Shown: positions 1 through 64,000 of the stretch, in pieces
How the letters are laid out: every line of letters starts with the position of its first letter
Numbering within the stretch: the stretch's first letter is position 1
Source: Actinomycetes bacterium
Lineage (GTDB): Bacteria; Actinomycetota; Thermoleophilia; RBG-16-64-13
NCBI GenBank assembly: GCA_024637095.1
Contig: JAGXFV010000032.1
Span: forward strand, 4,423-68,422
Direction of reading: 5' to 3'
DNA: 64,000 nt
Program-made: the position numbers and the translations under genes
The notes under the pieces: generated by a model
Seen by the model: only the letters and a program-made list of their open reading frames with translations
Told to the model about the DNA's origin: nothing
The model's database searches: none

Positions 1-520
1 CCCACCGATTCCTCAGTGGCCACTCCGTAGACGATCAGTGGGATCGACGGGGGAATCAGAATGCCCAGCGACCCAGCGGAAGCGACCAGGCCGGTCGAGT
101 ACCGCTTGCCGTAACCGTTGCGGATCATCGAGGGAATCATGATGGAGCCAATGGCCACGACGGTCGCCGGACTCGAGCCTGAGATGGCGGCAAAGAACAT
201 GCAGGAGACAACGGTGGTTATCCCCAAGCCGCCGAACATGCCCCCAACCACTGCATTGGCCGCGTCCGTAAGGCGCCGCGACAGCCCGCCGGCCGTCATG
301 ATATTGGCGGCCAGGACGAAGAACGGAATAGCCATGAGCGGGAACTTATCCAACGCGGTGAAGAGCTGCTGGGTGTTGGAGATCAGCAGGGGCTGATCGA
401 AGGCAAAAGGCTCCGGGCCAAAAACCCAGAAGGACGTCAGCACCGACAGGCCGAGAGCCACGCCGATCGGCACGCGAAAGATCAACAGGAAGAAGAAGAT
501 GCCAAAAAGTCCGTAGGTCA
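1..520 (-). CDS. dctM: TRAP transporter large permease DctM, N-terminal part (gene runs off the window start). The reverse complement of 1..520 translates MTYGLFGIFFFLLIFRVPIGVALG... from the ATG at 518-520.
   Basis: Translated by hand from the reverse strand. Hydrophobic DctM-like N-terminus, and the ATG overlaps the dctQ stop (521-523). Not in the ORF track because no stop falls inside the window. Confidence 0.75.
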
Positions 521-1219
521 TTACTCTTCCTCCTCCTTTCGGCTGGGATCATCGAACAGGCTGGGGTCGGACGGCCTCTCGTCCACCGGCTCGTCCAACA
601 CCTCGGTGTCTTCTGGGCCGTCTACGCTCGCGGTAGCCGAGGCGTCGCTCTGCAGAACTTCGCCTTCGTCGTCCAGAACCTCGTGATAGTGCTCGTCCTC
701 GCCACCGGGCTGTTCGTGGCGCTGGAAGGGGTGATCGTCGCCGCGCCAGAATTCGATGAGGACCTGCAGCTGCCGGAGACCCATCAGCGCCACCCCTACC
801 GGGACAGAGGCCTGGATGTAGAAGAAGGGAACCTTGGTGGTGCTGGCTACGCGGCCGGTGCCCTCGGTCCAACGGACATAGGCCTCGTAGATGAAGTCGG
901 CTCCGTACACCACGATCAGTGAGCAGTAGAGGAGAACAAAGAAGAACCCGATGATTATCATGATCCGTCGCGATCGCCGCGGCAGGTTGTCGACCACCAC
1001 CTCGACGCCGATGTGCAGGCCGTAGCGCATGGCGATGCTGGCGCCAATGAATGAGCTCCAGATCAGGGAATAGCGGACCACCTCTTCCGCCCAGGGAAGC
1101 GCGTCATGAAAGACGTAACGCATGACGACATTGGCGAAAACGATCACCGAGGCTACGGCGAGCGTGCTCGAGGCAATCAGCGCCTCGATAAAGCTCAAGC
1201 CACGATTGAATACGTACAT
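521..1219 (-). CDS. dctQ: TRAP transporter small permease DctQ with an acidic C-terminal tail
   Basis: 232-aa ORF. The N-terminus matches the DctQ pattern (RYVF...W.EE..RY..IW..F.GA..A.R.G.H). Sits between dctP and dctM. Confidence 0.75.
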   Translation of the reverse strand: MYVFNRGLSFIEALIASSTLAVASVIVFANVVMRYVFHDALPWAEEVVRYSLIWSSFIGASIAMRYGLHIGVEVVVDNLPRRSRRIMIIIGFFFVLLYCSLIVVYGADFIYEAYVRWTEGTGRVASTTKVPFFYIQASVPVGVALMGLRQLQVLIEFWRGDDHPFQRHEQPGGEDEHYHEVLDDEGEVLQSDASATASVDGPEDTEVLDEPVDERPSDPSLFDDPSRKEEEE

Positions 1220-1328
1220 CTAACCTCCCCCCCGGGGCCGGGTGGTGTCGATTGTTGCAATCTGGTCCAGTTCATAGTGGCGGCGGCGCCGAGGGCGCCG
1301 CCGCCGTGAACCGCAGGCTCAGTCGAGA

Positions 1329-2450
1329 CTACTGCCGGTAGTCCTCGAGGATGGTCATGAGCTCCTCGCCAAAGACGTCGGAGTACTCGTCCCACACGGG
1401 GTAGGAAGCGTCGCGGAAGGCCTGGAGACCTTCTTCGTCCATCTCGTTGAGCTCCATGCCGGCATCGACAAGCTGCTGCTTATTCTCATCGTTGATCTCG
1501 CCGGCGACCGTCGAGTTGTACTCAGTGGCTTCAGCCATCGCCTCATCCAGAGCGGTGCGGATGTCCTCGGGCAGGCCGTTCCAGAAATCCGGGTTGGTCA
1601 CCACGGCGTAGGCGATCAGCCCGTGATTGGACTCGGTCAGGTAGTCCTGCACGTCCTGATAGTTCTGGCTGTAGGTGTTGGAGTAGGTGTTCTCCTGGGC
1701 GTCGATAACGCCCTGCTCGAGCGCGTTGTAGACCTCGGAGAATGCCATCGGCTCAGCCGAGGCGCCCCAGGCCTGCATCTGCGACACCAGCACGTCCGAC
1801 TCCTGGACCCGGAACTTAAGGTTCTCGGCGTCCGCGGGAGTGTTGATGGGACCGCGGTTGTTGGTCAGTTGCTTGAAGCCGTTGTCCCAAGCGGCAAGCA
1901 GCATGATGTTGCTGTCGGCCAGCTTCTGGTTCAAGAACTCGCCCATGGGGCCGGCGAAGGCCTCACGGCTCTGCTCCACCGATTCAAACAGGAAGGGCAG
2001 GTCCACAACCTGCATCTCCTTCACGAAACCGGTGAATTTAGAGAACGAGGGAGCCGCCAGGTGGATAGTGCCCAGCTGGAGGGCCTCGATGGCCTCGTCG
2101 TCGTTGTACAGCTGCGAGTTGGGGTAGACCTCGACCTCGACGCGGCCGTTGGTCTTCTCGCTGGCCAGTCGGGCGAACTCTATGGCGGCCTGACCCTTCG
2201 GGGTGTTCTCGGCGACCACGTGGGCGAACTTGATCGTGTATTCGACGTCGCCGCTGGTCGCCGCAGCTTCGGTGTCTTCGGTCGTGGTGTCTTCGGTCGT
2301 GGTGTCTTCGGTAGCGGTATCATCGGTCATCGTGTCTTCGGTCGCTTCGGTTTCATCAGTCGTGGTGTCGTCGCCGCCACAGCCCACGAGCATCAGGCCG
2401 AATACGGTAAGCAGACCGATCAACAAAAGAGACAGTAACTTCTTGTTCAA
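1329..2450 (-). CDS. dctP: TRAP transporter substrate-binding lipoprotein DctP
   Basis: 373 aa with a lipoprotein signal (MNKKLLSLLLIGLLTVFGLMLVGC) and a Thr/Glu/Asp-rich linker, then a DctP-family SBP body. Lies upstream of dctQM. Confidence 0.8.
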   Translation of the reverse strand: MNKKLLSLLLIGLLTVFGLMLVGCGGDDTTTDETEATEDTMTDDTATEDTTTEDTTTEDTEAAATSGDVEYTIKFAHVVAENTPKGQAAIEFARLASEKTNGRVEVEVYPNSQLYNDDEAIEALQLGTIHLAAPSFSKFTGFVKEMQVVDLPFLFESVEQSREAFAGPMGEFLNQKLADSNIMLLAAWDNGFKQLTNNRGPINTPADAENLKFRVQESDVLVSQMQAWGASAEPMAFSEVYNALEQGVIDAQENTYSNTYSQNYQDVQDYLTESNHGLIAYAVVTNPDFWNGLPEDIRTALDEAMAEATEYNSTVAGEINDENKQQLVDAGMELNEMDEEGLQAFRDASYPVWDEYSDVFGEELMTILEDYRQ

Positions 2451-2502
2451 GGATTCCTCCTAATTCAAAGTGCAGACAAGAGCTTGACTTCCCCGCAGAA
2501 CG

Positions 2503-3696
2503 TTACGTATTCGGACTCACCCCCTCTTCGTCGTAACGCCCCCTCGTTGGCAGCAGCGTGGAGTTATCGGGATAGGTCGGAGTCGGTAGGCGGTGACGGC
2601 GGGCCTCACGGATGGTGACCGCGTTGCCCCGCTTCTTATAGCGGAAACCCGGGTTGTCCGTGACCAGAGCCGCCTCCAGAGATTCCAGGTGAACCAATCC
2701 CTCGGCCCCCGCCCAGCCCGCTGTCTCCTCTCCTATGGCGGAGCGGACGACGATGCTGGAGTAGGCCTCCCGTGACGGATCCGACCACAGATCGCCGACG
2801 GAAATGTCGGCCAACTCGGCGGACCAGTCGTAACAAACCGTGCAGCGGTAGGGACGATACATCCGCAGATGCTGCTTGGCTTCCGGGTAGGCGAGATCCC
2901 TCTGGACTCCCCCCCTGGTGACCACTCGGAAGTTTCCGGGGAACTCTCCTTCGCGATAGGCCACCCTCGACACCTCCTCCATTGAGACGCCGAATACCCC
3001 TTCTATAAGGTAGACGGTAGCATCGATAAGGAAGTTAGATAGACAGTAGAGTCCCAGGAGGAGCTCGATCTTGGGCAACCGTGCGCCCGTCGCCTGGGCC
3101 TTGCGTATGCCGGCAACCTGGCAGGGCATGGCCACGACGGCCAGCCGGTCCTCGTGCCGGGCGTCGAGAAGGGCGAGGTTTTGCGGCGTAAGCGCATATT
3201 TGGATTGCGCCGCCGAACGGATCTCCTCAGGGGTCCGGGCGATGAAGGCCTCCGGCCGCCAGGGTTCCTCCGGCGAGAATCCGGTGACCACCGCCCCCGT
3301 GATCCGCCCGCTCTCGAGCAGTCCGCAGAGCAGTGCCGTCACCCAACCGCCCGCGGTGCCCGCGGCACGGAGTTCAACGTCCAGAGCGTATCCGGTGTGG
3401 AGAGAACGGTAGAAGCCAAGTTCGTCGCCCTCCGATCGCTCCCGACCGAAATAGAACTGCTCGAGCTCGGCCATGGGGAGGTCGGCTCCGGGACAAGCGT
3501 CGAGGCAGTGACCACAACCGGAACAACCGCCCCGGTATGCGGGTTCCCCTGTGGAAAAATCCCAGGAGCCGTCGGGGCAGACGGCGGCGCAGGTGCCGCA
3601 GACAGCGCAGAGACCGGGGTTGATCACGCCACGGCGCAATGCGCGCACCGGTGACCCCCCTGCCTCGGCCATAGTCTCAACCCCTCGGTCTGACAT
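2503..3696 (-). CDS. Coenzyme F420 hydrogenase/dehydrogenase beta-subunit-like (FrhB/FdhB/FpoF family) Fe-S flavoprotein. Start is uncertain: the ORF extends to a TTG at 3783, with ATGs at 3759, 3696 and 3672.
   Basis: N-terminal 2x[4Fe-4S] ferredoxin motifs (CAVCGTCAAVCP, CSGCGHCLDACP) followed by an FrhB-like C-terminal domain. Plausible RBS ahead of the ATG at 3696. Confidence 0.55.
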   Translation of the reverse strand: MSDRGVETMAEAGGSPVRALRRGVINPGLCAVCGTCAAVCPDGSWDFSTGEPAYRGGCSGCGHCLDACPGADLPMAELEQFYFGRERSEGDELGFYRSLHTGYALDVELRAAGTAGGWVTALLCGLLESGRITGAVVTGFSPEEPWRPEAFIARTPEEIRSAAQSKYALTPQNLALLDARHEDRLAVVAMPCQVAGIRKAQATGARLPKIELLLGLYCLSNFLIDATVYLIEGVFGVSMEEVSRVAYREGEFPGNFRVVTRGGVQRDLAYPEAKQHLRMYRPYRCTVCYDWSAELADISVGDLWSDPSREAYSSIVVRSAIGEETAGWAGAEGLVHLESLEAALVTDNPGFRYKKRGNAVTIREARRHRLPTPTYPDNSTLLPTRGRYDEEGVSPNT

Positions 3697-4094
3697 CAGC
3701 CTTCCCCCTGCGCGCAAATCAGACCGGATCCCCTGGATCCCCCCACCTGCGCGTCTCATGATTCCTGACAACGCGTCCAACAAAAAAGGGACCTAGCGCG
3801 CGGAGCGACGATCGCTCCAGCTCACCGGGTCCGAGCGCGCCACCTTCCGAAGCGGCATTACCTGCAGCTCCCGGCGACGAAAACCCACGGACCTCCCCAG
3901 GTCCGCTCCCTCGGAGCCCGCGATAAACGGTCTAACCGTGTTAGCACCGCAGGGTTACCGAGGTAGCGTGAATCGTAACAAAGGTCTGACTAAAAGACCA
4001 GGCAACTTCATGAACGCAAACATTTAGCAAAGGCCGGGTTAAAACGGCCTGTGTTGGGCCCCGCGACCCCAACATCCGCCGGCTGCGGCCCGCC

Positions 4095-5402
4095 TTACCC
4101 GCCCCACTCCAGCGACTCCACCCGGGCGAAGATGGAACCGGTGTTTCTCAGGTGAAAGGCAGGATCGAAAAGCTCGTCGATCTGTTCCGGGTCCAGCCAC
4201 TCCATCACCTCGTCGTCGCCTTCCAAGAACTCCCGGAAAGGACGCCGCTCCTGCCAGGCCCTCATCGCGTTCCGCTGAACCAGCCGGTAGGCGTCGTCGC
4301 GAGGCACACCGCCTTCGACCAGCGCCAACAGCACCCGCTGGCTGAAGACCAGCCCGTAACTGCGGTCCAGGTTCTCGAGCATGCGTTCGGGATAGACCAG
4401 CAGTCGGTCGACCAGGGCGATGCATTTATCGAGCATGTAGTGCAGCAGCACGGTGCTGTCGGGCAGGATCACCCGCTCCACGCTGGAATGGCTGATGTCG
4501 CGCTCGTGCCACAAAGGCACGTTTTCGAAAGCGGCGATCATGTTTCCTCTGATCACGCGGGCCTGACCAGACAGGCGTTCGGAGATGATGGGATTCCGCT
4601 TGTGCGGCATGGCCGAAGAGCCCTTTTGCCCGGGGGCGAAATACTCTTCGGCCTCGAGCACTTCGGTGCGCTGAAAGTGGCGCACCGCAGTCGCGATCTT
4701 CTCGATCGTGGTGGCCGTCAGCGCGAGGGCGCTCATGAACTCCGCGTGGCGGTCACGCTGGACCACCTGCGTGGACACCGGCTCGATTCCCAGGCCGAGC
4801 TTCTCCATCACCGCGCTCTCGATCTGCGGATCGATGGTCGCGTAGGTGCCCACCGCCCCGGATAACTTCCCCACCGCGACCTGCTCGGTGGCGTGCTCCA
4901 GGCGTTCCAGATTGCGATGGGTTTCCATCGCCCAGACGCCGAGCACCTGGCCGAAAGAGATGGGCTCAGCGTGCACCCCGTGGCTCCGCCCGGCCATCAC
5001 CGTCTCGCGGTGCTCCAGACTGCGGCGCTGCAGCACGGACCCCAGTTCGCGTACCGATCCGACGAGTAGCGCGCCGGCACGCTTGAGTTGAAGGGCGAGG
5101 GCGGTGTCCAGCATGTCGGATGAAGTCATGCCGTAGTGCAGGTACTTGGATACCTCCCCCACATTTTCGCCTACATTGGTGAGGAAGGCGATCACATCGT
5201 GGTGGGTGGTCTCCTCGATCTCCCGGATGCGCTCGACGTCGTACCTCGACTTGCGGTGGAGCTCCAGAGCGGCTTCCATCGGAATCTCCCCCAGGTCGGC
5301 CCGAACATCGACCACCGTTAGCTGCACCTCGAGCCAGGCGCCCAGCTTGGCCTCCTCGGTCCACAGGGATGCCATCTCGGGAGTGGAGTATCTCTCGATC
5401 AC
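4095..5402 (-). CDS. purB: Adenylosuccinate lyase
   Basis: 435 aa. MIERYSTPEMASLWTEEAKLGAWLEVQ... is a typical PurB N-terminus, and the fumarate-lyase signature region is present. Confidence 0.9.
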   Translation of the reverse strand: MIERYSTPEMASLWTEEAKLGAWLEVQLTVVDVRADLGEIPMEAALELHRKSRYDVERIREIEETTHHDVIAFLTNVGENVGEVSKYLHYGMTSSDMLDTALALQLKRAGALLVGSVRELGSVLQRRSLEHRETVMAGRSHGVHAEPISFGQVLGVWAMETHRNLERLEHATEQVAVGKLSGAVGTYATIDPQIESAVMEKLGLGIEPVSTQVVQRDRHAEFMSALALTATTIEKIATAVRHFQRTEVLEAEEYFAPGQKGSSAMPHKRNPIISERLSGQARVIRGNMIAAFENVPLWHERDISHSSVERVILPDSTVLLHYMLDKCIALVDRLLVYPERMLENLDRSYGLVFSQRVLLALVEGGVPRDDAYRLVQRNAMRAWQERRPFREFLEGDDEVMEWLDPEQIDELFDPAFHLRNTGSIFARVESLEWGG

Positions 5403-5414
5403 TTTGGGCGGCTC

Positions 5415-5917
5415 CTACTCGGTCGCGGTGACCGGCTTGGCCGATCCGGCATCGAAGCAGAGATTGAGAATCTGAGCAGCGAGAATGCCGGCGTTGCGCG
5501 CCCCGTTGATGGCCACGCAGGCGACGGGAACCCCGCTGGGCATTTGCACGATGGAGAGCAGGGAGTCCAGACCGCCGAGGTCCGATGTGCGGATGGGCAC
5601 GCCGATCACGGGAAGATCGGTATAGGAGGCTACCACCCCGGGCAACGCCGCGGCCTTGCCCGCGCCGGCGATGAGGATCTTGATACCCCGGTCCTTGGCC
5701 TGCAGCACGTAGTTCCGGACACCATCCGGATCACGGTGAGCCGAGAGGACGTTGACCTCACATCGAATACCCCGCTGCTCGAGCTCAGCGGAAGCGCCGC
5801 TCATGACCTCCCGATCAGACTCAGAGCCCATGAGGATGCCGACCAGAGGCGCCTCCTGCTCGATTTCCTCAAGCATCTCGTCAACCGCCGGTTCCGGGAC
5901 CTGCGCTCCCATCGTCA
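5415..5917 (-). CDS. purE: N5-carboxyaminoimidazole ribonucleotide mutase PurE
   Basis: The PurE core (LVGILMGSESD...GAGKAAALPGVVA...) lies in the 3' half of the 311-aa ORF. Start set at the MTM... ATG near 5917, overlapping the purD 3' end. Confidence 0.8.
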
Positions 5918-7224
5918 TGCCTCCTCGGTTGTCTTGCCGCCTCACGTTCCTCCGCCCGCAGAGCGATGTCCATGCGGAATTGAGCCCCCTCGAAGTAGAT
6001 CTTGCCCACCGCGGCATAGGCGCGTTCTCGTGCGGCCGCGAAACTTGGCCCAACCGCGCTGACCGCCAGCACCCGCCCGCCGTCGGTGACCACATCGCCC
6101 CCCGACCAAGCGGTGCCGGCATGAAAGACGCTGACACCGTCCTCTTTCTCGGCGTCTTCCAGACCGCGGATGACGTCACCTTTGGAACTGGAGGCCGGAT
6201 ACCCCTTGGAGGCCATGACCACGCTGACACAGGCCCCTTCCTCCCAGTCCACCCGCGTAGGTAGCTCCTCACCTCGCGCGGCCGCATCCAGGATCTCGAG
6301 CAGGTCCGAACGCAGCCGTGGCAAGAGGGCCTGAGTCTCGGGATCGCCAAAGCGACAGTTGAACTCGAGCACCTTGGGGCCTTCGTTCGTAAGCATCAGC
6401 CCCGCATAGAGCACGCCGCGAAAGCCGATGCCGCGGAGGCCAAGCTCGGTCACGACGGGCTTGAGAATCGTGTTGACGATGCGCTCCTCCACCTCCCGGT
6501 CCACACCGGGAACCGGCGAGTATGAGCCCATGCCGCCCGTGTTGGGCCCTTCGTCCAGGTCGAAGATCCGCTTGTAGTCCTGAGCCGGGGACAAAGGGAG
6601 TATCTGCTCGCCGCTCACGATGGCGAGCACCGAGAGCTCCTCCCCTTCGAGGACTTCTTCGATCAGCACCCGGTCGCCCGCCGGCCCAAAGCGCCGTCGC
6701 CGGAAGATCTCATCGAGCGCCTCCTCTGCCTCTTGCCTGGTCCGGCAGACGGAAACGCCCTTGCCCGCTGCCAGTCCGTCCGCCTTGACCACCACGGGCC
6801 CTTCCCTCTGCTGCAGGAAGCGGAGCGCCGCCTCATGTTCCTCGAAAAGAAAAGCCTCGGCGGTGGGAATGCCGGTGGAGGCCATCACTTCTTTGGCGAA
6901 GGCCTTGGAGCCCTCGAGCAGAGCCGCCTCGCGCTCGGGTCCGAAGACCCGCAGGCTTCGCGCGCGAAAGACGTCGGCAATGCCTGCAACGAGGGGAGCC
7001 TCTGGGCCGACGATGGTGAGGTCGACCTCATGGGCTTCGGCAAAATCCGCCAGGGCCTCCAGGTCGTCTACCGAAATGTCGAGCAGTTCGGCGTCCCGTC
7101 CGATCCCCGCGTTCCCAGGCGCACAGTAGAGCCGGCCCAACCGAGGGCTGCGGCGGAGCGCCTTGACCAAGGCGTGCTCCCGCCCCCCTCCGCCTATCAC
7201 GAGGACATCGATCGACATCGTCAT
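5881..7224 (-). CDS. purD: Phosphoribosylamine-glycine ligase
   Basis: 447 aa with a GARS N-domain (VLVIGGGGREHAL) and an ATP-grasp domain. Confidence 0.9.
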   Translation of the reverse strand: MTMSIDVLVIGGGGREHALVKALRRSPRLGRLYCAPGNAGIGRDAELLDISVDDLEALADFAEAHEVDLTIVGPEAPLVAGIADVFRARSLRVFGPEREAALLEGSKAFAKEVMASTGIPTAEAFLFEEHEAALRFLQQREGPVVVKADGLAAGKGVSVCRTRQEAEEALDEIFRRRRFGPAGDRVLIEEVLEGEELSVLAIVSGEQILPLSPAQDYKRIFDLDEGPNTGGMGSYSPVPGVDREVEERIVNTILKPVVTELGLRGIGFRGVLYAGLMLTNEGPKVLEFNCRFGDPETQALLPRLRSDLLEILDAAARGEELPTRVDWEEGACVSVVMASKGYPASSSKGDVIRGLEDAEKEDGVSVFHAGTAWSGGDVVTDGGRVLAVSAVGPSFAAARERAYAAVGKIYFEGAQFRMDIALRAEEREAARQPRRHDDGSAGPGTGG

Positions 7225-7282
7225 CCCTCCCGAAGTGTCTACCGCCGCCGGACCCCGTTCGCCGGGGACCGTAGGCGACTGT

Positions 7283-9995
<2,713 letters not shown>

Positions 9996-10113
9996 CTCAA
10001 GGGCGGCGAAAATGCCCGCGGGCCCCGCCCCGACGATGATGGCGTCATAGGCATCGGCGTTGTGGTTGGGCGCTTTCGGTTTCGCTTCGTTGATGATCTT
10101 GCCTCTCTCGTCT

Positions 10114-10983
10114 TTATCCGAGCCGTCCGCCGGAGGTTTCGTGCCACTCGCGCACCGACGCTTCTTCCCGCAGGCGCAGCCGATCCATCAGGTTTTGGGC
10201 GATCTGGGTGGTCGAGGGCAGCTCCACCCCGTCCAGAGTACTAACGGGCAGCACTCCGATGAGGCTCCCGGTGAGCAGCAGACCCCCCACGCGAGCGTCC
10301 GGGGCGCTCACGGGAGCTTGCTCTACGGCCAGACCGAGGCCGACCGCCTCCTCCAGAACCGCGGCCATGGTCACGCCCTCGAGTACCGAGCCGGAGGGCA
10401 CCCGCCGCAAGCCTGTCTCGGTGACCAGCAGCAAGTTGCTGAATGCCCCCTCGAGCAATTCTTCGCCGTGCGCGAACAGGCACTCGAAGGCGCCGGCACG
10501 CTCGGCGCGGCGCTTGCCCTCGATACTCGCCAGATAGCTCCCCGACTTGTGCCGGGGCAGGGGGCGGGCGAGACCGGGTGCACCGACGACCGCGACCCCC
10601 TCGGTGTAGAGGCCCGGGTCGAGCGGCGCGGTCGACGAGACCGATGCGATGAAGGAGGTTTGGCGGGGGGACGGGGCAAGCAGGCCGCGTCCCCCCGGTT
10701 GAGTCCCCCCGGTCAACTGCATGCGCAGGACGCCGTGGGCCGGCCCCTCTGCTCTAAGCAGTCGGCGCACACCTTTCTCCACCGCGCCGGGTTCGAGGGG
10801 CAGGCCGAGGGCGGCCGCGGACGAGGTGAGGCGCGCGAGGTGCCGTTCCCAGAGACAGGGAGCCTGGTCGACAACCCTCAGTGTCTCGAAAAGGCTCTCC
10901 CCGTAGAGGACGGACCGGTCGAAGACCGAGACTTTGGCCTCCTCTGCCGACACCAATTCTCCACCCAGCAGGACCAGACTCAT
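10114..10983 (-). CDS. pabC: Aminodeoxychorismate lyase / class IV (BCAT-like) aminotransferase
   Basis: 289 aa with a fold-type IV PLP enzyme pattern. Immediately downstream of pabB with a 4-bp overlap. Confidence 0.6.
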   Translation of the reverse strand: MSLVLLGGELVSAEEAKVSVFDRSVLYGESLFETLRVVDQAPCLWERHLARLTSSAAALGLPLEPGAVEKGVRRLLRAEGPAHGVLRMQLTGGTQPGGRGLLAPSPRQTSFIASVSSTAPLDPGLYTEGVAVVGAPGLARPLPRHKSGSYLASIEGKRRAERAGAFECLFAHGEELLEGAFSNLLLVTETGLRRVPSGSVLEGVTMAAVLEEAVGLGLAVEQAPVSAPDARVGGLLLTGSLIGVLPVSTLDGVELPSTTQIAQNLMDRLRLREEASVREWHETSGGRLG

Positions 10984-12542
10984 GCCGAGCCCAGCTCTGC
11001 CGCCATTTCAGCATGGGCGTTGGCCTGGATCACGGACCGGACCATCGCCTCTGCCTTGCTCAGGGTCTCTAAGTACTCGTTCTCGGGAACCGAGTCGGCC
11101 ACGATGCCGGCCCCGGCTTGGCCGTAGACGGTGTCCTTCATCCGCACCAGCGTGCGGATGATGATGTTGACGTCCATGTCGCCGCCGTAACCGAACCAGC
11201 CGAAGGAACCGGTGTATGCGCCGCGGCGCACGTTCTCCAGCTCGTCGATGATCTCCATGCAGCGCACTTTGGGGCAACCTGTGATGGTGCCCCCAGGGAA
11301 CATGGCCCGCAGCAGGTCGACGGCGTCCTTTCCCTCGAGTAGCCGGCCGGCAACGTTGCTCACTATGTGGATCACGTGGCTGTAGCGCTCATTCACCATC
11401 AGCTCGTCCACGTGCACCGAGCCGTAGTCGCATACCCGGCCCAGGTCGTTGCGCTCCAGGTCCACCAGCATGATGTGCTCTGCCCGTTCCTTGGGGTCGA
11501 GGTTGAGGTCGTCGGCAAGCAATCCGTCCTCGTTGAAGTCCCGGCCACGTCTGCGGGTCCCGGCGATGGGACGGGTGTCGGCGACCTCGCCGTGCAGCCG
11601 GACCAGCCTCTCCGGGGAGCTGGAGAAGAGCTCGTACCCCGAGAGCCGCAAATACCCGGCGAACGGAGAGGGGTTGACGGCGCGGAGCACGCGGTAGAGC
11701 AGTTCGCTCGAGTGCTCGTACGGCATCCGCAGGCGCTGAGACAGGTTGGTTTGAAACACGTCTCCCGCCCAAACGTACTCGCGCGCCCGGCTGACGATGG
11801 CCTCGAATTCAGCGCGCGCCATGTTGGAGCCGGTCTGCAGGCTCTCTTCCCGGCTGTGCCCGGACACCTCAAGCTCGAGGTCCGGCTCCGGGGCTCGAGC
11901 CGCGCGAGAGAGGGCTTCTTCGATCTCCTTGAGCGCCTCGGGAGACTCTGCCACCGCGGTGATGGCGCCGCTGGCCTCGTGATCCACGCACAGCCAGCGG
12001 GTGGGGAAGATAATGTCGAGATCAGGAAGTTGCAGATCATCCTTCGTGGTGTCCGGAATCCTCTCGATGTAACGCCCGGCATCGTAGGAGACCATGCCGT
12101 AGGCACCTACCCACGCCGCCCGGGGCGCTCGGCCTCCGAGCCAGAGCACCTCCCCTTGGCGCTCTCGAAGCCGGCGGCGAAGCTCGAGGAGAGGATCCCC
12201 CTCGGATTGGCGCAGTTGCCACCCCTCTCCGACGGCAGCTGAGTCGTCGGCTTCGCCTTCTCGCGCCCGCGGGTTCCACTCCGCCCAGCTAATCCGCCGG
12301 TCCTTGGCCCACAGATGGGCCTCCGGCCGCCAGGCCATCATTGACTGCTGGGCGAGGCGTCGGCCGCCTCCGGCGCTGTCCAGGAGCACGGCCAGACCGG
12401 AGGGGTCGACCGGCGGTTCCCCTGGACGCTCGGGCAGATCCGATCCCCCCAGACCAATGAGGCCCAGCTGCGCGAGAAGCGCGACCGGGCGCCAAGCATA
12501 GGGACCGAGCACGCGGCCGAAGAGAGGTTCCGGGATGGACAT
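10980..12542 (-). CDS. pabB: Aminodeoxychorismate synthase component I (chorismate-binding enzyme, TrpE/PabB family)
   Basis: 520 aa with a C-terminal chorismate-binding core (GTITGCPKVRCMEIIDELE...GAYTGSFGWFGYGGDMDVNIIIRT). Paired with pabC rather than trpG/trpD. Confidence 0.7.
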   Translation of the reverse strand: MSIPEPLFGRVLGPYAWRPVALLAQLGLIGLGGSDLPERPGEPPVDPSGLAVLLDSAGGGRRLAQQSMMAWRPEAHLWAKDRRISWAEWNPRAREGEADDSAAVGEGWQLRQSEGDPLLELRRRLRERQGEVLWLGGRAPRAAWVGAYGMVSYDAGRYIERIPDTTKDDLQLPDLDIIFPTRWLCVDHEASGAITAVAESPEALKEIEEALSRAARAPEPDLELEVSGHSREESLQTGSNMARAEFEAIVSRAREYVWAGDVFQTNLSQRLRMPYEHSSELLYRVLRAVNPSPFAGYLRLSGYELFSSSPERLVRLHGEVADTRPIAGTRRRGRDFNEDGLLADDLNLDPKERAEHIMLVDLERNDLGRVCDYGSVHVDELMVNERYSHVIHIVSNVAGRLLEGKDAVDLLRAMFPGGTITGCPKVRCMEIIDELENVRRGAYTGSFGWFGYGGDMDVNIIIRTLVRMKDTVYGQAGAGIVADSVPENEYLETLSKAEAMVRSVIQANAHAEMAAELGSA

Positions 12543-12547
12543 GAGCT

Positions 12548-14377
12548 CTAGCGGTTGGCCGGGCGGGCGTCCCCGGGAAGGTCCTGAAAGCGCGTGTAAT
12601 TCTGGATGAAGGCCAGCTTGGCGTCGCCGATGGGACCGTTCCGCTGCTTCCCCACGATGATCTCCGCCACTCCCTTGTCCGGGCTATCCCGGTTGTAGAC
12701 CTCGTCGCGGTAGATGAACATGACCAAGTCTGCATCCTGTTCGATCGCGCCTGAATTGTGACTGACGATTCCATCGGCCAGCCAGCAGGAAGGCCCAGGG
12801 ACGGTCAGGTCGTAGACATCATCCTCACCCAGTTCAGTGACTTCCACGACCTCGTCCCAGAAGAGGTCATTCGAGACCAACCGCCGAAGCTCGGGATCAT
12901 CCAGGCCGGCGCCCTCCACACGATCGCCACGTGAAAGGTCCTTCACGTAGGCCCAATCGTCCGTCCCCATCAGCCGGTGCTCGCCGGTGGCCTTGATGCT
13001 GCGACCGCTGCCCAATCTCACTTCAAATACGGTTCGCTTCCCCACGCGCCAGACCCGATCCGCGAGCGCCGCGCGAAGGTGGCCTTGCTCCACGGCCCAC
13101 ACTTCCGGCGTCTGACCCACAAGGTCCCGCACGGGCACCCGTCGCCCATCAGACAGGCAAACCAGGGTGTCTCCGGTCACGCACTCCCTCAGATCCGAGA
13201 GCACCGGCCGGTTGCCCGCCCGCTGCTCGACCTGCCGGGAGAGCTGCGATAGGGCCAGCACGGGCACGCTCAGGTCACGAGCCAGGATCTTCAGTCCACG
13301 CGAAATCCGGGAGATCTCCTGCTGACGGTTCTCGATGCCCGAATCACCCACCATCAACTGCAGGTAGTCCACGATGATGAGGCCAAGATTCTTTTCCTTG
13401 GCCTTCAACCGGCGGGCCTTGGCCCGTATCTCCATCAGGTTGACCGAGGCGGTGTCGTCGATGTAGATCGGCGCCGTGAAGAGCGGGGTGCAGGCGGTGG
13501 TCAGCTTGGTCCATTCCTGCGATTGCAGCTGACCGTGCCGCAGCTTCTGGCTGTCGACGCGGGCCTCTGAGCACATCATCCGCTGGACCAGTTCCATCTT
13601 GGACATCTCGAGGCTGAAGAGCGCGACGCCCTTGCCTTGATCCACGGCCACGTTGCGGGCCACGTTGAGCGCGAAAGCAGTTTTGCCCATCGACGGCCGC
13701 GCGGCCAGGATCGCGAGCTGAGCCGGCTGAAAACCGGTGATCACGTCGTCGACCTGGCGAAATCCCGTCTCCACTCCGTCGGTGCGCCTGCCCTCGGACA
13801 TGATCTTCTCCAGTTGGAAGAAGCTGTCCGAGATCACTTCGCTGATGGGCGCGAACTCGCCGGAGACCCGGGTCTGGGATATATCGAATACCAGCTGCTC
13901 GGCCCGGTCGATGAGATCGACGGGCTCGCCCTCGCGTCGGTAGCCCAGGTCGGCAATCTGACTGCCCACCTCGATCAGCGACCGCAACATGTAGTTCTCG
14001 CGGATGATGTCCGCGTAGTGACGGGCGTTGGCCGCCGCGGGCACGGCCGAAGTCAGGCTGTGGATGTAGGCCTTGTCCCCGACCTCTTTTAGGACGCCCT
14101 TGTTGCTCAGCTGCTCGCTGACAGTGATCGGATCGACCGGCTCTCCCCGCGAGTAGATCTCCTCGATCGACTCGTAGATCAGCCGGTGAGTCCGCCGGTA
14201 GAACTGCTTCGGCTGCAGGATCTCGGTCACGGCGGGGATCATGTTGTTGGCCACCATCATGGCGCCAAGAACCGATACCTCCGCGTCGAGGTTCTGAGGG
14301 GGCAGATACTCCTGGCCGGAGCTCCTGCCCTCCCTTCCGCCGTCGCCGGACGGGCCGCGCTGTCCGTTCTCCGCCAA
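12548..14377 (-). CDS. dnaB: Replicative DNA helicase DnaB precursor containing a 143-aa mini-intein
   Basis: 609 aa against ~450 expected. Walker A (PSMGKTAF) and the H4 motif LSDLRE|...|SGAIEQDADLVMF are interrupted by an element running CVTGDTLV...IVSHN. Confidence 0.9.
   Translation of the reverse strand: MAENGQRGPSGDGGREGRSSGQEYLPPQNLDAEVSVLGAMMVANNMIPAVTEILQPKQFYRRTHRLIYESIEEIYSRGEPVDPITVSEQLSNKGVLKEVGDKAYIHSLTSAVPAAANARHYADIIRENYMLRSLIEVGSQIADLGYRREGEPVDLIDRAEQLVFDISQTRVSGEFAPISEVISDSFFQLEKIMSEGRRTDGVETGFRQVDDVITGFQPAQLAILAARPSMGKTAFALNVARNVAVDQGKGVALFSLEMSKMELVQRMMCSEARVDSQKLRHGQLQSQEWTKLTTACTPLFTAPIYIDDTASVNLMEIRAKARRLKAKEKNLGLIIVDYLQLMVGDSGIENRQQEISRISRGLKILARDLSVPVLALSQLSRQVEQRAGNRPVLSDLRECVTGDTLVCLSDGRRVPVRDLVGQTPEVWAVEQGHLRAALADRVWRVGKRTVFEVRLGSGRSIKATGEHRLMGTDDWAYVKDLSRGDRVEGAGLDDPELRRLVSNDLFWDEVVEVTELGEDDVYDLTVPGPSCWLADGIVSHNSGAIEQDADLVMFIYRDEVYNRDSPDKGVAEIIVGKQRNGPIGDAKLAFIQNYTRFQDLPGDARPANR
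12755..13183 (-). mobile_element. Mini-intein inside dnaB (no homing endonuclease domain)
   Basis: Block A is CVTGDTLVCL (Cys1 at 13181-13183). Block B is ATGEHRL. Blocks F/G are DDVYDLTVPGPSCWLADGIVSHN (Asn at 12755-12757), and the +1 residue is Ser. The insertion splits the conserved DnaB motif exactly. Confidence 0.85.
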
Positions 14378-14387
14378 ACCGAAGCCC

Positions 14388-14852
14388 CTAGGAGCTCGAA
14401 CCGCCCTCGGGGACCACGATCACCTTGACGTCGGCCGGCTCCACGCTCGAGTGCACGTCGACCTTGACGATGTGCGGGCCCAGGGTGCGAATAGGCTCGC
14501 CGAGTTGGATCTTCCGCTTGTCGATGCGCAGGCGCCGCGCCGCGTATATCGCGGAGACGATGTCCTGGCTGGTGACCGAGCCGAAGAGGCGCTCACCCTG
14601 ACCGGCCTGCGCCGCGATGGTGAGTACGGTACGCGAGAGCAGTTCCTGCACCTCGACCGCCTGCTCGGCTTCGCGCCGTTCGCGGGTCTCCTTCTCTTCC
14701 ATGGCCCGGCGCAGCGACTCCACCTTGGCCGGGGTCGCGACTTCCGCGAGCTTGCGGGGGATCAGATAGTTGCGGGCATAGCCCTCGGAAACGTTGGCAA
14801 CCGCCCCCTTCTGGCCCAGTTTGTCTACATCCTTCAAGAGAACGACTTCCAT
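14388..14852 (-). CDS. rplI: 50S ribosomal protein L9
   Basis: 154 aa. MEVVLLKDVDKLGQKG... is the canonical L9 N-terminus. Confidence 0.9.
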   Translation of the reverse strand: MEVVLLKDVDKLGQKGAVANVSEGYARNYLIPRKLAEVATPAKVESLRRAMEEKETRERREAEQAVEVQELLSRTVLTIAAQAGQGERLFGSVTSQDIVSAIYAARRLRIDKRKIQLGEPIRTLGPHIVKVDVHSSVEPADVKVIVVPEGGSSS

Positions 14853-14855
14853 TCG

Positions 14856-15869
14856 TCATTCCTTCCATTCGTCGTCACGGCCCCCGGGCGGCCGCGAGAC
14901 CTCGCTCGCGGGCTTCCTGGCGGCCAGTCTTTTTCTGTAATCGAACCACGTGTCCAGCAATCCTGCCCAACTGGTGAGCGTAAGGACGAACTGCCCGAGA
15001 ACCGCCACCCCGTAGACGGCGGCGCGTCCGAAGCCGGTCATCTTCCTATTGAGTACAAACCAGTGAACCACCGCCAGGCCCTGGACGAAGTAGAGCATCT
15101 GGAAGAAGAGAAAGAGGTTGAGTCCGATGAGTTCCACCGTGCCGGCCGCGCTTCCGGTCCAGCTCGAGCCCACCAGCATACCGAGCCCGATGATGAAGCC
15201 ATAGGCAGCACCCCAGTGCAATCTGAAGGCCGAGAACGAACCTCCCGCCCGCGTTTCCTCGCCCAACCGCGGGAACACCAGCCCGGCCAGGGCGAGCGCC
15301 GCGCCCGCGAACAGCAGCGCGATGACTCCCAGAATGCTCGGAAGGAGATAGGGAACCAGCTCCACCACCTCTCGCACCTGCTCCGCTGCCGCGTCCACCG
15401 AAGCCTGCTCCATACCGGCAGCCACGTAGAGGTCCGAGGCCGAGGCCAAAGAGCGGTCGACCATCTCGCCCACCTGATCCGCATCCATTCCGGTCAGCAC
15501 CCAGGTGGCTCCACCGATTCCGGCGAGACCCACCGACACCACAGCCGTCAGGGACAGCAGGCTGGTGGACGAACGCCATCCCCGGGCCAACGCGGTGCCG
15601 AGCATGACGCCCGAGAGGCCGGCCAAGAAGGCCGCCAGCAGTCCGTTCAGCGGACCGGTCAACAGGCCGGTGAGAATGCCGGCGCCGATCGCGGCCGCGA
15701 TCCCGGTCTGCGCTCCGCGGCGCTTGGTGACGTAGGCGATCGGGAGGGGGAGCATGAAGATGAGCCCGGCTGACACCAGGGGCACGTAAACGGTGGCCAC
15801 AGTGAGGACTACGGCAAGGGCGATTGCCTTGCCCGCCTCGGTGACCCCGGAGGCCTCTAGTTCCTTCAT
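14856..15869 (-). CDS. DUF2232 (YybS-like) polytopic membrane protein
   Basis: 337-aa multi-TM protein in the conserved slot between rpsR and rplI. Confidence 0.5.
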   Translation of the reverse strand: MKELEASGVTEAGKAIALAVVLTVATVYVPLVSAGLIFMLPLPIAYVTKRRGAQTGIAAAIGAGILTGLLTGPLNGLLAAFLAGLSGVMLGTALARGWRSSTSLLSLTAVVSVGLAGIGGATWVLTGMDADQVGEMVDRSLASASDLYVAAGMEQASVDAAAEQVREVVELVPYLLPSILGVIALLFAGAALALAGLVFPRLGEETRAGGSFSAFRLHWGAAYGFIIGLGMLVGSSWTGSAAGTVELIGLNLFLFFQMLYFVQGLAVVHWFVLNRKMTGFGRAAVYGVAVLGQFVLTLTSWAGLLDTWFDYRKRLAARKPASEVSRPPGGRDDEWKE

Positions 15870-15914
15870 GTGCCCCTCCGAACTCGGGTCTCGTCCGTCC
15901 CCGCGCCTTCCGCT

Positions 15915-16169
15915 CTAGCGGTTGCTGTAGGGAAGCAGGGCCATCTCGCGGGCCCGCTTGACCGCGGTCGAAACCTGATTCTGATGCTTGCGGCATGCTC
16001 CGGTGGTACGCCGGGAGCGGATCTTGCCTCGCTCCGACATGAACCGGCGGAGAGTCGTGAAGTCTTTGTAGTCGACGTGCTCGACCTTCTCTTTGCAGAA
16101 AAAGCAATACTTGCGCCGCCGGGAGGGGCCCCCCGGGCGAGTGCGCTTACGCTGCTGCTTGAACGCCAC
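15915..16169 (-). CDS. rpsR: 30S ribosomal protein S18
   Basis: 84 aa with the ...YKD..LRRF.SERGKI..RR.TG.C..HQ... signature. Confidence 0.9.
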
Positions 16170-16198
16170 TTGGCTTAATTCCTCCTACTTGGATCTCA

Positions 16199-16654
16199 TT
16201 AAAAGGGGATATCGTCCTCGTCACCGAAGTCGATGTCCTGAAAGTCGTCGGCCGGCGCGACGTCGCTCTTCTGCGAGGGAGCGTGAGAGCCGCGGTCCGA
16301 ACCGCCACCCTGGCCGCCTTGACCCCCGCCCATGAACACGACCTCGTCCGCCACGATTTCGATCTTACTCCGCTTGCCGCCGTCCTGGCTTTCCCAGGAG
16401 CGGTAACTCAATCGCCCATCGACAGCCACTTGCTGTCCTTTGGTCAGGTAGCGGGCGCAGGCTTCGCCCTGAGCACCCCAGACCACGACGTCGAAGTAGT
16501 TGGGCTTGTCCACCCACTGCCCCGAGGCGTCCTTCTGACGGGTATTGACGGCGACTCCCAGCTGACAAAGCGAGTTACCGCTGGGGAGCTGCTTCAACTC
16601 CGGGTCCCGGGTCAGGTTGCCTACGAGCTGCGCCTTGGCGAAGCTTCGTGCCAT
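16199..16654 (-). CDS. ssb: Single-stranded DNA-binding protein
   Basis: 151 aa with an OB-fold N-terminus, a Gly-rich linker and an acidic DDIPF tail. Confidence 0.9.
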   Translation of the reverse strand: MARSFAKAQLVGNLTRDPELKQLPSGNSLCQLGVAVNTRQKDASGQWVDKPNYFDVVVWGAQGEACARYLTKGQQVAVDGRLSYRSWESQDGGKRSKIEIVADEVVFMGGGQGGQGGGSDRGSHAPSQKSDVAPADDFQDIDFGDEDDIPF

Positions 16655-16657
16655 CGC

Positions 16658-16993
16658 TTACTCCTCTCCGCCTTCTTCCGCGCCTCCCAGGGGAGCCGCG
16701 ACCGCCTCGTGCTCCAGACGGGTGGGCATGTAACGCACCACTTCGTCGGTGATTCCGAGCACGCGGGTCACCTCGTCCAGAGTCTCGGTGTTCGAGTCGA
16801 ACAGAAGCACGTGGTAGTAGCCTTCGTTCATGTGGTCGATCTCGTAGGCAAAACGCCGTTTGCCCCACTCGTCTTGCTTAGTGAGTTCTCCGCCGGCTGA
16901 CGTGACGATTTCGCGGACGCGATCCAGAACGGCTGCGCGCACCTCTTCGGTGGCGTCGTGGCGCAGGATGAGCATCATTTCGTAGCTATTCAA
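16658..16993 (-). CDS. rpsF: 30S ribosomal protein S6 (TTG start; the next ATG is five codons further in)
   Basis: LNSYEMMLILRHD... aligns with S6 (MRHYEIVFMVHPD). The TTG at 16991-16993 is preceded by GGAGGTG. The 252-aa ORF in the track is an upstream over-extension. Confidence 0.8.
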   Translation of the reverse strand: MNSYEMMLILRHDATEEVRAAVLDRVREIVTSAGGELTKQDEWGKRRFAYEIDHMNEGYYHVLLFDSNTETLDEVTRVLGITDEVVRYMPTRLEHEAVAAPLGGAEEGGEE

Positions 16994-17131
16994 GCAATTC
17001 ACCTCCTTCGGGCTGAGCGGCCCCGGAATCTCACCGGAGCAGGGGTGGGTATTCGAGATGTGATTCCTTCGGCACACGTGGGCCAAAGGAGATCGAAGTA
17101 TAGCACCGATCCCGGTGCCCCCCCGGCGGCG

Positions 17132-17150
17132 AAAAGGGGCCGCTTCCCCT
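17132..17150 (-). terminator. Intrinsic-terminator-like hairpin downstream of the DUF4349 gene
   Basis: RNA on the minus strand reads A-GGGG-aagcgg-CCCC-UUUU. This is a GC stem followed by a U tract. Confidence 0.4.
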
Positions 17151-17198
17151 ACAACCTGATTAGAGGATAGCGGCCCCGGCGGACAGAAAGCGGTTTGC

Positions 17199-18260
17199 TC
17201 AACCGTCCATGCGGCTCTCCGCGGACCGGCGGGACCAGACCCGGCCGACGCCCCAGAAGGCGGCCAGCGCCAGGATCGCAAGAGGCAGGAAGCCACCGGC
17301 GAACACGATGATCCCGTTGATGGTATTGACGAAGGCAAATCCCGCCTGCTCGAGCGCACGCAAGAATCCCCAGTCGCGGGTGAGAGCCACCTGGACCCCG
17401 GGTTCGAAGACGCCAACCGTCACCGTGGCGAAATCCGAGTACTCATTCAAGTAACGCAGACGCCCCTCGAGCTGTTCGATCTCCATCTGGATGGATGAGA
17501 GCACGTTTCTGACCTGGAGGACCTCCTCCACCTTGGTGGCTCGGGCAAGCAGTTCCCGCAGCGATTCCTCCTGGGCGCGCGCGTTCTTCAGCCTGGCCTC
17601 GAGATCGACGAACTCCTCGGTCACGTCCTGGCTGCTGACGCTCCGCGCCTTGACTTCGCCCAACCCGCCCGCTGCCTGCAGCACCTCGGGGAGTCGCTCG
17701 GAGGGAACCCGCAGCGAGACCGTGCCGCTGCGGGGGGCGTCCTGCTCATCGGAGGCGTTGGCTTCACTCGAGACCAGATAGCCTCCGAAACGAAGGGGAA
17801 GCTCGGTCAAGCGGGCGAAGACGGTGGCGAATTCGCCCTCGGGAACCTCGACCTGCATCTCGGCGTTGCTGATCACCTTGCGGCCCAGAAAGGACTGCGT
17901 GAGAGTGGCCGGCAGGGGCTCGACGACTGCCGCGGCGGCCTGATCGGCTGCCGGGCCGGCCGCCGCCGATGCCATCGCTATGTCTGCCTCAGCGGCGTCC
18001 TCTTCGGGGCCGCCGGCGTTCCGTCCGTCCTCGAAAGGTTCCACTGCCGGATTATTCACCGACGGCGGCGCGAGGGTGTCGCCGTCTGAGATCGCGCGCG
18101 ATTCGGCGCTCTCATCTGAACCGCCGCCAAACAGCATGTCGACCGAATCTCCATAACCGGCCAGAGCCACAACGGCGACGACCGCCAACAACAAAAGAAG
18201 AGCGGGCAGACGGCCCCCTCCCATCCCCAGTGATTCTGCGAAGTCCTTGATGCGTCTCAT
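17199..18260 (-). CDS. DUF4349-like membrane-anchored protein
   Basis: Start set at the ATG at 18258-18260 behind a GAAGGAGG RBS (the ORF continues to 18326). It has a signal/TM segment, a coiled-coil region (DLEARLKNARAQEESLRELL...IQMEIEQLEG) and a C-terminal TM helix. Confidence 0.45.
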   Translation of the reverse strand: MRRIKDFAESLGMGGGRLPALLLLLAVVAVVALAGYGDSVDMLFGGGSDESAESRAISDGDTLAPPSVNNPAVEPFEDGRNAGGPEEDAAEADIAMASAAAGPAADQAAAAVVEPLPATLTQSFLGRKVISNAEMQVEVPEGEFATVFARLTELPLRFGGYLVSSEANASDEQDAPRSGTVSLRVPSERLPEVLQAAGGLGEVKARSVSSQDVTEEFVDLEARLKNARAQEESLRELLARATKVEEVLQVRNVLSSIQMEIEQLEGRLRYLNEYSDFATVTVGVFEPGVQVALTRDWGFLRALEQAGFAFVNTINGIIVFAGGFLPLAILALAAFWGVGRVWSRRSAESRMDG

Positions 18261-18443
18261 GACCGCCTCCTTCTCCGCCGAATATGCGGCGGGCCGGCTA
18301 CCGGCGGGGAAGCGTCTGTTGGCCAATCCCCGCGCCTTCGTGGTTGTCTGCCGGTTCGACGGAAGAGAGTGCGGCGCGGTTCCCGGTGGATTCGGGATGC
18401 TAAGCGAGGTCAGGGGGTTCCGCGGGTCGGAGGCAGTAGGGGC

Positions 18444-19667
18444 TTAGTCCTCCTCGGCCAGCCGGTCCGCGAGCTCGTCGAGGAAGAGACCCACGTCGGT
18501 CACCACCCCAATCGCTTGGAAGCTGCCACGGTCGGCCAGCTTGGTCACCACGGCCGGATTGATGTCCACGCAAACGGTGTGGACCCGCGCAGGCAGCAGA
18601 TTGCCCGTCGCGATCGAATGCAGCATGGTCGAGAGCATCAGGCAGAGGCCGGCGTCGCCCACATGGGAGCGCATGGCGCTCTGGGCTTCGATCACGTCCG
18701 TGATCACTTCGGGCAGGGGACCATCGTCCCGCACAGACCCGGCGAGCACGAAGGGCACCTCCGCCTTGACCAGCTCGTAGAACAATCCCTCGCGGAGCAC
18801 TCCCGCCCGGACCGCTTGGCTGATCCCGCCTTCGGCCCGGATGCGGTTGATCGCACGCAGGTGGTGTGCGTGTCCTCCGTGGACGGGCGTCCCCTCGGTC
18901 ACGCTCACGCCCAGGGAGGTGCCGAACAAGGCCACCTCGATGTCGTGGGCCGCTATGGCGTTGCCCCCGAATACCACGTCCACCCAACCCTCGCGGGCCA
19001 ACCGGGAGAGGGCCGGAGCGGAGCCGGTGTGAACCACGGCCGGACCGGCAACCGCGATGATCTTCCGCCCCGATTCGCGGGTTTCCCGCATCAACCGCGA
19101 AATCTCGCCCACGACCAACGCCTTGGGCTTCTCCGAAGAGACGGTCGAGCTCATGAACTCGAAGTTGCGGCCTCGGCGGTCGCGTTCGAGGGGGACCACC
19201 CGGACACCGCTGCGCCCGACCACGATATGGTCGCCGCGCCGCGCCTCGATCATGGGAACCGTCCGGGCCGTCATCGCTTCGACATCGACCAGGATGGCGC
19301 AATCCATCTCCGGGTTCTCCACGCCGACCCACCGGCCGCGGAGACGGACGTACGACTCCAAGTTGGTGGTCGAGTAGAAATCCAAGGGGAAGACCCCGTC
19401 GCGTTCCACGGTCTCGGTCTGCACGTCACCGGCCTGGGCGGGGGCGGCGCCGTGGCGTTGCACCAAGGAGAGTATTTGCTCGAGCTGCCGATCCGTTTCC
19501 GCCGCAATGCGGATGGTGGCCCGCGAGACATCCTCGCGTCCATGTCCGATCTCGAGCGAGACGATCTGGTGGGTTCCCTCCGAAGCCAGGATGTCGTCCA
19601 GTACCCGGGGCAGAACCAGAGAATCGATCAGGTGCCCCTCGAGCACCACGTCCTCGAAGACAGGCAC
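18444..19667 (-). CDS. TIGR00300 / LOR-SDH conserved-domain protein (archaeal-type ornithine cyclodeaminase family)
   Basis: 407 aa. The pattern matches the TIGR00300 family as I remember it. Not verified by a search. Confidence 0.5.
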   Translation of the reverse strand: MPVFEDVVLEGHLIDSLVLPRVLDDILASEGTHQIVSLEIGHGREDVSRATIRIAAETDRQLEQILSLVQRHGAAPAQAGDVQTETVERDGVFPLDFYSTTNLESYVRLRGRWVGVENPEMDCAILVDVEAMTARTVPMIEARRGDHIVVGRSGVRVVPLERDRRGRNFEFMSSTVSSEKPKALVVGEISRLMRETRESGRKIIAVAGPAVVHTGSAPALSRLAREGWVDVVFGGNAIAAHDIEVALFGTSLGVSVTEGTPVHGGHAHHLRAINRIRAEGGISQAVRAGVLREGLFYELVKAEVPFVLAGSVRDDGPLPEVITDVIEAQSAMRSHVGDAGLCLMLSTMLHSIATGNLLPARVHTVCVDINPAVVTKLADRGSFQAIGVVTDVGLFLDELADRLAEED

Positions 19668-19670
19668 GGC

Positions 19671-20459
19671 TCAGGCCTCATCCGCTAGGTCCAGACGGGA
19701 ACGCAGTTCGGCGACCACGCCGCGAACCGCCTCCACATAAGCCTGCGCCCGTTCGAACGGCGGAGCCTCATCCAGATCCGCGCGGCGCACCTGATCCGAA
19801 TACGGGAGTGAACCCAGCACCTCGAAATCCTCAAGGAAGGCCATCATGGCCTCCATGTCCTCGGACGGCACCTTATTCAACACCACGAAGAGATGGCGGA
19901 TGCCAAGATCCTGCGCCAGTTTGCGGATGGATTCGGCCGTTCTCACGCTGCGGGCGCCGGGTTCGACGACGACGAGCATCGCATCCACGCTCTCGGATGT
20001 CCCCCGGCCGAGGTGCTCGATACCCGCCTCCATATCGAGGATCACGGCCTCCTTGCGCCGCACCAGAAGGTGACGCATCAAAGAACGGAGAAGAACCGAT
20101 TCGGGGCAGATGCAACCGCCGGCTCCCTCCTTGACCGTTCCCATCACCATCAGACGGATGCCGTCCATCTTGTAGCTGAGCTCGTCGGGGATGTCGTCCA
20201 CCCGAGGGTTGATCTTGAAGAAGCCGCCCATGGTGCCCGGCTGCGCCCCGGTTCTCTCGGCGATCAGATCACTCATTTCGGCGATGGGGACGATCCCGCG
20301 GGCCTCCTCGGGCGGCACGCCGAGCGCGCTGGCCAGGTTGGCATCTGGATCGGCATCCACCGCCAGCACGGTGAAGCCGTCCTCAGCAAGGATGCGCGCG
20401 ATGGTTCCGGCGAGCGTGGTCTTGCCGACGCCGCCTTTGCCTGTGATCGCGAGCTTCAT
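19671..20459 (-). CDS. CooC-family (MinD/ParA-type) nickel-insertion ATPase-like protein
   Basis: Deviant Walker A (KLAITGKGGVGKTT) plus a CooC-type CxC metal motif (GAGGCICPES). Start set at the ATG at 20457-20459 behind an AAGGGGG RBS (the ORF extends to 20582). Confidence 0.6.
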   Translation of the reverse strand: MKLAITGKGGVGKTTLAGTIARILAEDGFTVLAVDADPDANLASALGVPPEEARGIVPIAEMSDLIAERTGAQPGTMGGFFKINPRVDDIPDELSYKMDGIRLMVMGTVKEGAGGCICPESVLLRSLMRHLLVRRKEAVILDMEAGIEHLGRGTSESVDAMLVVVEPGARSVRTAESIRKLAQDLGIRHLFVVLNKVPSEDMEAMMAFLEDFEVLGSLPYSDQVRRADLDEAPPFERAQAYVEAVRGVVAELRSRLDLADEA

Positions 20460-20508
20460 GGTTGCCCCCTTGAAGAATTTGGTGGTGACCACCCGCTTTT
20501 CCGGGGGT

Positions 20509-20754
20509 CTATCTCTCATCCTTCCCGTCCCCGTCACGGAACAATGCGAGAAAGGCGAAGGAAAGAAGTCCCCCCAGGCCAAAGAGGAGCCCCACGGCGG
20601 CCAGGGTGATCAGGCCCAGGGCGCCCACTTGCAGGGCGAGGGGCACGGCGGACCTGGCAAGCACGAGCCCCAGACCCCCAGCGACCACCGCCATCAGGAT
20701 GAAGCCCAGGGGAACACGCAGAGGTCCTCGCCGGTTCACCTGCCCCCCCCTCAC
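20509..20754 (-). CDS. Small two-TM membrane protein, hypothetical
   Basis: 81-aa hydrophobic ORF. Its GTG overlaps the upstream stop as GTGA, which is the usual translational-coupling geometry. Confidence 0.3.
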   Translation of the reverse strand: MRGGQVNRRGPLRVPLGFILMAVVAGGLGLVLARSAVPLALQVGALGLITLAAVGLLFGLGGLLSFAFLALFRDGDGKDER

Positions 20755-22013
20755 GGCAGCCGCGAGAGGACGGCGTCGAGCACGCCCGCCGAATCCTCAG
20801 GATCGCGAATGTTGCAGTAGACCACGGGGACGCCTTCCGGGAGAGAGAGGATCTGCCGGATCTCTTCTTCGTACACAGCCTCATCAACCATGGAAGCATA
20901 TGCCGCGACCACCCAGGGCCGCTCCGTGATGGACTCCATCAGCGCGACGTCGCGCCTGGAAGCCGCGACCGAGTCCCGGCTGTTGATATTCACCAGCAGG
21001 ATGAAGCCCGAGGTCTCAAGCGCCATCCGCCGGATCACCTCGGCGGGAGTGCGGCTCTCCGGGAAATACACCAGAAGCTCCCCGCCCCGATCGTCCTCGC
21101 GCACGCCGGCGGTGAACTGCACCTCGATCTCTTCCTCGCCCGCCGGCTCGGTCCGCCGGTGGGAGGTCACTTCGGAGTTGCAGAGCGAAGCAAGCAAGGT
21201 CAGGTTGTAGATGTCGATAGGACCCTGTAGCGCGACCGCCGTCTTCTTACCCAGGAGTTCCAGCGCGGGGTCCCGCATGGTCACCAGACCCGCGCCCACC
21301 AGATTGGCCAGCGCCTTGGCGGCATGGAAACGATCGGCGGCCGCCTGCGCGACGATGGTGCTCCCGTCGCGCCGCCCGTCCATCAGGCAGACCAGCGCCC
21401 ATTCCTGGGGTTTGAGCGAGACTTCGTGGGCGCTGGGCACCAGGTGGGGCACCTTCTCGAGCGACCCCAACCTGGCCATAATCGCAGGCCACTCGTCCAT
21501 CCGGCGGCAACCCTCCATGATCACCGCTTCGGCGTCGAGGGTGAGCAGCAAGCTGTCCTCGTCGGGTTCTTGCCCCAGGATGAACTCGAATTCCGCATCC
21601 GGCCAGCTGAACAAGTTGAACACCGAGTCCTCGATCTGGTCCCGCAGATAGCTGACGAGCTCGGATTCGGAGACCAGTTCCCGCCGAAGAAGGAGCGCGG
21701 GCAGGAGACCGTCACCCGGGGAGGAGCCGGGCGCGGAGGGTTGGGGTTCTGGAGACCGCATTTCGGCTGCACGGAGTTCGGCCTGAGCCGACTTCAGTTG
21801 AGAGGGACGGAGTCTCCCCGCACGTATGAGCCTCTCGGCAATGGGGGCTCCGCTCGGAGAAGAGGATGCGTAGTGGATCTGACCGGAGCGGAAATGAACA
21901 CTGCCCTTCCGGCTTCCGGCGCGCACCCAAAGCACTCCGGTCTTTGCGCTAATCTGAATCAGGCGGAAGACCTCGGGCAGGGCGAGATCGCGCACCTTGC
22001 CTTCGAGCGCCAT
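20751..22013 (-). CDS. DUF4388-domain protein with a degenerate GTPase/roadblock-like C-terminal region
   Basis: N-terminus LEGKVRDLALPEVFRLIQISAKTGVLWV has the DUF4388 pattern. The C-terminus (GFILLVNINSRDS...PWVVAAYASMVDEAVYEEEIRQ) looks like a small G-domain with no P-loop. Confidence 0.45.
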   Translation of the reverse strand: MALEGKVRDLALPEVFRLIQISAKTGVLWVRAGSRKGSVHFRSGQIHYASSSPSGAPIAERLIRAGRLRPSQLKSAQAELRAAEMRSPEPQPSAPGSSPGDGLLPALLLRRELVSESELVSYLRDQIEDSVFNLFSWPDAEFEFILGQEPDEDSLLLTLDAEAVIMEGCRRMDEWPAIMARLGSLEKVPHLVPSAHEVSLKPQEWALVCLMDGRRDGSTIVAQAAADRFHAAKALANLVGAGLVTMRDPALELLGKKTAVALQGPIDIYNLTLLASLCNSEVTSHRRTEPAGEEEIEVQFTAGVREDDRGGELLVYFPESRTPAEVIRRMALETSGFILLVNINSRDSVAASRRDVALMESITERPWVVAAYASMVDEAVYEEEIRQILSLPEGVPVVYCNIRDPEDSAGVLDAVLSRLP

Positions 22014-22433
22014 CTAGATCCGGCCGCCCTTCTCGAGCGGGCGCGCAGGGACCCCACCCACGGTTGTCCCCGGCGGCACGTCGCGGTTGACCAGGCTGTG
22101 CGCCGCCACCACCGCCCCATCGCCGATGACCACGCCCGGGAGAACGGTGCAGTTCGCCCCGATCACGACGTCCCTGCCGATCACCACGGGCCCGGTCCTC
22201 AATTCGTCCAGCAGAAACTCGTGAGCCAGGATCACCGTGTGATAGCCGATGATGCTGTTGTCTCCGATGGAGATCAGTTCCGGAAAGAAGATATCCATGG
22301 TGGCGCTGAGCGCGGGTGACACTTGTCGCCCGACCCGCATCCCCATCCGCCGGTAGAGCGCGTTCTTCCAGCCGAGATAAGGTAGGTAGCGCGCGGTGTA
22401 GACGAAGAAGAAGTTGCGGATCACCTTGCGCAT
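22014..22433 (-). CDS. Hexapeptide-repeat (left-handed beta-helix) acyl/acetyltransferase
   Basis: Repeats IGDNSIIGYHTVI...IGRDVVIGANCTVLPGVVIGDGAVV. Start set at the ATG at 22431-22433 (the ORF extends to 22598). Confidence 0.6.
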   Translation of the reverse strand: MRKVIRNFFFVYTARYLPYLGWKNALYRRMGMRVGRQVSPALSATMDIFFPELISIGDNSIIGYHTVILAHEFLLDELRTGPVVIGRDVVIGANCTVLPGVVIGDGAVVAAHSLVNRDVPPGTTVGGVPARPLEKGGRI

Positions 22434-22634
22434 GGGTACCCGCCGCTCCCACCCCCAGAGAGAGTTGGCTCCGCCCACCGGAACGCGCGTCAAGCGTTCT
22501 CCGCGAGGGCGGGCGGGCGCGGTGGAAGGTTCGGAGTTACCGGGCTCCATCATCGGCCGGATACTAGCACGCGGAAACTCTGCGGCAGCGGCGGCCACCG
22601 GCCGCCGCCCGCCCTGGGCCCGCCTCCACCCAGG

Positions 22635-23702
22635 CTAGGCGAGAAGACGAGCTCTATAGCCCTCCAGGAGACCCCAGCAACCGGTGATCATCATGTCGCC
22701 GTGCATAGAGGCTTCGCGCTGCTCGAGGCTCAGCTTCCGGAAGCGTACCCGTCCTGGGCCGGTCACCGACAGGGCAACCTCCTCCAGGGCAAAAGGCGCG
22801 CCCACCGGTAGCGCGCCATGGCCGCCGTCACGGAAGACATCCTCGCCAAGGTGCTCGCCCGCGGCAAAGCGCCGCAGGTATGCCGCCATCCCCTCCGGAG
22901 ACAGCAGCCGGGTGTGATGCTCGAAGAGGCCGGAAAGCTCATCCCCTTCGACCAAGGAGGCCAAGGTGTGGCCGTTGCCGTAATTGACCGCCAAAACCCG
23001 CGGAGCCGCGGCCGCGAGGTGGGCCCCCCAGAGCGCAGGGGGACCGGTGTCCGCCACCACCAGGGGAAGGCGTCCATCCACGAGCCGAACCACGGCCTGC
23101 ATGCGGGTGAGCTCGGAAGGCACCTCTTCGGGCAGGTAGAAGAGATCGGCCAGGCGCCGCGACTGCTCGAGCAGCTTCGCCCACAAACGGAAGCGGAAGA
23201 CGCGGTCGCTGACTCCCGCGGGGGCCTGGCCGTGGTCCTGCACGGCCACGGCTAGCCCTTCTGGCCGAGGAGCCCCCAGCTTCTCGAGGCTTTCCAGGAG
23301 CTCGGGAAGGCGCAGGTCGCCCATGCGGACTTCGGCATGCCCCTGTTTGGCCAGCCGGGCGGCCTCGCTCTCGTCGACCAAGGTCACCCCTAGGCCGAGC
23401 ACCTCGTCGAGGTCGTCGTCCAGGGTCTGAGCTGCGGTGGGCTCCGCATAGACCGGGAGTCCGGCCTCGAGGTGGCGCCGCACCGCCTTCGCACTGGGTC
23501 CGCCGCCCATCAGCTCCCCGCGCAGCACCAGTCCAAGCCCGCGGCGGGTGGTCTCGGCGATCTCCCGGGCCAGTATGCGCGTCGTCGAGGGGAGCACCAG
23601 GTGGATCTGGTTTTCTCCCCGTTCATCCGGCTGCCACAGCAAGAGGTCGTTGGTGCCCATGCCCACGTCCAGACAGAGGACGGGAGCAGCGCCGCGGGCC
23701 AC
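22635..23702 (-). CDS. ASKHA-fold ATPase, DUF1786-like (annotated in databases as putative PFL-activating-enzyme-like)
   Basis: Phosphate-1 LCLDVGMGTNDLL, phosphate-2 VVADTGPPA and adenosine VNYGNGHTLASLV motifs. Family assigned from memory. Confidence 0.4.
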   Translation of the reverse strand: MARGAAPVLCLDVGMGTNDLLLWQPDERGENQIHLVLPSTTRILAREIAETTRRGLGLVLRGELMGGGPSAKAVRRHLEAGLPVYAEPTAAQTLDDDLDEVLGLGVTLVDESEAARLAKQGHAEVRMGDLRLPELLESLEKLGAPRPEGLAVAVQDHGQAPAGVSDRVFRFRLWAKLLEQSRRLADLFYLPEEVPSELTRMQAVVRLVDGRLPLVVADTGPPALWGAHLAAAAPRVLAVNYGNGHTLASLVEGDELSGLFEHHTRLLSPEGMAAYLRRFAAGEHLGEDVFRDGGHGALPVGAPFALEEVALSVTGPGRVRFRKLSLEQREASMHGDMMITGCWGLLEGYRARLLA

Positions 23703-23716
23703 CTGCCGCGCCCGGC

Positions 23717-24670
23717 TCAGGCGTCCCTCCCGGGGCCAGGCCGGTCGTCATCCGCGGCCGCGCCGGCGGCGGCCGAGGCGGCGGCCGCGCCATCGACGGC
23801 TGCGCTATCGGTGTCCCCGCCATCCGCGTCCGCGCGTTTGCCCGGGGCGGCTTGGATGAGCTCGGGAAGGGTAAAGGCCACCAACGATCCGCGGCGAACC
23901 CGGCCCACAATTCCCAGCCTCAGACGGCCGGCGTGCCGCACCGCCATGGCGGTGGGCACACTCTTCGAAACGATGAGCGGCACCGGCGTCTTCGCCGTCT
24001 TGGAGACCATTTCGGAGCTAATGCGACCGGTGACCACGAGGAAGGTCTCCCGCAGGCCGTGGCCCGCCAGAAGCGCCCTCCCCACCACCTTGTCGACGGC
24101 GTTGTGGCGCCCGATGTCCTCGGCAAAAGCGAGGGCTTCCCCGCCCACGGTGAACAGTGCCGCCGCGTGAGTTCCCCGGGTCCGCCGGTAGAGCGGCCCT
24201 CCACCGTAGACCTGAGCGGCCGCGCCAAAGATGGTCGTGACCGGAAATCGGGGAAGCTCTTCGACCGGCGGCCGTCCCGATTCGGCGAAAGCGTCCAAGC
24301 CCGAGAGGAAGGTCACGCCCTTGCCGCAGCCGGAGCCCAGAACCCGCCTCTCGAAAAGCCGAGCTCCTAGTTCGACGTCGTCGGCCTCTATGCGCACGCC
24401 CGCCTCGTCCTCCTCGAGCGACTTGAGCTGTTCCAATCGGTCGAGGATCCCCTCGCCGTAGAGGAAACCCACCGCCAGCTCGCGCCGCAGTCCCGGGCTG
24501 GCCAGCATCGTGATCAGTTCCCGGCCGTTGAGGTTGAGGGTAACGGGCTCCTCCTCGGGCAGCGGCTCCTGGGCCTCCCGCCATGCCCCGTCCTCGAAAA
24601 AGAACGCAGGCAGCAGGCTCAAGCCGGCCGAGGTCTCCTCGCTCTGCGGGGTCAGCGGCTCTTCTGGCAT
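23717..24670 (-). CDS. fdhD: Formate dehydrogenase accessory sulfurtransferase FdhD
   Basis: 317 aa with the catalytic-Cys loop GSGCGKG and a conserved RHNAVDKVVG block. Confidence 0.75.
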   Translation of the reverse strand: MPEEPLTPQSEETSAGLSLLPAFFFEDGAWREAQEPLPEEEPVTLNLNGRELITMLASPGLRRELAVGFLYGEGILDRLEQLKSLEEDEAGVRIEADDVELGARLFERRVLGSGCGKGVTFLSGLDAFAESGRPPVEELPRFPVTTIFGAAAQVYGGGPLYRRTRGTHAAALFTVGGEALAFAEDIGRHNAVDKVVGRALLAGHGLRETFLVVTGRISSEMVSKTAKTPVPLIVSKSVPTAMAVRHAGRLRLGIVGRVRRGSLVAFTLPELIQAAPGKRADADGGDTDSAAVDGAAAASAAAGAAADDDRPGPGRDA

Positions 24671-24747
24671 CTTTCTCCTTCAGCGCAGAACGAAAGGGAC
24701 CGGCCACGGGCGGCCGGTCCCCGATCAGACATGTATTGCTGGTGATC

Positions 24748-24885
24748 CTACTTGCCCGGAGGGCTTTGTGGGGTACCGCAGTGGGGTTTCTTATCGAACG
24801 GGGGCTCGGTCAGGTCGGCTCCGCAGTGCGGGCACTTCTCGGCTTTCAGATCGATTTCGCGGTGACAATTGAAACACTCGGCCAT
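24748..24885 (-). CDS. Small zinc-ribbon protein (45 aa), hypothetical
   Basis: Hand-translated as MAECFNCHREIDLKAEKCPHCGADLTEPPFDKKPHCGTPQSPPGK. Below the size cut-off of the ORF track. Confidence 0.3.
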   Translation of the reverse strand: MAECFNCHREIDLKAEKCPHCGADLTEPPFDKKPHCGTPQSPPGK

Positions 24886-24963
24886 GATCGTCTCCCGTGT
24901 TGTGGCTCCCTATCGTCTTGTCCCGAAACTATCACCCCGGCTAAACCGAGCATGCTCAACTCT

Positions 24964-25686
24964 CTAGAATTCGAACAGCTGGTACGGGGCCAAGAAGCGG
25001 GCGATTTCGGTGAAGCCCCCACTGATCATGAGCATGCCGTAGACAATCAGCAGACCCCCGGAGGCCAATTTGACCGCGGTGAAGTGGCGTTTGATCCAGG
25101 AGACTGCCGAGAGCGCCCGAGTGAGAAACAGTCCGGAGAGCAGAAAGGGAATCCCCAGGCCCAGAGAATAGACCAAGAGCAGGAGGGCGCCTCCGGCCGG
25201 ATTTTGACCGGAAGCGGCCAGGGTGAGGATAGAGCCGAGAATCGGGCCCACGCACGGCACCCAGCCGATGGCGAAGGCCACCCCCACGACCCCCGCGCCC
25301 AGAACTCCCTGGGGCGATTTGAAAGGCAGCAGGCGGCGCTCGCGCTGGAAAAGACGGCCCCCCGCGCCGGCCACGTACAACCCCATCAACACCATGAGCA
25401 CCCCCCCGACGATGGTTAGGAACCGCCGGTTGGTCAGAAGCAGGCTCCCGATGAAACCCGCCCCCGCGCCGCTCAAGGTGAAGACCAGCGAGAATCCCAG
25501 CACGAACGACAGAGTGCTAATGAAGACCCGGCGGGTGTCGGCCTGGAGTTCGTCGAGGCCCACTCCGGAAACGAAGGACAGGTAGCCGGGCAAGAGCGGC
25601 AGCACGCAGGGACTGAGGAAGCTGGCGGCGCCGGCCGCGAAGGCCAGGAGGAAAGCCGTTAGCGTGACTTCCTCGACGCCGCCCAA
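24964..25686 (-). CDS. ccdA: Cytochrome c biogenesis thiol-transfer membrane protein CcdA (DsbD beta-domain family)
   Basis: 240 aa, six TM helices, with the two conserved Cys (LSPCVLPLL and GWVPCVGPIL). Confidence 0.85.
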   Translation of the reverse strand: MGGVEEVTLTAFLLAFAAGAASFLSPCVLPLLPGYLSFVSGVGLDELQADTRRVFISTLSFVLGFSLVFTLSGAGAGFIGSLLLTNRRFLTIVGGVLMVLMGLYVAGAGGRLFQRERRLLPFKSPQGVLGAGVVGVAFAIGWVPCVGPILGSILTLAASGQNPAGGALLLLVYSLGLGIPFLLSGLFLTRALSAVSWIKRHFTAVKLASGGLLIVYGMLMISGGFTEIARFLAPYQLFEF

Positions 25687-25691
25687 GTGAG

Positions 25692-26252
25692 CTACCCGGC
25701 CTCCTGGGCCAGGGTGACCAGGTCTTCGGCCGTCGGCTTCACTCCAACCAGGGTGCGGCTGATCTCGCCCTGCGAGTCGATGACGACCAGCGTGGGCACG
25801 CCCTGAACCCGGTAGTCCATGGCCAGCTGCCCATCGAGATCGAGCATCACCGGGAACTGATAGCCGTTCGACTGCAGAAAGTCGGTGACGTCCTCCTCCG
25901 TATCCTGCACTGCGACCACCAGAAGATTCGCGACTTCCGAGCTTTCCCGATAGAACCTATCGAGTTCGGGAGATTCCTCCACGCAGGTTGGTCACCAGGA
26001 GGCCCAAAAGTTGAGGAGCAACGGCTTACCTCGGTAGGACTCCAGCGAGAAGTCCTCGCGCACGAGGTTGACACCGCCGGTCGCCGTGGCGTCGCTCCCA
26101 ACCGTGGCGTCGTCGCCGGCCGCGGAGGCAGGGCCCTCCGTGTTATTCGCGGTGGGCTCGGATTCATCGTCTCCACAACCGGCCGGCCCAAAAGAGAGAA
26201 CGGCCACCAAGAGCAACAAGAGGATCGGCAACAGGGTCCTCGATCGGGTCAT
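25692..26252 (-). CDS. TlpA/ResA/CcmG-like periplasmic thiol-disulfide oxidoreductase with an in-frame TGA (predicted selenocysteine) at 25992-25994, giving the active site W-A-S-W-U-P-T-C
   Basis: ORFs 25992..26252 and 25692..25982 are in the same frame, separated only by that TGA. Lipoprotein-like signal, then ...GKPLLLNFWASW[TGA]PTCVEESPELD... The TGA sits where the first Cys of WCxPC belongs. Confidence 0.6.
25946..25980 (-). promoter_or_regulatory. Candidate bacterial SECIS hairpins downstream of the TlpA-like UGA
   Basis: RNA: UGA, 11 nt, then GGAG-gaau-CUCC at +12, then CUCGAUA-gguuc-UAUCGGG (7 bp, G/U-containing loop) at +28. The fold was not computed. Confidence 0.3.
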
Positions 26253-26307
26253 ACACGCTCCTTCGCGACGCTCACGGACGCGCCCATTCTAGCAGATGTT
26301 GAATACC

Positions 26308-27030
26308 CTAACGGGTATGCAGAGACGCCATCGGATGCGCCTCGACTCGGAGCAGGTGCGCGTCCTCTTCCACGCGGCCGTCGCGGATGCGGATGATGCG
26401 ATCCACGTCCTGCGTGGATTCGGGATTGTGCGTCACCATCACCACGGCGCGTCCCTCATCCGCCAGTTCCCGCAGGAGGTCCAGGATCTGGCGGCCCGTG
26501 GCTGAGTCCAGGCTGCCGACGGGCTCATCCGCCATGATGATGGGCGGATCGTTCACGATGGCGCGCGCTATGGCAACCCGGCCCTGCTCGCCTCCCGAGA
26601 GCTCCGCCGGCACGCGACGCGCCTTGCGTTCGTCGATGCCCACGCGCTCCAGGGCTTCGAGGGCCCGCTCTTGCTTACGCTTCTCTTTGAGAATGGCGAG
26701 AGGCAGCATCACGTTCTCCAGAGCGGTCAGGTATGGGACCAGCTCCAGCCCCTGAAAAACGAAGCCCAGATACTCGCGGCGCAGGTCGGCCTGGCGCTCT
26801 TGAGACAAGCTATATACGTCGATGCCGTCGATCATCAGGCTGCCAACACTGGGCGTGCTCATGGCGCCCAGAATGGAGAGCAGCGTGGTCTTGCCCGAGC
26901 CCGAGGGGCCCATTACCGCCACGTACTCCCCCGCCTCGATGCACAGATCCACAGCGTGAAGAGCCGTGACCCCGCCGGGGCCCTGGCCCCCGTAGACCTT
27001 GCTGATGCCGTTTATCTCGAGAAGCGCCAC
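26308..27030 (-). CDS. ABC transporter ATP-binding protein (MacB/LolD/FtsE-like)
   Basis: Walker A GPSGSGKTT, signature LSGGEQ, Walker B IIMADEP. Start set at the GTG at 27028-27030 behind GGAGGAGG (the ORF over-extends upstream). Confidence 0.8.
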   Translation of the reverse strand: MALLEINGISKVYGGQGPGGVTALHAVDLCIEAGEYVAVMGPSGSGKTTLLSILGAMSTPSVGSLMIDGIDVYSLSQERQADLRREYLGFVFQGLELVPYLTALENVMLPLAILKEKRKQERALEALERVGIDERKARRVPAELSGGEQGRVAIARAIVNDPPIIMADEPVGSLDSATGRQILDLLRELADEGRAVVMVTHNPESTQDVDRIIRIRDGRVEEDAHLLRVEAHPMASLHTR

Positions 27031-27058
27031 GCGGATACCTCCTCCGCCGATTCCTTGA

Positions 27059-28213
27059 TCAGATTCGCTTGAGGGCCAGACTCGGCTCCAGGCCGGCGGC
27101 CCGCCAGGCCGGGTAAAGCGATGCCGTAAGCCCCAGAATGAAGGCCAGCAGCGTGCCGTACACCAATACCAACGGATCGAAGACGAACACCAGCGACAAC
27201 CCCCGGGCCAGCTGAGGCGTGGCCCAGGCGCCCGCCGCCCCCAAGGCGATGCCCACGCCTGCCGCGACCGCACTGAGAGCGGCGGCTTCGATCAGCACGA
27301 GCGAGGCCACGTGCCGCTGCTTGTAGCCCACCGCCCGGAAGATGCCGATCTCCTTTTGGCGCTCCTTGACGGCCATCAACATGGTGGTAGCCACCACGAA
27401 TCCGGCCACGATCACGATCAGCGCGGTAATCGCGAGACCGAAGTCCGCCAGCGCCTTATTCGATTGGTTGGTGAACTCGATCGAATGACGCAGCGCGGTG
27501 ACCTCTGCCTGTGGCAGCTCGCGCGTCATCTGCGCCAGCAGCGGTTCAACCGCATCGGAACGGGCGGCGGTCACCTCGATCAGGTGATAGCGGCCCTGGA
27601 TGCCGGTCAGCTCCTGGAGCACCGGCAGGTCGAGCAGGATGAGGTTGTCTTCCTGGTCCCCGGTTTCCCAGAGGACGCCGCTGACCACGAAGTCCTGCCC
27701 CGCCACCCGGATAGATTCACCCGTTTCCAGGCCGAGCTCGTTGCGCACGTTCAGCCCGAGGAGCACCTCATTGTCCTTTTGGGGGAGGCGGCCTTCGACC
27801 TTCCACCAGGCTTTGCGCTCCTCGGCTTGGGCGAGTTCCGTGCCCAGCCCCAAGAACCGGCGCCCCTCCACCTCGAGCGGAGCCAAGAGGATGGGAAGCA
27901 CCCCGACTACCTGGTCGGGCGGCAGGGCGCGTATCGCCTGGAGTTCGGTATCGCCAAGATAGGCGACCTGCCCGCTGGCCGCCCCCTCGATGGTCGCACC
28001 CCCATAGGAGAGCGTGACGTCGCTTGCCGGCGGGGTGACCAACAGGTTGGCGCCGTACGAGCTCAGCTGCTCGTCCATGGTGTGACGCAGGGAGAGAATC
28101 AACGTGAGCACCAGCACGAAGGCGGCCACGGCGGTGGTCAGGCCGATAGTGATCAGAAAAGCCTTGCCCTTACGGCGGCGCAGATTCCCGAACGCGATAT
28201 CGCGGAGATTCAA
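27059..28213 (-). CDS. FtsX-like ABC permease (MacB-type periplasmic domain)
   Basis: Starts LNLRDIAFGNLRRRKGKAFLT at a TTG behind GGGAGG. Has the four C-terminal TM helices of an FtsX permease. Confidence 0.7.
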   Translation of the reverse strand: MNLRDIAFGNLRRRKGKAFLITIGLTTAVAAFVLVLTLILSLRHTMDEQLSSYGANLLVTPPASDVTLSYGGATIEGAASGQVAYLGDTELQAIRALPPDQVVGVLPILLAPLEVEGRRFLGLGTELAQAEERKAWWKVEGRLPQKDNEVLLGLNVRNELGLETGESIRVAGQDFVVSGVLWETGDQEDNLILLDLPVLQELTGIQGRYHLIEVTAARSDAVEPLLAQMTRELPQAEVTALRHSIEFTNQSNKALADFGLAITALIVIVAGFVVATTMLMAVKERQKEIGIFRAVGYKQRHVASLVLIEAAALSAVAAGVGIALGAAGAWATPQLARGLSLVFVFDPLVLVYGTLLAFILGLTASLYPAWRAAGLEPSLALKRI

Positions 28214-28214
28214 G

Positions 28215-29372
28215 CTATACCTCCCGGAGCGCGAGGGTCGGGCTGAGCCGAGACGCGGCCCAGGCCGGGTAGAGCGTGGCGAGCAGGACCACGAAGAGCG
28301 CCGTCGCCAGCACCACCGCAAGCACCAGCGGCGGCGGCGCGAGTGGGTTTGCCACTCCGGCCAGTCTCTGGGCGAGCGGCCCCTGCACCGCGGAGGCGAC
28401 CCCGACTCCGAGCAGGGCAGCCGCACCGCCCAGCACCAGGTTCTCGGCAAGCACTATCTGGAGGATGTGGTAACGGCGGTAGCCCAACGAGCGGAACACC
28501 CCTATCTCCCGGCGGCGATCGCGGACCGCGCCAAGCGTGGTGCTGAGCACAATGAGAACGCCAACCGCTGCCATCAGCCCGGACAACACCAGGCTGAACA
28601 GGCGGAACTGGCCGATGAGCAGTTCGCGCGACTCCGCCATCTTGAGCACGGCGGACACCCTGGCGTAGGGCATCTCCGCCGCAATCTGGGCGTTGATCGT
28701 TTCGATCGGACAGGTGCTGCAGTAGGCGGAAACCTCGACGAAGCTGAGCTCGTCTCCGCGATTCCACAAACGTTGAGCGACGCCCAGATCCAGGAATAGC
28801 AGCCCGTCCTCATCCGTGCCGGTCTCCTCGAGAACCCCCGCCACGCGGAAGCTTTCCCCTTTGAGAGATACCTGATCCCCGGGAGTCAGTCCCAGGGACT
28901 CAGCGGCCTCAGCTCCAAGCAGAACGTCGGAGGTCGCCGAGGGTTCTTCCCCCCGGATCTTCCACCAGCGCTTCAGCGCGAGCTCCTCTTCCCACACGAC
29001 GCCTGCGGCCAGCACCCGAGCCCCGTCGATCTCGGCCACGTCCACCAGCTTGGGCGCCACCCGGTTGAGGTTCTCCGCCACCTCGATCCCCCGGATCTTG
29101 TCCAGGTCCGACATGTGAAGCGGCTCCACGTCGTAGGTGAGATCGCCCAGATCGACGCCCCCATAACTCAGCGGCAGCTCCTCGGAGCGGGGCATCACCA
29201 CTATGTTGGCGCCGTACTCATCCACCTGCCTCGCGAGGTCCTCTTCGGCACTCAGGTTCACCAGCGCGAGGGCGGCCGTAACCGCCACGGTGACCGCGAT
29301 CACGAGGACCAGGAGCAGCGCGCGCGAAGGGTGTCTCCGCACGTTGCGCAGGGCGATCTTGGACAGGCGCAT
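28215..29372 (-). CDS. FtsX-like ABC permease, second copy
   Basis: MRLSKIALRNVRRHPSRALL... Same architecture, adjacent to the first permease. Confidence 0.7.
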   Translation of the reverse strand: MRLSKIALRNVRRHPSRALLLVLVIAVTVAVTAALALVNLSAEEDLARQVDEYGANIVVMPRSEELPLSYGGVDLGDLTYDVEPLHMSDLDKIRGIEVAENLNRVAPKLVDVAEIDGARVLAAGVVWEEELALKRWWKIRGEEPSATSDVLLGAEAAESLGLTPGDQVSLKGESFRVAGVLEETGTDEDGLLFLDLGVAQRLWNRGDELSFVEVSAYCSTCPIETINAQIAAEMPYARVSAVLKMAESRELLIGQFRLFSLVLSGLMAAVGVLIVLSTTLGAVRDRRREIGVFRSLGYRRYHILQIVLAENLVLGGAAALLGVGVASAVQGPLAQRLAGVANPLAPPPLVLAVVLATALFVVLLATLYPAWAASRLSPTLALREV

Positions 29373-29425
29373 GCCGCTCCTTCTCGAAATCAGCCGGGGG
29401 TGGCGGATCGGTCTGGCAAGCCGCG

Positions 29426-30082
29426 CTAGAAGGCCCTCGGCTGCCAGGCTTCAAGGTCGGCAGCGGGCAGGAAGACCTGGTCGCCCCGAACTTCAGCGGT
29501 GACCTCTTCCGGCGGGTAGTCGAGGCAGCCACCCTGGACCCCCTCGAGCGTGCTGAGTTCCCATGTCGTGAAGCAGACGTTGCAGACCAGTTTGTCGCCT
29601 TCGATATGGAAGTCCAGCGAACGGCAGGGCTCGCAGAAGGACGATGCGGCGACCAGAGAGCCGTCCGGCGCGACATAGGCCAAGATGGGCAGGGAATTGC
29701 CGCCGACCAGTTGCTGGTACTCCTGCGGCATGGGCTGAGTGCGCTCGTAGTTAACGCGAATCAGGGAGTTCGCCTCCACCTCGGCGACGGGAAAGCTCAG
29801 GCCCTCAGCGGTCTGAGTAGCCTCGACGACGGTCATGGCAACCTGGGTTCCCTCATAGGAAACGGAGTCGGTCAGCGACGGGCCGCCAACGGCCTGCCCC
29901 GCCTGCCAGGCCTGGTAGCCGTAGGCCCCCCCAAAGATCAGAGCGAAGACGGCGAAGCCGAGGGCGAGCACCTTCTTCAGTGGAAAGCGACCGGCATCAT
30001 CGAAGCGCTCCCGCTTCTGCTGCAGTCCCGACGCTTTCGTTTTGGATTCACGAGCCACTAGGCAACGCTCCTGTTTGGACAA
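29426..30082 (-). CDS. Single-TM periplasmic Cys-rich protein, FetA/Cj1660-like (DUF2318-like). Start is uncertain (TTG).
   Basis: Precedes the two-FtsX-plus-ATPase module. Contains CEPCRSLDFHIEGDKLVCNVC. Family assigned from memory. Confidence 0.4.
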   Translation of the reverse strand: MSKQERCLVARESKTKASGLQQKRERFDDAGRFPLKKVLALGFAVFALIFGGAYGYQAWQAGQAVGGPSLTDSVSYEGTQVAMTVVEATQTAEGLSFPVAEVEANSLIRVNYERTQPMPQEYQQLVGGNSLPILAYVAPDGSLVAASSFCEPCRSLDFHIEGDKLVCNVCFTTWELSTLEGVQGGCLDYPPEEVTAEVRGDQVFLPAADLEAWQPRAF

Positions 30083-30256
30083 TCAATACTACGATGCCGG
30101 CGGGGGCCCACAACCACTGGATGGCGGTAGCCGCGCTGCTGAAGCAGCATTCTACTACGGCTGATAGTAGCTCAACAACAGGGATTGCTTTGAAGCCTGA
30201 AGGAAACTCGAACGGGGCGGGTCGGCGGGTGCGCCGAGGTCTGGCGAAAAAAGCTC

Positions 30257-31285
30257 TTAGTGCCCCGTGCAGTACTGGTCGTGCGGCTCGGCGGCGCTGA
30301 CCGCGTGACACGCGGGCGAGCCCATCGGGCCGGGCAAAGCCACTTCGGTCACCGAGAACGCCGAGGAGGAAAAAACCCCGAAAATGAATACGATGCCGAG
30401 GAGCGTCGCAACCAGCGTCTGCCGGGAGAAGGGAAAGACCCGGTCCTCCAGGAGGCCGCGGATGCGATCACCCACGTTGCCCTCGTCGGCGAAGCCGACC
30501 GCGGTGGCGGGCGTGCCGTCACGAACTGCTCGCCCCTGCGCCAGCACGCTGCGTGCGAATTTCTCCAGGCTGGAGGCCACCACCAACGGGTCGCCCGTCA
30601 GCACGTGAGCGAAGTCATCCGCCGCGAGTTCCTGAGCCCGCCGGAACCGGGCGTAGGCGAAACGGAATCCTGGGATCAGCGCGAAAGTCATGGCGAAGGT
30701 CTGGGCCGCCAGGGTTAGCAGATTGTCCCGCCCGCCGACGTGGGCCTCCTCGTGGGCGAGCACCGCCTCGAGTTCGTCCTCGTCGAGGGCGTCGTAGAGT
30801 CCCATGGACATCACGATGCAGGGGCGCAGGAAACCGATGGTGTAGGAGATGGGAACCGGGTCTTCGATCACCAACAGCCGGGCATTGGGCCGCTTCGGCA
30901 GCGGCAGCAGCACCGCCTCGGCGCATAAGTCCAACTCTCCCGCACAGCGCCGCGAGGCGCCCAGTTGGCCGAAGAGGGCGAAAGCGGCGAAGGCCAGTAG
31001 CCCGAGTACCACCCCGCCGATCAGGAAGGAAAAGGTGGCGTCCGCCCACATCGGCAGCACTCCCGCACATTTGTCGGCGTCCGCACACTCGAGACCGGTC
31101 ATCTCTAAGTAGCGGTGAGGCAGCGAGCGCAGGGTGAGCGCCACCAACATCACCAGGACTGCTGTCCCCGCAGCCAGCATGCTCGTGAAGTACGCCCACA
31201 CGAGAGCGCGCGGGGCCAGCCGCGACTCCAGGAAACGCGACACCAGCCAGGGAGAAACCAGCAGGAGCGCGAAAGTTAGTATCAA
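30257..31285 (-). CDS. blaR1: BlaR1/MecR1-type M56 zinc metallopeptidase signal transducer
   Basis: 342 aa, membrane-embedded, HEEAH zinc motif. Located immediately downstream of blaI. Confidence 0.7.
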   Translation of the reverse strand: MILTFALLLVSPWLVSRFLESRLAPRALVWAYFTSMLAAGTAVLVMLVALTLRSLPHRYLEMTGLECADADKCAGVLPMWADATFSFLIGGVVLGLLAFAAFALFGQLGASRRCAGELDLCAEAVLLPLPKRPNARLLVIEDPVPISYTIGFLRPCIVMSMGLYDALDEDELEAVLAHEEAHVGGRDNLLTLAAQTFAMTFALIPGFRFAYARFRRAQELAADDFAHVLTGDPLVVASSLEKFARSVLAQGRAVRDGTPATAVGFADEGNVGDRIRGLLEDRVFPFSRQTLVATLLGIVFIFGVFSSSAFSVTEVALPGPMGSPACHAVSAAEPHDQYCTGH

Positions 31286-31287
31286 GG

Positions 31288-31719
31288 TTAGGCTGTCGAT
31301 GCCCCTCGCTCCTGCCGCTTCCGCTCTATGATCTCGGCGAGCGCGTCGAGTTCGGCCTCGTCATCCGTGGAGAGGCTCTCGACGAAGTGGGTGAGCACCG
31401 GCTTGTCGATCCCGCCAAAGAGGCCGGTCATCACCGAGCTGAGAATGTCCTTGCAAAAGTGGTCGCGGGTCTTCACCGGCGAGTAGATATAGGCACGCCC
31501 CTCCTGCCGGCGTTCGAGCAGGTGCTTCTCGGCCAGGCGGCTCATCACCGTCATCACCGTCGTGTAGGCAATATCCCGGCGCTCGAGCAGGCAATCGTGC
31601 ATCTCGCGCACGGAAGCCTTGTCGAGGTCCCACATGCATTCCATGATCTCCGCCTCCAGGTCCCCCAGGACCTGCTTCAACCCCTGATTCGCGGGGTTAA
31701 GGCTGAAGGGCGACTCCAT
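31288..31719 (-). CDS. blaI: BlaI/MecI/CopY-family transcriptional repressor
   Basis: 143 aa with a winged-helix N-terminus (ILGDLEAEIMECMWDL...ASVREM...YTTVMTVMSRLAEK). Confidence 0.75.
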   Translation of the reverse strand: MESPFSLNPANQGLKQVLGDLEAEIMECMWDLDKASVREMHDCLLERRDIAYTTVMTVMSRLAEKHLLERRQEGRAYIYSPVKTRDHFCKDILSSVMTGLFGGIDKPVLTHFVESLSTDDEAELDALAEIIERKRQERGASTA

Positions 31720-31862
31720 CCGTTCCTCCTTGTTGGCCTCTCCATACTAACAACTGTAGTACTGCCCGCAATAGTCAACTCTGCGGGAATCCGGTCAATA
31801 GTGGACGCGCAAGGCCAATCGCGGCCACGCATTTGTCTTTTGGCGCCCTGCTCTGGCCGGGC

Positions 31863-32024
31863 CTAACGCCCGGGCGCTGCCTCCCGAGTCAGTTCCAGTT
31901 CGCGCTCCAATCGGTCGACCTGGCGGTTCAGTCCGCCCTGGCGGCGCGCCAGCGAGAAGACGTAGCTGCCAAGGACGAGCCAGATGAAGCCGTAGCCGAC
32001 GGCCAAGAATCCCAGGTTAGACAC
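31863..32024 (-). CDS. ccmD: Heme exporter protein CcmD (53 aa, GTG start behind AGGAGG)
   Basis: Hand-translated as VSNLGFLAVGYGFIWLVLGSYVFSLARRQGGLNRQVDRLERELELTREAAPGR. Lies between ccmC and the next gene. Below the ORF-track cut-off. Confidence 0.5.
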   Translation of the reverse strand: MSNLGFLAVGYGFIWLVLGSYVFSLARRQGGLNRQVDRLERELELTREAAPGR

Positions 32025-32033
32025 TGCTGCCTC

Positions 32034-32795
32034 CTAACGAAGGTAGAGTTGGTGGCGGACTCGATCCAAGCGGGTGGCCAGGTCTTCCTGACGGACGCGC
32101 ACCACCAGCAGATAAGCGTAGAGCAGAGTGAAGGCGCCTATCGCCACGAACAGGGCCAGCCTCATATCGGGAGCGAGGCCACCACCCTCTGAGGCGATTA
32201 CTGTGGGATGAATCGTGCGCCACCAGCGGATGGACATGAATACGATGGGGACGTCGATCCAGCCCACGATGCCAAAGACGGCCGAAAGCCGGGCGCGTTT
32301 GTGGCCCGCGTCCACGGCCGAGCGCAGCATAAGGTAGGCCACGAAGATGAACCAGAGCACCAGCGTGGTGGTCAAGCGCGGATCCCAGGTCCAGTAGGCC
32401 CCCCAGATAGGCCGCGCCCAGATGGGGCCGGTGACCAGGGTGATCGTGGTGAACATCACGCCGAGTTCCGCGGACGCCGAGGCGATGCGGTCGTAACGCA
32501 GGTCCTTCTTCCAAAGGTAGAGCACGCTGCAGGCGGCCACCACCCCGAAGGAGGGGCCCAAGGCCAGCCAGGCAGCGGCCACGTGAAAGTAGAAGAGACG
32601 CTGGATGTCGCCCATGACCGCTTCGGTCGGCGCCCAGATGAGGGCCAGATAGAGCGCAAAGAGAATCGCGAGTATGCTGCCCGCGCCCAGCGCGTCCACC
32701 CAGAGGGACCGATCTCCGCCGCGGCCTCCGCGCTGCTCGATCACTGCCGGCGGTGCCTCCGCGAAGGTCCGCTTCAGAGTTTGTTCTTCAGCCAT
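32034..32795 (-). CDS. ccmC: Heme exporter protein CcmC
   Basis: 253 aa with the WD-domain motif WGAYWTWDPRL. Confidence 0.85.
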   Translation of the reverse strand: MAEEQTLKRTFAEAPPAVIEQRGGRGGDRSLWVDALGAGSILAILFALYLALIWAPTEAVMGDIQRLFYFHVAAAWLALGPSFGVVAACSVLYLWKKDLRYDRIASASAELGVMFTTITLVTGPIWARPIWGAYWTWDPRLTTTLVLWFIFVAYLMLRSAVDAGHKRARLSAVFGIVGWIDVPIVFMSIRWWRTIHPTVIASEGGGLAPDMRLALFVAIGAFTLLYAYLLVVRVRQEDLATRLDRVRHQLYLR

Positions 32796-32803
32796 TTGCG
32801 CCC

Positions 32804-33481
32804 CTACTCCTCGAGGACGTAATCGAAAACCATGACCGAGACGGCCAAGAATACGACGTCATAGACTACCAGCATCGCCAACCAACTCCCTCCCGCGAAG
32901 AGACCTTCGCCGTTCATCACGAAGGCCGAGGATTTGGCCGCCGCCAGAATCACCGGCACCAGCACGGGAAACAACAGAATGGCCAAGAGAACGTCACGGG
33001 TCTTGATGCCCACCGACACCGCCGAAAAGAGCGTGCCCACCGCGCAGAACCCAATGGTGGCGAGCCCAAGTATGGCGAGCAGTCCCGGCAGCACCGCGAT
33101 CACATCAACATTGTAGAGCACACTGAAGAAGAGCAACACGGCCAGCGACATCGCCAGGACGAAGACAAAGTTGCCGAGAAACTTGCCCAGATAGATTACG
33201 GCCCGGTCGACGGGACAGAGCAGCAGGCCCTGCAGGCAGTCGTTCTCCTTCTCGGAACTGAACGAGCGGTTGAGGCCCAGAATCCCGGCAAAGACGAAGG
33301 CCGCCCAGAGCACGCCCGGTTTGACCAGAGCCTCGTCGCGAAGGCCCGGCTCGATACCGAAGTTGAAGATCAGGATCACCAGGAACCCGAAGAGCAGCAT
33401 GGAGAAGACCATCTCCCGGGTGCGCAGTTCGCCCAGGATGTCCTTCCAGGCGATGGTCCAGGCCTGGCCTAGGAATCCCAT
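32804..33481 (-). CDS. ccmB: Heme exporter permease CcmB
   Basis: Start set at the ATG at 33479-33481 (MGFLGQAWTIAWKDILGELR...). Six TM helices. The 5' end overlaps ccmA. Confidence 0.8.
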   Translation of the reverse strand: MGFLGQAWTIAWKDILGELRTREMVFSMLLFGFLVILIFNFGIEPGLRDEALVKPGVLWAAFVFAGILGLNRSFSSEKENDCLQGLLLCPVDRAVIYLGKFLGNFVFVLAMSLAVLLFFSVLYNVDVIAVLPGLLAILGLATIGFCAVGTLFSAVSVGIKTRDVLLAILLFPVLVPVILAAAKSSAFVMNGEGLFAGGSWLAMLVVYDVVFLAVSVMVFDYVLEE

Positions 33482-34182
33482 TTGTGGCCACCGCCTACGC
33501 AGTCGAAATAGGTGTCGCCAAAGTGTTCGCGGTTGACGCGGTCGATGGGCTCCCGGTAGCAAATACGCCCCGCGACCTGAATGGCAACCTCGTCGCACAT
33601 CTCCAGGCCTTCCTCCAGATTGTGTGTGACCATGAAGATGGTCCGCCGGCCGTCGTGCAACGTGTCAAGCACCCCGCGGAGCATGCGCGAGGCGTGCTGG
33701 TCCAGGCCGGTGTAGGGCTCGTCCAGAAACATGATCTCGGGCTCGTGCAGCAGAGCACGCGCGATCGAGAGACGCTGCTGCATTCCTCGGGAGTATTCGG
33801 AAACGCGATCGTCCTCGCGGCCCCGCAGGCCGACCCGCTCGAGCAGCTCCCTTGAGCGCTCTTCCAGATCGCTCACCCGATACATCCGCCCGTAGAACCT
33901 GAGGTTCTCGAAGGCAGTCAGGCTGGGATAGAGGTAGGTGTTGTGCGAGATGACCCCGATCTGCCCGCGCACCCGGTCGGCGGCATCGATCACGTCGTGC
34001 CCGCCCACCTCCACCAGCCCCTCCGACGGCTTGATCTGGGTGGAGAGCACCTTGATCAGCGTGGTTTTACCCGCCCCGTTGGGGCCGAAGACCGTGAGAA
34101 AGCGACCCCTCTCCAGTTCGAGATCCAAGCCGCGCAGAGCGGGGAAGTGACCATAGTACTTCCACAGGCGACGGACCCGCAT
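33469..34182 (-). CDS. ccmA: Heme exporter ATP-binding protein CcmA
   Basis: Start set at the ATG at 34180-34182. Walker A GPNGAGKTT, signature, Walker B IMFLDEP. Confidence 0.8.
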   Translation of the reverse strand: MRVRRLWKYYGHFPALRGLDLELERGRFLTVFGPNGAGKTTLIKVLSTQIKPSEGLVEVGGHDVIDAADRVRGQIGVISHNTYLYPSLTAFENLRFYGRMYRVSDLEERSRELLERVGLRGREDDRVSEYSRGMQQRLSIARALLHEPEIMFLDEPYTGLDQHASRMLRGVLDTLHDGRRTIFMVTHNLEEGLEMCDEVAIQVAGRICYREPIDRVNREHFGDTYFDCVGGGHKWDS

Positions 34183-34279
34183 AGCCGCTGTCGGGCCCGT
34201 TCGAGGGTTGGCCGGATCGTCTTCTCGTCCAGCGACGGACGCGTCGGCGGGAGGCAAATCGGTACGGCGAGCGACCGAG

Positions 34280-34858
34280 CTAGACACGGACCTCCGCCCC
34301 GCACGAGGCACAGAACTTGTGGCCATCCTTGACCGGCTTGCCGCAATCGACGCACTCAGAAGCAGGTGTCTTGGACCCGTTCCCTGATTTCACCACGATC
34401 TCGGAACCGAGTTCAGACCCGCACCCTCCGCAGAACTGAGCACCCTGAGGATTCTCCTGTCCGCACCCCACGCACACGAAGCGCTCGAGCGCAGCGGCCG
34501 GACGCGGCCTGAGGCCTTTGCCCCGCTTTTTGGGCGCATCTCCGCTGAGGGCCTTCGCCGGCGACGCCGTCACGCCGTGCTCCATCAGATCGATGGTTTC
34601 CAGGACCTCGACCGCGTCGGCGCGGTACTTGGCGTCCAGTTCAGCGTAATCCTGGTCCGAGAGCTTGCCGGTCTTGTAGTCAAATTCGAGCTCTTTGATC
34701 GCCGAGTAGGTCGACTCCTTGCGTCGATAGAGGTCCTCGGCCTCCTCGGACATGACTTCTTCCTCTTCCTCGAACTGGGTCTTGAGGAGGGGAAGGCCGA
34801 CGTAGGCCACCACGGCCAGCGCCATAACGATCTTGATCAATAATTCCAGTGCAGCCAT
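34280..34858 (-). CDS. N-terminally membrane-anchored double zinc-ribbon protein, hypothetical
   Basis: 192 aa with one TM helix and two C-terminal CxxC...CxxC ribbons (CVGCGQEN...CGGCGSE and CVDCGKPV...CASCGAE). Confidence 0.4.
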   Translation of the reverse strand: MAALELLIKIVMALAVVAYVGLPLLKTQFEEEEEVMSEEAEDLYRRKESTYSAIKELEFDYKTGKLSDQDYAELDAKYRADAVEVLETIDLMEHGVTASPAKALSGDAPKKRGKGLRPRPAAALERFVCVGCGQENPQGAQFCGGCGSELGSEIVVKSGNGSKTPASECVDCGKPVKDGHKFCASCGAEVRV

Positions 34859-34883
34859 GATGTCCTTCTCGCTCTCTCTGGGC

Positions 34884-35378
34884 CTAGTCGAACTTATTGA
34901 GTTCGTCGTCCAGGCGGCGCCGAACCTCGTCGTCCATTTCTTCTCGCTGCACGGGCACCGGCACCTGCTCCACGTCCCGGCGCGACCACATTCTCACCAG
35001 GTAGAAGAGGACGACTGCGGCCATCACGATAAAGGCGAACGGCATGAGCCAGGCGGTGAGGTTGAAGCCGGACTTTGCCGGAGCGGCCAGCACTTCCTCG
35101 CCGAAAGTGGCCACGTAGTAGTCGATCAGCTCCTCCGCGGTCTTACCTGCGGCCAACTCGCGGCTGATGTTCTCCTTTTCCGGCACTCCCCATCCGCACT
35201 CGGGATGGGGGCAGCTGGAGAGCACGGAGTTGCAGCCGCAAAGGCACATGATCTTGTCGGCGACGGGTGCCGCGCTGGTCGGCGGCTCCGCCGCCACGGC
35301 AACTCCGCCTAGGAGCATGAGCGCCGCAGCCGCGAAACCCGCCATAACCACGAAACGATGTAGTTTTTCACGAAACAT
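34884..35378 (-). CDS. ccmH: CcmH/CycL-like cytochrome c maturation thiol-redox protein
   Basis: Start set at the ATG at 35376-35378 (MFREKLHRF..., signal peptide). Cys-rich periplasmic segment CLCGCNSVLSSCPHPEC and a C-terminal TM helix. Directly downstream of ccmF. Confidence 0.5.
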   Translation of the reverse strand: MFREKLHRFVVMAGFAAAALMLLGGVAVAAEPPTSAAPVADKIMCLCGCNSVLSSCPHPECGWGVPEKENISRELAAGKTAEELIDYYVATFGEEVLAAPAKSGFNLTAWLMPFAFIVMAAVVLFYLVRMWSRRDVEQVPVPVQREEMDDEVRRRLDDELNKFD

Positions 35379-35386
35379 ATGAACTC

Positions 35387-37393
35387 CTAGACCTCGTGCA
35401 GGCGGGCTTGGCGCTCGTAGCGGGCGGCCAGCCGCCGCTCCTCCCGCCGGTCCGGCCATAGCGCGATGAGTCCGCCGAGGGTGGCAACAATGCCCCCGAT
35501 CCAGAGCCAACTGGTCAGCGGGTTGACGCTGACGTCGACGGTGATGGTGGCGCCGTCCGGCGCTTCGTATTCCATCAGTGAGACGTAGACGTCACGCAGC
35601 AGAGTGCTGTGCCGGTCCACGCGGGTCCAGGGCTGGTCCTTGGCAAAATAGAACTCCCGCACCGGCTCTGCCGTACCCAGGAACTTACCGTCCTCCTCGA
35701 GGCGGAAGACCGCCTGACCCACCGACTTCTCGTCGGTGTTGAAGCTGGAGAATTCCTCATAGGTGACGGTGTAGTCGCCCACGGTCACCGCTTCGCCCTT
35801 GGCGAGCTGGACGTTCTGGGCCTTCTCCTGGAAGGAGTAGTGCCCGGTGACCCCGATCAGGAAGAGGATGACTCCGGCATGGACGATGTAGCCTCCGTAG
35901 CGCCGCTTATTCCGCCGGACCAGCGAGGTGAAGGCCTTGAAGATGTTGTCGCCGGTCATCTCGCGCCGCACCAGGGTTCCTCGGGCGAATTCCATAAAGA
36001 TGGTACCCAGCACGAAGGCCGAGAGGGTGAAGGCGATCAGAGCCCAGACGTGGGTCATCCCGAACGCCAAGAGGGCCACCAGTACCACGGCCGCGGTCCC
36101 GCCAGGGTACATGAAGTTCTTGCTAAGGTTGGCGAAGGTTGCCCTCCGCCACGCTATGAGCGGGCAGATACCGGTGAGGAACATAAAGACCAAACCGATG
36201 GGACGGATGACCGTGTCGAAGAAGGGCGGACCGACCGTCTGCTTGTCGCCGGTGATCGCTTCGCTGAGTATCGGCCACAGCACGCCCCAGAGGACAGTCC
36301 CGGCCATGCCCACGAGCAGCAGGTTGTTCATAAGGAAGCTGGACTCCCGCGACAGCAGGCTGTCCAACTCGTTACGCGACTTCAGCAGGTCGAGCCGGCT
36401 GAAGAGCAGGTTGAGGCTGAAGACCAGGGTCAGCGCCATGAAGGCTATGAAGTAGGGACCCACGCTGGCCTGCCCGAAGGAGTGCACCGAATTGATGATG
36501 CCCGAGCGCGTCAGGAAGGTGCCGAAGATGGTCAGGGTGAAGGTCATGATGATCAGGACGATGTTCCACACCTTCAGCATGTCCTTCTTTTCCTGGATCA
36601 TCACCGAGTGCAAGAAGGCGGTGCCGGTCAGCCAGGGCATGAACGAGGCGTTCTCGACCGGGTCCCAGGCCCAGAAGCCCCCCCAACCAAGGGTGACGTA
36701 AGCCCACCAGGCGCCGACCAGGTTTCCGATGGTCAGGAAGAACCATCCGGCCAGGGTCCAGCGTCGGGTGGAACGGATCCAGAAGTCGCCCAAACGCTTG
36801 GTGATCAGCGCGGCCATGGCGAACGCGAAAGGCACCGCAAAGCCAACGTAACCCAGATAGGTAGCCACCGGGTGGATCACCATCCCCGGATTCTCGAGCA
36901 TAGGATTCAAGCCGTTGCCCTGGGCGGGTGAGCCCATGGGGTTGGCCTCGAAAGGATTCGAGCCCTCGAAGGCGACCAGAAGCAGGCCGAAGAAGAGCGA
37001 AACCACCATGAGGACGGAGACCACGTAGGGGACCAGTTCCCGGTTCTTCACGCGGTTCTGGTAGACCACCGTGGCCGAAAATCCGGCGAGCAAGAGGAGC
37101 CACAGCAGCAACGAACCCGCGTTGCCGGCCCAGAAAGCCGAGAAAGTGTAGAAGCCGTTGAGATCGTTCGAGGTGTACTGCCACACGTAATAGTTCGAGT
37201 AATCGCGGGTCATCATGGCGATCCAAAGGACCACCGCCGCCACACCGACCACGGCGGCGAGCGCGTAGGCAGAGTGCAGCCCGCTCTGGATTAGGTCCCG
37301 CCGGCCCAGGCGCGCGCCAACCACGGGCATCACAGCGCCATAAGCGGCCAGCATGACCGCGAGCAGAAGGGCCGTGTAACCGATTTGATTCAT
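35387..37393 (-). CDS. ccmF: Cytochrome c-type biogenesis heme lyase CcmF
   Basis: 668 aa, polytopic, with a WWD domain and the conserved His residues. Confidence 0.9.
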   Translation of the reverse strand: MNQIGYTALLLAVMLAAYGAVMPVVGARLGRRDLIQSGLHSAYALAAVVGVAAVVLWIAMMTRDYSNYYVWQYTSNDLNGFYTFSAFWAGNAGSLLLWLLLLAGFSATVVYQNRVKNRELVPYVVSVLMVVSLFFGLLLVAFEGSNPFEANPMGSPAQGNGLNPMLENPGMVIHPVATYLGYVGFAVPFAFAMAALITKRLGDFWIRSTRRWTLAGWFFLTIGNLVGAWWAYVTLGWGGFWAWDPVENASFMPWLTGTAFLHSVMIQEKKDMLKVWNIVLIIMTFTLTIFGTFLTRSGIINSVHSFGQASVGPYFIAFMALTLVFSLNLLFSRLDLLKSRNELDSLLSRESSFLMNNLLLVGMAGTVLWGVLWPILSEAITGDKQTVGPPFFDTVIRPIGLVFMFLTGICPLIAWRRATFANLSKNFMYPGGTAAVVLVALLAFGMTHVWALIAFTLSAFVLGTIFMEFARGTLVRREMTGDNIFKAFTSLVRRNKRRYGGYIVHAGVILFLIGVTGHYSFQEKAQNVQLAKGEAVTVGDYTVTYEEFSSFNTDEKSVGQAVFRLEEDGKFLGTAEPVREFYFAKDQPWTRVDRHSTLLRDVYVSLMEYEAPDGATITVDVSVNPLTSWLWIGGIVATLGGLIALWPDRREERRLAARYERQARLHEV

Positions 37394-37421
37394 GAAGCTA
37401 GATCCTCCCTACCGCTCTTGT

Positions 37422-37859
37422 CTACTGCTTGTCCGAGGGCGCTTGTTCGCCATTCTCGGCGGCCGCCTCGTACTTTGATGGGCACTTGGCCAGCAGGAAG
37501 TTGGCGTCGAACGTGCCACTCCCGGAGTAATTGCCTTCCACGACGACTTCGACATCGGGCTCGTCTGTGAAGGTGTCGGGCACCGCGCCCGTATAGGTCA
37601 CGTAGAGTACCTGGGCCTCGTCGGCCTTGTCGTGGATCTTGAATTTGAGCGGATCGCCCACCTGACCCTTTTCGATCGTGCCGTTGACCAGGGTCCCGGC
37701 AACGCGGACGTTATCCGCCGCGCCCCGGTCCATGACCTCGGCCACCTCGTAGTAATAGACCGCATTCTGAGACATCGCATACCAGCCCAACGAGGCAATT
37801 GCGGCCAGGATGACGAACCCGCCAATCACGAATTTCGTGCGCTTGTTACCCATGTGCAT
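37422..37859 (-). CDS. ccmE: Heme chaperone CcmE, Cys-type variant (LAKCPSKYE in place of LAKHDE..Y)
   Basis: 145 aa with an N-terminal TM helix and a CcmE OB-fold. The heme-binding His is replaced by Cys within a CxxxY motif. Confidence 0.8.
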   Translation of the reverse strand: MHMGNKRTKFVIGGFVILAAIASLGWYAMSQNAVYYYEVAEVMDRGAADNVRVAGTLVNGTIEKGQVGDPLKFKIHDKADEAQVLYVTYTGAVPDTFTDEPDVEVVVEGNYSGSGTFDANFLLAKCPSKYEAAAENGEQAPSDKQ

Positions 37860-37901
37860 GCCCTCTTCCTTGGTTTACCGCCGGCATGGTTTTGCTCGAG
37901 A

Positions 37902-38393
37902 TCAATAGAGGAGCCTTTCGAGTCCCGCTCCCTTGGCGATCCCGTTCGAGATCTTCTCGGGGAGGAGTTTGTCCGGGCATTGTATCAACAGCTCGGTGGC
38001 CTCGAGGGTATTACTTTCGCCCAGGGAACCCATGGCCACGACGCGCTCGTATGCCTTCAAGCGTTCGGGGAAGGCTCCGACGTAGCGGACGTCCAGGGGC
38101 TCCCCGGTCTCACCCTCCAGAGTGAAGGTGACCACTTCGCCCTGTTGCAGAACGGAACCCGGGGACACCAGGCCCCCCACGCGCAGGTTCTCTCCCGAAC
38201 CGACGGCCTTGGCCTCCTCCACGGTCTGGTAGAAGTCGCCACCCACCGCGAAGAAAAGCACCGCCCAGAGAACCACGGCCGCCACGGCGCCCCCTATCAA
38301 CCACATACGGCGATGGCTCATCCCCTCAGCTTGGGTATGCTCGGCCGAAGCCTCGCTCTTGCGCCAGGTTTGCTCGGCACCGGTGGTGCTCAT
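37902..38393 (-). CDS. Second CcmE-like paralogue, also Cys-type (LIQCPDKLLPE)
   Basis: 163 aa with the same architecture. ATG at 38391-38393 behind GGAGGAGG. Confidence 0.6.
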   Translation of the reverse strand: MSTTGAEQTWRKSEASAEHTQAEGMSHRRMWLIGGAVAAVVLWAVLFFAVGGDFYQTVEEAKAVGSGENLRVGGLVSPGSVLQQGEVVTFTLEGETGEPLDVRYVGAFPERLKAYERVVAMGSLGESNTLEATELLIQCPDKLLPEKISNGIAKGAGLERLLY

Positions 38394-39121
38394 GCCGCCT
38401 CCTCCAACTGCGATGATTCCGAAACCGCTGAGCCCCGACCGGACGAGGTCAGCAGCTCCTGCAAAGCCGCCTCAGCCTGGGCTGGGGGAGCCGCCAACCA
38501 ATAGAGGTCTTTGCCTGAGCGGAAGTAGTAGTGGCGCTGGCCCATGCCGTCGAGTTGATAGACAGGAGCCGCGTCCTCGCCAATGTCCTCGAGTCCGGTG
38601 AACGGCGTCCCGCCGTCCTCGATCAGCACCGTCATCCGGTCGAGCATCTCGACGGCGTCCTCCTCGCGGTTCGAGCGCGAGATCCAGAGAGTGGCCTCGC
38701 CCTGCTGACCGTACTTGGCGATCCAGGCGGAATCCAGTCCTGCGCCCAGCGCCTTGCCGTGAAGCTGTTCGACTTCGGTCACAGCCTGGGGACCGGTCAC
38801 CTCGTGAAACAGTCCGAACCCGGCAAGGCTTTCGGGAACGGGATTGAGGACGGCCGCTTCGGCGGCCGCTTCCGCCGCTTCGGCGGCCGCTCTTTCGGCC
38901 TTCTCGTCGGAGAAGTCGAAGACTCCGCCGTCGGAGTCGAAGGTGCGGGCGGCAAGGGTTATCACCGAGAGGACCACCACGATTGCGAGGGCCCAGCGAG
39001 ACAGCTTCTCGCCGCGCTTCTTGCGAGCGAGCCGCTCTGGGTCGTCGGGAAGTTGGTCCGGTTCGGCGGGCAGTTGCGGCTCGTGCTCTTGCTCAGTCAC
39101 GCTCTTGGTTGGCCTTCCCAT
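38390..39121 (-). CDS. Membrane-anchored hypothetical protein
   Basis: 243-aa ORF with one TM helix and Ala-rich repeats. No recognisable domain. Confidence 0.4.
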   Translation of the reverse strand: MGRPTKSVTEQEHEPQLPAEPDQLPDDPERLARKKRGEKLSRWALAIVVVLSVITLAARTFDSDGGVFDFSDEKAERAAAEAAEAAAEAAVLNPVPESLAGFGLFHEVTGPQAVTEVEQLHGKALGAGLDSAWIAKYGQQGEATLWISRSNREEDAVEMLDRMTVLIEDGGTPFTGLEDIGEDAAPVYQLDGMGQRHYYFRSGKDLYWLAAPPAQAEAALQELLTSSGRGSAVSESSQLEEAA

Positions 39122-39258
39122 TTAGTCTTGTGAACTGGTTCTCTAAGCCCGAGTGGCATCTTACTACCGGGCGTAGTAGCCGTCAATCCGCTATCGGGAC
39201 AATTGGATGCAAGAAGCGGTGCGGCTCCGCGCCGCACCGCCTGCAATCGAGCCTCCCT

Positions 39259-40428
39259 TTAGTCGCGTTCCTCTCCGCACTCAGGGCAGAATCGGTCACG
39301 CTTGCCCAACTGGCTACCGCAACTTGTGCAGTACCGAGACGGGCCCCCCGAGCGGGTTTTCGCGCGGTCGGCGCCCTTGCGGGGTCCGGCGTCGCTGCGC
39401 GCACGGCGAACGCTGGTGCTGGCCGGTGCCGGGCGCAGGAAGAGCCGGTATGCCGCGAAGCCACCGATCGCCACCACCATGGCTGCGAGAACCGCGAGCA
39501 GAAGAGTCTGATTGGAGTTACCCGCCGCGCTGTCAGTATCGCCCTCGAGTGAGGGGTCGGCATCGGGCTTCGTGTAGTCGACCTGCAGGCTCACGATCTG
39601 CCCCTCGGAGGCGGCGCCCAGGCTATCGCTGTAGTAGGTGAATCCCTGGGCGTCCTGGGTGCTCTGAGAGGGCATCGGGGCGATAGTGAACTCAGTCGAG
39701 CGCAGCGGCTGCTGGACGGACACCGTGAGCTGCGCCGTGGCAATGGGCACCCGGAAGAGCACGGGGAAAGACCTTGAGCCTGAGCCGCTGATGCCCGGAT
39801 TGTAGTAGTACTCGACGCGCACGTCGCGGATCTTGGGGATGGTCAGGTTGTATACGTCCCATTGCTCGTTCCCCGCCTCCAGGTTAGGGGTCGGGGCGGG
39901 CCGGCTGTAGTCGAACTGCCCCTGGGCCGTGACCTCGGCCACCCCGGTGAGCCGGGCTCCGCGGGGGATGGCCACCTGGAACTCAGCGGGAAGCTCGACA
40001 CTGTCGGCCAGGTGCAGATCGGCCATGATCAACACCTCGGCAGAATCGTATTCGGGCCAGGCCTGCAGCTCGAGCGAGTCAAGAGACATCCCGGAGTTGG
40101 CGGCCTCGAATCCTTCCGGGGCGGCCAAGAGAGCGGTCGAGAAGGCCTGGCCCGCGACGGCTTCACCCGTCGAGGTCTCGGTCGCCGCCTCGGTGGATTC
40201 GGTCGCCGGTGCCTCGGTGGTGGTTGTCTCCGGAGCGCTGGTGGTCGTCTGCGCGAGCGCCGCTCCCGTGACCCCCATCGTCAGCGCGAGGGCAAGAAGA
40301 GTGAGAGCCGCGGCGCCCACGTACCACTCGCGCCGCGCGAGCGAAGCCGCGATCTGGTGCGAAATTCTGGAGGTATTGGTCCTCGTCATGCGTCCATCCA
40401 TGGTTGGTAGGTTTTCGTAGAGACTCAT
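39259..40428 (-). CDS. Secreted/membrane hypothetical protein with a Thr-rich linker, C-terminal TM helix and a zinc ribbon
   Basis: 389-aa ORF with a signal-like N-terminus, a C-terminal hydrophobic helix, then CTSCGSQLGKRDRFCPECGEE. Confidence 0.4.
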   Translation of the reverse strand: MSLYENLPTMDGRMTRTNTSRISHQIAASLARREWYVGAAALTLLALALTMGVTGAALAQTTTSAPETTTTEAPATESTEAATETSTGEAVAGQAFSTALLAAPEGFEAANSGMSLDSLELQAWPEYDSAEVLIMADLHLADSVELPAEFQVAIPRGARLTGVAEVTAQGQFDYSRPAPTPNLEAGNEQWDVYNLTIPKIRDVRVEYYYNPGISGSGSRSFPVLFRVPIATAQLTVSVQQPLRSTEFTIAPMPSQSTQDAQGFTYYSDSLGAASEGQIVSLQVDYTKPDADPSLEGDTDSAAGNSNQTLLLAVLAAMVVAIGGFAAYRLFLRPAPASTSVRRARSDAGPRKGADRAKTRSGGPSRYCTSCGSQLGKRDRFCPECGEERD

Positions 40429-40470
40429 CCGAGCGCCGGGATTCCACGGCGCGTAATCCCAATTCAGGTG

Positions 40471-41304
40471 CTACTTGCTTGCAGAGGCCCCTTCTGAGGC
40501 TCCGGTCAGGTGCTTGTTGCCGGCCTTGCGCTGTTGCCGGCGCCGTTCCGCCCGCGGGCCCTTGCTCAACTCGGAGCCGCGGTTCTCGTTCCACCAGACG
40601 ACCGCACCTCCGATGACGATCAGCGCGATGCTGATCCACTGCTGTTGGGTGAGACCGGCAAGAACGGGGTCGTTGGTACGCACGAACTCGACCAGAAAGC
40701 GTTCCACGCCGGCCAGGAAGACATAAGACCAAAACAGCGAGCCCAGGCGGTGCAGGCGCGGGGCCAGGACCCAGAGGAGCAGTGCCAGGATCGCGAGCGA
40801 GCCAAAGGTCTCGTACAGCTGGGTGGGATGGACCACCTGCGTGGTCGGGGGTGAGCCCTCAGGGAAGGACATGCCCCAGGGAAGACTGGTGGGCACCCCA
40901 TAGTCGTCGCCATTCAAGAAACAGCCAATTCTGCCGACGGCGTACGCCGCCGCCAGGGCGGGTGCGATGGCGTCCGCGATCAGGGCGATCGGCGGTTTGG
41001 ACCACAAAGCGACCAGCGACACGACCAGCGCCCCCCCAAAGAGACCGCCGTACCAAACCAGGCCGGTGCCGCTGAAAGCCGCCGCCTCAAATTGGTCGGG
41101 ATGGATGGCCAGGTAGTGCAACTTGGCCCCGACCACCCCGCCCACGATGGCCGCAATCAACAGGGAGTAGGTGATACCGGGATCCACTCCACGCCGGCGA
41201 AGCTGCCAACCGGTCACCAAACCCGCCGTGACGAAGGCGAGAGCCATCATCAACCCGAAGGAGTGGATGGTGACCGGTCCGATATCTACTAACTCAGGGT
41301 ACAT
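40471..41304 (-). CDS. lgt: Prolipoprotein diacylglyceryl transferase
   Basis: 277 aa with the Lgt signature (GPVTIHSFGLMMALAF... and GRIGCFLNGDDYG). Confidence 0.85.
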   Translation of the reverse strand: MYPELVDIGPVTIHSFGLMMALAFVTAGLVTGWQLRRRGVDPGITYSLLIAAIVGGVVGAKLHYLAIHPDQFEAAAFSGTGLVWYGGLFGGALVVSLVALWSKPPIALIADAIAPALAAAYAVGRIGCFLNGDDYGVPTSLPWGMSFPEGSPPTTQVVHPTQLYETFGSLAILALLLWVLAPRLHRLGSLFWSYVFLAGVERFLVEFVRTNDPVLAGLTQQQWISIALIVIGGAVVWWNENRGSELSKGPRAERRRQQRKAGNKHLTGASEGASASK

Positions 41305-41325
41305 CTCGGAATCTGCTTCCCGGGC

Positions 41326-42018
41326 CTACTTAGCGTCTGCCGGAGCCTGTTCCGAGGTGGCGCCGTGCGGGCTCGCGCTGTCCGCCGAGCCTTCCATCAT
41401 CTTCACGAACTCGGCCGACAGCAGTCCGATTTCACTATTGGCGTCGATGTCGACCGCCTTCTGCCAGGAGGCCTGCGCGGCTTCACGGTCGTCACTGGAG
41501 AAGTTCACAATGGCCAGGTTGTAGTAGCCGACCTGGCTTTCGGGCTGCGCTTCGACCAGTTGCTCGAGATCAGACTTCGCTGCGTCGACTTCGCCCTGCG
41601 ACAGTTTGACCATCGCAAGACCGGCTAACGCCTCGTCGTTGTCGGCCTCCAGAGCCAGAGCTTCCTCGTACTTGGCGGCGGAATCGTCCAGCCGGCTGGC
41701 CTGAATATAGACGGCGCCCAGGTTCAGTACCGCGTCGATGTTCTTGGGATCCGCATTGTAGGTCTCTTCAGCGTCGGCCACGACCTCTTCCACGGTGGGA
41801 CCCGCGGCGGCGCCGCCCTCGGCGCCCTCGGAGATGTCGGGGTGCTCGGCCGGCATCTCGGCGTCGGGATCGATCGGAGGCGCATTGGTGCCCGAGGTGT
41901 CCTGCGAAGCAACGGCCTCGACTTGTTCATCGTCCCCGGTTAGCGTCGGAATCAGAACAACGAGTCCTACCACCGCCACCGCTGCTGCGATGAGAATGAC
42001 CAGGTTCTGCTTCTTCAT
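41326..42018 (-). CDS. Membrane-anchored TPR-repeat protein
   Basis: Start set at the ATG at 42016-42018 (MKKQNLVILIAAAV...). TPR-like repeats follow (AVLNLGAVYIQASRLDDSAAKYEEAL...). Confidence 0.55.
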   Translation of the reverse strand: MKKQNLVILIAAAVAVVGLVVLIPTLTGDDEQVEAVASQDTSGTNAPPIDPDAEMPAEHPDISEGAEGGAAAGPTVEEVVADAEETYNADPKNIDAVLNLGAVYIQASRLDDSAAKYEEALALEADNDEALAGLAMVKLSQGEVDAAKSDLEQLVEAQPESQVGYYNLAIVNFSSDDREAAQASWQKAVDIDANSEIGLLSAEFVKMMEGSADSASPHGATSEQAPADAK

Positions 42019-42268
42019 TAGGCGGATTTCCTTTCGTGAGTTACCGCAAACGAGCGAGGGTCCATCTCCGACGTGGAATAGTACAGCAACCCCCACCCGC
42101 CGCCAAGGAAGGTCCGGGGGCTTTTGCAAAAGAATTCACTAATAGACCGGCGGCTTCCGGAGGAAAATGGGCTGGGCGCCTCGGGCACCTCGCACCGATG
42201 GCTCCGCGGTGGCCGCGCCCGCCCCGATCGTGGCGGGCGAGAAATGGTCTCATGATACCCTTAGGGGT

Positions 42269-42463
42269 ATGAAGCTCGCCCAGGTCGACTACGCTCTTTG
42301 CCGCTCCTGCGACAAATGCGCCGCCCGTAAATCCTGCCGCACCAAGGCGCTGATCCAAATGGATCGCGGTGAGCCGGCGATCGTAAAGACGGGGGATTGC
42401 ATGGGCTGCGGCGACTGCGTGCCGGCCTGCCCGCACCAGGCGATCAAGATGAAAGAGAGCTAG
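42269..42463 (+). CDS. Small 2x[4Fe-4S] ferredoxin
   Basis: Internal ATG of the 98-aa ORF, then CRSCDKCAARKSC...CMGCGDCVPACP. Confidence 0.5.
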   Translation: MKLAQVDYALCRSCDKCAARKSCRTKALIQMDRGEPAIVKTGDCMGCGDCVPACPHQAIKMKES

Positions 42464-42499
42464 GCTCCCCCTCAGAGCTAGCCTCCGCCCCCTTCAGAG

Positions 42500-44071
42500 C
42501 TAGCCTCCGCCCCCTTGGCCGATCAACTGCAGCAGGCGCTCCTCGCCAAGTGGCCCTGGCGGCGCCACTTGGCCGTTCACCACGAGCGTCGGCACGGTGG
42601 ACACCCGATAGCGCTGAGCCACCTCGGGGAACGCCGTGGCGGCGATCATGTCCGCGGTCACGTGAGGCGAGGCCATGGCGAAGCGGTGAACCAGCCGTAC
42701 GACCCCGGGGCAGTTGGGGCAGGTGGGGGTCACCAGCACTTCGAGATGAACCGGCTCCGTCAATCCGGCCAAGCCCTCGTGGGTCTGCTCGCTCAGCCTA
42801 AACTCGCCGCGCGAGACGTCCATTACGTCATCCAGAAAGGCGCCGAACTCGTAGCCCGCAGGTACCCCATAGAAACGGATGCGGGGATGCTGATCGCTCT
42901 CCTTGCCGATGAGAGTCGCGGGGATGCGCTCGACGCCCAGGTCCTCGGCCCGTTCATGATCCTGCAGGAAGTCCAGCAACTCGAGTTCGAGCTTGGGAGA
43001 TAGCCCCGCGAACTCACTCAGCAGACGTCGGGCTTCTTCACACTCGTGACAGGCGAGGCTGGACATCTCGGAGTCCGACAATTGGGAAAAGTGCACCAGC
43101 CTCACCGGATCCACCAGCTTTCCCAGGATCCGAGACAGATTGGCTCGATCCTCCGAGGTGATGGCCTGCGGCTCTTCCGGCCGTCCGCCCTCCCGGCTGC
43201 GGGCGAATCTCACGGCGCTGAGGGCTGCGACCTGCCCTTCTCCCACCGCCTTCGCGATCTGGTAAGGCTCTCCAACGGAGTCACCCGCAGCGAAGATCCC
43301 GGGGATGCCGGTCTCCATCATACGGTTGACCTTGATGTGCCGGCCCTCGAACTCGAGCCCGTCCACCAGGGTCGACGGGGAGACACTCTCCCGGAAGATG
43401 AACACCCCATCGGCCACGAGCTCCCGTTCCGGCAGCACGACGTGGACCTTCATCCCTTCGCGGTACAGGCGGTCCGGCCGCTGCCGGGGAAGGACCTCGA
43501 CCTCGGCGGGAAGCTCGTAAGGCCCTTCGTACAGCGGGATGAACTTCACCTGACAGCCCATATCCTCGGCCAGGGCAGCAGCTTCCTCCTCACCTTCCTG
43601 GGCGTAGCTGATGAAAGCCACCTCGCGTCCGGCGTACAGGCGGCCGTCGCAGTTGACACAGTAGCTGACGCCCATGCCCACCAGATCGTCCTCGCCCTCG
43701 AGGGTCGAGCCCCGGTAGACCCCGGGCGCCAGGATGATTGCCTGGGCGTGATAGTTATCCCGGTCGGTGGAGACCATCAACTCGTCCTCGCCGGGAAGAA
43801 TGCGCGTCACCCGTTCTTTGAGCAGGGTCACCTCGAAGCGTTCCAGATGCTCGAGAAAACTCTCGGCGAGTTCCTCCCCGGTGGTGAAGGTGAAGCCCGG
43901 ATAGTTGGGGATATGCGGCGCACGTCGGGTCTTCGAAAAGGGCCGCAGCGCGTCGAACACCGCCACCGTGCGTTTGCGGTTGGCCACATTCATAGCGGCG
44001 GAGAGGCCCGCCGGTCCCGCGCCTACCACGATCACGTCATAGCCCGACGATTTGCTCTCAGGAGTGGTCAC
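42500..44071 (-). CDS. Thioredoxin-reductase-like flavoprotein fused to C-terminal thioredoxin/PDO-like domains
   Basis: GTG at 44069-44071 behind GAGGTGA. YDVIVVGAGPAG, a TrxR-like redox-active SYCVNCDG, then thioredoxin-fold segments carrying LACHEC and TPTCPNCP. Confidence 0.6.
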   Translation of the reverse strand: MTTPESKSSGYDVIVVGAGPAGLSAAMNVANRKRTVAVFDALRPFSKTRRAPHIPNYPGFTFTTGEELAESFLEHLERFEVTLLKERVTRILPGEDELMVSTDRDNYHAQAIILAPGVYRGSTLEGEDDLVGMGVSYCVNCDGRLYAGREVAFISYAQEGEEEAAALAEDMGCQVKFIPLYEGPYELPAEVEVLPRQRPDRLYREGMKVHVVLPERELVADGVFIFRESVSPSTLVDGLEFEGRHIKVNRMMETGIPGIFAAGDSVGEPYQIAKAVGEGQVAALSAVRFARSREGGRPEEPQAITSEDRANLSRILGKLVDPVRLVHFSQLSDSEMSSLACHECEEARRLLSEFAGLSPKLELELLDFLQDHERAEDLGVERIPATLIGKESDQHPRIRFYGVPAGYEFGAFLDDVMDVSRGEFRLSEQTHEGLAGLTEPVHLEVLVTPTCPNCPGVVRLVHRFAMASPHVTADMIAATAFPEVAQRYRVSTVPTLVVNGQVAPPGPLGEERLLQLIGQGGGG

Positions 44072-44213
44072 GTCTTCACCTCGTCCGTGCGAATGGTTCC
44101 TGTCGCTTCTACCCGCGCGGAAGAGGGCGAAAAACGGGGAGGCGGGCCGAGCCCGCCTCCCCGTCGTTTTCCGACGTTCTCCTTTGGGGCCGCCACATCT
44201 CAGGGATCGGGGG

Positions 44214-44837
44214 TCAGGCCCCGCTCTCCTCGACCACGCGACCAGTCTCATCCACCGATTGCCAGTAGCAGCCCGTGAACATCGCGCGCGTCCGGGCGAG
44301 GGGCTGCATCAGCACCAGGTAGATGTGCACCAGCGTGAAGGACACGAACACCCAGGCAATTAGGAAGTGGATCTGCCGGGCGGTCATGAGTCCCCCGAAC
44401 AAGTCCACCAACCAGAAGAGCCGGGTCGGCCAGTAGAGGGCGAAGCCGACCAGCACCATAACCGCGGAAAGGACGAACAGCAGCAAGTAGGTGATGATCT
44501 GCAACGGGTTGTACTTTCGCAGATGGATGTTCTCGTCCGTTATGAACAGGTAGTACTTGAGAGAGTTGCCCAGCCCCGACATGTTGCGCGGAGTGGGCCC
44601 TGCCTGAGACCACTTGCCGCTGGCGAAGAACTGATAGATGTGAAACAGCCCTATGAACACGAATAGGTACATGTCCACGAAGTGCACCCAGCGGGCGTTG
44701 TTCATACTGCCGAACACGTTGAACTCCGGCCAGTGGATCTGAAACCCGGACAGTACCAGCAGCACGGTGTTGGCGAGGTGGATCCAATGGCCGGTGCGCT
44801 CAATGGGATCGTGATAGCAAAGCAGCTGGCGTTTCAT
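44214..44837 (-). CDS. [NiFe] hydrogenase b-type cytochrome membrane subunit (HyaC/HupC family)
   Basis: 207 aa with four TM helices and conserved His ligands. Immediately downstream of the large subunit. Confidence 0.8.
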   Translation of the reverse strand: MKRQLLCYHDPIERTGHWIHLANTVLLVLSGFQIHWPEFNVFGSMNNARWVHFVDMYLFVFIGLFHIYQFFASGKWSQAGPTPRNMSGLGNSLKYYLFITDENIHLRKYNPLQIITYLLLFVLSAVMVLVGFALYWPTRLFWLVDLFGGLMTARQIHFLIAWVFVSFTLVHIYLVLMQPLARTRAMFTGCYWQSVDETGRVVEESGA

Positions 44838-44849
44838 GGCTCCCCTTCC

Positions 44850-46487
44850 TCACCGCACCTTGAAGTCGAGAACCCGGTTGCTCTTCGGTTCAATCACGTG
44901 AACCGAGCACGCCATTCAGGGATCGAAGCTGTGCAGGGTGCGCAACACCTCCAGCGGCCGCTCCGGGTCGGCCACCGGCGTGCCCACCAGCGCCTCTTCC
45001 ACCGGTCCCCGGATGCGCTCGGCCGTCATCCGCGGTGAGAAGTTCCAACCGGACGGGGTGATCACCGAGTAGTGGCTGACCACGCCATCATCCAATTCAA
45101 CCCAATGCGAGAGTGAACCCCGAGGCGCATCCCAGCCGCTGAAGCCACGACCGCTGGGGTTGTCCGGGAAGGGCTCGAAGAAATCGAGGTCCCCACCCTT
45201 CATGTTCTCGCGCAGAGCCGCGACATAGGCCAGAGTCTGATCGGCCACCAGTTGGATCTTGAGCGTGCGGGCGGCGATCCGTCCGAGATTGGAGAAGAGC
45301 ACCGGGATGTTGCCGGCCTGGCCGACGGCGGCCAGGGTGTTGTCCACCATCTGCTTGGCCGGATGGGAGTCTCCATGGACCAGGTAGGCCATCAACATCT
45401 CCGCCAGGGGGCCGACTTCGCACGGCACGCCCTTGAGTGTCGAACCGCGATCCCAGGCGTAGCGGTCCAGTCCCGCCACCTCGGTGATGCCGTGAGGGCC
45501 GGTGAAGTCCGGCCTTTGCTTGGCCTCGTAGGGATGCATGTCGTCGAAGGGCTCCTGCCAGGTGCTTGTGTACCAGACGCGCACATCCTCCAGTTGGTCG
45601 ACAGGCTGAACGTCGAGGTTGCCCTCCAGCGCACCGATGACAGCGCCCTGGGGGAAGAAGCGGTTCTCGGGCCGGCCTTCCTCCATGTCGTTCCAGTCGA
45701 GCACACCCCAACTGAAGTAGTTGCCGTGGCCCTGCCCTATGGTCGCCTGGTCCAGGTAGTAGGGGGCGATGGCCAGCAGGTCGGGAACCATCTTGTTGTC
45801 GATGAAGTCCTTGACCTGCTGCACCTTGAAGGCATAGCGGTTGATCTGCTCCTCATGGGGGACCGAGGACCAGCCGCCGGGCGGAGTCGACATATGGTGC
45901 GGGAACTTGCCCCCGAAGACGGCGAAGGCCTCCGAGGCCGTAGCCTGAATGGAGACCGATTCGAGATAGTGTGCAGCCAGTTGCAGGTTGAGCTCGGGAG
46001 GCAAGGTGTAGGCCGGATGATCCCAGTAGCCGCTCTCCAGGAAGCCGAGTTGGCCGGAATCCACGAAGGCCTGCAGCCGCCGTTGCACCGTTTGCAAACC
46101 CTCAGAGGAGGCCTGTGCCCCGAGCGCGCTGGGCACGTTTACGTAATCCAGGCCGTTCAGGACGTAGAACCAGAGCACGTGGTCGTGGAGCAACTGCCCG
46201 CACTCGAGCAGGTTGCGCATCAGGCGGCCGTTCACGGGGATGTTCACGCCCGCCGCGTCTTCCAGAGCGAAGGCGGAGTTGTGGCCGTGCGGCGCTGGGC
46301 ACACTCCGCAGATCCGCTCGGTGTAGTGCTGAGCGTCATACCAGGGTCGGCCTTCGACGATGGTCTCCATGCCGCGGAAGAGCGTGCTGCACGTCCAGGC
46401 GTCCGTCACCACTCCGTTCTCCACCTCTACCTCTACGTGAAGGTGGCCCTCGATGCGGGTGACCGGGTCGATGATGATCTTCGGCAT
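44850..46487 (-). CDS. [NiFeSe] hydrogenase large subunit, with TGA (Sec) at 44916-44918 in the C-terminal DP-U-MAC-SVH motif and a 15-aa protease-cleavable tail
   Basis: N-terminus RICGVCPAPH (the L1 motif). The ORF stops at ...LRTLHSFDP, and the same frame continues TGA-MACSVHVIEPKSNRVLDFKVR-TGA. This recreates DPUxxCxxH exactly. Confidence 0.85.
44886..44905 (-). promoter_or_regulatory. bSECIS-like hairpin 11 nt downstream of the hydrogenase UGA
   Basis: RNA: UGA-AUGGCGUGCU-CGGUUCA-cgugau-UGAACCG. This is a perfect 7-bp stem beginning at +11 with a G/U-containing loop. Confidence 0.5.
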
Positions 46488-47594
46488 CTAGACCTCCTCC
46501 TCTTCTTCGACCACCTCTTGGGTCTTGCCGAGGCGCCCCCGGGCGGCGCTGACAGCGAAGTGGGCGGCGATGGCGGCACCGGTGGCGGCAGCCAGTCCAA
46601 TGCCGATGGTGTCGGCGTCGGCGCGGATCCCCCCGACTCCCGGAATGGCGATTCCGGGCATGGGCTCATAGAAATCGATCAGCTCATCCCAGAAGTCCTT
46701 CTCGGCGCAGCCGATGCACTGGCCCGCCTGCACGCACCAGGAGGTGCGCCCGTTGAAGAGGACCTGAGGACAGTCGGCGAAGGTGCTGGGGCCGCGGCAG
46801 CCCATTTTGTACAGGCAATAGCGGTTGAACTCGTCCTCGCTGCCCAGCTGCTCGACGAAACGGCCCTCGTCGAAGTGAGATCGCCGCTCGCACATGTCGT
46901 GAACCTTCTTGCCGAAATGAACCAGCGGGCGGCGCCAGCGATCCGTCTCGGGCAGAGCCCCACGGGTCAGGAAGTAGGTGATGGTCGAAGTCAGGTGAAC
47001 CGGATTCACGGGGCAGGTGGTCAGCTGCACGAGCTTATCCGTGTCCATGCCCTCGCTCTCCATGAATTCCAGCATGCCCATGGCTCCGGTCGGGTTCGGG
47101 TGGGCGGCCTGGACGTTGCCGAAAGCGGCGCAGTTGCCAATTGCGATCACCAGCGCCGCCGCCGGGATGACCTCTCGGGCGATGTCGACCGAGGTCCGAC
47201 CTCCGACGGTCATGGCATTCTCTATCCCGGTGGCCACCGATCCCTCGACCACCAGGACGTAGCCGCCCGCGGACACGTTCTTCGCGAGGCTCTGGTGCGC
47301 ATTCTCTCCCGCGCCGGCCATGATGGCCTCGTGGTATTCGACGCTGACCAGATCGAGCACCAGGCTGACGAAGTCGGGATCGCGGCTCTTGGTGACAGAT
47401 TCGGTGCAACCCAAGCATTCCTGCCATGTCACCCAGACGACCGGCCGGCGCTCGGCCGCCTGAGCCAGCGCCCGCGCAATGTTGGGAGCGAAGGAGCTCC
47501 CCAATCCCATGGCCGCGGCCAGCGTGGTGCAGCCCTTCAGGAAATCTCGCCGGCTTAGATCGTGCGCTTCCAGGGCCTTCTCAAGTCGATTCAC
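46488..47594 (-). CDS. [NiFe] hydrogenase small subunit with a Tat signal
   Basis: GTG at 47592-47594 behind AAGGGGTGG. ...LSRRDFLKGCTTLAAAMGLG..., then VWVTWQECLGCTES and distal cluster Cys. The stop abuts the large-subunit start. Confidence 0.85.
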   Translation of the reverse strand: MNRLEKALEAHDLSRRDFLKGCTTLAAAMGLGSSFAPNIARALAQAAERRPVVWVTWQECLGCTESVTKSRDPDFVSLVLDLVSVEYHEAIMAGAGENAHQSLAKNVSAGGYVLVVEGSVATGIENAMTVGGRTSVDIAREVIPAAALVIAIGNCAAFGNVQAAHPNPTGAMGMLEFMESEGMDTDKLVQLTTCPVNPVHLTSTITYFLTRGALPETDRWRRPLVHFGKKVHDMCERRSHFDEGRFVEQLGSEDEFNRYCLYKMGCRGPSTFADCPQVLFNGRTSWCVQAGQCIGCAEKDFWDELIDFYEPMPGIAIPGVGGIRADADTIGIGLAAATGAAIAAHFAVSAARGRLGKTQEVVEEEEEV

Positions 47595-47819
47595 GCCGAC
47601 CACCCCTTGCGCAGGTTCTTGAGCGCCACGCCAAATCCTGTGCCGGCCAGGGCGCCGTACAGAAACTTGAGGAACTCGAGACGGGTAAGCCTCATCCATC
47701 AACCTCCTTCCGATTCACCAAGGCCCGGCGGGCGCTGCCCGGACGGGGTGCGGGAAGAGGAGACCATGGCGAGCTCCGGCCCAAGGCGCCGGACCCCAAC
47801 CGGCTCTGCGCCTCGAGAT

Positions 47820-47864
47820 AAGCTTGTACTCCAAGCCGTTTTAAGCTTGCCATCCAAGCCGTTT
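47820..47864. repeat. Two tandem copies of a 22-23 bp direct repeat in the hydrogenase upstream region. Candidate regulator-binding site.
   Basis: AAGCTTGTACTCCAAGCCGTTT t AAGCTTGCCATCCAAGCCGTTT, about 230-270 bp upstream of the small-subunit start codon. Confidence 0.4.
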
Positions 47865-48032
47865 GCCCGCGGCGGTTCCTGCACTGCTGCCGATTCTATT
47901 GACTTTGCGCTGCCGGCGAAAGCCCTCCATTACCGGGGAATGGAAAGCGCAGCCGCAAAAAACAAAGTAGGGCGGCCCCGGGGGGCCGCCCTACCCTGCA
48001 ACAGGTTGGCGAAAAAGCTATTGGCGCGGCCC

Positions 48033-48593
48033 TTATCCGTCGAACCGGCGAAGTTCGTCGTCGAGTCGGGCGCGCACCTGATCGGAGCCTTCTCGATTCA
48101 CAGGGATCGGCACTGCGGCGGCGGGCTCGTCCTGGCGGCGCCAGCGCTGAATCACGAACAAGAGGGCGCCGAGGGCCACCAACGTGGCCAAGGTCGGGAA
48201 GAGATAGGCCATCAGGCCGAAACCCGACTTCTCGGGGGCGGCGAGTATCTGCGTACCGTAACGGTCTTTGAAAAAGCCGACAATCTCGCCCTTGTCCGAG
48301 CCGCTCACCACCATCGAACGTATCTGGGCCTTTATCTCTTCAGCCTTCTCGCTGTTGTGCTCCGCGACGGTCTGGGTGTAGCAGCAGGGAGCGATGAGCT
48401 CTCCCTCCAAGGACCGAGCCAACGATTCCTGCTCGGAAGACAGGATCTCCGCTGTATCGGCCAAAGCGGCCCCGGGAACCAAGAACATCGCGGCCAAGAG
48501 CAGAAAGGCCGAGACCACGAGGGCAAGGGGGCTCAGCCCAAGCCCTTTCCCATCAGCGCGCGACATCAATGCTCCTCTCTCCGGTGAACTCAC
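48033..48593 (-). CDS. Second CcmH-like paralogue (periplasmic CC motif, C-terminal TM helix)
   Basis: 186 aa. The C-terminal 60 residues are nearly colinear with the ccmH-like gene at 34884..35378 (LAAPEKSGFGLMAYLFP...RARLDDELRRFD). The Cys motif is APCCYTQT. Confidence 0.45.
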   Translation of the reverse strand: MSSPERGALMSRADGKGLGLSPLALVVSAFLLLAAMFLVPGAALADTAEILSSEQESLARSLEGELIAPCCYTQTVAEHNSEKAEEIKAQIRSMVVSGSDKGEIVGFFKDRYGTQILAAPEKSGFGLMAYLFPTLATLVALGALLFVIQRWRRQDEPAAAVPIPVNREGSDQVRARLDDELRRFDG

Positions 48594-48611
48594 CGAAAAC
48601 GTTTAGAGCCC

Positions 48612-48815
48612 TCAGCCAAAACCGCTCGAGGGACAGTTGGGAGCCCCACCGGCGCTCGAAGAGGAGGAAGTGCAGGCCATGAACCCGGTGAAAAGCTGCT
48701 CGATTTCGCGACTGCCACAATCAGGGCAGAGGCGATTCTCGTCCTTCAGGAATCCCTGTACGAAGACCTCGAAGTCGTTCCCGCAAGACGTGCAGCGCAG
48801 ATCGTAAGACGCCAT
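48612..48815 (-). CDS. FmdB-family zinc-ribbon protein
   Basis: 67 aa. MASYDLRCTSCGNDFEVF...CPDCGS. Confidence 0.55.
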   Translation of the reverse strand: MASYDLRCTSCGNDFEVFVQGFLKDENRLCPDCGSREIEQLFTGFMACTSSSSSAGGAPNCPSSGFG

Positions 48816-49145
48816 CTATTCCAGAGCTCCCTGAGCCTTGAGTTCGTTTACCACCCAGCCGAAGGAGAGCACGGGCGGAGTCTTCACCTCGTCGCCCGAA
48901 AGAACCATGGGAAGAGGCCGGCCCTCCTCGACTGCTTTGGCCAACGAAGGATACTCCGCCAGCTCTGAATTGTCGACGTCCACATAACGAATGCGCACCT
49001 GATCGCCGTAGTCCTGCTGCAGGTAGCGGTTGATATAACCCACCGTCTCTTCCAGAGACAGAGGAGGAGCTCAACCACCCCCGCGGCACGCGTCGTATGC
49101 GTGCGAACCAACCACGACCAGCTCTCCGGTTTTTACGTTTGCCAC
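48816..49145 (-). CDS. Small thioredoxin-fold, ArsD-like protein with an in-frame TGA (predicted Sec) at 49071-49073, giving a C-x4-U motif. 109 aa if read through.
   Basis: GTG at 49143-49145 behind GGAGGCAAA. Reads MANVKTGELVVVGSHAYDACRGGG-[TGA]-APPLSLEETVGYINRYLQQDYGDQVRIRYVDVDNS...LPMVLSGDEV..., with the TGA at the N-terminus of helix 1, where redox residues sit. The track only has the post-TGA part (48816..49043). Confidence 0.45.
49043..49064 (-). promoter_or_regulatory. Hairpin 7 nt after the ArsD-like UGA (candidate bSECIS)
   Basis: RNA: UGA-GCUCCU-CUG-UCUC-uggaa-GAGA-CGG. This is about 7 bp including one G·U, with a GG-containing loop. Confidence 0.3.
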
Positions 49146-49153
49146 TTTGCCTC

Positions 49154-49480
49154 CTAAGTGAGCCCGAACTCGCGCTCGTAGTCCTTCTGGCTCCGCGCAC
49201 CGATGATCTGAGCCGAAACCTGACCCTTCTCGAAGAGGATCACGGTGGGAATGCTCATGATGCCGTAACGAGCCGCGAGCTCCTGATTCTCATCCACATT
49301 GACTTTGAGCACCTTGACGCTCTCAGTGTGCTCGCCGGCGAGCTTTTCGAGGACCGGTCCAACCATCTTGCAAGGACCGCACCATGGAGCCCAGAAGTCG
49401 ACCACCACTTTGCCGTCCGCGCTGATTACCTCGTCATCAAACACAGTCGTGTCGATGTCCCGCACTTGTCCGTCACCCAC
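49154..49480 (-). CDS. trxA: Thioredoxin
   Basis: GTG at 49478-49480 behind AAAGGAG. 108 aa. WAPWCGPCK. Confidence 0.85.
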   Translation of the reverse strand: MGDGQVRDIDTTVFDDEVISADGKVVVDFWAPWCGPCKMVGPVLEKLAGEHTESVKVLKVNVDENQELAARYGIMSIPTVILFEKGQVSAQIIGARSQKDYEREFGLT

Positions 49481-49751
49481 GTCGAACTCCTTTCGGCGGA
49501 GTCCCCTCGAACGACCCTGCTTGACAACTAGGCTCCACGAGGCGACCGCTCCCGCTTTACGAAACAGGCCACACCGCGCCCGCCTTAATACCCAAGGGGG
49601 TATATTAGCGGCCTCCGGTAGGGAGAACAAGATCACCAATCATTATTTTGTTGATGGTCTTGGGGCACGTGGCCTCTGCTCCTCGGATTACCCGGTGCGT
49701 GTTCTCGGTAACCCGTGGCGGCCCGCGTCCTGGGTCTATAATGCCCGCCGG

Positions 49752-50453
49752 ATGAAAGAGGTCATCGCCGACAACCATGCGCCGCAACGCAGCGAGACAG
49801 CACCCGAACGAAGAGTGCACCTCCCCGAGGGCACCATATTTCCCCGAGTCTGGGTTCGATTCTCGCGATGGGTGGTGTCCACACCCTGGGTGGTGTGGGC
49901 TCTCGTCGGCATCAACCTCTCGAGCGCTGTGCTCGGCTACATCTATTGGTACGGGGACGCGATCCTGGCCAGCCCTCCGTATTTTTGGCCTTTCGTCCCG
50001 GACAGCCCGCTCTCGGCAACCCTCTTCGCCCTCGCCCTGCTCGCCTATCACCGCGGCCGCCCGGTCCCGCTGCTCGGCCTGCTGGCCGTCACCGGCTGCA
50101 TCAAGTACGGTCTGTGGACCGACTGGGTCTGGTTCACCAACTCGCTATCGGGAGGCGCTTACGACCTCGAGGCCGTGGTCCTAAGCCTGAATCATTTCGG
50201 GATGGTGCTCGAGGGACTGACCCTTCTGCCCCTTCTCAGTTTTGGGCTGCGCGAAGTAGCCCTGGTCGCCGCGTGGTACGGAGCCAATGATCTGGTCGAT
50301 TACGCTCTCGGCCACCGGCCCCGTCTGCCCAACCCCGAAGATCTCCAGCTGATCGCCGGTTTCTCGGTGGCCACTACCGGGGTGCTGTCGCTGATCTGGT
50401 TGGTGCTCCGGAGGCCCCGCCATTTCGCTCCCACGCGGGCCACGTCGCGTTAA
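49752..50453 (+). CDS. DUF1405-like polytopic membrane protein
   Basis: ATG at 49752. 233 aa with multiple TM helices. Confidence 0.45.
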   Translation: MKEVIADNHAPQRSETAPERRVHLPEGTIFPRVWVRFSRWVVSTPWVVWALVGINLSSAVLGYIYWYGDAILASPPYFWPFVPDSPLSATLFALALLAYHRGRPVPLLGLLAVTGCIKYGLWTDWVWFTNSLSGGAYDLEAVVLSLNHFGMVLEGLTLLPLLSFGLREVALVAAWYGANDLVDYALGHRPRLPNPEDLQLIAGFSVATTGVLSLIWLVLRRPRHFAPTRATSR

Positions 50454-51690
50454 TCGTAGCGCGGACGCGGCTGGGGGCCAGGATCTTGCGCCACAGGCCC
50501 GGCCTGAGAAGCCAAGTCGCGGGCACGGTATTCGATAGGACCCCCATGCCCCCGCGGGCGAGCGCCTCGTCGCGCTCGATCAATCGCACCATGCCCCCGT
50601 TGCCCCAGGGCTGCTGCAGGAACTGTCGGAGGGCGTAGGCCCCGAGGAACTCAGGCCCCAGTTCCTTCCAGATACTGCGCTCATAGCCTGCCAGTTCCCG
50701 GAGGTCGCCGGAGTGAAGGGACGCGGCTATGGCCCGCGCCGCAGCAACGCTGCTCTCCAGTGCATAGCCGATGCCCTCGCCCGATAGCGGGTCGATCAGA
50801 TTGCCGGCGTCACCGACCAGCAGGACGGCCTCCCGTCTGCGACGGCCGCGGGGGAAATCGATCAGGAGGGGAAACGCCGCGGGCGGCCCGACCGGGCGTC
50901 CGCCCGCCAGGTAGGGAAAGGCGCGCGACTCGGGCCCCAAAAACCAGTCCATCACCTGGCGGACCTTGAGCCCCCGGCGCCTCAAGGCGGACACGGCCAT
51001 GCCGGCGCCCACGTTGGCCGGCCCGCCCTCTCGGCTCGCGGGAAATGCCCAGCCGTACCCGGGCAACATGGGCTGATCAAGGAAGAAGCTGAGCGCTCCG
51101 TCCAGACCCTCCGCCCCGTCCAGGTACTGACGCATCGCGACGGCGAAGGGCTGCAAATGTCTCGAGGGGATAACGGTGCGCGAAAATGAGCCCCGGGAAC
51201 CGTCGGCGGCCACCACCACGCGGGGACGCATCACTATCCGCCGGCCTCCGTCATCCTCGGTCTCGACAGCGGGGGCCGCCGCGGTTCCGGGAATCAGCCG
51301 ATCGGCGCGGCGGCCCTCGATCACCTCGGCTCCAGCCTCACGGGCTCGCTCCACCAGCAGAGCGTCGAATTCACGGCGGGGGATCACGTAGGCATAGGGC
51401 GGGCCCTTGCCGTATGAGGGCAGGCCGGCCTTTATGGAGTCGCCCCAGGTGCTGACGATCCGGTATTCTCCCAGCGGCCGATGGCCTGCCTGCGTCAGCC
51501 GCTCTTCGACCCCCAGTCGGCGCAACACGCCGACACTCCGAGGCGCGAGTCCGTCCCCACAAACCTTGTCGCGGGGAAAGCGCGCCCGGTCCAGCACGGT
51601 GACCTCGAACCCCTGCTCCGCGAGGAGAATGGCGGCGGCGGCGCCTGCCGGTCCCGCACCGACGATGAGCACCTCGGGCCGCGGGTTCAA
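50374..51690 (-). CDS. Geranylgeranyl reductase-family FAD-dependent oxidoreductase
   Basis: 438 aa. MNPRPEVLIVGAGPAGAAAAILLAEQGFEVTVLDRARFPRDKVCGDGL. Confidence 0.7.
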   Translation of the reverse strand: MNPRPEVLIVGAGPAGAAAAILLAEQGFEVTVLDRARFPRDKVCGDGLAPRSVGVLRRLGVEERLTQAGHRPLGEYRIVSTWGDSIKAGLPSYGKGPPYAYVIPRREFDALLVERAREAGAEVIEGRRADRLIPGTAAAPAVETEDDGGRRIVMRPRVVVAADGSRGSFSRTVIPSRHLQPFAVAMRQYLDGAEGLDGALSFFLDQPMLPGYGWAFPASREGGPANVGAGMAVSALRRRGLKVRQVMDWFLGPESRAFPYLAGGRPVGPPAAFPLLIDFPRGRRRREAVLLVGDAGNLIDPLSGEGIGYALESSVAAARAIAASLHSGDLRELAGYERSIWKELGPEFLGAYALRQFLQQPWGNGGMVRLIERDEALARGGMGVLSNTVPATWLLRPGLWRKILAPSRVRATINATWPAWERNGGASGAPTRSATAPR

Positions 51691-51740
51691 CCCGCACCTC
51701 CACTCACGGCATCGTTGCTTTCAACGCCCGGCGATTCTGC

Positions 51741-51950
51741 CTACGCAGCGACCGGATAGCCTTCCTCGGCCAGGGCCGCCTTGACCTGCTCTTCGGTAAT
51801 CATGTTTTCGTCAAAGGCGACGTCGACGGTCTTCTGGTCCACCTCGACGTCCACGGTCTCAATACCGCCCATCGCTCGCAGGGCGCTTTCTATGCTGGCC
51901 TTGCAGTGGCCGCACGAGACGTCCGGCACCTGATAAGTCTTCTTGGTCAT
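51741..51950 (-). CDS. copZ: Copper chaperone CopZ (HMA domain)
   Basis: ATG at 51948-51950 behind AAGGAGG. 69 aa. MTKKTYQVPDVSCGHCKASIE. The 206-aa ORF in the track over-extends. Confidence 0.75.
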   Translation of the reverse strand: MTKKTYQVPDVSCGHCKASIESALRAMGGIETVDVEVDQKTVDVAFDENMITEEQVKAALAEEGYPVAA

Positions 51951-52086
51951 TCGAGAGCCTCCTTGATCAGTCATCACGGGCGTCAGCCGCGCAGGCGCCG
52001 CCAGGGCCGTCAGCCGCGCAGGCGTCCATGGTATTCTCCCCATCGCATACCCCCTGCCCCTACTATCAACCCGCGAGGAGCGGACG

Positions 52087-52383
52087 ATGGCTTCGTATAC
52101 CCAGGACAAGTCGAAACTACTGGCCCGGCTCAAGCGCATCGAGGGCCAGGTGCGCGGGCTGCAGAGAATGATCGACGAGGAGAAGTACTGCGTCGACGTG
52201 CTGACGCAGGTCTCTTCCGTGATGGCCGCGCTCCAAGGGGTGGGGGCTCTCGTGCTGGAGGACCACATCCAGGGCTGCGTTCGCAATGCGCTGGCAACGG
52301 ATGGGGCGGACGCCGACCGCGCGGTGGACGAACTGCTGGACGTGGTGGGGCGTTTCGCCAAAGCGGGTCCGACAGGCTGTTAG
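52087..52383 (+). CDS. csoR: CsoR/RcnR-family metal-sensing repressor
   Basis: 98 aa. LKRIEGQVRGLQRMIDEEKYCVDVLTQVSSV...H..GC. Divergent from copZ. Confidence 0.75.
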   Translation: MASYTQDKSKLLARLKRIEGQVRGLQRMIDEEKYCVDVLTQVSSVMAALQGVGALVLEDHIQGCVRNALATDGADADRAVDELLDVVGRFAKAGPTGC

Positions 52384-52423
52384 AGAACTAAGGCTGGGGG
52401 ATCGCAGAGGGCACCGGTCGCCG

Positions 52424-53119
52424 TTAGGGTCCCGGTTTTTCTCCCTGGGTCGCCGAGTGCCCGTCGACTTCGATCAGAATCCGCTCCGCGGCGGCTAGAG
52501 CCACGAAAACGGATTCCTCTCCCTCGTTGCGGATCAACGCAATGCGCACCGGCCCCTCCATCGGCGCGAAGTCGCCGACCGCCAGAGTCGTGCCGGGTAT
52601 GAGGCCCAATCCCTGAACGTAACCGAGCAGTTCCCCGTCTTCGCCTTCGATGCACCGCAAAACCCCCCGGGCGCCGGCCTGAGCGTCGCTCAGCCTCACC
52701 AGAGTCTCGGAGACCTGCCCGCTGCCGGGAATGGGATTACCATGTGGGCAGGTGGTCGGATAGTCGAGCACTCTCGCCAGATGGGCCTCGACCGCCGGGG
52801 AGATCACGTGTTCGAACTTGCAGGCCTCCTCATGCGCCTCCGCCCACGTCATCCCCAGGATGTCGGTGAGCAGCCGCTCCGAAAGCCGGTGACGACGAAT
52901 GAGCACCTCAGCCGCGTCCCGCCCCCTCTCGGTCAGGACGATTTCCCGATCGTTCCCCACCGAGACGAAATCCTCCCGGCGCAGGCGCTTGACCATCTCG
53001 GTCACGGTCGGAGCGGAAACGCCCAGATCCTCGGCCAGGCGGGCGCCGATCACGCGGAAACCGCGTGCCTGCAACTTGTAGATGGACTCTAGGTACTCTT
53101 CTATAGCAGGTGTCGGCAC
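52424..53119 (-). CDS. ideR: DtxR/IdeR-family iron-dependent repressor with a C-terminal SH3-like domain
   Basis: 231 aa with a winged-helix N-terminus, metal-site residues and an FeoA-like C-terminus. Confidence 0.8.
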   Translation of the reverse strand: MPTPAIEEYLESIYKLQARGFRVIGARLAEDLGVSAPTVTEMVKRLRREDFVSVGNDREIVLTERGRDAAEVLIRRHRLSERLLTDILGMTWAEAHEEACKFEHVISPAVEAHLARVLDYPTTCPHGNPIPGSGQVSETLVRLSDAQAGARGVLRCIEGEDGELLGYVQGLGLIPGTTLAVGDFAPMEGPVRIALIRNEGEESVFVALAAAERILIEVDGHSATQGEKPGP

Positions 53120-53165
53120 CTAGTCCCCCCCCCAGGGCGGTTGCGGCGGCTATGGGCTCCTGCCC

Positions 53166-53184
53166 AGGCCTCTACTTAGCTTAG
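53166..53184. promoter_or_regulatory. Candidate IdeR/DtxR iron box in the ideR / DUF3343 divergent promoter region
   Basis: TTAGCTTAGGCTACCCTAA against the remembered consensus TTAGGTTAGGCTAACCTAA (17 of 19 positions). About 100 bp upstream of the + strand small ORF and about 45 bp from the ideR start. Confidence 0.5.
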
Positions 53185-53282
53185 GCTACCCTAAACGACG
53201 GTCGCCATCACAACCCGCGTTTGCCCTGGCGGTCCCGCTCGTGCGAGAGTTCCGGGAGGCACATTCGACCGGTGGAGCTGTA

Positions 53283-53399
53283 ATGGCGGATACCCTGATC
53301 TATGTACGCTCAGATTCGCTCGCCGAAGAGCCCGAGATCGGATCGATGGCGAAGCTGCAGGAATTGATGCTGTCTGCCCACAAAGTGATCACGCTCTGA
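53283..53399 (+). CDS. 38-aa hypothetical ORF preceding the DUF3343 gene
   Basis: MADTLIYVRSDSLAEEPEIGSMAKLQELMLSAHKVITL. Its stop is 10 nt before the next start, and a GAGGAG sits in the spacer. No similarity recognised. Confidence 0.2.
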   Translation: MADTLIYVRSDSLAEEPEIGSMAKLQELMLSAHKVITL

Positions 53400-53409
53400 G
53401 GAGCCCTGG

Positions 53410-53700
53410 GTGACTCAAGCCCCCGAAGAGATCTTTCGCGTCATCACCTATCAAACCACCCACCAGGCCATGGCCGCCGAGGAAGTGCTTCATGATGCCG
53501 CCGTGACCTTCGAGGTGGTCCCCGCACCGGAAGAGGTGAGCGCCGGGTGCGGACTCGCCCACCGGCTTCGAGAGAAGGACCTGGATGCGGCGATCGCGAT
53601 CCTACGGGACGCCGGAGCGGACTACGACCGCGTGGTCGTTCCGACCCGGGGTTTTCGGCAGAGCCAAGACAGATTTGGCCAAGGCCGGATGGTAGAGTAG
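53410..53700 (+). CDS. DUF3343 (putative Se/S carrier-like) protein
   Basis: GTG start. 96 aa. FRVITYQTTHQAMAAEEVL...VPAPEEVSAGCGLAHRL fits the DUF3343 pattern, including the conserved CG. Confidence 0.55.
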   Translation: MTQAPEEIFRVITYQTTHQAMAAEEVLHDAAVTFEVVPAPEEVSAGCGLAHRLREKDLDAAIAILRDAGADYDRVVVPTRGFRQSQDRFGQGRMVE

Positions 53701-53881
53701 GCAGAGGAACCAGTCCGAGACGAGGAGTGTCCCCATCAGCTTCTTCGATCCCAACCGCCAGAATCGCGACCCGGAAGAAGAGCCAAACGGAGGTTTCCCT
53801 CAACGCCCCAACCTCTTCAGCATGATCTCTTGGATGTGGAATCGGCGCCGGGAATCCAAGCCCGGGGGTAAACGCCCGACG

Positions 53882-56701
53882 ATGTCCCGCCGCCGCCGTC
53901 TGCTAATAGCCGCAATCGGTTTGTTGCTACTCGTCCTGTTCTCTCTGACGACTATTGCCACGCTCTGGACCGACCTGCTGTGGTATCAGGAGCTGGGCTT
54001 CGAAGGGGTCTTCTGGACGCGCATAGAGGCCTGGGCTGCTGTCGCCGCCGCCGCCGGCCTGATCTTCGCGGTGATCTTCTTCATCAACCTCTACCTGGCT
54101 CGTCGGCTCTCGCCCAAGATCCGCGTTATGGGCCGCGTGAACGACGAGGAGATAGTCGAACTCGTCCCGCTCAGCGATCGCCGAGCTTTGGGGATCATCG
54201 CCGGGGTCACCGCTGTGTTCACTCTGCTGTTCGCTCTGGGAGCGGGCAGCACCTGGAGGACGGTCCTCCTCTACCTCAACCAGGTCGACTTCGGCTACGA
54301 GGACCCTCTCTTCGGCCTGGACGCGTCGTTCTTCGTCTTCACCCTGCCTTTGCTCGAAGCGGCCTCGACCTTCCTCTGGATGACGCTGCTTCTCACTATC
54401 CTGGGCACTGCCGCGGTCTACGTGTTCGACCAGGCGGTATCCATCGAGAACGAGCGCAGCCTGAAACTGGCCCCCCACGTCAAGGGACACCTGTCGGTGC
54501 TCGCCGCTCTGGCCCTCCTGCTGGTGGCCTTCGGCTATGTTATGGATGCCTGGCGTCTCGACTTCTCCCTGCGGGGAGTGAGCTTTGGGGCCAGCTACAC
54601 CGATGTGAATGCCCAACTGCCCGTGCTCTACATCCTGGCGGCCGTGGCCGCGGTCTCCGCGCTCATCTTGCTGGTAAACATCTATTACCGGGGCTGGCGT
54701 CTCCCCGCCGCAGCCATCGCCCTGCTCGCCGTGGTCTGGCTTCTCGCCGGCCAGATCTATCCCGCCTTCGTGCAGCAATACCAGGTCTCACCCAACGAAA
54801 TCGAGGCGGAGGACGAGTACATCGCCTCGAACATCGAGGCCACCCGGTTCGCCTACGGGCTCGAGCGGGTGACGGTGAGGGAATTCTCGGCGGAGGAAAC
54901 GCTCGAGTACGCCGACGTGACCCGCAACGCGGAAACGATCGACAACATACGGCTCTGGGATCCGCGCCCGGCGCTCGACACCTACTCGCAGCTACAGGAA
55001 CTGCGGATCTATTACGACTTCCAGGACGTCGATATCGACCGCTACGACATCGACGGCAACTACCGTCAGGTCCTGGTGGCCGCGCGCGAGATGAACCAGA
55101 GCCAGCTGCAGGCCCAGGCACAGACCTGGGTGAACCAGCACCTGACCTATACACACGGCTACGGAGTCGTGGCCAGTCCCGTAAACGAGGTCCGCGGCGA
55201 GGGCCTGCCGGTGTTCTTCGTGCAGGACATCCCCCCGCGGAGCGTCACCGACCTCGAGATAACCCAACCCGCCATCTACTACGGCGAGGCGGGAGCGGAT
55301 TACGTTCTGGTGCGGACCACGGCCCGAGAGTTCGACTACCCCCAGGGCGATCAAAACGTGTACGTGGACGACTACTCGGGGCGAGGTGGTGTTTCGGTGG
55401 CATCGCTTCCCCGCCAAGCCGCCTTCGCGCTGCGCTTCGGGACACTTAAGCTGATGCTTTCGGAGTACCTGACCGAAGACTCCCGCTTGATGTACCGTCG
55501 TACCCTGCAGGAGAGGGTGCCCGAGGCGGCCCCCTTCCTCCAATACGACCGCGATCCCTACATGGTGGTGCGCGCCGACGGCAGCCTCGCCTGGATCTGG
55601 GACGCCTACACCACCACCGACTACTTCCCCTACTCCCAACCCCGCAGCGCCGGCTACAACTACATACGCAACTCAGTAAAAGTCGTGGTGGACGCCTTCA
55701 ATGGTGATGTCACCTATTACTTGATGGACGAAGCGGATGCCGTGGCCAACACCTGGGCCAACGTCTTTCCCGATCTGTTCACCCCCGGGTCTGAGATGCC
55801 GGATGACCTGCGGGCCCACATCCGCTATCCGGAGGATCTCTTCACGGTGCAGTCCGAGGTACTGTCGCTCTACCACATGCAAGATCCACAGGTGTTCTAC
55901 AACAAGGAAGACGCCTGGGAGATCCCCATGGAGCAGTACGCCGGCGAGACCGTACCGGTGGTGCCCTATTACGTGATCATGGGGCTGCCGGGCGGTCAGG
56001 GCGAGGAGTTCCTCCTGCTGCGCCCGTTCACTCCTTTACAGAAGCAAAACATGATTTCCTGGCTGGGGGGCCGCTCGGACGGCGAGAACTACGGCGAGCT
56101 GGTGCTTTTCAGCTTCCCCAAGGACAAACTGATCTACGGACCAGCGCAGGTGGAAGCCCGGATCTCCAACGATCCCGCGATCAGCGAACAGGTGACCCTG
56201 TGGGACCAGGCGGGCAGCCGCGTGATCCGGGGGAACCTCCTGGTCATTCCCATCGAGGATTCCATCCTCTATGTGGAGCCGCTCTATCTGCAGGCCGAGC
56301 AGAGTCCCATCCCCGAACTCAAGCGGGTGATCGTAAGCTACGGCGACCGGGTGGTCATGGCGGAGGATCTCCAGGGTGCGCTGGAAGACATCTTCGACCA
56401 AGAGAGCCCGCCGGCCACGGTCACCACGGCGACGCCCGGCACCACCACCACTGAGCCCGGCGATAACACCACCACTGAGCCCGGCGCCACGACCACCACG
56501 GAAGCCGCCACTACCGGCACCACCGTTCCCGGAGGCGAGTTGCCCAGCGATGTCGACGCTCTGATCGCCCTGGCCGACCAGCACTACCAGGCCGCTGAGG
56601 CGGCGCAGCGCGAGGGAGACTGGACGACCTACGGCGAGGAAACCGAGGCGCTGGGACAGGTGCTCGAGCGTCTGCAGACTCTGGCCGGAAGCCAGGGCTA
56701 G
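53882..56701 (+). CDS. UPF0182-family large membrane protein
   Basis: ATG at 53882 behind GGGGGTAAA (the ORF runs from 53822). Six or seven N-terminal TM helices, then a ~650-aa extracytoplasmic domain and a Thr/Pro-rich low-complexity tail. Confidence 0.75.
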   Translation: MSRRRRLLIAAIGLLLLVLFSLTTIATLWTDLLWYQELGFEGVFWTRIEAWAAVAAAAGLIFAVIFFINLYLARRLSPKIRVMGRVNDEEIVELVPLSDRRALGIIAGVTAVFTLLFALGAGSTWRTVLLYLNQVDFGYEDPLFGLDASFFVFTLPLLEAASTFLWMTLLLTILGTAAVYVFDQAVSIENERSLKLAPHVKGHLSVLAALALLLVAFGYVMDAWRLDFSLRGVSFGASYTDVNAQLPVLYILAAVAAVSALILLVNIYYRGWRLPAAAIALLAVVWLLAGQIYPAFVQQYQVSPNEIEAEDEYIASNIEATRFAYGLERVTVREFSAEETLEYADVTRNAETIDNIRLWDPRPALDTYSQLQELRIYYDFQDVDIDRYDIDGNYRQVLVAAREMNQSQLQAQAQTWVNQHLTYTHGYGVVASPVNEVRGEGLPVFFVQDIPPRSVTDLEITQPAIYYGEAGADYVLVRTTAREFDYPQGDQNVYVDDYSGRGGVSVASLPRQAAFALRFGTLKLMLSEYLTEDSRLMYRRTLQERVPEAAPFLQYDRDPYMVVRADGSLAWIWDAYTTTDYFPYSQPRSAGYNYIRNSVKVVVDAFNGDVTYYLMDEADAVANTWANVFPDLFTPGSEMPDDLRAHIRYPEDLFTVQSEVLSLYHMQDPQVFYNKEDAWEIPMEQYAGETVPVVPYYVIMGLPGGQGEEFLLLRPFTPLQKQNMISWLGGRSDGENYGELVLFSFPKDKLIYGPAQVEARISNDPAISEQVTLWDQAGSRVIRGNLLVIPIEDSILYVEPLYLQAEQSPIPELKRVIVSYGDRVVMAEDLQGALEDIFDQESPPATVTTATPGTTTTEPGDNTTTEPGATTTTEAATTGTTVPGGELPSDVDALIALADQHYQAAEAAQREGDWTTYGEETEALGQVLERLQTLAGSQG

Positions 56702-56760
56702 CGCAATGCCGCCCGCGTCAGCGGGTTCGCTTTCCGCGGCCGGGGAACCGGCCGCGGAAA

Positions 56761-58989
56761 TTAGATGCCGGTAGGAAGCTCCGTCGCGTCCGAGCGCTCC
56801 AGCCGAGCGAGGTTGTCGTGGTCGCCGGTCTTCTCGATCGAAACACGGGTGCTACCCCAAGCAAGTTCACCGGTGTCCCCAACTTCCAGCAGTTCGAGCA
56901 GGTCAACGGTGTTGACGCCCCGATCGTTGGCGTAGCGCCCGTAGGCCACGTGTCCCTGGCCCATGGGCATACCCACCACGCCGGGTGCGATTCCCTGAAA
57001 CACGTACACCGGCACCTCGAGTTCGGCGCTCTGGGAGGCGACGCGGACGATATCCCCCGTCTTCAACTCGAGCTCTTCGGCCAATCCGGGATTGATCTCG
57101 ACCCAGCTTTGCCAGACCACGGTGGTCATGGGGTCGGGTGCCTCCTGCAGCCAGGCCTTGTTGGCGTGGCGTCCCTCGGCCAGGAGCAGATGGGGGTAGA
57201 TCTGCAGGCGATGCGGCCGGGCTTCCTCCGGACGGGCCGTCACCAGCTGCTCGAGGGCGACCTCCGAGGGCACGACGGGCGTGACCTCGGGCCGGTCTTC
57301 CTGCGTCGACCACCAGCCTCCGAACTGCCGCCACTCCAAGAAGAACTTCTCCGGATCGTTGGTCAGGATCGAACCGGTCTGAATCCGCCCGGCGGTCAGA
57401 GCCTGCTGCATGGTCTCCACCGACTGACGCACATAGGTGAACTCGTCCTCCCAGGGCAGGAGTTCGGCGTACGTCCCTCCCGCCAGCCGCGCCCCGGCCA
57501 GAAAGATGTCTACGAGCGACCTCGTGTCGAAAACGGGTGGGACCACGGGCTGCTGCGCCGTCATCGTCGAGAGCGCGGTCCCCGGTTCGGGCACACCGAA
57601 ACCCCAGGACTCCAGGTAAGTGTGCTGAGGTAACCGCAGATCGGCGAATAGCTCGCTGGTATCCGTGGGGAAGGGCGAGAAGTCGATGAGGAGAGGCACT
57701 TGGTCGGCCGCTTCGGCGAAGCCCATCGCCTCAGGAAGGTCGTGATAGGGGTCGCCGTCGGCCACCAGCAGCACGTCAACTTCGCCCGCCTTCATGTCTT
57801 CGAGCAGGGCGGCGGTTTCGACATAGGAGGAAACCTCCTCCCGAGGATCGAGTTCGCCTCCCGCTGGGGCCGGCGGGCTGAGGAAGAGGGTGCGGTTGGG
57901 AGCGCCCACCAGCAAGTTGAGCGCGAGCACTGCGCGGATTGCGGCAGGAGCGTTGTCGAAGGCACTCAGGCCACCGCCGGGGATGGCAAGGGGCGCCTCG
58001 GACCGGGCGAATCTCCTGGCGATCCGCACCAGTTTCTCGAAGTCCAGTCCGAGTTCCTCCGCCAGACCGCGCGCCTCCACCTGGGAGAAGAGTGCATCCA
58101 CCGAAGCGGGGCGATCGCCCGCACCCAGACGTTCGTCCAGAACGATCTTGCCTATTATCAGGGCGACCTCGCCCTCGCGCCCACCCGGTGGGGAAAGCCA
58201 ATCGTCGGCCACCGCGGCCGTCGACGAAAGGCGGGGCTCGACCGCCACGAGACTCCCCCGATTGGCGCCCTTACGCAGTTCGGCGAAGCCGCGCGAGTAC
58301 TGTACCGGCGAAAGCCAGGTCTCGAGGAAGGCAGCGTTGAAGCTGATGACCGCGCTTGCCGCCCCGATGTCGAACAGGGGCAGGCGCTCGGCCCCCAGGA
58401 TGTCCCCCGCTGCCTGTTGCAGAAGGTTACGGCCTTCCGCCGCCCGGTAGAGATTCCATACCGTGGGCCGGCGGTTGCCGCCCGCCGCCTCCAGCAGCCG
58501 AGCGGCCACCCGATAAACATGGTCGGGCAGATGACCGCCATAGATCGCGATCCGCCCCGGGGATTCGGAGAGGGCCTGGCCCAGAACGGCCAGCCCCTCG
58601 TCCCAGTTGGTGCGTTCGAAGGGGTCGGTTCTTTGATTTGCGCGCACTTCCGGCCCCTGCAGGCGATCCGGATTATACAACGCTTGGAGACCCGCCTGTC
58701 CTCTGGCGCACAGCCGTCCCTGGCTGATCGGGTGCTGCGGATTGCCTTCGAGTTTATTCGCGCGCCCGTTCATCGTACGCACCAAGATCCCACAGCCCGC
58801 CGGGCACATCTGGCAGAGACTGGTGTAGTAGGTGAAAGTCCCGGCAACCTGCTCCTCGGGGGTGCGCAGGAAAGGAACCAGCCGCTCCTCATTGCCTCTG
58901 CCACCGCAACCGCTCAGAGCAAGCGTGCCTGCCGCGGCCAGTAGCCCGGACTTCTTCAGAAACTCGCGCCGCGTGAACTTGGGCATCAT
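56761..58989 (-). CDS. Tat-exported molybdopterin (Mo-bisPGD family) oxidoreductase catalytic subunit
   Basis: ATG-ATG at 58984-58989. MMPKFTRREFLKKSGLLAAAGTLALSGC..., with the N-terminal Fe-S motif CQMCPAGC...C(ARGQ). About 742 aa. The 1024-aa ORF in the track over-extends across the upstream gene. Confidence 0.7.
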   Translation of the reverse strand: MMPKFTRREFLKKSGLLAAAGTLALSGCGGRGNEERLVPFLRTPEEQVAGTFTYYTSLCQMCPAGCGILVRTMNGRANKLEGNPQHPISQGRLCARGQAGLQALYNPDRLQGPEVRANQRTDPFERTNWDEGLAVLGQALSESPGRIAIYGGHLPDHVYRVAARLLEAAGGNRRPTVWNLYRAAEGRNLLQQAAGDILGAERLPLFDIGAASAVISFNAAFLETWLSPVQYSRGFAELRKGANRGSLVAVEPRLSSTAAVADDWLSPPGGREGEVALIIGKIVLDERLGAGDRPASVDALFSQVEARGLAEELGLDFEKLVRIARRFARSEAPLAIPGGGLSAFDNAPAAIRAVLALNLLVGAPNRTLFLSPPAPAGGELDPREEVSSYVETAALLEDMKAGEVDVLLVADGDPYHDLPEAMGFAEAADQVPLLIDFSPFPTDTSELFADLRLPQHTYLESWGFGVPEPGTALSTMTAQQPVVPPVFDTRSLVDIFLAGARLAGGTYAELLPWEDEFTYVRQSVETMQQALTAGRIQTGSILTNDPEKFFLEWRQFGGWWSTQEDRPEVTPVVPSEVALEQLVTARPEEARPHRLQIYPHLLLAEGRHANKAWLQEAPDPMTTVVWQSWVEINPGLAEELELKTGDIVRVASQSAELEVPVYVFQGIAPGVVGMPMGQGHVAYGRYANDRGVNTVDLLELLEVGDTGELAWGSTRVSIEKTGDHDNLARLERSDATELPTGI

Positions 58990-59009
58990 CCTATTGCTGC
59001 TCTCCCTGT

Positions 59010-61289
59010 CTACATGTGGCAGATATGGCAGTCGGTGAGGAAGCGTCCTTCCGGAGGGTCCTCTCCCCACAGCGTGGTTTCCTCGAGGGCGTCCTCCGGG
59101 GGATCCTCGTAGAGAGCGTAGTCGGCCGTCTTGTGACACGCCAGACAGAAACCCATATTGAGATCTTTGGCCGGCGAGCGCACGGTGGTCAGTTTGCCCA
59201 CATCGCCGTGGCAGCGCTCGCACTGGACTTCGGCAACCACCACGTGCGCGCGGTGGTTGAACACCACGAAATCGGGCTGGTTGTAGACTCTCTTCCAGGA
59301 TACCTGGGTGCCGTTGTTGTAGGCATCGAGCACGGCCTGGGTAGCTTCGGTCTGAGTGGAGATCCACTGATGACAGCCCGCGCAGAGCTCGAGGGGCGGC
59401 AGGTCGGCTGCCGGCCCGCGCCGCGCCGAGGCGTGGCAGAAGAGGCAATCCACTCCGCGATCCACGTGCGCCTTGTGGGTGAAGGGCAACTCCTCCGAGC
59501 CCTCGGCCGTCCGCGCACCGCCGGCGCCCGCCCCCCCTGTCGGCTCGGTAGGCTCCGACCCCGGCGCGGTGGTTTCGGTCACGCCTGCCTCCGTAGTCTG
59601 GGTCCCGCCGTCTGTGGGTTCTGTGGCCGGCCCACCCGGCTGCCAAGAGCGCAGCAACTCGACGAACGAAGCGATTTCCTCTCCCGACAGGGTTCCGCCG
59701 AAGGGAGGCATAGGTGTGCCCGACCGGCCCTGCTCGATCAACTGCTGCAGATCCCCGTCCGAGGCCTGCTGCACGAACTGGTTTTCCTGGAGCGCAGGGC
59801 CGATGCCCCCGCCCGCCCCCTCGGCGCCGTGGCAACTAGAGCAGTTCTGTTCGAAGAGGTTCCCCGCCGCCTCGAGGTTGGCGGTGCCGGCCTGAGCCAG
59901 CATGATCCTGGGGCTCTCATTCCGGTTGACCGCCCGCCGGGGCAGATTATTGGGCACCCCGCGCACCCGCGTATTCGCCACTAGGCTCCACTCGACTACG
60001 GCCAACCGGCGGTCTCCACCTGAGGGAGCAGCCCGCTCGCCGTCCAGGGTAGAGGTCCCGCTCTGCCAGCTATCGAGCAGGGCGATCACCGCCGTGATCT
60101 GCTGATCCGTCAGCCGACCGGCGAACGGCGGCATGGGTGTCCCGGCCCTGCCCTGCTCGATCAACTGCCGCAGCACGTCTTCCGTTGCCTGCTGCACCCA
60201 TTGATTCTCCTTCAGGGCGGGTCCGATGCCTCCCCCTGCGCCCTCCTCCCCGTGGCAGGTGGCGCAGTTCTGCGTGAAGACCTCCTGACCGGTTGCGATC
60301 AGGTCTCCTCCGAGTTCGGTGGTGGTCGTCGCCGAGGGCGCCGCCGTGGTCGTGGTCTGCCCGGACGGCGCCGTGGTGGTCGTGCTTCCCGGGGCGCCGG
60401 GTGTATCGACCCCCGATTCCAGCAGGCGGCGGCGGGTCTCCTCGATGGCGACGGGACCTTCGCGTTGGAGCAGCTTGAGGAACTCGGCCATGCCGGCCGC
60501 TTCCTCTTGGCTCAAGTAGCCGGAGAATGAGGGCATGCCCTGGCTGGTCCGGCCCGCGATGATGATCCCGGCGATGTCCTCGACCGCGGCATCGGTGATG
60601 AAAGCCGAGGGATAGAGCGCCGGCCCCAAGGCTCCTCGCCCGGAGGGGCCGTGGCAGGTAGCGCACTGCAGGTTGTAGAGCAGAGCCGCCCGCTGAGTGG
60701 GACTTCCCTCGGCCTCAGGCGGCGGGCCGGTGGTCACGCTGCGCAGGTAATTGACCACATGCCAGCGCCCTTCCCTCTCGAGGTTCCAATCCAGGGCGGG
60801 CATCCGCCCGAACCCTTCTCCGATAACGGTGTAGATCTGACCATCGGGCAGATCCACCACCCGCTCACCCAGATCGGGAGGGGAAGGCTGGAAGAGTTCG
60901 CCCACGGGTCCGGGCGCGCCGGCTCCGGGTTCGCCGTGACAAAGCATGCAGTAGATGCCGTAAGCATTCTCGCCGCGCGCCAGGGACTCCACCGTGTACG
61001 AAACCGGGTTAACCGGAAGCCCGAGAGCTTCGGCGGCCACCGGTCCCTGAAAGGGTATGGCTTCGGCGGGCGACACCAACCGGGGCGGTTCGACGTAGCC
61101 CAGGCTTGGCTGCTCCGCCAGTTCGTTCGGCAGGGGGATCAGGCAACCGGTGAAGATCTGCGCGATCATGAAGACCAGCAGACCGACCACGAGCACCGCG
61201 CCGATCAGCTTGCCCCAACCCGTCCACGCAGGGGGTTCGGGGCGGCGGCGGACGGCCTGTTCCCGGGACGGATCCGACGCGGGGCTCAC
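59010..61289 (-). CDS. Nonaheme c-type cytochrome: four class-I monoheme domains fused to a C-terminal ActA-like pentaheme domain
   Basis: N-terminal TM helix. Monoheme sites CMLCHG, CATCHG, CATCHG, CSSCHG. Pentaheme sites CLFCH, CAGCH, CERCH, CLACH, CHICH, with FTHKAHV / FNHRAHV motifs. Confidence 0.7.
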   Translation of the reverse strand: MSPASDPSREQAVRRRPEPPAWTGWGKLIGAVLVVGLLVFMIAQIFTGCLIPLPNELAEQPSLGYVEPPRLVSPAEAIPFQGPVAAEALGLPVNPVSYTVESLARGENAYGIYCMLCHGEPGAGAPGPVGELFQPSPPDLGERVVDLPDGQIYTVIGEGFGRMPALDWNLEREGRWHVVNYLRSVTTGPPPEAEGSPTQRAALLYNLQCATCHGPSGRGALGPALYPSAFITDAAVEDIAGIIIAGRTSQGMPSFSGYLSQEEAAGMAEFLKLLQREGPVAIEETRRRLLESGVDTPGAPGSTTTTAPSGQTTTTAAPSATTTTELGGDLIATGQEVFTQNCATCHGEEGAGGGIGPALKENQWVQQATEDVLRQLIEQGRAGTPMPPFAGRLTDQQITAVIALLDSWQSGTSTLDGERAAPSGGDRRLAVVEWSLVANTRVRGVPNNLPRRAVNRNESPRIMLAQAGTANLEAAGNLFEQNCSSCHGAEGAGGGIGPALQENQFVQQASDGDLQQLIEQGRSGTPMPPFGGTLSGEEIASFVELLRSWQPGGPATEPTDGGTQTTEAGVTETTAPGSEPTEPTGGAGAGGARTAEGSEELPFTHKAHVDRGVDCLFCHASARRGPAADLPPLELCAGCHQWISTQTEATQAVLDAYNNGTQVSWKRVYNQPDFVVFNHRAHVVVAEVQCERCHGDVGKLTTVRSPAKDLNMGFCLACHKTADYALYEDPPEDALEETTLWGEDPPEGRFLTDCHICHM

Positions 61290-61849
61290 GAAGGCTCCCG
61301 TTCGATCACCAGGGCTTCTCCCTCAAGGCGCTCGGCCTCGAAGTCCTCGATCGGCAGAATGCGTGCTCCTTCCTCGCTCAGCGCCGCGCGAATACGGCCC
61401 TCGACCATGTCGGGAGGCACCTGCACGATCAGCACGTGTCCGTCGATGTCGGCCGGAATCACCCAGTCTCGCAGGGGATCCTTGCGGATGCGGTTCTCGT
61501 AGACAAAGCCGACAAAGGTCATGATGACGAGTCCCAGGATCGTCAGCTCGTACACGATGACAAAAACCGGCGGCGAAATGACCGCCTGGCTGCCCACGAT
61601 CAGCGGATAGAGTAGCAGCGTGCCCACCGAAAGGAAGAGACCGAGCGCCAGCCCGCCCACCAGCCCAAGCGAGGTGAAGAGCGGCAGACGGGTGTCGGAG
61701 GTCTCGCCCCCCATGAGCGAAGGCGGGTAAGGAATGTCGGTGAGCAGTTCGATCCGCTTTCGCGAAACCCCCATTCGAGACAGACGGCGCATGGCCCGGG
61801 CGATGCCCTCTGGGCCTTCGATCACCGCAAAGATGACTTCCCCGCTCAC
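61286..61849 (-). CDS. ActD-like (DUF3341) membrane subunit of an Alternative-Complex-III-type quinol oxidoreductase
   Basis: GTG start overlapping the upstream stop (GTGA). VSGEVIFAVIEGPEG...YPLIVGSQAVISPPVFVIVYELTILGLVIM fits the DUF3341 pattern. Confidence 0.5.
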   Translation of the reverse strand: MSGEVIFAVIEGPEGIARAMRRLSRMGVSRKRIELLTDIPYPPSLMGGETSDTRLPLFTSLGLVGGLALGLFLSVGTLLLYPLIVGSQAVISPPVFVIVYELTILGLVIMTFVGFVYENRIRKDPLRDWVIPADIDGHVLIVQVPPDMVEGRIRAALSEEGARILPIEDFEAERLEGEALVIEREPS

Positions 61850-63448
61850 GCGGGCACCTCTTCTGGGCGATTCTCGGACGGGGGCGGAGATGCGCCCCGC
61901 GGCTCCTGCGCCGGCTCGGTTTCTCCTTCGACAATCCCCTGGGTGCGCCACTTGTCCAGCCGCCAGCCCTCCTTGACCTCCCACAGGGAGACGAAGGGCA
62001 GCGCCTTGGAAAGGGCCACGTAGAGGAAGGCGAACATGGCGAAGGTCGCCGCGGCGATGATTATCTCGGGCAGCGCCGGGGTGTAGTCGCCCCAGTCGAA
62101 CGGCAAATGGTTACGCACGTTGGAGCCCACCACGATCAGGAAGCGTTCGATCCACATCCCCATGTTGATCAGAATCGTGATCACCAGCATCGCAGGAAGC
62201 GAACGACGTACCCGCTTGAACCACAGCGTGAAGAAGGGCAGCAGCACGTTCACAACCACCATGAACCACCAAAGCGGCGCCATGGCCCCGAAGATGTGCA
62301 GATGCTCGAGCTCCCGGTCTACCGGATTGCCTCCGTACCAGTTGGTCAGCGTCTGGGCAAAGAACATGTAGAACCAGATGACCGACACGGCCAGGAGGAT
62401 CAGGCCCAGCCGGTCGAAGTGGAATTTGGTGATGTAGTCCTGCAGGCCGAGCCCGCGCCGGACGAAGATGAGCACCGTGATCAGCGCCGCGACGCCGGAG
62501 TAGATGGCTCCGATCACGAAATAGGGAGCGAAGATGGTGCTGTGCCAGCCCTCGTTGGTGGTCATGGCGAAATCCCACGACACGATCGAGTGCACCGAGA
62601 CCGCCACCGGGATGATCACGATGGTGTAGACCTTCATCGCCAGATGCAGCCGGTGCCACTGCTGCTGCGATCCCCGCCAACCCAGCGCCAGCACACCGTA
62701 GATACGCCGCCGGATGCCGGTGGTGCGGTCCCGCGCCGTGGCCATGTCCGGAATCATCGGCATGAAGAGGAAGAGGGCGCTCGAGGTCATGTAGGTCAGG
62801 ATGGCCACCAGGTCCCAAACCAGGGCCGAGTGGAAGTTGGGCCAGAGCTCGCGGACGTTAGGGTAGGGGATCATGAAGTAGAACTTCCAAACGCGGCCCA
62901 GATGAATAAGAGGGAAAAGGGCGCCCACCATCAGGCTGAAGAGGGTCATGGCCTCGGCTCCGCGGGTCAACGGGCGCCGCCACTCTACGTTCAAGACGCG
63001 CAGGATGGCCGAGATCAGCGTGCCCGAGTGGCTCACCCCGATCCAGAACACGAAGCTCGTGATGTAGAAGCCCCAGAAGACGGGACGGTTGATGCCCGCG
63101 ACGCCGATGCCGGCGAAGATCTGGTAGAGCCAGGCGCCGAACAGCGAAGCCGCCCCCATGCCCAGCACGGCGGCCAGCAGCAGATACCCCGCACCGACTC
63201 GGGTCATCGAGCGAAGTACGATCCCGTCGAGCGCCGCGTCCATCCGAGCCAGCTCTTCCTCGGTGGGGGGCACGTCCTCGATGGTTCCGTCGGCGACGGC
63301 GTCCTGAAGCGTTGAGTAAGCGCCCGGTTCGTGGCGTTCGTCCTGATGCTCGTAGGCGAGCTGCCGTTCGGCCTCGGGGACCGCCTCTTGCCCTAGGCCG
63401 CGAGTGGGACCGCCTGAGTAGCGGGGAAGCCTTGCCCAGTTTGGGAGC

Positions 63449-63468
<20 letters not shown>
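61846..63468 (-). CDS. NrfD/PsrC-family polytopic membrane quinol-interacting subunit (ActC-like)
   Basis: 540 aa with about ten TM helices and a family-typical loop pattern. Exact start uncertain (20-bp overlap with the upstream gene). Confidence 0.8.

Positions 63469-64000
<532 letters not shown>

Follow-up and report, generated by a model that had tools for sequence, protein, structure and literature searches.

What is the sequence that interrupts the DnaB helicase encoded at this locus, and can it be expected to remove itself? The window, by which we mean the whole 64,000-nt stretch of DNA analysed, carries a dnaB open reading frame at 12548..14377 on the minus strand, encoding 609 aa plus a stop and beginning with TTG. 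Its product matches the Pfam DnaB N-terminal domain and, once, DnaB_C (residues 201-599, spanning the insert), as well as the NCBIfam DnaB family TIGR00665 at 560 bits. The gene is the last but two of a conserved syntenic cluster, in the order rpsF-ssb-rpsR-DUF2232-rplI-dnaB. An identical 609-aa DnaB is present in independent NCBI, JGI and Logan assemblies, which excludes an assembly artefact. A preliminary description of the sequence put the protein at about 160 aa over the usual length; measured against an intein-free allele (466 aa) and the Geobacillus protein (454 aa), the excess is 143 aa. We are highly confident that these 143 residues form a canonical class-1 mini-intein in the H4 motif of DnaB, whose splicing activity we infer from the class-1 mechanism, and no evidence counting against this reading was met in the analysis.

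The insert occupies 12755..13183 on the minus strand, corresponding to DnaB residues 399-541. The preliminary description had placed it at exactly these coordinates and within DnaB, and translation, domain profiles and the empty site described below all agree with it; the strand is a point to add to it, as the feature lies on the minus strand. The plus-strand reading of the same interval contains a stop codon and was rejected. Translated on the minus strand, 12755-13183 yields 143 aa of the form CVTGDTLV...ATGEHRL...GPSCWLADGIVSHN, which the reverse-complement translation gives more fully as CVTGDTLVCLSDG...KATGEHRL...DVYDLTVPGPSCWLADGIVSHN. Upstream lies the N-extein (13184..14377, minus strand, residues 1-398), which ends ...RPVLSDLRE with Glu398 as the -1 residue. 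Immediately downstream the sequence continues SGAIEQDADLVMFIYRDEVYN..., the SGAIEQDAD start of a 68-aa C-extein (12551..12754, minus strand; SGAIEQDADLVMF...PANR). These limits were set by alignments and translation, and the exteins are contiguous in Geobacillus DnaB (2R6A/4ESV). The preliminary description had proposed aligning the extein-only sequence to an uninterrupted DnaB; against the Geobacillus protein this alignment is gapless over the junction, whose equivalents there are E382/S383.

The insert itself is recognised by Pfam PF14890 (Intein_splicing; residues 407-541, 62.4 bits against a cut-off of 35.8) and by the NCBIfam profiles TIGR01445 for the intein N-terminus (45.7 bits, cut-off 24.5) and TIGR01443 for the C-terminus (27.4 bits, cut-off 15.6). 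Its N-terminal lobe also aligns with positions 398-490 of PRK07773. A search of all six-frame ORFs in the 64-kb window with phmmer and the family HMM returned no inteins beyond that in dnaB, and tRNA and Rfam scans of the window gave no matches.

The strongest evidence for intein insertion is the empty site. The 90%-identity cluster of the window protein contains intein-free alleles of 466 aa (P0272, P0273, P0277) in identical synteny, whose exteins are 98-99% identical to those of the window and which lack exactly residues 399-541. At the DNA level, an intein-free locus (L004) with the same gene context as the window, rpsF-ssb-rpsR-DUF2232-rplI-dnaB-pabB-like-aminotransferase, shows against it a gap of exactly 429 nt, equal to codons 399-541. 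The junction reads ...AGG GAG^TCC GGC... in L004 and ...AGG GAG[TGC GTG...CAC AAT]TCA GGC... in the window, so the codon of the C-extein nucleophile Ser+1 (12752..12754, minus strand) is TCA here and TCC in the intein-free allele. In the intein-free alleles, as in Geobacillus DnaB, LSDLRE^SGAIEQDAD is uninterrupted. The preliminary description was therefore right that the flanks are contiguous DnaB motifs and that the insert ends in Asn followed by a nucleophile (...IVSHN^S). The mature helicase expected after removal of the intein is 466 aa long (609 - 143), and it is this length, not 609 aa, that an annotation of DnaB should carry.

Does the insert retain what a class-1 intein needs? All of the signature motifs named in the preliminary description, namely block A CVTGDTLV with Cys1, the TxxH of block B (ATGEHRL) and a terminal HN followed by Ser, are present in the translation, and we gauged their conservation by aligning 109 complete members of the family. 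Block A (13145..13183, minus strand; CVTGDTLVCLSDG) supplies Cys1, the nucleophile of the N-S acyl shift, and its C1, G4 and G13 are invariant or nearly so among the 109. Block B (12968..13009, minus strand; SGRSIKATGEHRLM) carries the TxxH motif as T66-G-E-H69; Thr66 is kept in 103 of the 109 members and His69 in every one. Block F (12776..12829, minus strand; GEDDVYDLTVPGPSCWLA) contributes the conserved Asp125 (108/109), and block G (12755..12775, minus strand; DGIVSHN, matched by TIGR01443) ends in the penultimate His142 and the terminal Asn143 of succinimide formation, both found in 109/109. The class-1 residue set of C1, T66, H69, D125, H142, N143 and Ser+1 is thus complete. Where the Ssp DnaB intein has its block-F His, the window intein has Ser132; this position is variable across the whole family and evidently dispensable. 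Position 76 is Asp, as against Gly in 97 of the 109 relatives, and two extra cysteines occur at C9 and C133.

The nearest solved structures point the same way. Among all PDB chains, phmmer puts two DnaB mini-inteins far above other inteins such as those of GyrA, RadA and RecA: that of Ssp (6FRG, 6FRH, 1MI8; E 5e-27 to 4e-26 over residues 2-142) and that of Npu (4O1R; E 1e-20). A value of 5e-27 to the Ssp protein is similarity far beyond chance. The preliminary description had suggested a comparison with catalogued DnaB inteins, and these two proved the best matches. An AlphaFold2 model of the intein, built with 13 related mini-inteins as input, reached a mean pLDDT of 91.7, the sole low-confidence stretch being residues 91-110 (pLDDT 74-75). 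The model has the HINT fold; its top Foldseek matches in the PDB are all DnaB mini-inteins (TM 0.87-0.89), with 1MI8 at TM 0.88 and an rmsd of 1.4 Å. The Ssp (Synechocystis sp. PCC 6803) and Npu (Nostoc punctiforme) mini-inteins therefore share with the window's insert the host protein, the H4 motif, the HINT fold and class-1 chemistry (C1, TxxH, block-F Asp, HN, Ser+1), and are clearly related to it in sequence (E 1e-27 and 1e-20; 32-36% identity). There are also differences: the Ssp intein occupies RESG^S and has a block-F His, whereas ours occupies RE^SG and has Ser. Moreover, the Ssp mini-intein is an engineered deletion of a 429-aa intein, whereas the one described here is naturally small.

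The HINT fold is shared more widely, with Hedgehog, BIL and class-3 structures among the lower-ranking Foldseek matches, so the insert could in principle be a different module of the Hint superfamily: a bacterial intein-like (BIL) domain, a fused split intein or a class-3 intein, a class that requires no N-terminal nucleophile and has a Trp-Cys-Thr triplet with the block-F Cys at position F:4. The Foldseek alignments give 32-36% identity to class-1 DnaB inteins, the best matches, against 11-18% to BIL, Hedgehog and class-3 proteins. The presence of Cys1 and Ser+1, together with a block-F Asp in place of the class-3 Cys, assigns the insert to class 1 and not class 3; the HN^S junction, the single contiguous ORF and the position in a host motif that is invariant and has an exact empty site likewise speak against this group of readings. 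On the combined evidence of phmmer, column conservation, Foldseek and the contiguous ORF we excluded all three, leaving them a vanishingly small chance. A further DnaB comparison is the M. smegmatis DnaBi1 / M. leprae DnaB class-3 mini-intein (6BS8), which is also a natural DnaB mini-intein but sits at the P-loop site, uses a WCT triplet and shows only 15-16% identity and TM 0.70 to the window intein.

As a class-1 mini-intein, the insert would be expected to follow established chemistry. The whole 609-aa precursor would be translated, after which the 143-aa HINT domain would excise itself. Aided by Thr66 and His69, Cys1 would undergo an N-S acyl shift that converts the Glu398-Cys1 bond to a thioester, and attack on this thioester by Ser+1 would give a branched ester intermediate. 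Asn143, with help from His142 and Asp125, would then cyclise to a succinimide and release the intein, and an O-N shift would leave a normal Glu-Ser peptide bond in a 466-aa DnaB reading ...LSDLRESGAIEQDAD.... That splicing takes place, and by this route, is thus a prediction from the known class-1 mechanism, and its autocatalytic nature is predicted from the intact catalytic residues, the intein's dN/dS of 0.24 and the fact that the host gene is essential. The H4 motif is both the DNA-binding loop of DnaB and an intein site (PMC4760082, PMC6195587). As the insert splits this loop, an inactive precursor is to be expected, and replication should depend on splicing.

A rival reading is a splicing-dead relic, in which the HINT domain is tolerated as a permanent insertion or DnaB function comes from another copy. 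In its favour, the endonuclease has gone, Asp76 is unusual, and between the window and a second intein-bearing locus (L002) intein dN is ~9 times extein dN. In that comparison the extein gives dS 0.20, dN 0.011 and dN/dS 0.057, and the intein dS 0.43 ± ~0.08, dN 0.10 and dN/dS 0.24. A ratio of 0.24 nevertheless indicates constraint, and the intein is under purifying selection, though much weaker than that on the helicase. The catalytic residues are all intact, and the four 609-aa alleles contain neither a frameshift nor a stop. In addition, the insert lies within the DNA-binding H4 loop (PMC4760082, PMC6195587) of an essential gene, in the sole dnaB seen in these 64 kb, at the canonical rplI-dnaB position. 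We consider a dead relic highly improbable.

A location in the DNA-binding loop, which probably leaves the precursor inactive, would also suit a domesticated conditional switch, in which splicing modulated by redox, temperature or ssDNA gates helicase activation. Such a role has been proposed for the M. smegmatis DnaBi1 intein (PMC6195587), and the window intein has the two extra cysteines C9 and C133. C133 is not conserved, however, with the nearest mini-inteins reading GS, AN or SS there, and C9 is variable; a Ser at +1 rules out a C1-C+1 disulfide trap. Intein-free alleles with 98-99% identical exteins further indicate that the intein is not needed by its host. A regulatory role for this mini-intein is improbable, and canonical class-1 splicing remains our preferred reading.

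How does the insertion point relate to those already known in DnaB? The window intein sits at RE^SGAIEQ, between Glu398 and Ser542. When the query is extended into the exteins, SIEQD comes straight after the Ssp DnaB intein and SGAIEQD after the window intein, a difference that HMMER bridges with a gap of two residues; RE^SG in the window thus lies two residues upstream of RESG^S (SIEQ), the Ssp site, and the insert is accordingly not at the Ssp/Npu-type site. The preliminary description had assigned it to the conserved motif that hosts inteins in cyanobacteria, Rhodothermus and actinobacteria, which is correct for the H4 motif (PMC4760082, PMC6195587) and incorrect at residue level against Ssp, given the two-residue offset. 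Three intein sites in DnaB were described by Novikova et al. 2016 (PMC4760082), among them the H4 sites a and c, two residues apart, which are treated also by Kelley et al. 2018 (PMC6195587). The two-site situation in H4 is thus already known, with class-1 inteins at both, and the window insert occupies one of the two. The literature searched contained no experimentally characterised intein at RE^SG. For the M. tuberculosis DnaB intein we take the junction to be RESG^S. As the Msm DnaBi2 and Mtu inteins are labelled site 'a', the RE^SG site of the window probably corresponds to site 'c'.

This site is widely occupied. An intein-only query gave 3,199 matches at E ≤ 1e-3, and among the best 150 cluster representatives, in which junctions were read, 93 have RE^SG and 30 have RESG^S; complete inteins in these best 150 span a continuous length range from 134 to 430 aa. 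When one genome per species was scanned, relatives turned up in at least 581 genomes. Among the phyla scanned, hosts include Cyanobacteria, Gamma-, Beta- and Deltaproteobacteria, Myxococcota, Acidobacteriota, Gemmatimonadota and Deinococcota, and also Actinomycetota, Chloroflexi, Planctomycetes and Thermotogae. Each of the 73 resolved loci, drawn from many phyla, has the insertion at DLRE^SG, and 71 of them hold mini-inteins of 133-204 aa. With a homologous splicing domain at DLRE^SGxIEQDAD, the window intein belongs to this family and is a fresh example of a very common and well-described one. DnaB is the commonest bacterial intein host, with 317 inteins, 202 of them in Actinobacteria (PMC4760082, PMC6195587). 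Given this, and a family that is carried by at least 581 species-level genomes and sits at this residue wherever the locus was resolved, the general biological weight of one more case is small.

More can be said about how the intein became small. In a whole-protein database search the nearest relatives, which where named are 'Thermoleophilia bacterium' or 'Actinobacteria' MAGs, are of three kinds: mini-intein proteins (573-609 aa), longer intein-bearing proteins (850-881 aa) and intein-free proteins (~456 aa). Inteins of the 850-881-aa relatives also match PF14528 (LAGLIDADG). By contrast, Pfam and NCBIfam gave no PF14528, LAGLIDADG or other endonuclease match in the 143-aa intein, as the preliminary description had stated. 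Alignment against the long inteins (421-422 aa) shows ~279 extra residues, the LAGLIDADG domain, exactly where the window has a linker of 17 residues (12869..12919, minus strand; VEGAGLDDPELRRLVSN), and it is in this linker that the model falls to low confidence. The ~421-aa DnaB inteins of Thermoleophilia and other Actinomycetota (for example P0009-P0013, P0018, P0119; NCBIfam PRK07773-type) are a close comparison. They share the insertion point LSDLRE^SGAIEQ, 60-64% identity in the splicing domain and 54-70% in the exteins over the whole protein, but hold a PF14528 endonuclease between the lobes in place of the linker. A cyanobacterial dnaX intein has been reported to contain a homing endonuclease that lies out of frame (bioRxiv 10.64898/2026.09.14.751524). 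A hidden out-of-frame or antisense endonuclease in the window intein was considered and rejected: stop-free stretches in other frames reach at most 105 codons, L002 and the window have none of them conserved in common, and alternative ORFs of 91 aa and 58 aa within the intein have no Pfam match.

The ancestor was probably a ~421-aa intein with a LAGLIDADG homing endonuclease targeting RE^SG, from which the endonuclease was deleted to leave the 17-residue linker. The window intein and that of the 94%-identical DnaB P0002 share this scar, so the loss predates their split. In a neighbour-joining tree of splicing domains, which carries no support values, mini-inteins are scattered among 421-aa inteins, with mini and full-length forms as neighbours in several places (P0012 by P0015 and P0019; P0036 by P0075 and P0105; P0007 by P0042), and in the alignment deletion end-points differ between mini-inteins. 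Together these points suggest that the endonuclease may have been lost repeatedly and independently, for which the tree is only suggestive. Intein-free, mini and ~421-aa LAGLIDADG forms among close relatives fit the homing-cycle picture. With its endonuclease deleted, the mini-intein would be unable to home by itself; it probably persists because imprecise loss would destroy an essential gene.

Among the closest relatives the distribution of the intein is uneven. The window, L002 and L004 are about equally distant from each other (94-96% nucleotide identity), and per-gene dS values give conflicting nearest pairs from gene to gene, which favours neither gain nor loss of the intein. Lineages with and without the intein are only ~5% diverged at DNA level, and the 45 nt on each side of the junction contain no co-conversion tract, being at background divergence (~5%). 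In L002, DnaB is 94% identical to that of the window and the intein only 82%. Across a wider range, inteins level off at 58-65% identity to that of the window, be their host ATPase domain 52% or 88% identical, so that intein similarity is decoupled from host similarity. For this reason, and because of the intein-free alleles with 98-99% identical exteins, the use as a lineage marker envisaged in the preliminary description is weak: the mini-intein is patchy among near-identical lineages and a poor deep lineage marker.

In composition, the intein has the same overall GC as its flanks (0.64) and departs from them in GC3 alone, and a foreign-DNA signal in bulk composition was therefore rejected. 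Its GC3 of 0.727 falls short of the lowest value (0.734) among 109 segments of equal size from eight neighbouring genes.

Could an endonuclease-less mini-intein nonetheless move? Four observations hint that it may still pass between close Thermoleophilia populations independently of the host gene: intein-plus and intein-free alleles in lineages ~5% diverged, an intein dS twice that of the extein (0.43 vs 0.20), GC3 below every neighbouring-gene segment, and the decoupling of intein from host similarity. Movement of this kind is doubtful on present evidence. Candidate routes could be homologous recombination, or copying into empty sites cut in trans by LAGLIDADG enzymes, which could be those of full-length inteins at the same site in related strains. 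If true, this would be a natural case of an intein persisting outside the classical homing cycle, something that has been raised as a question for the cyanobacterial dnaX intein (bioRxiv 10.64898/2026.09.14.751524).

For protein engineering, the window offers a compact natural class-1 intein (Cys1, Ser+1, Glu at -1) that engineers could test. For population genetics, three near-identical loci make up a small natural data set on how inteins without an endonuclease are kept, lost or exchanged: the window, the intein-bearing allele that is 94% identical but has an intein at only 82%, and the allele without an intein. A mildly interesting angle on this locus is the presence/absence polymorphism of an endonuclease-free intein in lineages ~5% diverged.

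Alleles of dnaB free of the intein occur in other metagenomes (locus L004, 3001-4401, and locus L005); their products are 466-aa proteins (P0272, P0273 and P0277). The exteins of these empty alleles are 98-99% identical to those of the window dnaB, and gene order around them is identical. A third lineage, represented by loci L002 and L003, carries an intein; here the exteins are ~97% identical to those of the window, while the inteins share only 82% identity.

The intein (12755-13183) also differs from its host gene in base composition. Its GC3 is 0.73, versus 0.86 in the exteins, and no same-sized window of eight neighbouring genes has a value as low; higher GC1 and GC2 within the intein leave total GC unchanged. 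At the C-terminal junction, the codon for the nucleophile Ser+1 (12752-12754) is TCA in both intein-containing alleles and TCC in the empty allele. Set in a genome with GC3 of ~0.85, this A-ending codon may be a marker brought in together with the intein.

Database searches with the intein as query also returned several relatives much longer than a DnaB with one intein would be, with four to eight separate matching stretches each. P0121, P0127, P0166, P0199, P0202 and P0212 measure 1,280-1,480 aa, P0244 reaches 2,788 aa (six stretches) and P0222 5,631 aa (eight stretches). These oversized proteins are presumably multi-intein DnaBs, and the largest other giant multi-intein proteins.

Two further genes of the dnaB neighbourhood deserve comment. 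Between rpsR and rplI lies a gene for a DUF2232 (YybS-like) membrane protein (14856-15869, minus strand), a position that such genes likewise occupy in Firmicutes; in the window, no gene for a GdpP-type phosphodiesterase adjoins it. Directly upstream of ssb is rpsF (L001, 385-720), for which comparison of the window with L002 and L004 gave a dN/dS of ~0.8-1.1, a ratio drawn from a small sample of three near-identical lineages with a very low dS of 0.026. Across the same lineages its neighbours, unlike rpsF, all fall at 0.01-0.3. A variable C-terminal tail of RpsF may be the cause of the high ratio.

The rpsF-ssb-rpsR-rplI-dnaB cluster usually lies near the origin. Throughout the window (1-64000) the minus strand carries approximately 47 of the 54 genes judged credible by a GC3 filter, and only four 2-kb bins lack a negative GC skew. 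Both features fit a region close to the origin in which genes are strongly co-oriented on the leading strand. Across these 64 kb, searches for tRNAs and Rfam families found none.

Elsewhere, the window holds a respiratory and redox set of five genes, all on the minus strand, encoding CcmF (35387-37408), a pyridine-nucleotide-disulphide oxidoreductase with a fused thioredoxin domain (42500-44308), a [NiFe]-hydrogenase large subunit (44916-46487), a 770-aa multi-haem c-type cytochrome (59010-61322) and an NrfD-like membrane subunit (61846-63570). A 1,001-aa UPF0182 protein is encoded on the opposite strand (53696-56701, plus). Finally, the upstream edge of the oxidoreductase-thioredoxin ORF bears a short 22-nt tandem repeat (42456-42516; 2.3-2.7 copies, at most 96% matching), which overlaps the stop-free frame of that ORF in its initial bases.

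Follow-up and report, generated by a model that had tools for sequence, protein, structure and literature searches.

A hydrogenase large-subunit gene with an in-frame UGA predicted to encode selenocysteine in an actinobacterium of the Thermoleophilia

On the minus strand of the 64-kb window (the whole stretch of DNA analysed, 64,000 nucleotides), the open reading frame of a hydrogenase large subunit runs from 46487 to 44919, ends with ...LRTLHSFDP and is followed by a TGA at 44918-44916. The question is whether this TGA terminates the gene, as in every public gene call seen, all of which end the protein at ...DP and two nickel ligands short, or whether it is a codon for selenocysteine (Sec). 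Beyond the TGA, the same frame reads MACSVHVIEPKSNRVLDFKVR up to a second TGA at 44852-44850, and this continuation restores DP-U-MAC-SVH, with the TGA at the position of the first Cys of DPCxxCxxH, together with a 15-residue extension. Both the open frame and the C-terminal nickel-binding motif had been pointed out in a first-pass annotation of the sequence, and the sequence and its translation confirmed them. The full-length gene occupies 44850..46487 (545 codons plus stop), and the UGA at 44916..44918, which corresponds to residue 524, is almost certainly a selenocysteine codon and not a true stop, as judged from the sequence comparisons described below.

The full-length translation had the features of a complete [NiFe]-type large subunit. 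The N-terminal RxCGxCxxxH nickel motif of these proteins is present as RICGVCPAPH (residues 58-67), PF00374 is recorded for the protein, and the four nickel ligands would be Cys60 and Cys63 of this motif and Sec524 and Cys527 of DP-U-MAC-SVH. Once U was replaced by C, the protein could be aligned over its whole length with [NiFe] large subunits of known structure; the phmmer alignment against PDB with 1frf_L (E = 2.2e-120) covered residues 4-544 and thus included the tail. The alignment with the NCBIfam model NF033181 spanned residues 1-540 at 456.8 bits, under the curated cutoff of 600, and the HysA model NF045518 gave 331.3 bits and did not reach its curated cutoff of 780. The name of the former model, 'NiFeSe_hydrog', was set aside as evidence for Sec, since its cutoff was not reached and the wording may simply repeat a Pfam identifier.

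To see how the UGA and the frame behind it are conserved, we compared the protein with its 120 nearest 90%-identity clusters, which come from many independent assemblies; the close relatives were obtained through look-ups of individual proteins, and a metagenome scan yielded few of them (best identity 47% among the matches listed). In 69 of the 120 clusters the protein ends at ...H[ST][FY]DP, i.e. at the same ...DP as in the window, and the other 51 contain DPC[IL]AC.VH, the first Cys of which aligns with the UGA of the window. One 90%-identity cluster has 34 members. At the DNA level, the codon at this position was TGA in 26 related loci and TGC or TGT in 136, and in all 26 TGA-bearing relatives the frame runs on as xxCxVH. 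The next stop was found exactly 21 codons past the UGA in each of the 10 relatives of the same tail type that were compared (about 34-69% identity), and the codons in between showed synonymous changes (TGC/TGT for Cys, AAC/AAT for Asn). The first-pass annotation had regarded related genomes with a sense Cys codon here, combined with a lack of Sec machinery, as a sign of sequencing error or of a pseudogene; instead, dozens of independent assemblies share the TGA.

A bacterial SECIS-like hairpin is located at 44886..44905 (minus strand). It consists of CGGTTCA (44905-44899), the loop CGTGAT (44898-44893) and TGAACCG (44892-44886), i.e. a 7-bp stem CGGUUCA/UGAACCG closed by the loop CGUGAU, and its first base is the 11th nucleotide past the UGA, with 10 nucleotides in between, in agreement with the earlier description of a 7-bp hairpin at +11. 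The hairpin was present in 26 of 26 Sec-type DNA loci, in 21 of them in the exact register of the window and in five slid or shifted. The stem was 6-8 bp long in Sec-type loci (22 loci scored) and mostly 0-5 bp in Cys-type loci, the difference to the 136 Cys-type loci being clear (Mann-Whitney p = 1e-12). The two basal pairs showed compensatory changes on both sides: pair 14-33 was CG in 13 and GC in six Sec-type sequences, and pair 15-32 was GC in 17, CG in four and AU in one, which makes 11 cells with such changes in all. The covariation score of the hairpin was 0.156 as against 0.054 in shuffled alignments, and none of 500 shuffles reached it. Furthermore, the G at loop position 2 was nearly invariant among the Sec-type hairpins, which matches the rule for the loop G of bacterial SECIS elements (PMC13582414). 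In all Sec-type relatives the UGA is thus accompanied by a positionally conserved, covarying hairpin, which is largely missing from the Cys-type ones.

The stem lies on the conserved peptide VHVIEP, and part of its conservation is therefore at the protein level. In Sec-type genes, GTT CAC GTG ATT GAA CCG was fixed even at a genome GC content of 57-69%, whereas in Cys-type genes encoding the very similar peptides VHVTEP or VHVIDP the same codons vary freely and the hairpin is usually missing. Several of the stem codons are rare in the window (GTT, 6.4% of Val; ATT, 10.9% of Ile; GAA, 26.5% of Glu), and for this peptide the chance of all the stem-forming codons occurring together was about 1.6e-4. 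Of the 4481 codons of the genes in the window, only 48 (1.1%) are followed at such a position by a perfect hairpin of 7 bp or more. Taken by itself, the 45-nt stretch had a folding z-score of only -1.79, which is not exceptional, and the weight of the hairpin therefore lies in its position, codon choice and comparative data, not in folding energy. Searches against Rfam gave no match at gathering thresholds, and the hits around the hairpin at E <= 10 were meaningless. The possibility that the hairpin is a terminator was rejected, since the terminator scan showed that it is not followed by a T-run.

Does the genome decode selenocysteine? The window contains a second in-frame TGA, at 25994-25992 in a TlpA/CcmG-like gene, and its position corresponds to that of the first Cys in the invariant WCxxC (NFWASW-C-xx-C) of TlpA/CcmG homologues, which suggests that this genome does so. 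This candidate selenoprotein gene (26252-25692) also has a hairpin, CG(U)GGAG-GAAU-CUCCCG. Among the 38 confident genes of the window, these two were the only in-frame TGAs, both at UxxC sites, and TGA served as the ordinary stop in 11. No selA, selB, selD or tRNA-Sec gene was found within the 64-kb window. ARAGORN detected no tRNA except one tRNA-Ser in the window and 14 Sec-type loci, and when SelA, SelB and SelD of E. coli served as tblastn queries, the only match in the window and a set of related loci was in a Cys-type Dehalococcoidales locus (L042); weaker matches to GTPase domains lay in ORFs of 794-938 residues and were discarded as probable IF-2. The short Logan contigs carrying the protein from one end of the window were likewise devoid of sel genes, and the protein from the other end gave no record. 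With no sel, hyp or endopeptidase gene in the window, we infer the Sec machinery.

Three other explanations were weighed. The one that survives best, improbable as it is, holds that the UGA is read through without Sec, by reassignment of UGA to Trp, by insertion of Cys or by near-cognate suppression. The failure to see sel genes would fit this, and a recent preprint reports that UGA is recoded to Trp in Actinomycetota, in some Eggerthellaceae (10.64898/2025.12.01.691617). However, the long open reading frames of the window are intact with TGA as a stop, and the use of TGA to end 11 of the 38 confident genes led us to reject reassignment to Trp; both in-frame TGAs align with an active-site Cys and not with Trp, and the hairpin, at a SelB-like spacing, co-occurs strictly with the TGA. 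Insertion of Cys at the UGA would be compatible with the sequence. Still less probable is that the gene truly ends at the TGA, being a truncated pseudogene, a product of sequencing or assembly error or a gene for a functional 523-residue protein with three ligands, the hairpin then being an intercistronic mRNA element. This would agree with the public gene calls and with the lack of visible Sec machinery within the window, but the same TGA recurs across independent assemblies (69 protein clusters, 26 DNA loci), the 21 downstream codons have kept their frame, the C..H motif and the stop position, with synonymous changes, a product ending at Pro523 would be devoid of two of the four nickel ligands and of the His of the motif, and the hairpin has no T-run. 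In Methanococcus voltae, the C-terminal peptide VhuU, which PMC13188914 also names, is separately encoded; that the 21-residue tail is here similarly translated on its own, from the ATG which in the window directly follows the TGA, and assembles with the 523-residue protein as in VhuA/VhuU is the least credible of the three, since the corresponding codon in relatives is ATC, ATT, CTG, CTC or GTC, most of which are not start codons, the peptide, unlike VhuU with its own Sec, would start after the motif's first nickel ligand, and no ribosome-binding site is evident within ...CACAGCTTCGATCCC.

With the UGA read as selenocysteine, the large subunit is a selenoprotein, and the enzyme is therefore a [NiFeSe] hydrogenase. 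Its C-terminal extension VIEPKSNRVLDFKVR (residues 531-545; 44853..44897, minus strand) was assigned from its length and from the alignment with homologues: its 15 residues are the length seen in 50 of the 51 clusters of Cys-type homologues, and in the alignment with 1frf_L they lie opposite VIEPETNEILKFKV. The proposal that it is of the protease-cleaved kind was thus supported by the corresponding extension of the Desulfovibrio fructosovorans [NiFe] hydrogenase. Its removal after His530 by an endopeptidase of the HycI/HybD type, following nickel insertion, is predicted. Searching the window for endopeptidase or hyp genes revealed none in the 64 kb, as had been stated earlier; in relatives, the endopeptidase gene and hypABFCDE adjoin the operon (L004, L167, L168, L170 and L172), and the endopeptidase gene comes after that for cytochrome b.

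The small subunit (46488..47594, minus strand; 368 residues from a GTG at 47594) matched the NCBIfam model TIGR00391 hydA with 330 bits (cutoff 179.5) and TAT_signal_seq, its twin-arginine signal being SRRDFLKGC, and the same 368-residue gene call recurs on independent contigs. At the position of the medial cluster it has Cys in place of Pro (SWCVQAGQCIGC); the alignment gave W-C-V here and W-P-V in 1h2a_S and 1e3d_A, and this replacement predicts a medial [4Fe-4S] cluster. We rejected this Cys as a Sec-specific trait, since most Cys-type relatives (60 loci) also have it; Pro occupies the position in two Sec-type loci, L172 and L173. The gene after the large subunit (44214..44837, minus strand; 207 residues) was identified as a b-type cytochrome membrane subunit from TIGR02125 (E = 1.8e-28; 99.5 bits, under the cutoff of 121.5) and from synteny with relatives: it is 62-65% identical to the gene at the same position in L003 and L004, and equivalent genes of relatives carry PF01292. 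This cytochrome b is the predicted electron exit to the quinone pool. An intrinsic-terminator-like hairpin with a 17-bp stem and a T-run, found by the consensus terminator scan at 47962..47999 (minus strand), follows the upstream CcmH gene and delimits the hydrogenase transcription unit on its upstream side. The first-pass annotation had described the operon as group-1-like, and this held, with a Tat small subunit, the large subunit and cytochrome b (44837-44214) in succession. The Tat signal, the cleavable-type extension (aligned to 1frf_L) and the cytochrome b partner are all traits of group 1 uptake hydrogenases. Judged from these sequence features, the operon very probably encodes a membrane-bound, periplasm-facing group-1 respiratory uptake hydrogenase of the [NiFeSe] kind, i.e. 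one with a selenoprotein as its large subunit.

Such an enzyme would be made as follows. The UGA at 44918-44916 would be decoded as Sec when SelB-GTP-Sec-tRNA(Sec) binds the hairpin, and translation of 21 further codons would provide Sec524, Cys527 and His530 of DP-U-xx-C-xx-H and the 15-residue extension; the frame, the motif and the conservation of both underlie this second step. Hyp proteins would then insert the metals and the HycI/HybD-type endopeptidase trim the extension after His530, a step that we can only infer because the genes for it lie elsewhere in this genome. The large subunit would be exported together with the small subunit that carries the Tat signal, and electrons from H2 would pass through the Fe-S clusters of the small subunit to cytochrome b and the quinone pool.

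The rpsF, ssb, rpsR, rplI and dnaB genes noted earlier are present in the window, and the suggestion that its lineage is neither one of sulfate reducers nor one of methanogens proved sound, since Thermoleophilia/Actinomycetota are the source names given for its 90%-identity cluster and for the loci nearest to it. In a neighbor-joining tree of 262 sequences, made without bootstrap, the window fell in a 64-leaf clade consisting of Sec-type sequences only, apart from the 1a, 1b, 1c and 1d references; this clade was nearest to a Cys-type Nitrospirota/Desulfobacterota clade and after that to the Coriobacteriia. By its position in the tree, the all-Sec clade, which comprises Thermoleophilia, Gaiellales and further MAG lineages, stands apart from the classical HysA clade of Desulfovibrio/Desulfomicrobium. 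It is large and almost entirely unannotated, and 69 of the 120 nearest protein clusters belong to it. We tentatively propose, with slightly less than an even chance of being right, that these sequences form a large and so far unrecognised clade of [NiFeSe] hydrogenases which are linked to cytochrome b and reduce quinone, occur in Thermoleophilia, Gaiellales and further uncultured lineages, and are systematically entered in annotations as [NiFe] large subunits cut short. In one possible history, Sec was gained here independently of the classical HysA clade. In another, for which the SECIS on the same V-H-V codons in the classical, Coriobacteriia and Thermoleophilia types would speak, much of group 1 goes back to a Sec-containing ancestor, and Sec was repeatedly lost to Cys.

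[NiFeSe] hydrogenases are valued as H2 catalysts for their speed and relative robustness to O2. According to a 2026 review, they occur in no organisms other than sulfate reducers and methanogens (PMC13188914), and the groups from which surveys report Sec variants are limited to 1, 3 and, since recently, 4 (PMC13582414). The literature searched, which did not include Baltazar et al. 2011, contained nothing that linked NiFeSe enzymes to Thermoleophilia, Gaiellales, Coriobacteriia or Actinomycetota. If our reading is true, these enzymes are, under either history, not confined to the two groups of organisms, and one with Sec at the canonical position and a cytochrome b partner occurs in a deep-branching actinobacterial lineage. 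No new mechanism is revealed; the enzyme is of a known kind, in a lineage without earlier described [NiFeSe] enzymes. The reading would correct an annotation error by which surveys based on the truncated calls take in a protein devoid of its C-terminal motif, widen the pool of natural [NiFeSe] enzymes for study, and provide a data set on the frequency of Cys/Sec exchange within group 1.

A close known counterpart is HysAB of Desulfovibrio (Nitratidesulfovibrio) vulgaris Hildenborough and Desulfomicrobium baculatum, the periplasmic [NiFeSe] hydrogenase of HydDB group 1a (PDB 2wpn, 5jsu and 1cc1). Like HysAB, the hydrogenase of the window has the putative Sec at the first Cys of the C-terminal DPCxxCxxH, a hairpin past the UGA that occupies the same V-H-V codons (GUGCAC-GUG-(A/C)UGCAC in L034 and L154, two loci of the HysA group), and a small subunit with the medial-cluster Cys and a Tat signal. 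The two are nevertheless distant: the PDB match to HysA gave 247 bits in two stretches as against 406 bits for a group-1b enzyme, HysA is in another major clade of the tree at a distance of 1.36, and, unlike in HysAB, the large-subunit gene is followed by that for cytochrome b and the host is an actinobacterium, not a sulfate reducer. The best matches with solved structures, for both subunits, were the group-1b [NiFe] enzymes of D. fructosovorans (1frf), D. gigas (1frv/2frv) and D. vulgaris Miyazaki (1h2a). They resemble the enzyme of the window in overall length, in the extension of 15 residues (VIEP.[ST]N..L.FKV) and in having a Tat small subunit, whereas they have Cys instead of Sec and a medial-cluster Pro instead of Cys, resulting in a [3Fe-4S] cluster, and the 1b reference is outside the clade of the window in the rooted tree. 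The Coriobacteria-type group-1i [NiFe] enzymes (HydDB; PMC5037454) are, in the neighbor-joining tree, sister to the 140-leaf clade that contains the window. They are likewise actinobacterial, with a cytochrome b gene adjoining the large subunit, and the TGA and the same hairpin occur in eleven Coriobacteriia-type leaves and in a twelfth locus outside the tree (L069). Their identity to the window is 39-45%, their tail is different (..TGK....SPWGVK, about 22-23 residues past the His), and the cultured Eggerthellaceae members are of the Cys type. The apical loop of the E. coli fdhF SECIS, the paradigm of bacterial SECIS elements, contains the bases G23 and U24; in the apical loop of the hydrogenase hairpin, a G and a U occupy positions 22-23 when the U of the UGA is taken as the first. 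As in the fdhF SECIS, the stem-loop begins about 11 nt past the UGA, whereas the hydrogenase hairpin, with its 7-bp stem and 6-nt loop, has no bulged U.

The large-subunit gene of the hydrogenase operon (minus strand) has an open frame of 523 codons, from 46487 to 44919, whose translation ends in ...LEVLRTLHSFDP immediately before an in-frame TGA at 44918–44916. On the 3' side the frame continues as ATG GCG TGC TCG GTT CAC GTG ATT GAA CCG ... (MACSVHVIEPKSNRVLDFKVR) to a second TGA at 44852–44850 (minus). When the first TGA was read as residue 524, the translation gave DP-U-MAC-SVH, which corresponds to the DPCxxCxxH motif with which [NiFe] large subunits bind nickel at their C terminus, and then 15 more residues; the N-terminal motif RICGVCPAPH occupies residues 58–67. 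The read-through frame proposed in the first-pass annotation was therefore seen in both the sequence and its translation. Profile matches likewise confirmed the proposed operon layout of a twin-arginine small subunit (47594–46488, minus; TIGR00391, 330 bits, and a TAT_signal_seq match), the large subunit, and a b-type cytochrome (44837–44214, minus; TIGR02125, E = 1.8e-28, under the curated cutoff). A strong terminator-like hairpin (47999–47962) closes the upstream CcmH gene. The operon is surrounded by a system-I cytochrome c maturation region (35387–42129 and 48033–48593, minus) with genes for CcmF, a TPR CcmH-like protein, Lgt, and CcmH, and with two tandem CcmE paralogues (37422–37874 and 37902–38393, minus).

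With Cys substituted for U, the 545-residue protein aligned from residue 4 to residue 544 to the [NiFe] large subunit of D. fructosovorans, and the alignment included the tail (viepksnrvldfkv versus VIEPETNEILKFKV). Among the best 120 90%-identity clusters of homologues from a collection of 5.8 billion proteins, 69 stop exactly at ...H[ST][FY]DP and 51 are full-length with DPC[IL]AC.VH, 50 of the latter having the 15-residue extension. Since these clusters, one of which has 34 members, come from many independent assemblies that share the ...DP end, a sequencing error, one of the two causes to which the refuting result named in the first-pass annotation would have pointed, is excluded. We then compared DNA loci gathered from genome, metagenome, and single-protein look-ups. 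Among the matches listed, 26 related loci had TGA at the codon of residue 524 (Sec-type) and 136 had TGC or TGT (Cys-type), and xxCxVH continued the frame after the TGA in every one of the 26. In the ten loci of the same tail type (the window, L003, L004, L006, L020, L092, L167, L168, L172, and L068), whose large subunits are approximately 34–69% identical overall, a stop codon lies exactly 21 codons past the UGA in all ten, while the Cys (TGC/TGT) and Asn (AAC/AAT) codons of the tail both vary. The fixed stop distance together with the varying codons indicates that the tail is under protein-level constraint.

The 7-bp hairpin claimed to follow the UGA was located as described: its 5' arm CGGUUCA (44905–44899), loop CGUGAU (44898–44893), and 3' arm UGAACCG (44892–44886, all minus) begin at the 11th nucleotide after the UGA. 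Its folding energy by itself was unremarkable (z = -1.79). Among 4481 codons of the window's genes, 48 (1.1%) are followed at the equivalent distance by a perfectly paired hairpin of 7 bp or more. The stem is built from GTT (6.4% of Val codons), ATT (10.9% of Ile codons), and GAA (26.5% of Glu codons), all of them rare choices in a genome of 64% G+C; for this peptide, the combined probability of the codons that form the stem was approximately 1.6e-4. All 22 scored Sec-type loci had a stem of 6–8 bp at this position, whereas the 136 Cys-type loci mostly had 0–5 bp (Mann–Whitney, p = 1e-12 for stem length and 3e-6 for folding energy); four Sec-type loci added later had the same hairpin.

In the alignment of 26 sequences, 81.9% of the cells were paired, and both basal pairs showed two-sided changes (14–33: CG 13, GC 6; 15–32: GC 17, CG 4, AU 1), some of them at the price of an amino-acid replacement (Gly for Ser or Ala, Arg for Pro). 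The covariation score was 0.156 versus 0.054 in shuffles, and none of 500 shuffles reached it. Five loci (L016, L017, L034, L154, and L119) were unpaired in the common register and had their own hairpins slid by one column or six bases downstream. The Sec-type genes, from genomes of 57–69% G+C, keep GTT CAC GTG ATT GAA CC(G), whereas Cys-type genes encoding VHVTEP or VHVIDP freely use GTG/GTC/GTA, CAT/CAC, ACC/ATC, and GAG/GAT; this tells RNA-level constraint apart from protein-level constraint. When the U of UGA is numbered 1, positions 22–23 are the G and U of the loop, close to G23/U24 of the E. coli fdhF SECIS. Loop position 2 is a nearly invariant G in the Sec-type loci, in agreement with the bacterial SECIS rule, by which one of the first two nucleotides of the apical loop is a G (PMC13582414). 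In other clades, the Sec-type hydrogenase genes L034:7498 and L154:2801, which cluster with D. vulgaris HysA, and L016:11573 and L017:11576 from Coriobacteriaceae have a hairpin on the same Val-His-Val codons but with different stems (GUGCAC-GUG-(A/C)UGCAC and UGUCCAC-GUG-GUGGACA). The SECIS position is thus common to group-1 Sec enzymes; common ancestry or a fixed spacing constraint could account for this.

Neither a tRNA nor selA, selB, or selD was found within the window, and hence Sec decoding by the source genome is something that we infer, with three supporting results. The stops of 38 confident window genes were TAG in 18, TGA in 11, and TAA in 9; TGA stops were fewer than we would expect for a high-GC actinobacterium. 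Reassignment of UGA to Trp, reported for some Eggerthellaceae in the part of the literature consulted, would also allow the frame to be read through, but it is disfavored, as TGA is a normal stop in 11 of the 38 genes and only two in-frame TGAs occur among them. Both are UxxC sites. The second lies at 25994–25992 in a gene for a TlpA/ResA/CcmG-like thioredoxin-fold lipoprotein (ATG 26252 to TAG 25692, minus; motif FWASW-U-PTC), a second candidate selenoprotein. Substituting C for U made the Pfam Redoxin match extend across the TGA and raised it from 46.6 to 80.3 bits, and the TGA aligned with the first Cys of the NFWASW-C-xx-C that is invariant in eight TlpA/CcmG homologues. Starting at the 12th nucleotide after this TGA (11 nt between) is a small hairpin that has a bulged U and a loop beginning with G; by itself it was statistically indistinguishable from shuffles. 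Known selenoprotein families include thiol:disulfide interchange and Prx-like oxidoreductases, and with the Ccm genes of the window approximately 10–22 kb away, the product could be a Sec-containing CcmG. Sec use is known from Rubrobacter, which is likewise a deep-branching actinobacterium (PMC1794560).

As the first-pass annotation stated, the window itself contains no endopeptidase or hyp genes. In L167, L168, and L172 a gene for a HycI-family endopeptidase lies directly 3' of cytochrome b, and in L170 it comes after two cytochrome b genes; hypA, B, F, C, D, and E come next in L167 and L170. In L004 (67% identical), hypF, D, E, and B are upstream of the operon and the endopeptidase gene and hypC just downstream. 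A cleavable extension is meaningful only if the UGA is read through. In the window, the place of the endopeptidase gene is occupied by a gene (44251–42500, minus) that shares 38 nt with the end of the cytochrome b gene and encodes a 583-aa protein in which a thioredoxin-reductase-like flavoprotein is fused to a protein-disulfide-oxidoreductase domain at the C terminus (TIGR02187 'PDO_seleno_TRX', 209.8 bits, cutoff 185). Of the loci searched, L073 alone gave another match, a weak one; L003 and L004, although close relatives, gave none.

In the small subunit, the Pro that lies beside the medial [3Fe-4S] cluster of D. vulgaris Miyazaki and D. desulfuricans is replaced by Cys (SWCVQAGQ-CIGC versus TNWPVDAGHPCIGC). 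A Cys at this position accompanies a medial cluster of the [4Fe-4S] type in the Dm. baculatum structure, the arrangement of [NiFeSe] enzymes, and by analogy the alignment predicts such a cluster here. This Cys was rejected as a Sec-specific trait, being common in the wider family and present in 60 Cys-type loci. The small subunits encoded upstream in Sec-type L172 and L173 have Pro (SWPVMAGGPCIGC) instead, and large-subunit Sec and a four-Cys medial cluster are thus not strictly coupled.

Elsewhere in the window, the DnaB replicative helicase (609 aa; 12548–14377, minus) contains an intein at approximately residues 399–542, as judged from N- and C-terminal splicing-region matches. A nickel-pincer-nucleotide-dependent ornithine cyclodeaminase (18444–19667, minus; TIGR00300, 534 bits) and an FdhD formate-dehydrogenase accessory gene (23717–24670, minus), with no formate dehydrogenase gene nearby, were also seen. 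A cluster at 56761–64000 (minus) resembles alternative complex III or a polysulfide/tetrathionate-type reductase and encodes, not in gene order, a molybdopterin oxidoreductase, an NrfD-like membrane protein, a 4Fe-4S protein, and a 759-aa multihaem/cbb3-type cytochrome c protein; its long ORFs 56761–59835 and 59010–61289 overlap, and their start sites are provisional.

Taken together, the UGA at the nickel-motif Cys, the conserved frame, and the covarying hairpin support the [NiFeSe] hydrogenase interpretation, and the UGA at 44918–44916 very probably encodes Sec. Among solved structures, the large subunit was nearer by sequence to group 1b (406 bits) than to the [NiFeSe] enzymes (220–247 bits, in two stretches); a group-1a-like Dehalococcoidales protein scored equally with both (449 and 439 bits). 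In a neighbor-joining tree of 262 large subunits without bootstrap, with 1a, 1b, 1c, and 1d references (those of 1a and 1b being transcriptions from HMMER alignments), the window fell inside a 64-leaf clade of Sec-type members only, nested in a clade of 140 leaves (77 Sec-type, 63 Cys-type). Sister to this larger clade was a Coriobacteriia group, HydDB group 1i (11 Sec-type, 20 Cys-type). By their depositor labels, the cluster that contains the window's protein and the relatives nearest to it belong to Thermoleophilia or Actinomycetota, bearing out the non-classical lineage suggested earlier; other members of the Sec clade are labeled as Gaiellales, Actinobacteria, Deltaproteobacteria, and Fidelibacterota MAGs. 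For groups 1a, 3a, and 3c, [NiFeSe] variants are recorded in HydDB (PMC5037454), and within the literature collection searched there was no paper linking NiFeSe with Thermoleophilia, Gaiellales, Coriobacteriia, or Actinomycetota. Sec position, SECIS logic, and presumed function all follow the canonical pattern, and the mechanism is therefore not new. What is new is the lineage, a deep-branching actinobacterium; the cytochrome b as hydrogenase partner; the large clade, in which the public gene calls seen all cut the protein short; and a phylogenetic position separate from D. vulgaris HysA, which in the same tree without bootstrap lies in a different major clade, with Dehalococcoidia and similar sequences.

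Follow-up and report, generated by a model that had tools for sequence, protein, structure and literature searches.

A conserved in-frame TGA is very probably a selenocysteine codon in a predicted thioredoxin-fold protein of Thermoleophilia-type Actinomycetota

Does a TGA codon on the minus strand of a 64,000-nucleotide stretch of actinobacterial DNA (contig JAGXFV010000032.1; the whole stretch is called the window here) end a short reading frame, or does it encode selenocysteine (Sec) inside a longer gene? The existing annotation is a hypothetical protein of 75 residues, a mechanical open reading frame (48816–49043) with a GTG start. The same frame is open further upstream. From a GTG at 49145–49143 it runs through 24 codons to the TGA, continues through 84 codons whose translation opens APPLSLEETVGYINRYL and ends AQGALE, and closes at a TAG at 48818–48816; the annotated protein is the tail of this 109-residue read-through frame. 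A sequence-only reading of the locus had described this arrangement, with a Shine-Dalgarno site before the GTG and an in-frame run through the 75-residue ORF, and the description is exact when the sequence is re-read. The thioredoxin gene immediately upstream ends at a TAG at 49156–49154. The 330-nt frame (49145–48816) would constitute one gene with a cytoplasmic, 109-residue product. The explanation favored here, with confidence somewhat above even, is that this product is a Sec protein on a branch of the YuzD/DUF1462-like family, acting as an oxidoreductase that is recycled by thioredoxin. The features of the locus are collected in Table 1.

Table 1. Features of the putative selenoprotein locus and of other Sec-type genes in the window.
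Feature	Positions	Strand	Evidence or remark
Thioredoxin, trxA-type, 108 aa, directly upstream; putative reductant	49154–49480	−	Pfam Thioredoxin 6e-30; TIGR01068 5e-35
Shine-Dalgarno site GGAGG	49150–49154	−	Overlaps the final base of the trxA stop; 4-nt spacer to GTG
5' part, GTG + 23 codons, beta1 and Cys20 loop, VANVKTGELVVVGSHAYDACRGGG; at present unannotated	49074–49145	−	Amino acids kept, third positions vary; pN/pS 0.33
In-frame TGA, proposed Sec codon (Sec25)	49071–49073	−	TGA in 10/10 orthologues; Cys in homologues
3' part, 84 codons + TAG, alpha1-beta2-alpha2-cisPro79-beta3-beta4-alpha3	48816–49070	−	AlphaFold2 model of the C-terminal 84 residues, mean pLDDT 91.8
SECIS-like hairpin, short lower stem	49038–49068	−	Core stem-loop 49043–49061, CUGUCUC-UGGAA-GAGACGG
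FmdB-family CxxC...CxxC zinc-ribbon protein	48612–48815	−	Pfam Zn_ribbon_8 5e-12; TIGR02605
CcmH/NrfF-like membrane protein, conserved cluster member	48033–48593	−	Pfam CcmH 2e-23; synteny
[NiFeSe] hydrogenase small subunit	46488–47702	−	Present in most orthologous clusters, not all
[NiFeSe] hydrogenase large subunit	44850–46487	−	...HSFDP-TGA-MACSVH (DP-U-xxC); Sec TGA 44916–44918
Flavoprotein, 583 aa, disulfide-reductase-like, C-terminal Thioredoxin_3/glutaredoxin domain; possible electron source	42500–44251	−	Pyr_redox_2 2e-20; Thioredoxin_3 9e-17; synteny
TlpA/ResA-like selenoprotein, ...FWASW-TGA-PTC (W-U-PTC)	TGA 25994–25992		In-frame Sec-type TGA

Comparisons of related loci support the earlier claim of an unrecognised selenoprotein. 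First, the in-frame TGA and both of its flanks are retained in all ten distinct orthologues (64–95% identical) recovered from Thermoleophilia/Actinomycetota MAGs; the internal codon is invariably TGA, and the terminal stop is TAG, TGA or TAA. Second, the N-terminal extension is conserved at the protein level. Each orthologue has its own Shine-Dalgarno site and a start ~23 codons 5' of the TGA, the sites in front of these ATG or GTG codons being GGAGG-like, and purifying selection acts alike on the extension and the body (pN/pS 0.33 vs 0.36). Third, the TGA position aligns with Cys in the homologues P0024 and P0041, and Cys makes up at least 90% of the corresponding column in the family alignment. 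The BLASTP alignment of P0024 to the window protein (31% identity, E = 4e-17) is gapless across the motif and places C-FSGG-C on C-RGGG-U; Cys homologues carry C-x4-C where the window gene has C-x4-U, the Cys/Sec pair originally proposed. This pattern of conservation is far beyond chance. The TGA very probably encodes Sec in a 109-residue protein with a predicted thioredoxin fold, and from these comparisons we infer that Sec is actually inserted.

The same comparisons bear on the annotated gene model, in which the TGA is a true stop that separates a 24-codon leader ORF from an independently started protein of ~75–84 residues. Database gene calls all end or begin near the TGA, and the window has a GTG at codon +10. 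However, that GTG is GTC in eight of the ten orthologues, the first possible in-frame start after the TGA varies from +4 to +37 and has no Shine-Dalgarno site, and initiation at +10 would remove invariant residues. On three points that the sequence-only reading had named as possible refutations, the outcome favors its proposal: the homologues do not begin at the downstream GTG, they keep the extension, and distant ones have Cys at the aligned position. In addition, the reading frame and its amino acid conservation run straight across the TGA, full-length Cys homologues exist, and the modeled thioredoxin fold would be incomplete without beta1. A leader followed by a separate ORF is very unlikely and was rejected.

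Several database entries (P0023, P0056, P0080 and P0100) show Trp at the homologous TGA, which could suggest that TGA has been reassigned to Trp or Gly; a pseudogene or an assembly error would be related explanations. The Trp is a gene-caller artefact, however, as the codon in the DNA is TGA and table 11 also yields truncated calls for these genes, and TGA is the ordinary stop of many normal genes in the window. Ten independent assemblies agree, and frameshifts are confined to a single orthologous locus, L007. These explanations are extremely unlikely, and both a pseudogene and an alternative genetic code were rejected.

Reading the TGA as Sec presupposes a Sec-decoding host, which the earlier reading had proposed on the basis of two other Sec-type TGAs in the window (25992 and 44916). 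Both are confirmed, one in a TlpA/ResA-like protein and the other in the large subunit of a [NiFeSe] hydrogenase whose Sec site is retained in related MAGs, and a Sec-decoding host is likely. These two canonical selenoprotein genes also support selenoprotein status for the C-x4-U gene. No selA, selB, selD or tRNA-Sec gene occurs in the 64-kb window or in the related loci examined; ARAGORN detected no tRNA in either the window or eight of the related loci, and no sel gene was found among 20 of the largest ORFs of the window.

In bacterial SECIS elements, a stem-loop lies directly 3' of the UGA, with a G in the apical loop ~16–37 nt from it. The extendable hairpin noted after the UGA in the sequence-only reading is real. 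Its core spans C10–G28 after the UGA, with 7–8 bp and a UGGAA loop, and stretches to C7–G31 in the window. The 44-nt segment has a minimum free energy of −15.6 kcal/mol (z = −2.14), and 6 of 200 shuffled sequences fold as well. Among the orthologues the hairpin has the consensus CUGUCUC-UGGAR-GAGACRG and begins 9 nt after the UGA, with a loop opening at 17 nt and energies of −14 to −15.6 kcal/mol. The stem codons are synonymously frozen, with TCT in 10/10 and CCT in 9/10 orthologues; both are rare codons here (7.8% of Ser and 12% of Pro codons, respectively). Synonymous divergence is reduced in the hairpin region (pS 0.38 vs 0.55–0.64 elsewhere). The pairs survive one-sided changes, compensatory covariation is nearly absent (1/14 pairs), and the need to encode the invariant peptide APPLSLEETV is a further constraint on the sequence. 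Rfam returned no match, either for the whole window at gathering thresholds or for the locus at permissive thresholds. It is plausible that this hairpin directs the reading of UGA codon 25 as Sec through the bacterial SelB/SECIS mechanism.

Structural models were obtained for the Cys homologue P0024 and for the C-terminal 84 residues of the window protein, and both support the thioredoxin-like fold that had been proposed. The AlphaFold2 model of P0024 has the order beta1-loop-alpha1-beta2-alpha2-beta3-beta4-alpha3, and its top Foldseek match in the PDB is 1XG8 (TMt 0.65, probability 1.00); on these models, the window protein is predicted to have a minimal thioredoxin-like fold. The TGA had been placed at the start of helix 1. 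In the models, Sec25 lies instead in the beta1-alpha1 loop, ~6 residues ahead of the helix, which starts near L31. The 'ArsD-like' label given to the protein also needs revision, as there is no ArsD match in Pfam or NCBIfam and the nearest family is DUF1462/YuzD, with ArsD and thioredoxins behind it. The likeness to ArsD is limited to the fold and the Cys spacing. The label had drawn on a likeness between LPLLLLDGETV in ArsD and LPMVLSGDEV here. This element is simply the cis-Pro/beta3 segment; it is conserved through the whole alignment and can be aligned to 1XG8 as well as to two small archaeal thioredoxins, and the motif match is therefore not specific to ArsD.

Pfam and NCBIfam scans of the read-through product, with U replaced by C, gave no match at E <= 1, and this includes Pfam DUF1462 (PF07315, gathering threshold 25 bits). 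On sequence comparison the closest known family is nevertheless DUF1462/YuzD, through a link that is transitive and runs via intermediate sequences only. Three relatives found by profile search reach or exceed the PF07315 threshold (P0016, 34.9 bits; P0049, 26.2 bits; P0038, 25.1 bits), and several intermediates are named DUF1462 or YuzD in their source databases. Profiles of the wider family match the 1XG8 sequence at E = 8e-6 and 5.7e-5; the narrow clade profile matches it weakly (hhalign, E = 0.2), and a PDB sequence search with that profile yielded noise only. The window protein probably belongs to an actinobacterial clade that has diverged within a YuzD/DUF1462-like family, where Sec can take the place of either of two conserved Cys residues. 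The 'short' relatives in Firmicutes and other anaerobes are TGA-truncated in all six cases checked.

The best match of the wider family in both sequence profile and structure, 1XG8 (S. aureus SA0798), is annotated as a 'putative disulfide oxidoreductase'. DUF1462/YuzD proteins resemble the window protein in size (~100–110 aa) and in their minimal thioredoxin-like fold, in a Cys motif in the beta1-alpha1 loop with xP and a long alpha1 after it, and in shared Y(V/I)D(V/I) beta2 and (L/Y)P(L/I) cis-Pro beta3 elements. The window protein differs from them in its putative Sec and in spacing, with C-x4-U rather than C-x2-C (CASC in 1XG8); the first Cys of CASC aligns with the Cys of the window protein, and the second is displaced by two residues. 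Classical thioredoxin-fold Sec oxidoreductases (UxxC in Trx, Grx and TlpA; CxxU in SelW/Rdx) follow the same logic, in that a redox pair near the alpha1 N-terminus has Sec in place of one Cys and Cys orthologues occur elsewhere. Unlike the window protein, they have x2 rather than x4 spacing, and the window pair sits on a loop before the helix. The window protein belongs to none of those sequence families: it has no HMM match to the thioredoxin, glutaredoxin, Thioredoxin_3 or Rdx families and no CxxC, UxxC or CxxU motif. Another parallel is a set of small thioredoxin-fold selenoproteins described in 2017 (PMC5330540), in which a short N-terminal region holds the Cys/Sec residue. Annotation cuts these proteins short or overlooks them, and a SECIS hairpin lies just past the UGA. 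The window gene is alike in its small thioredoxin fold, annotation truncation and hairpin placement, but the published proteins belong to PF13192/TIGR00412 (no match here), have CxU and UxC motifs, and come from another phylum and another gene context.

The gene neighborhood offers further clues to function. Across seven genomes the order is trxA, selenoprotein gene, FmdB gene, ccmH, (hydrogenase) and flavoprotein gene. The thioredoxin gene adjoins the selenoprotein gene in every orthologous locus, and the FmdB zinc-ribbon gene, whose ATG abuts the selenoprotein TAG, is a neighbor in all loci. In L014 the hydrogenase is missing and the remaining cluster, flavoprotein included, is kept. Cys20 and Sec25 (D-x-C-R-G-G-G-U-A-P-P) would lie on the Gly-rich beta1-alpha1 loop, facing the conserved cis-Pro79 loop. 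The fold, the position of the motif and the gene order suggest a thiol/selenol-disulfide oxidoreductase as the likeliest function. Recycling of a Cys20-Sec25 selenenylsulfide may fall to the thioredoxin whose gene lies 8 nt upstream, with reducing power ultimately drawn from the flavoprotein of the same cluster, and the substrate may be a cluster partner, either the translationally coupled FmdB protein or a CcmH-linked thiol pathway. Two observations count against a redox role: the C-x4-U spacing departs from the classical CxxC, and the loops of Firmicutes relatives are Cys-rich and more like metal sites.

The protein could instead be a genuine selenoprotein acting as an ArsD-type soft-metal or metalloid chaperone. 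A thiolate at Cys20 and a selenolate at Sec25, both on the flexible Gly-rich loop, would then capture As(III), Sb(III), Cu(I), Ni, Hg or selenium for transfer to a partner. ArsD binds metalloid through Cys12-Cys13-Cys18, and its Cys13-Cys18 pair has the same C-x4-C spacing. ArsD (PF06953, NF033727) shares the thioredoxin-like fold, with ligand Cys residues on the loop after beta1, and its structures 3MWH and 3KGK are among the top fold matches of the wider family (TMt 0.56–0.61). The N-terminal halves of relatives weakly match the NCBIfam 'ArsD-related vicinal cysteine protein VcpD' (7.9e-5), Metallothio_2 (0.0012) and Pfam ArsD (0.083), Firmicutes relatives have 4–6 Cys in this loop, and CsoR, CopZ, IdeR, a DsrE-like/Se_S_carrier pair and a Ni enzyme are encoded within a few kb of the selenoprotein gene. 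These family matches all fall far below the cut-offs, however, and the window protein matches neither ArsD HMM at E <= 1. Members of the actinobacterial clade have a single Cys and a single Sec, without the vicinal Cys12-Cys13 pair or a third ligand. The locus has neither an ars operon nor an ArsA partner, and no arsA or arsB lies in the conserved neighborhood, where the invariant neighbor is thioredoxin. No Sec form of ArsD is known in the sources searched, and the literature search returned nothing relevant on DUF1462 or YuzD and no link of YuzD or ArsD to selenoproteins or selenocysteine. A chaperone role is the main alternative to the redox role, possible but doubtful.

A more far-reaching reading is improbable, and is stated here as a conjecture. 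YuzD/DUF1462-like proteins might form a broad, unrecognised selenoprotein family spanning Actinomycetota, Firmicutes and other anaerobes, with Sec recruited independently at either active-site position. The actinobacterial Cys/Sec loop might then be no generic redox site but serve, together with FmdB and CcmH, as a dedicated selenium-based carrier or reductase, through which cytoplasmic thioredoxin is connected to the maturation of cytochrome c or of hydrogenase.

Recognition of this gene corrects a systematic annotation error, as the window gene and its relatives in at least six further lineages that were checked have been deposited as 60–83-aa fragments or with a spurious Trp at the proposed Sec position. 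It very probably adds a selenoprotein family that has no matching model in NCBIfam 20.0 and is absent from the selenoprotein table of a 2026 review of prokaryotic selenoproteins, and it would extend the use of Sec in Thermoleophilia-type Actinomycetota. The presence of the putative Sec points to the Cys pair as the probable functional center of the uncharacterised YuzD/DUF1462-like proteins, and the tight linkage to trxA, FmdB and ccmH genes supplies concrete candidate partners. If the broad-family reading with FmdB and CcmH is true, it would provide the first testable role for both YuzD-type and FmdB-type proteins.

The minus-strand frame of 109 residues with TGA as codon 25 is very probably a real, unannotated selenoprotein gene. 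On re-reading the frame, every coordinate that the sequence-only reading assigned to this gene is correct. The mechanical ORF list contains a sole entry for the gene, the 75-aa tail from GTG 49043. The 109-residue product has no signal peptide.

Features of the probable selenoprotein gene, its neighbors and other genes in the window
Feature	Position	Strand	Remarks
Upstream thioredoxin gene stop TAG	49156–49154	minus	
GGAGG	49154–49150	minus	4-nt spacer, then start GTG
Start codon GTG	49145–49143	minus	
In-frame TGA	49073–49071	minus	between VANVKTGELVVVGSHAYDACRGGG (5', read from the GTG) and APPLSLEETVGYINRYLQQDYGDQVRIRYVDVDNSELAEYPSLAKAVEEGRPLPMVLSGDEVKTPPVLSFGWVVNELKAQGALE (3', running to the TAG)
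Terminal stop TAG of selenoprotein gene	48818–48816	minus	
FmdB-family zinc ribbon	48612–48815	minus	CxxC...CxxC and Ser-rich tail with two more Cys
CcmH/NrfF-like protein	48033–48593	minus	reads ...IAPCCYTQTVAEHNS; vicinal CC
[NiFeSe] hydrogenase large subunit	44850–46487 (TGA 44916–44918)	minus	canonical ...HSFDP-U-MACSVH
583-aa flavoprotein	42500–44251	minus	Pyr_redox_2 and C-terminal Thioredoxin_3/glutaredoxin domain
TlpA/ResA/CcmG-like lipoprotein	25692–26252 (TGA 25992–25994)	minus	in-frame FWASW-U-PTC
DsrE-like gene	53283–53399	plus	38 codons; upstream of the Se_S_carrier gene
Se_S_carrier (DUF3343) gene	53410–53700	plus	

Comparison of orthologues provides evidence that the TGA is read through. 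When the U-to-C product (Cys placed at the TGA position) was searched by word index against 5.8 billion proteins, six matches emerged, each 60–81 aa long and each beginning just past the TGA position. Their contigs were fetched and one genome per species was scanned; L005, L006 and L008–L014, together with the window’s own gene, make up ten distinct orthologues from Thermoleophilia/Actinomycetota MAGs with 64–95% identity; the closest is on JADQBG010000008.1, ‘Actinomycetota bacterium Soudan_30’. First, the internal codon is TGA at the same place in all ten, and the true terminators differ (TAG, TGA or TAA); a metagenomic copy, L007, is frameshifted, yet has the same TGA context. Second, every orthologue has its own ATG, GTG or TTG ~22–32 codons 5’ of the TGA, in most cases behind a GGAGG-like site, and the upstream peptide is kept (..VKTGE(L/M)VVVGSRxxDACRGGG-TGA-APPLSLEETVGYINRYL). 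Amino acids of this extension are held while third positions drift (Gly-12 GGT/GGC/GGG; Arg-4 CGC/CGG/AGG), and pN/pS, computed from 21 pairs, is 0.33 in codons -17 to -1 versus 0.36 in codons +12 to +82; selection is therefore equal on either side of the TGA. Third, initiation of homologues at the downstream GTG, the case that would have spoken against read-through, fails: the annotated GTG is GTC in 8 of the 10 orthologues, the earliest in-frame codon past the TGA that could serve as a start lies anywhere from +4 to +37 with no Shine-Dalgarno sequence before it, and translation from there would lose invariant residues.

A hairpin had been proposed to start 7 nt after the UGA. Its core, CUGUCUC-UGGAA-GAGACGG, lies at +10 to +28 (window 49061–49043) and in the window extends to +7 to +31, at -14 to -15.6 kcal/mol (z = -2.14; 6 of 200 shuffled sequences are at least as stable). 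When the ten orthologues are folded jointly with RNAalifold, the 8 pairs of this core reappear along with a short stem below them. Stem changes among them are one-sided with pairs retained (U-G/U-A, C-G/U-G), and a single pair shows a two-sided change; strong covariation cannot be expected where the same stretch codes for the invariant APPLSLEETV. The Ser+5 codon is TCT in all ten orthologues and the Pro+3 codon CCT in nine, codons accounting for 7.8% of Ser and 12% of Pro codons in window genes, and 2–4 different codons appear in the remaining invariant columns of Ser, Pro and Gly. pS is 0.38 in the hairpin region versus 0.55–0.64 elsewhere. The loop begins 17 nt after the UGA with G at loop positions 2–3, a position and loop that we take to agree with the bacterial SECIS model; Rfam holds no model matching the hairpin.

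Hairpins at comparable distances follow the two known Sec sites of the window, both picked out earlier and both confirmed in frame (hydrogenase DP-U-MAC; TlpA-like W-U-PTC). The hydrogenase large subunit has a 21-codon tail 3’ of its TGA, and L008–L013 share this Sec site and its hairpin unchanged. Mechanical calling divides the TlpA/ResA/CcmG-like gene into two ORFs at its TGA; by its motif, the product is a predicted UxxC thiol:disulfide oxidoreductase selenoprotein. TGA terminates many ordinary window genes, such as anthranilate synthase, and the genetic code is therefore standard. Neither tRNA (by ARAGORN) nor sel genes were found in the window or in the related loci fetched.

The closest family of the gene product is YuzD/DUF1462. 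Pfam and NCBIfam yielded zero matches to the U-to-C product, and relatives were gathered by an exhaustive HMM search with a C-terminal profile (41 representatives) and a further word search based on a broader alignment (72 proteins). Several pass the Pfam DUF1462 threshold or carry the source names ‘DUF1462 family protein’ or ‘disulfide oxidoreductase YuzD’. In the PDB, family profiles best match the DUF1462 member 1XG8, which is SA0798 of S. aureus (E = 8e-6 and 5.7e-5), and next come two small thioredoxins of archaea, 1NHO and 1FO5; the narrow clade profile reaches 1XG8 at only E = 0.2, so this kinship is distant and transitive. Homologues do have Cys at the TGA position. For the full-length relative P0024 the alignment is ungapped across the N-terminus (31% identity, E = 4e-17), placing C-FSGG-C on C-RGGG-U, and P0041 has C-GPEG-C at the same place; across 31 aligned sequences the first Cys never varies and at least 90% have Cys in the Sec column.

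The proposed thioredoxin-like fold is borne out by an AlphaFold2 model of P0024 (pLDDT 79.6; beta1-loop-alpha1-beta2-alpha2-beta3-beta4-alpha3), in which the Cys pair lies within the low-confidence beta1-alpha1 loop. In a Foldseek search of the PDB the top hit is 1XG8 (TMt 0.65), and thioredoxins and ArsD (3MWH, TMt 0.56; 3KGK, TMt 0.61) rank below it. Helix 1 begins at L31 in a model of the window protein’s 84 C-terminal residues (pLDDT 91.8), and Sec25 thus sits ~6 residues N-terminal of it. The earlier ‘ArsD-like’ label holds for fold and Cys spacing only, not for family. Thioredoxin-fold active sites in which Sec replaces Cys are well known; the C-x4-U spacing is unusual.

The gene lies in the order trxA - selenoprotein gene - FmdB zinc ribbon - ccmH - [NiFeSe] hydrogenase small, large - cytochrome b - flavoprotein, common in full to L008–L013. 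L014 lacks the hydrogenase and keeps all other members including the flavoprotein, and the trxA/gene/zinc ribbon/ccmH core is also present on a JGI contig and on L005 and L006, both short contigs; the constant partners are therefore thioredoxin, zinc-ribbon protein, CcmH and flavoprotein, not hydrogenase. The ccmH/nrfF-like gene always clusters with the selenoprotein gene; its product has a vicinal CC where CcmH proteins elsewhere carry CxxC. The zinc-ribbon ATG directly adjoins the selenoprotein gene’s TAG, and a 2026 review lists FmdB-family members with Sec (UxxU). In P0026, from a more distant clade, YuzD-like and zinc-ribbon frames appear fused through a frameshift. Neighbors of Firmicutes relatives are unrelated to this cluster, and the gene context is thus clade-specific.

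From the fold, the gene order and a motif that faces cis-Pro79, we infer as the most economical model a cytoplasmic Cys20/Sec25 oxidoreductase, with the co-transcribed thioredoxin as the predicted reductant of its selenenylsulfide. The main rival, an ArsD-style metal(loid) carrier, draws on the x4 spacing and a flexible loop of Gly residues, on weak matches of Cys-rich relatives to VcpD/ArsD/metallothionein and on nearby CsoR/CopZ and Ni-enzyme genes, but the product offers just two ligands and no ars genes occur in the neighborhood.

Elsewhere in the window, CcmF (System I cytochrome c maturation; 35387–37393, minus) accompanies CcmH and the Sec-containing TlpA-like protein, and a molybdopterin oxidoreductase (56761–59835) and an NrfD-like protein (61846–63468) lie at the window’s other end from CcmF. 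The DsrE-like gene lacks ~73 in-frame codons, including the Cys motif, relative to its 111-aa orthologue in L001; the stretch was either deleted or lost when the assembly collapsed. The DnaB replicative helicase (12548–14377, minus) contains an intein (Intein_splicing domain, residues 407–541).

Among YuzD/DUF1462-like proteins of the thioredoxin fold the gene product is a divergent member, and the Sec forms of this family appear unrecognized. The family match list is bimodal in length (~70–83 and ~105–136 aa), and some ‘full-length’ entries (P0023, P0056, P0076, P0080, P0095 and P0100) have Trp where others have Cys. The DNA behind the Trp residues checked is TGA on contigs called with a TGA=Trp table, and the identical genes are also deposited in truncated form. 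All six short lineages checked (L015/L016; L017/L018; L019/L020, Pelotomaculum terephthalicicum JT; L021, a Syntrophomonadaceae MAG; L022; L023) have an in-frame TGA after a conserved beta1, with hairpins following the TGA. NCBIfam selenoprotein models matched none of their U-to-C proteins, neither PF07315 nor ArsD is in the selenoprotein family table of a 2026 review, whose nearest entry is a different family (Brachyspira PF13192 ‘Sec.1/Sec.2’), and deep-Sep and BSepDB make no mention of a YuzD/DUF1462-like Sec family. Sec placement within the Cys cluster differs from lineage to lineage: in the first conserved Cys column in L015, L017 and L023 (G-G-U), directly after it in L019 (C-U), as C-x2-U in L021, and at the second position in L022 (C-RKG-U) and P0023, like the window protein. 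The same YuzD-like genes stand in public protein sets in two wrong forms, truncated at the TGA or with Trp at the Sec position.
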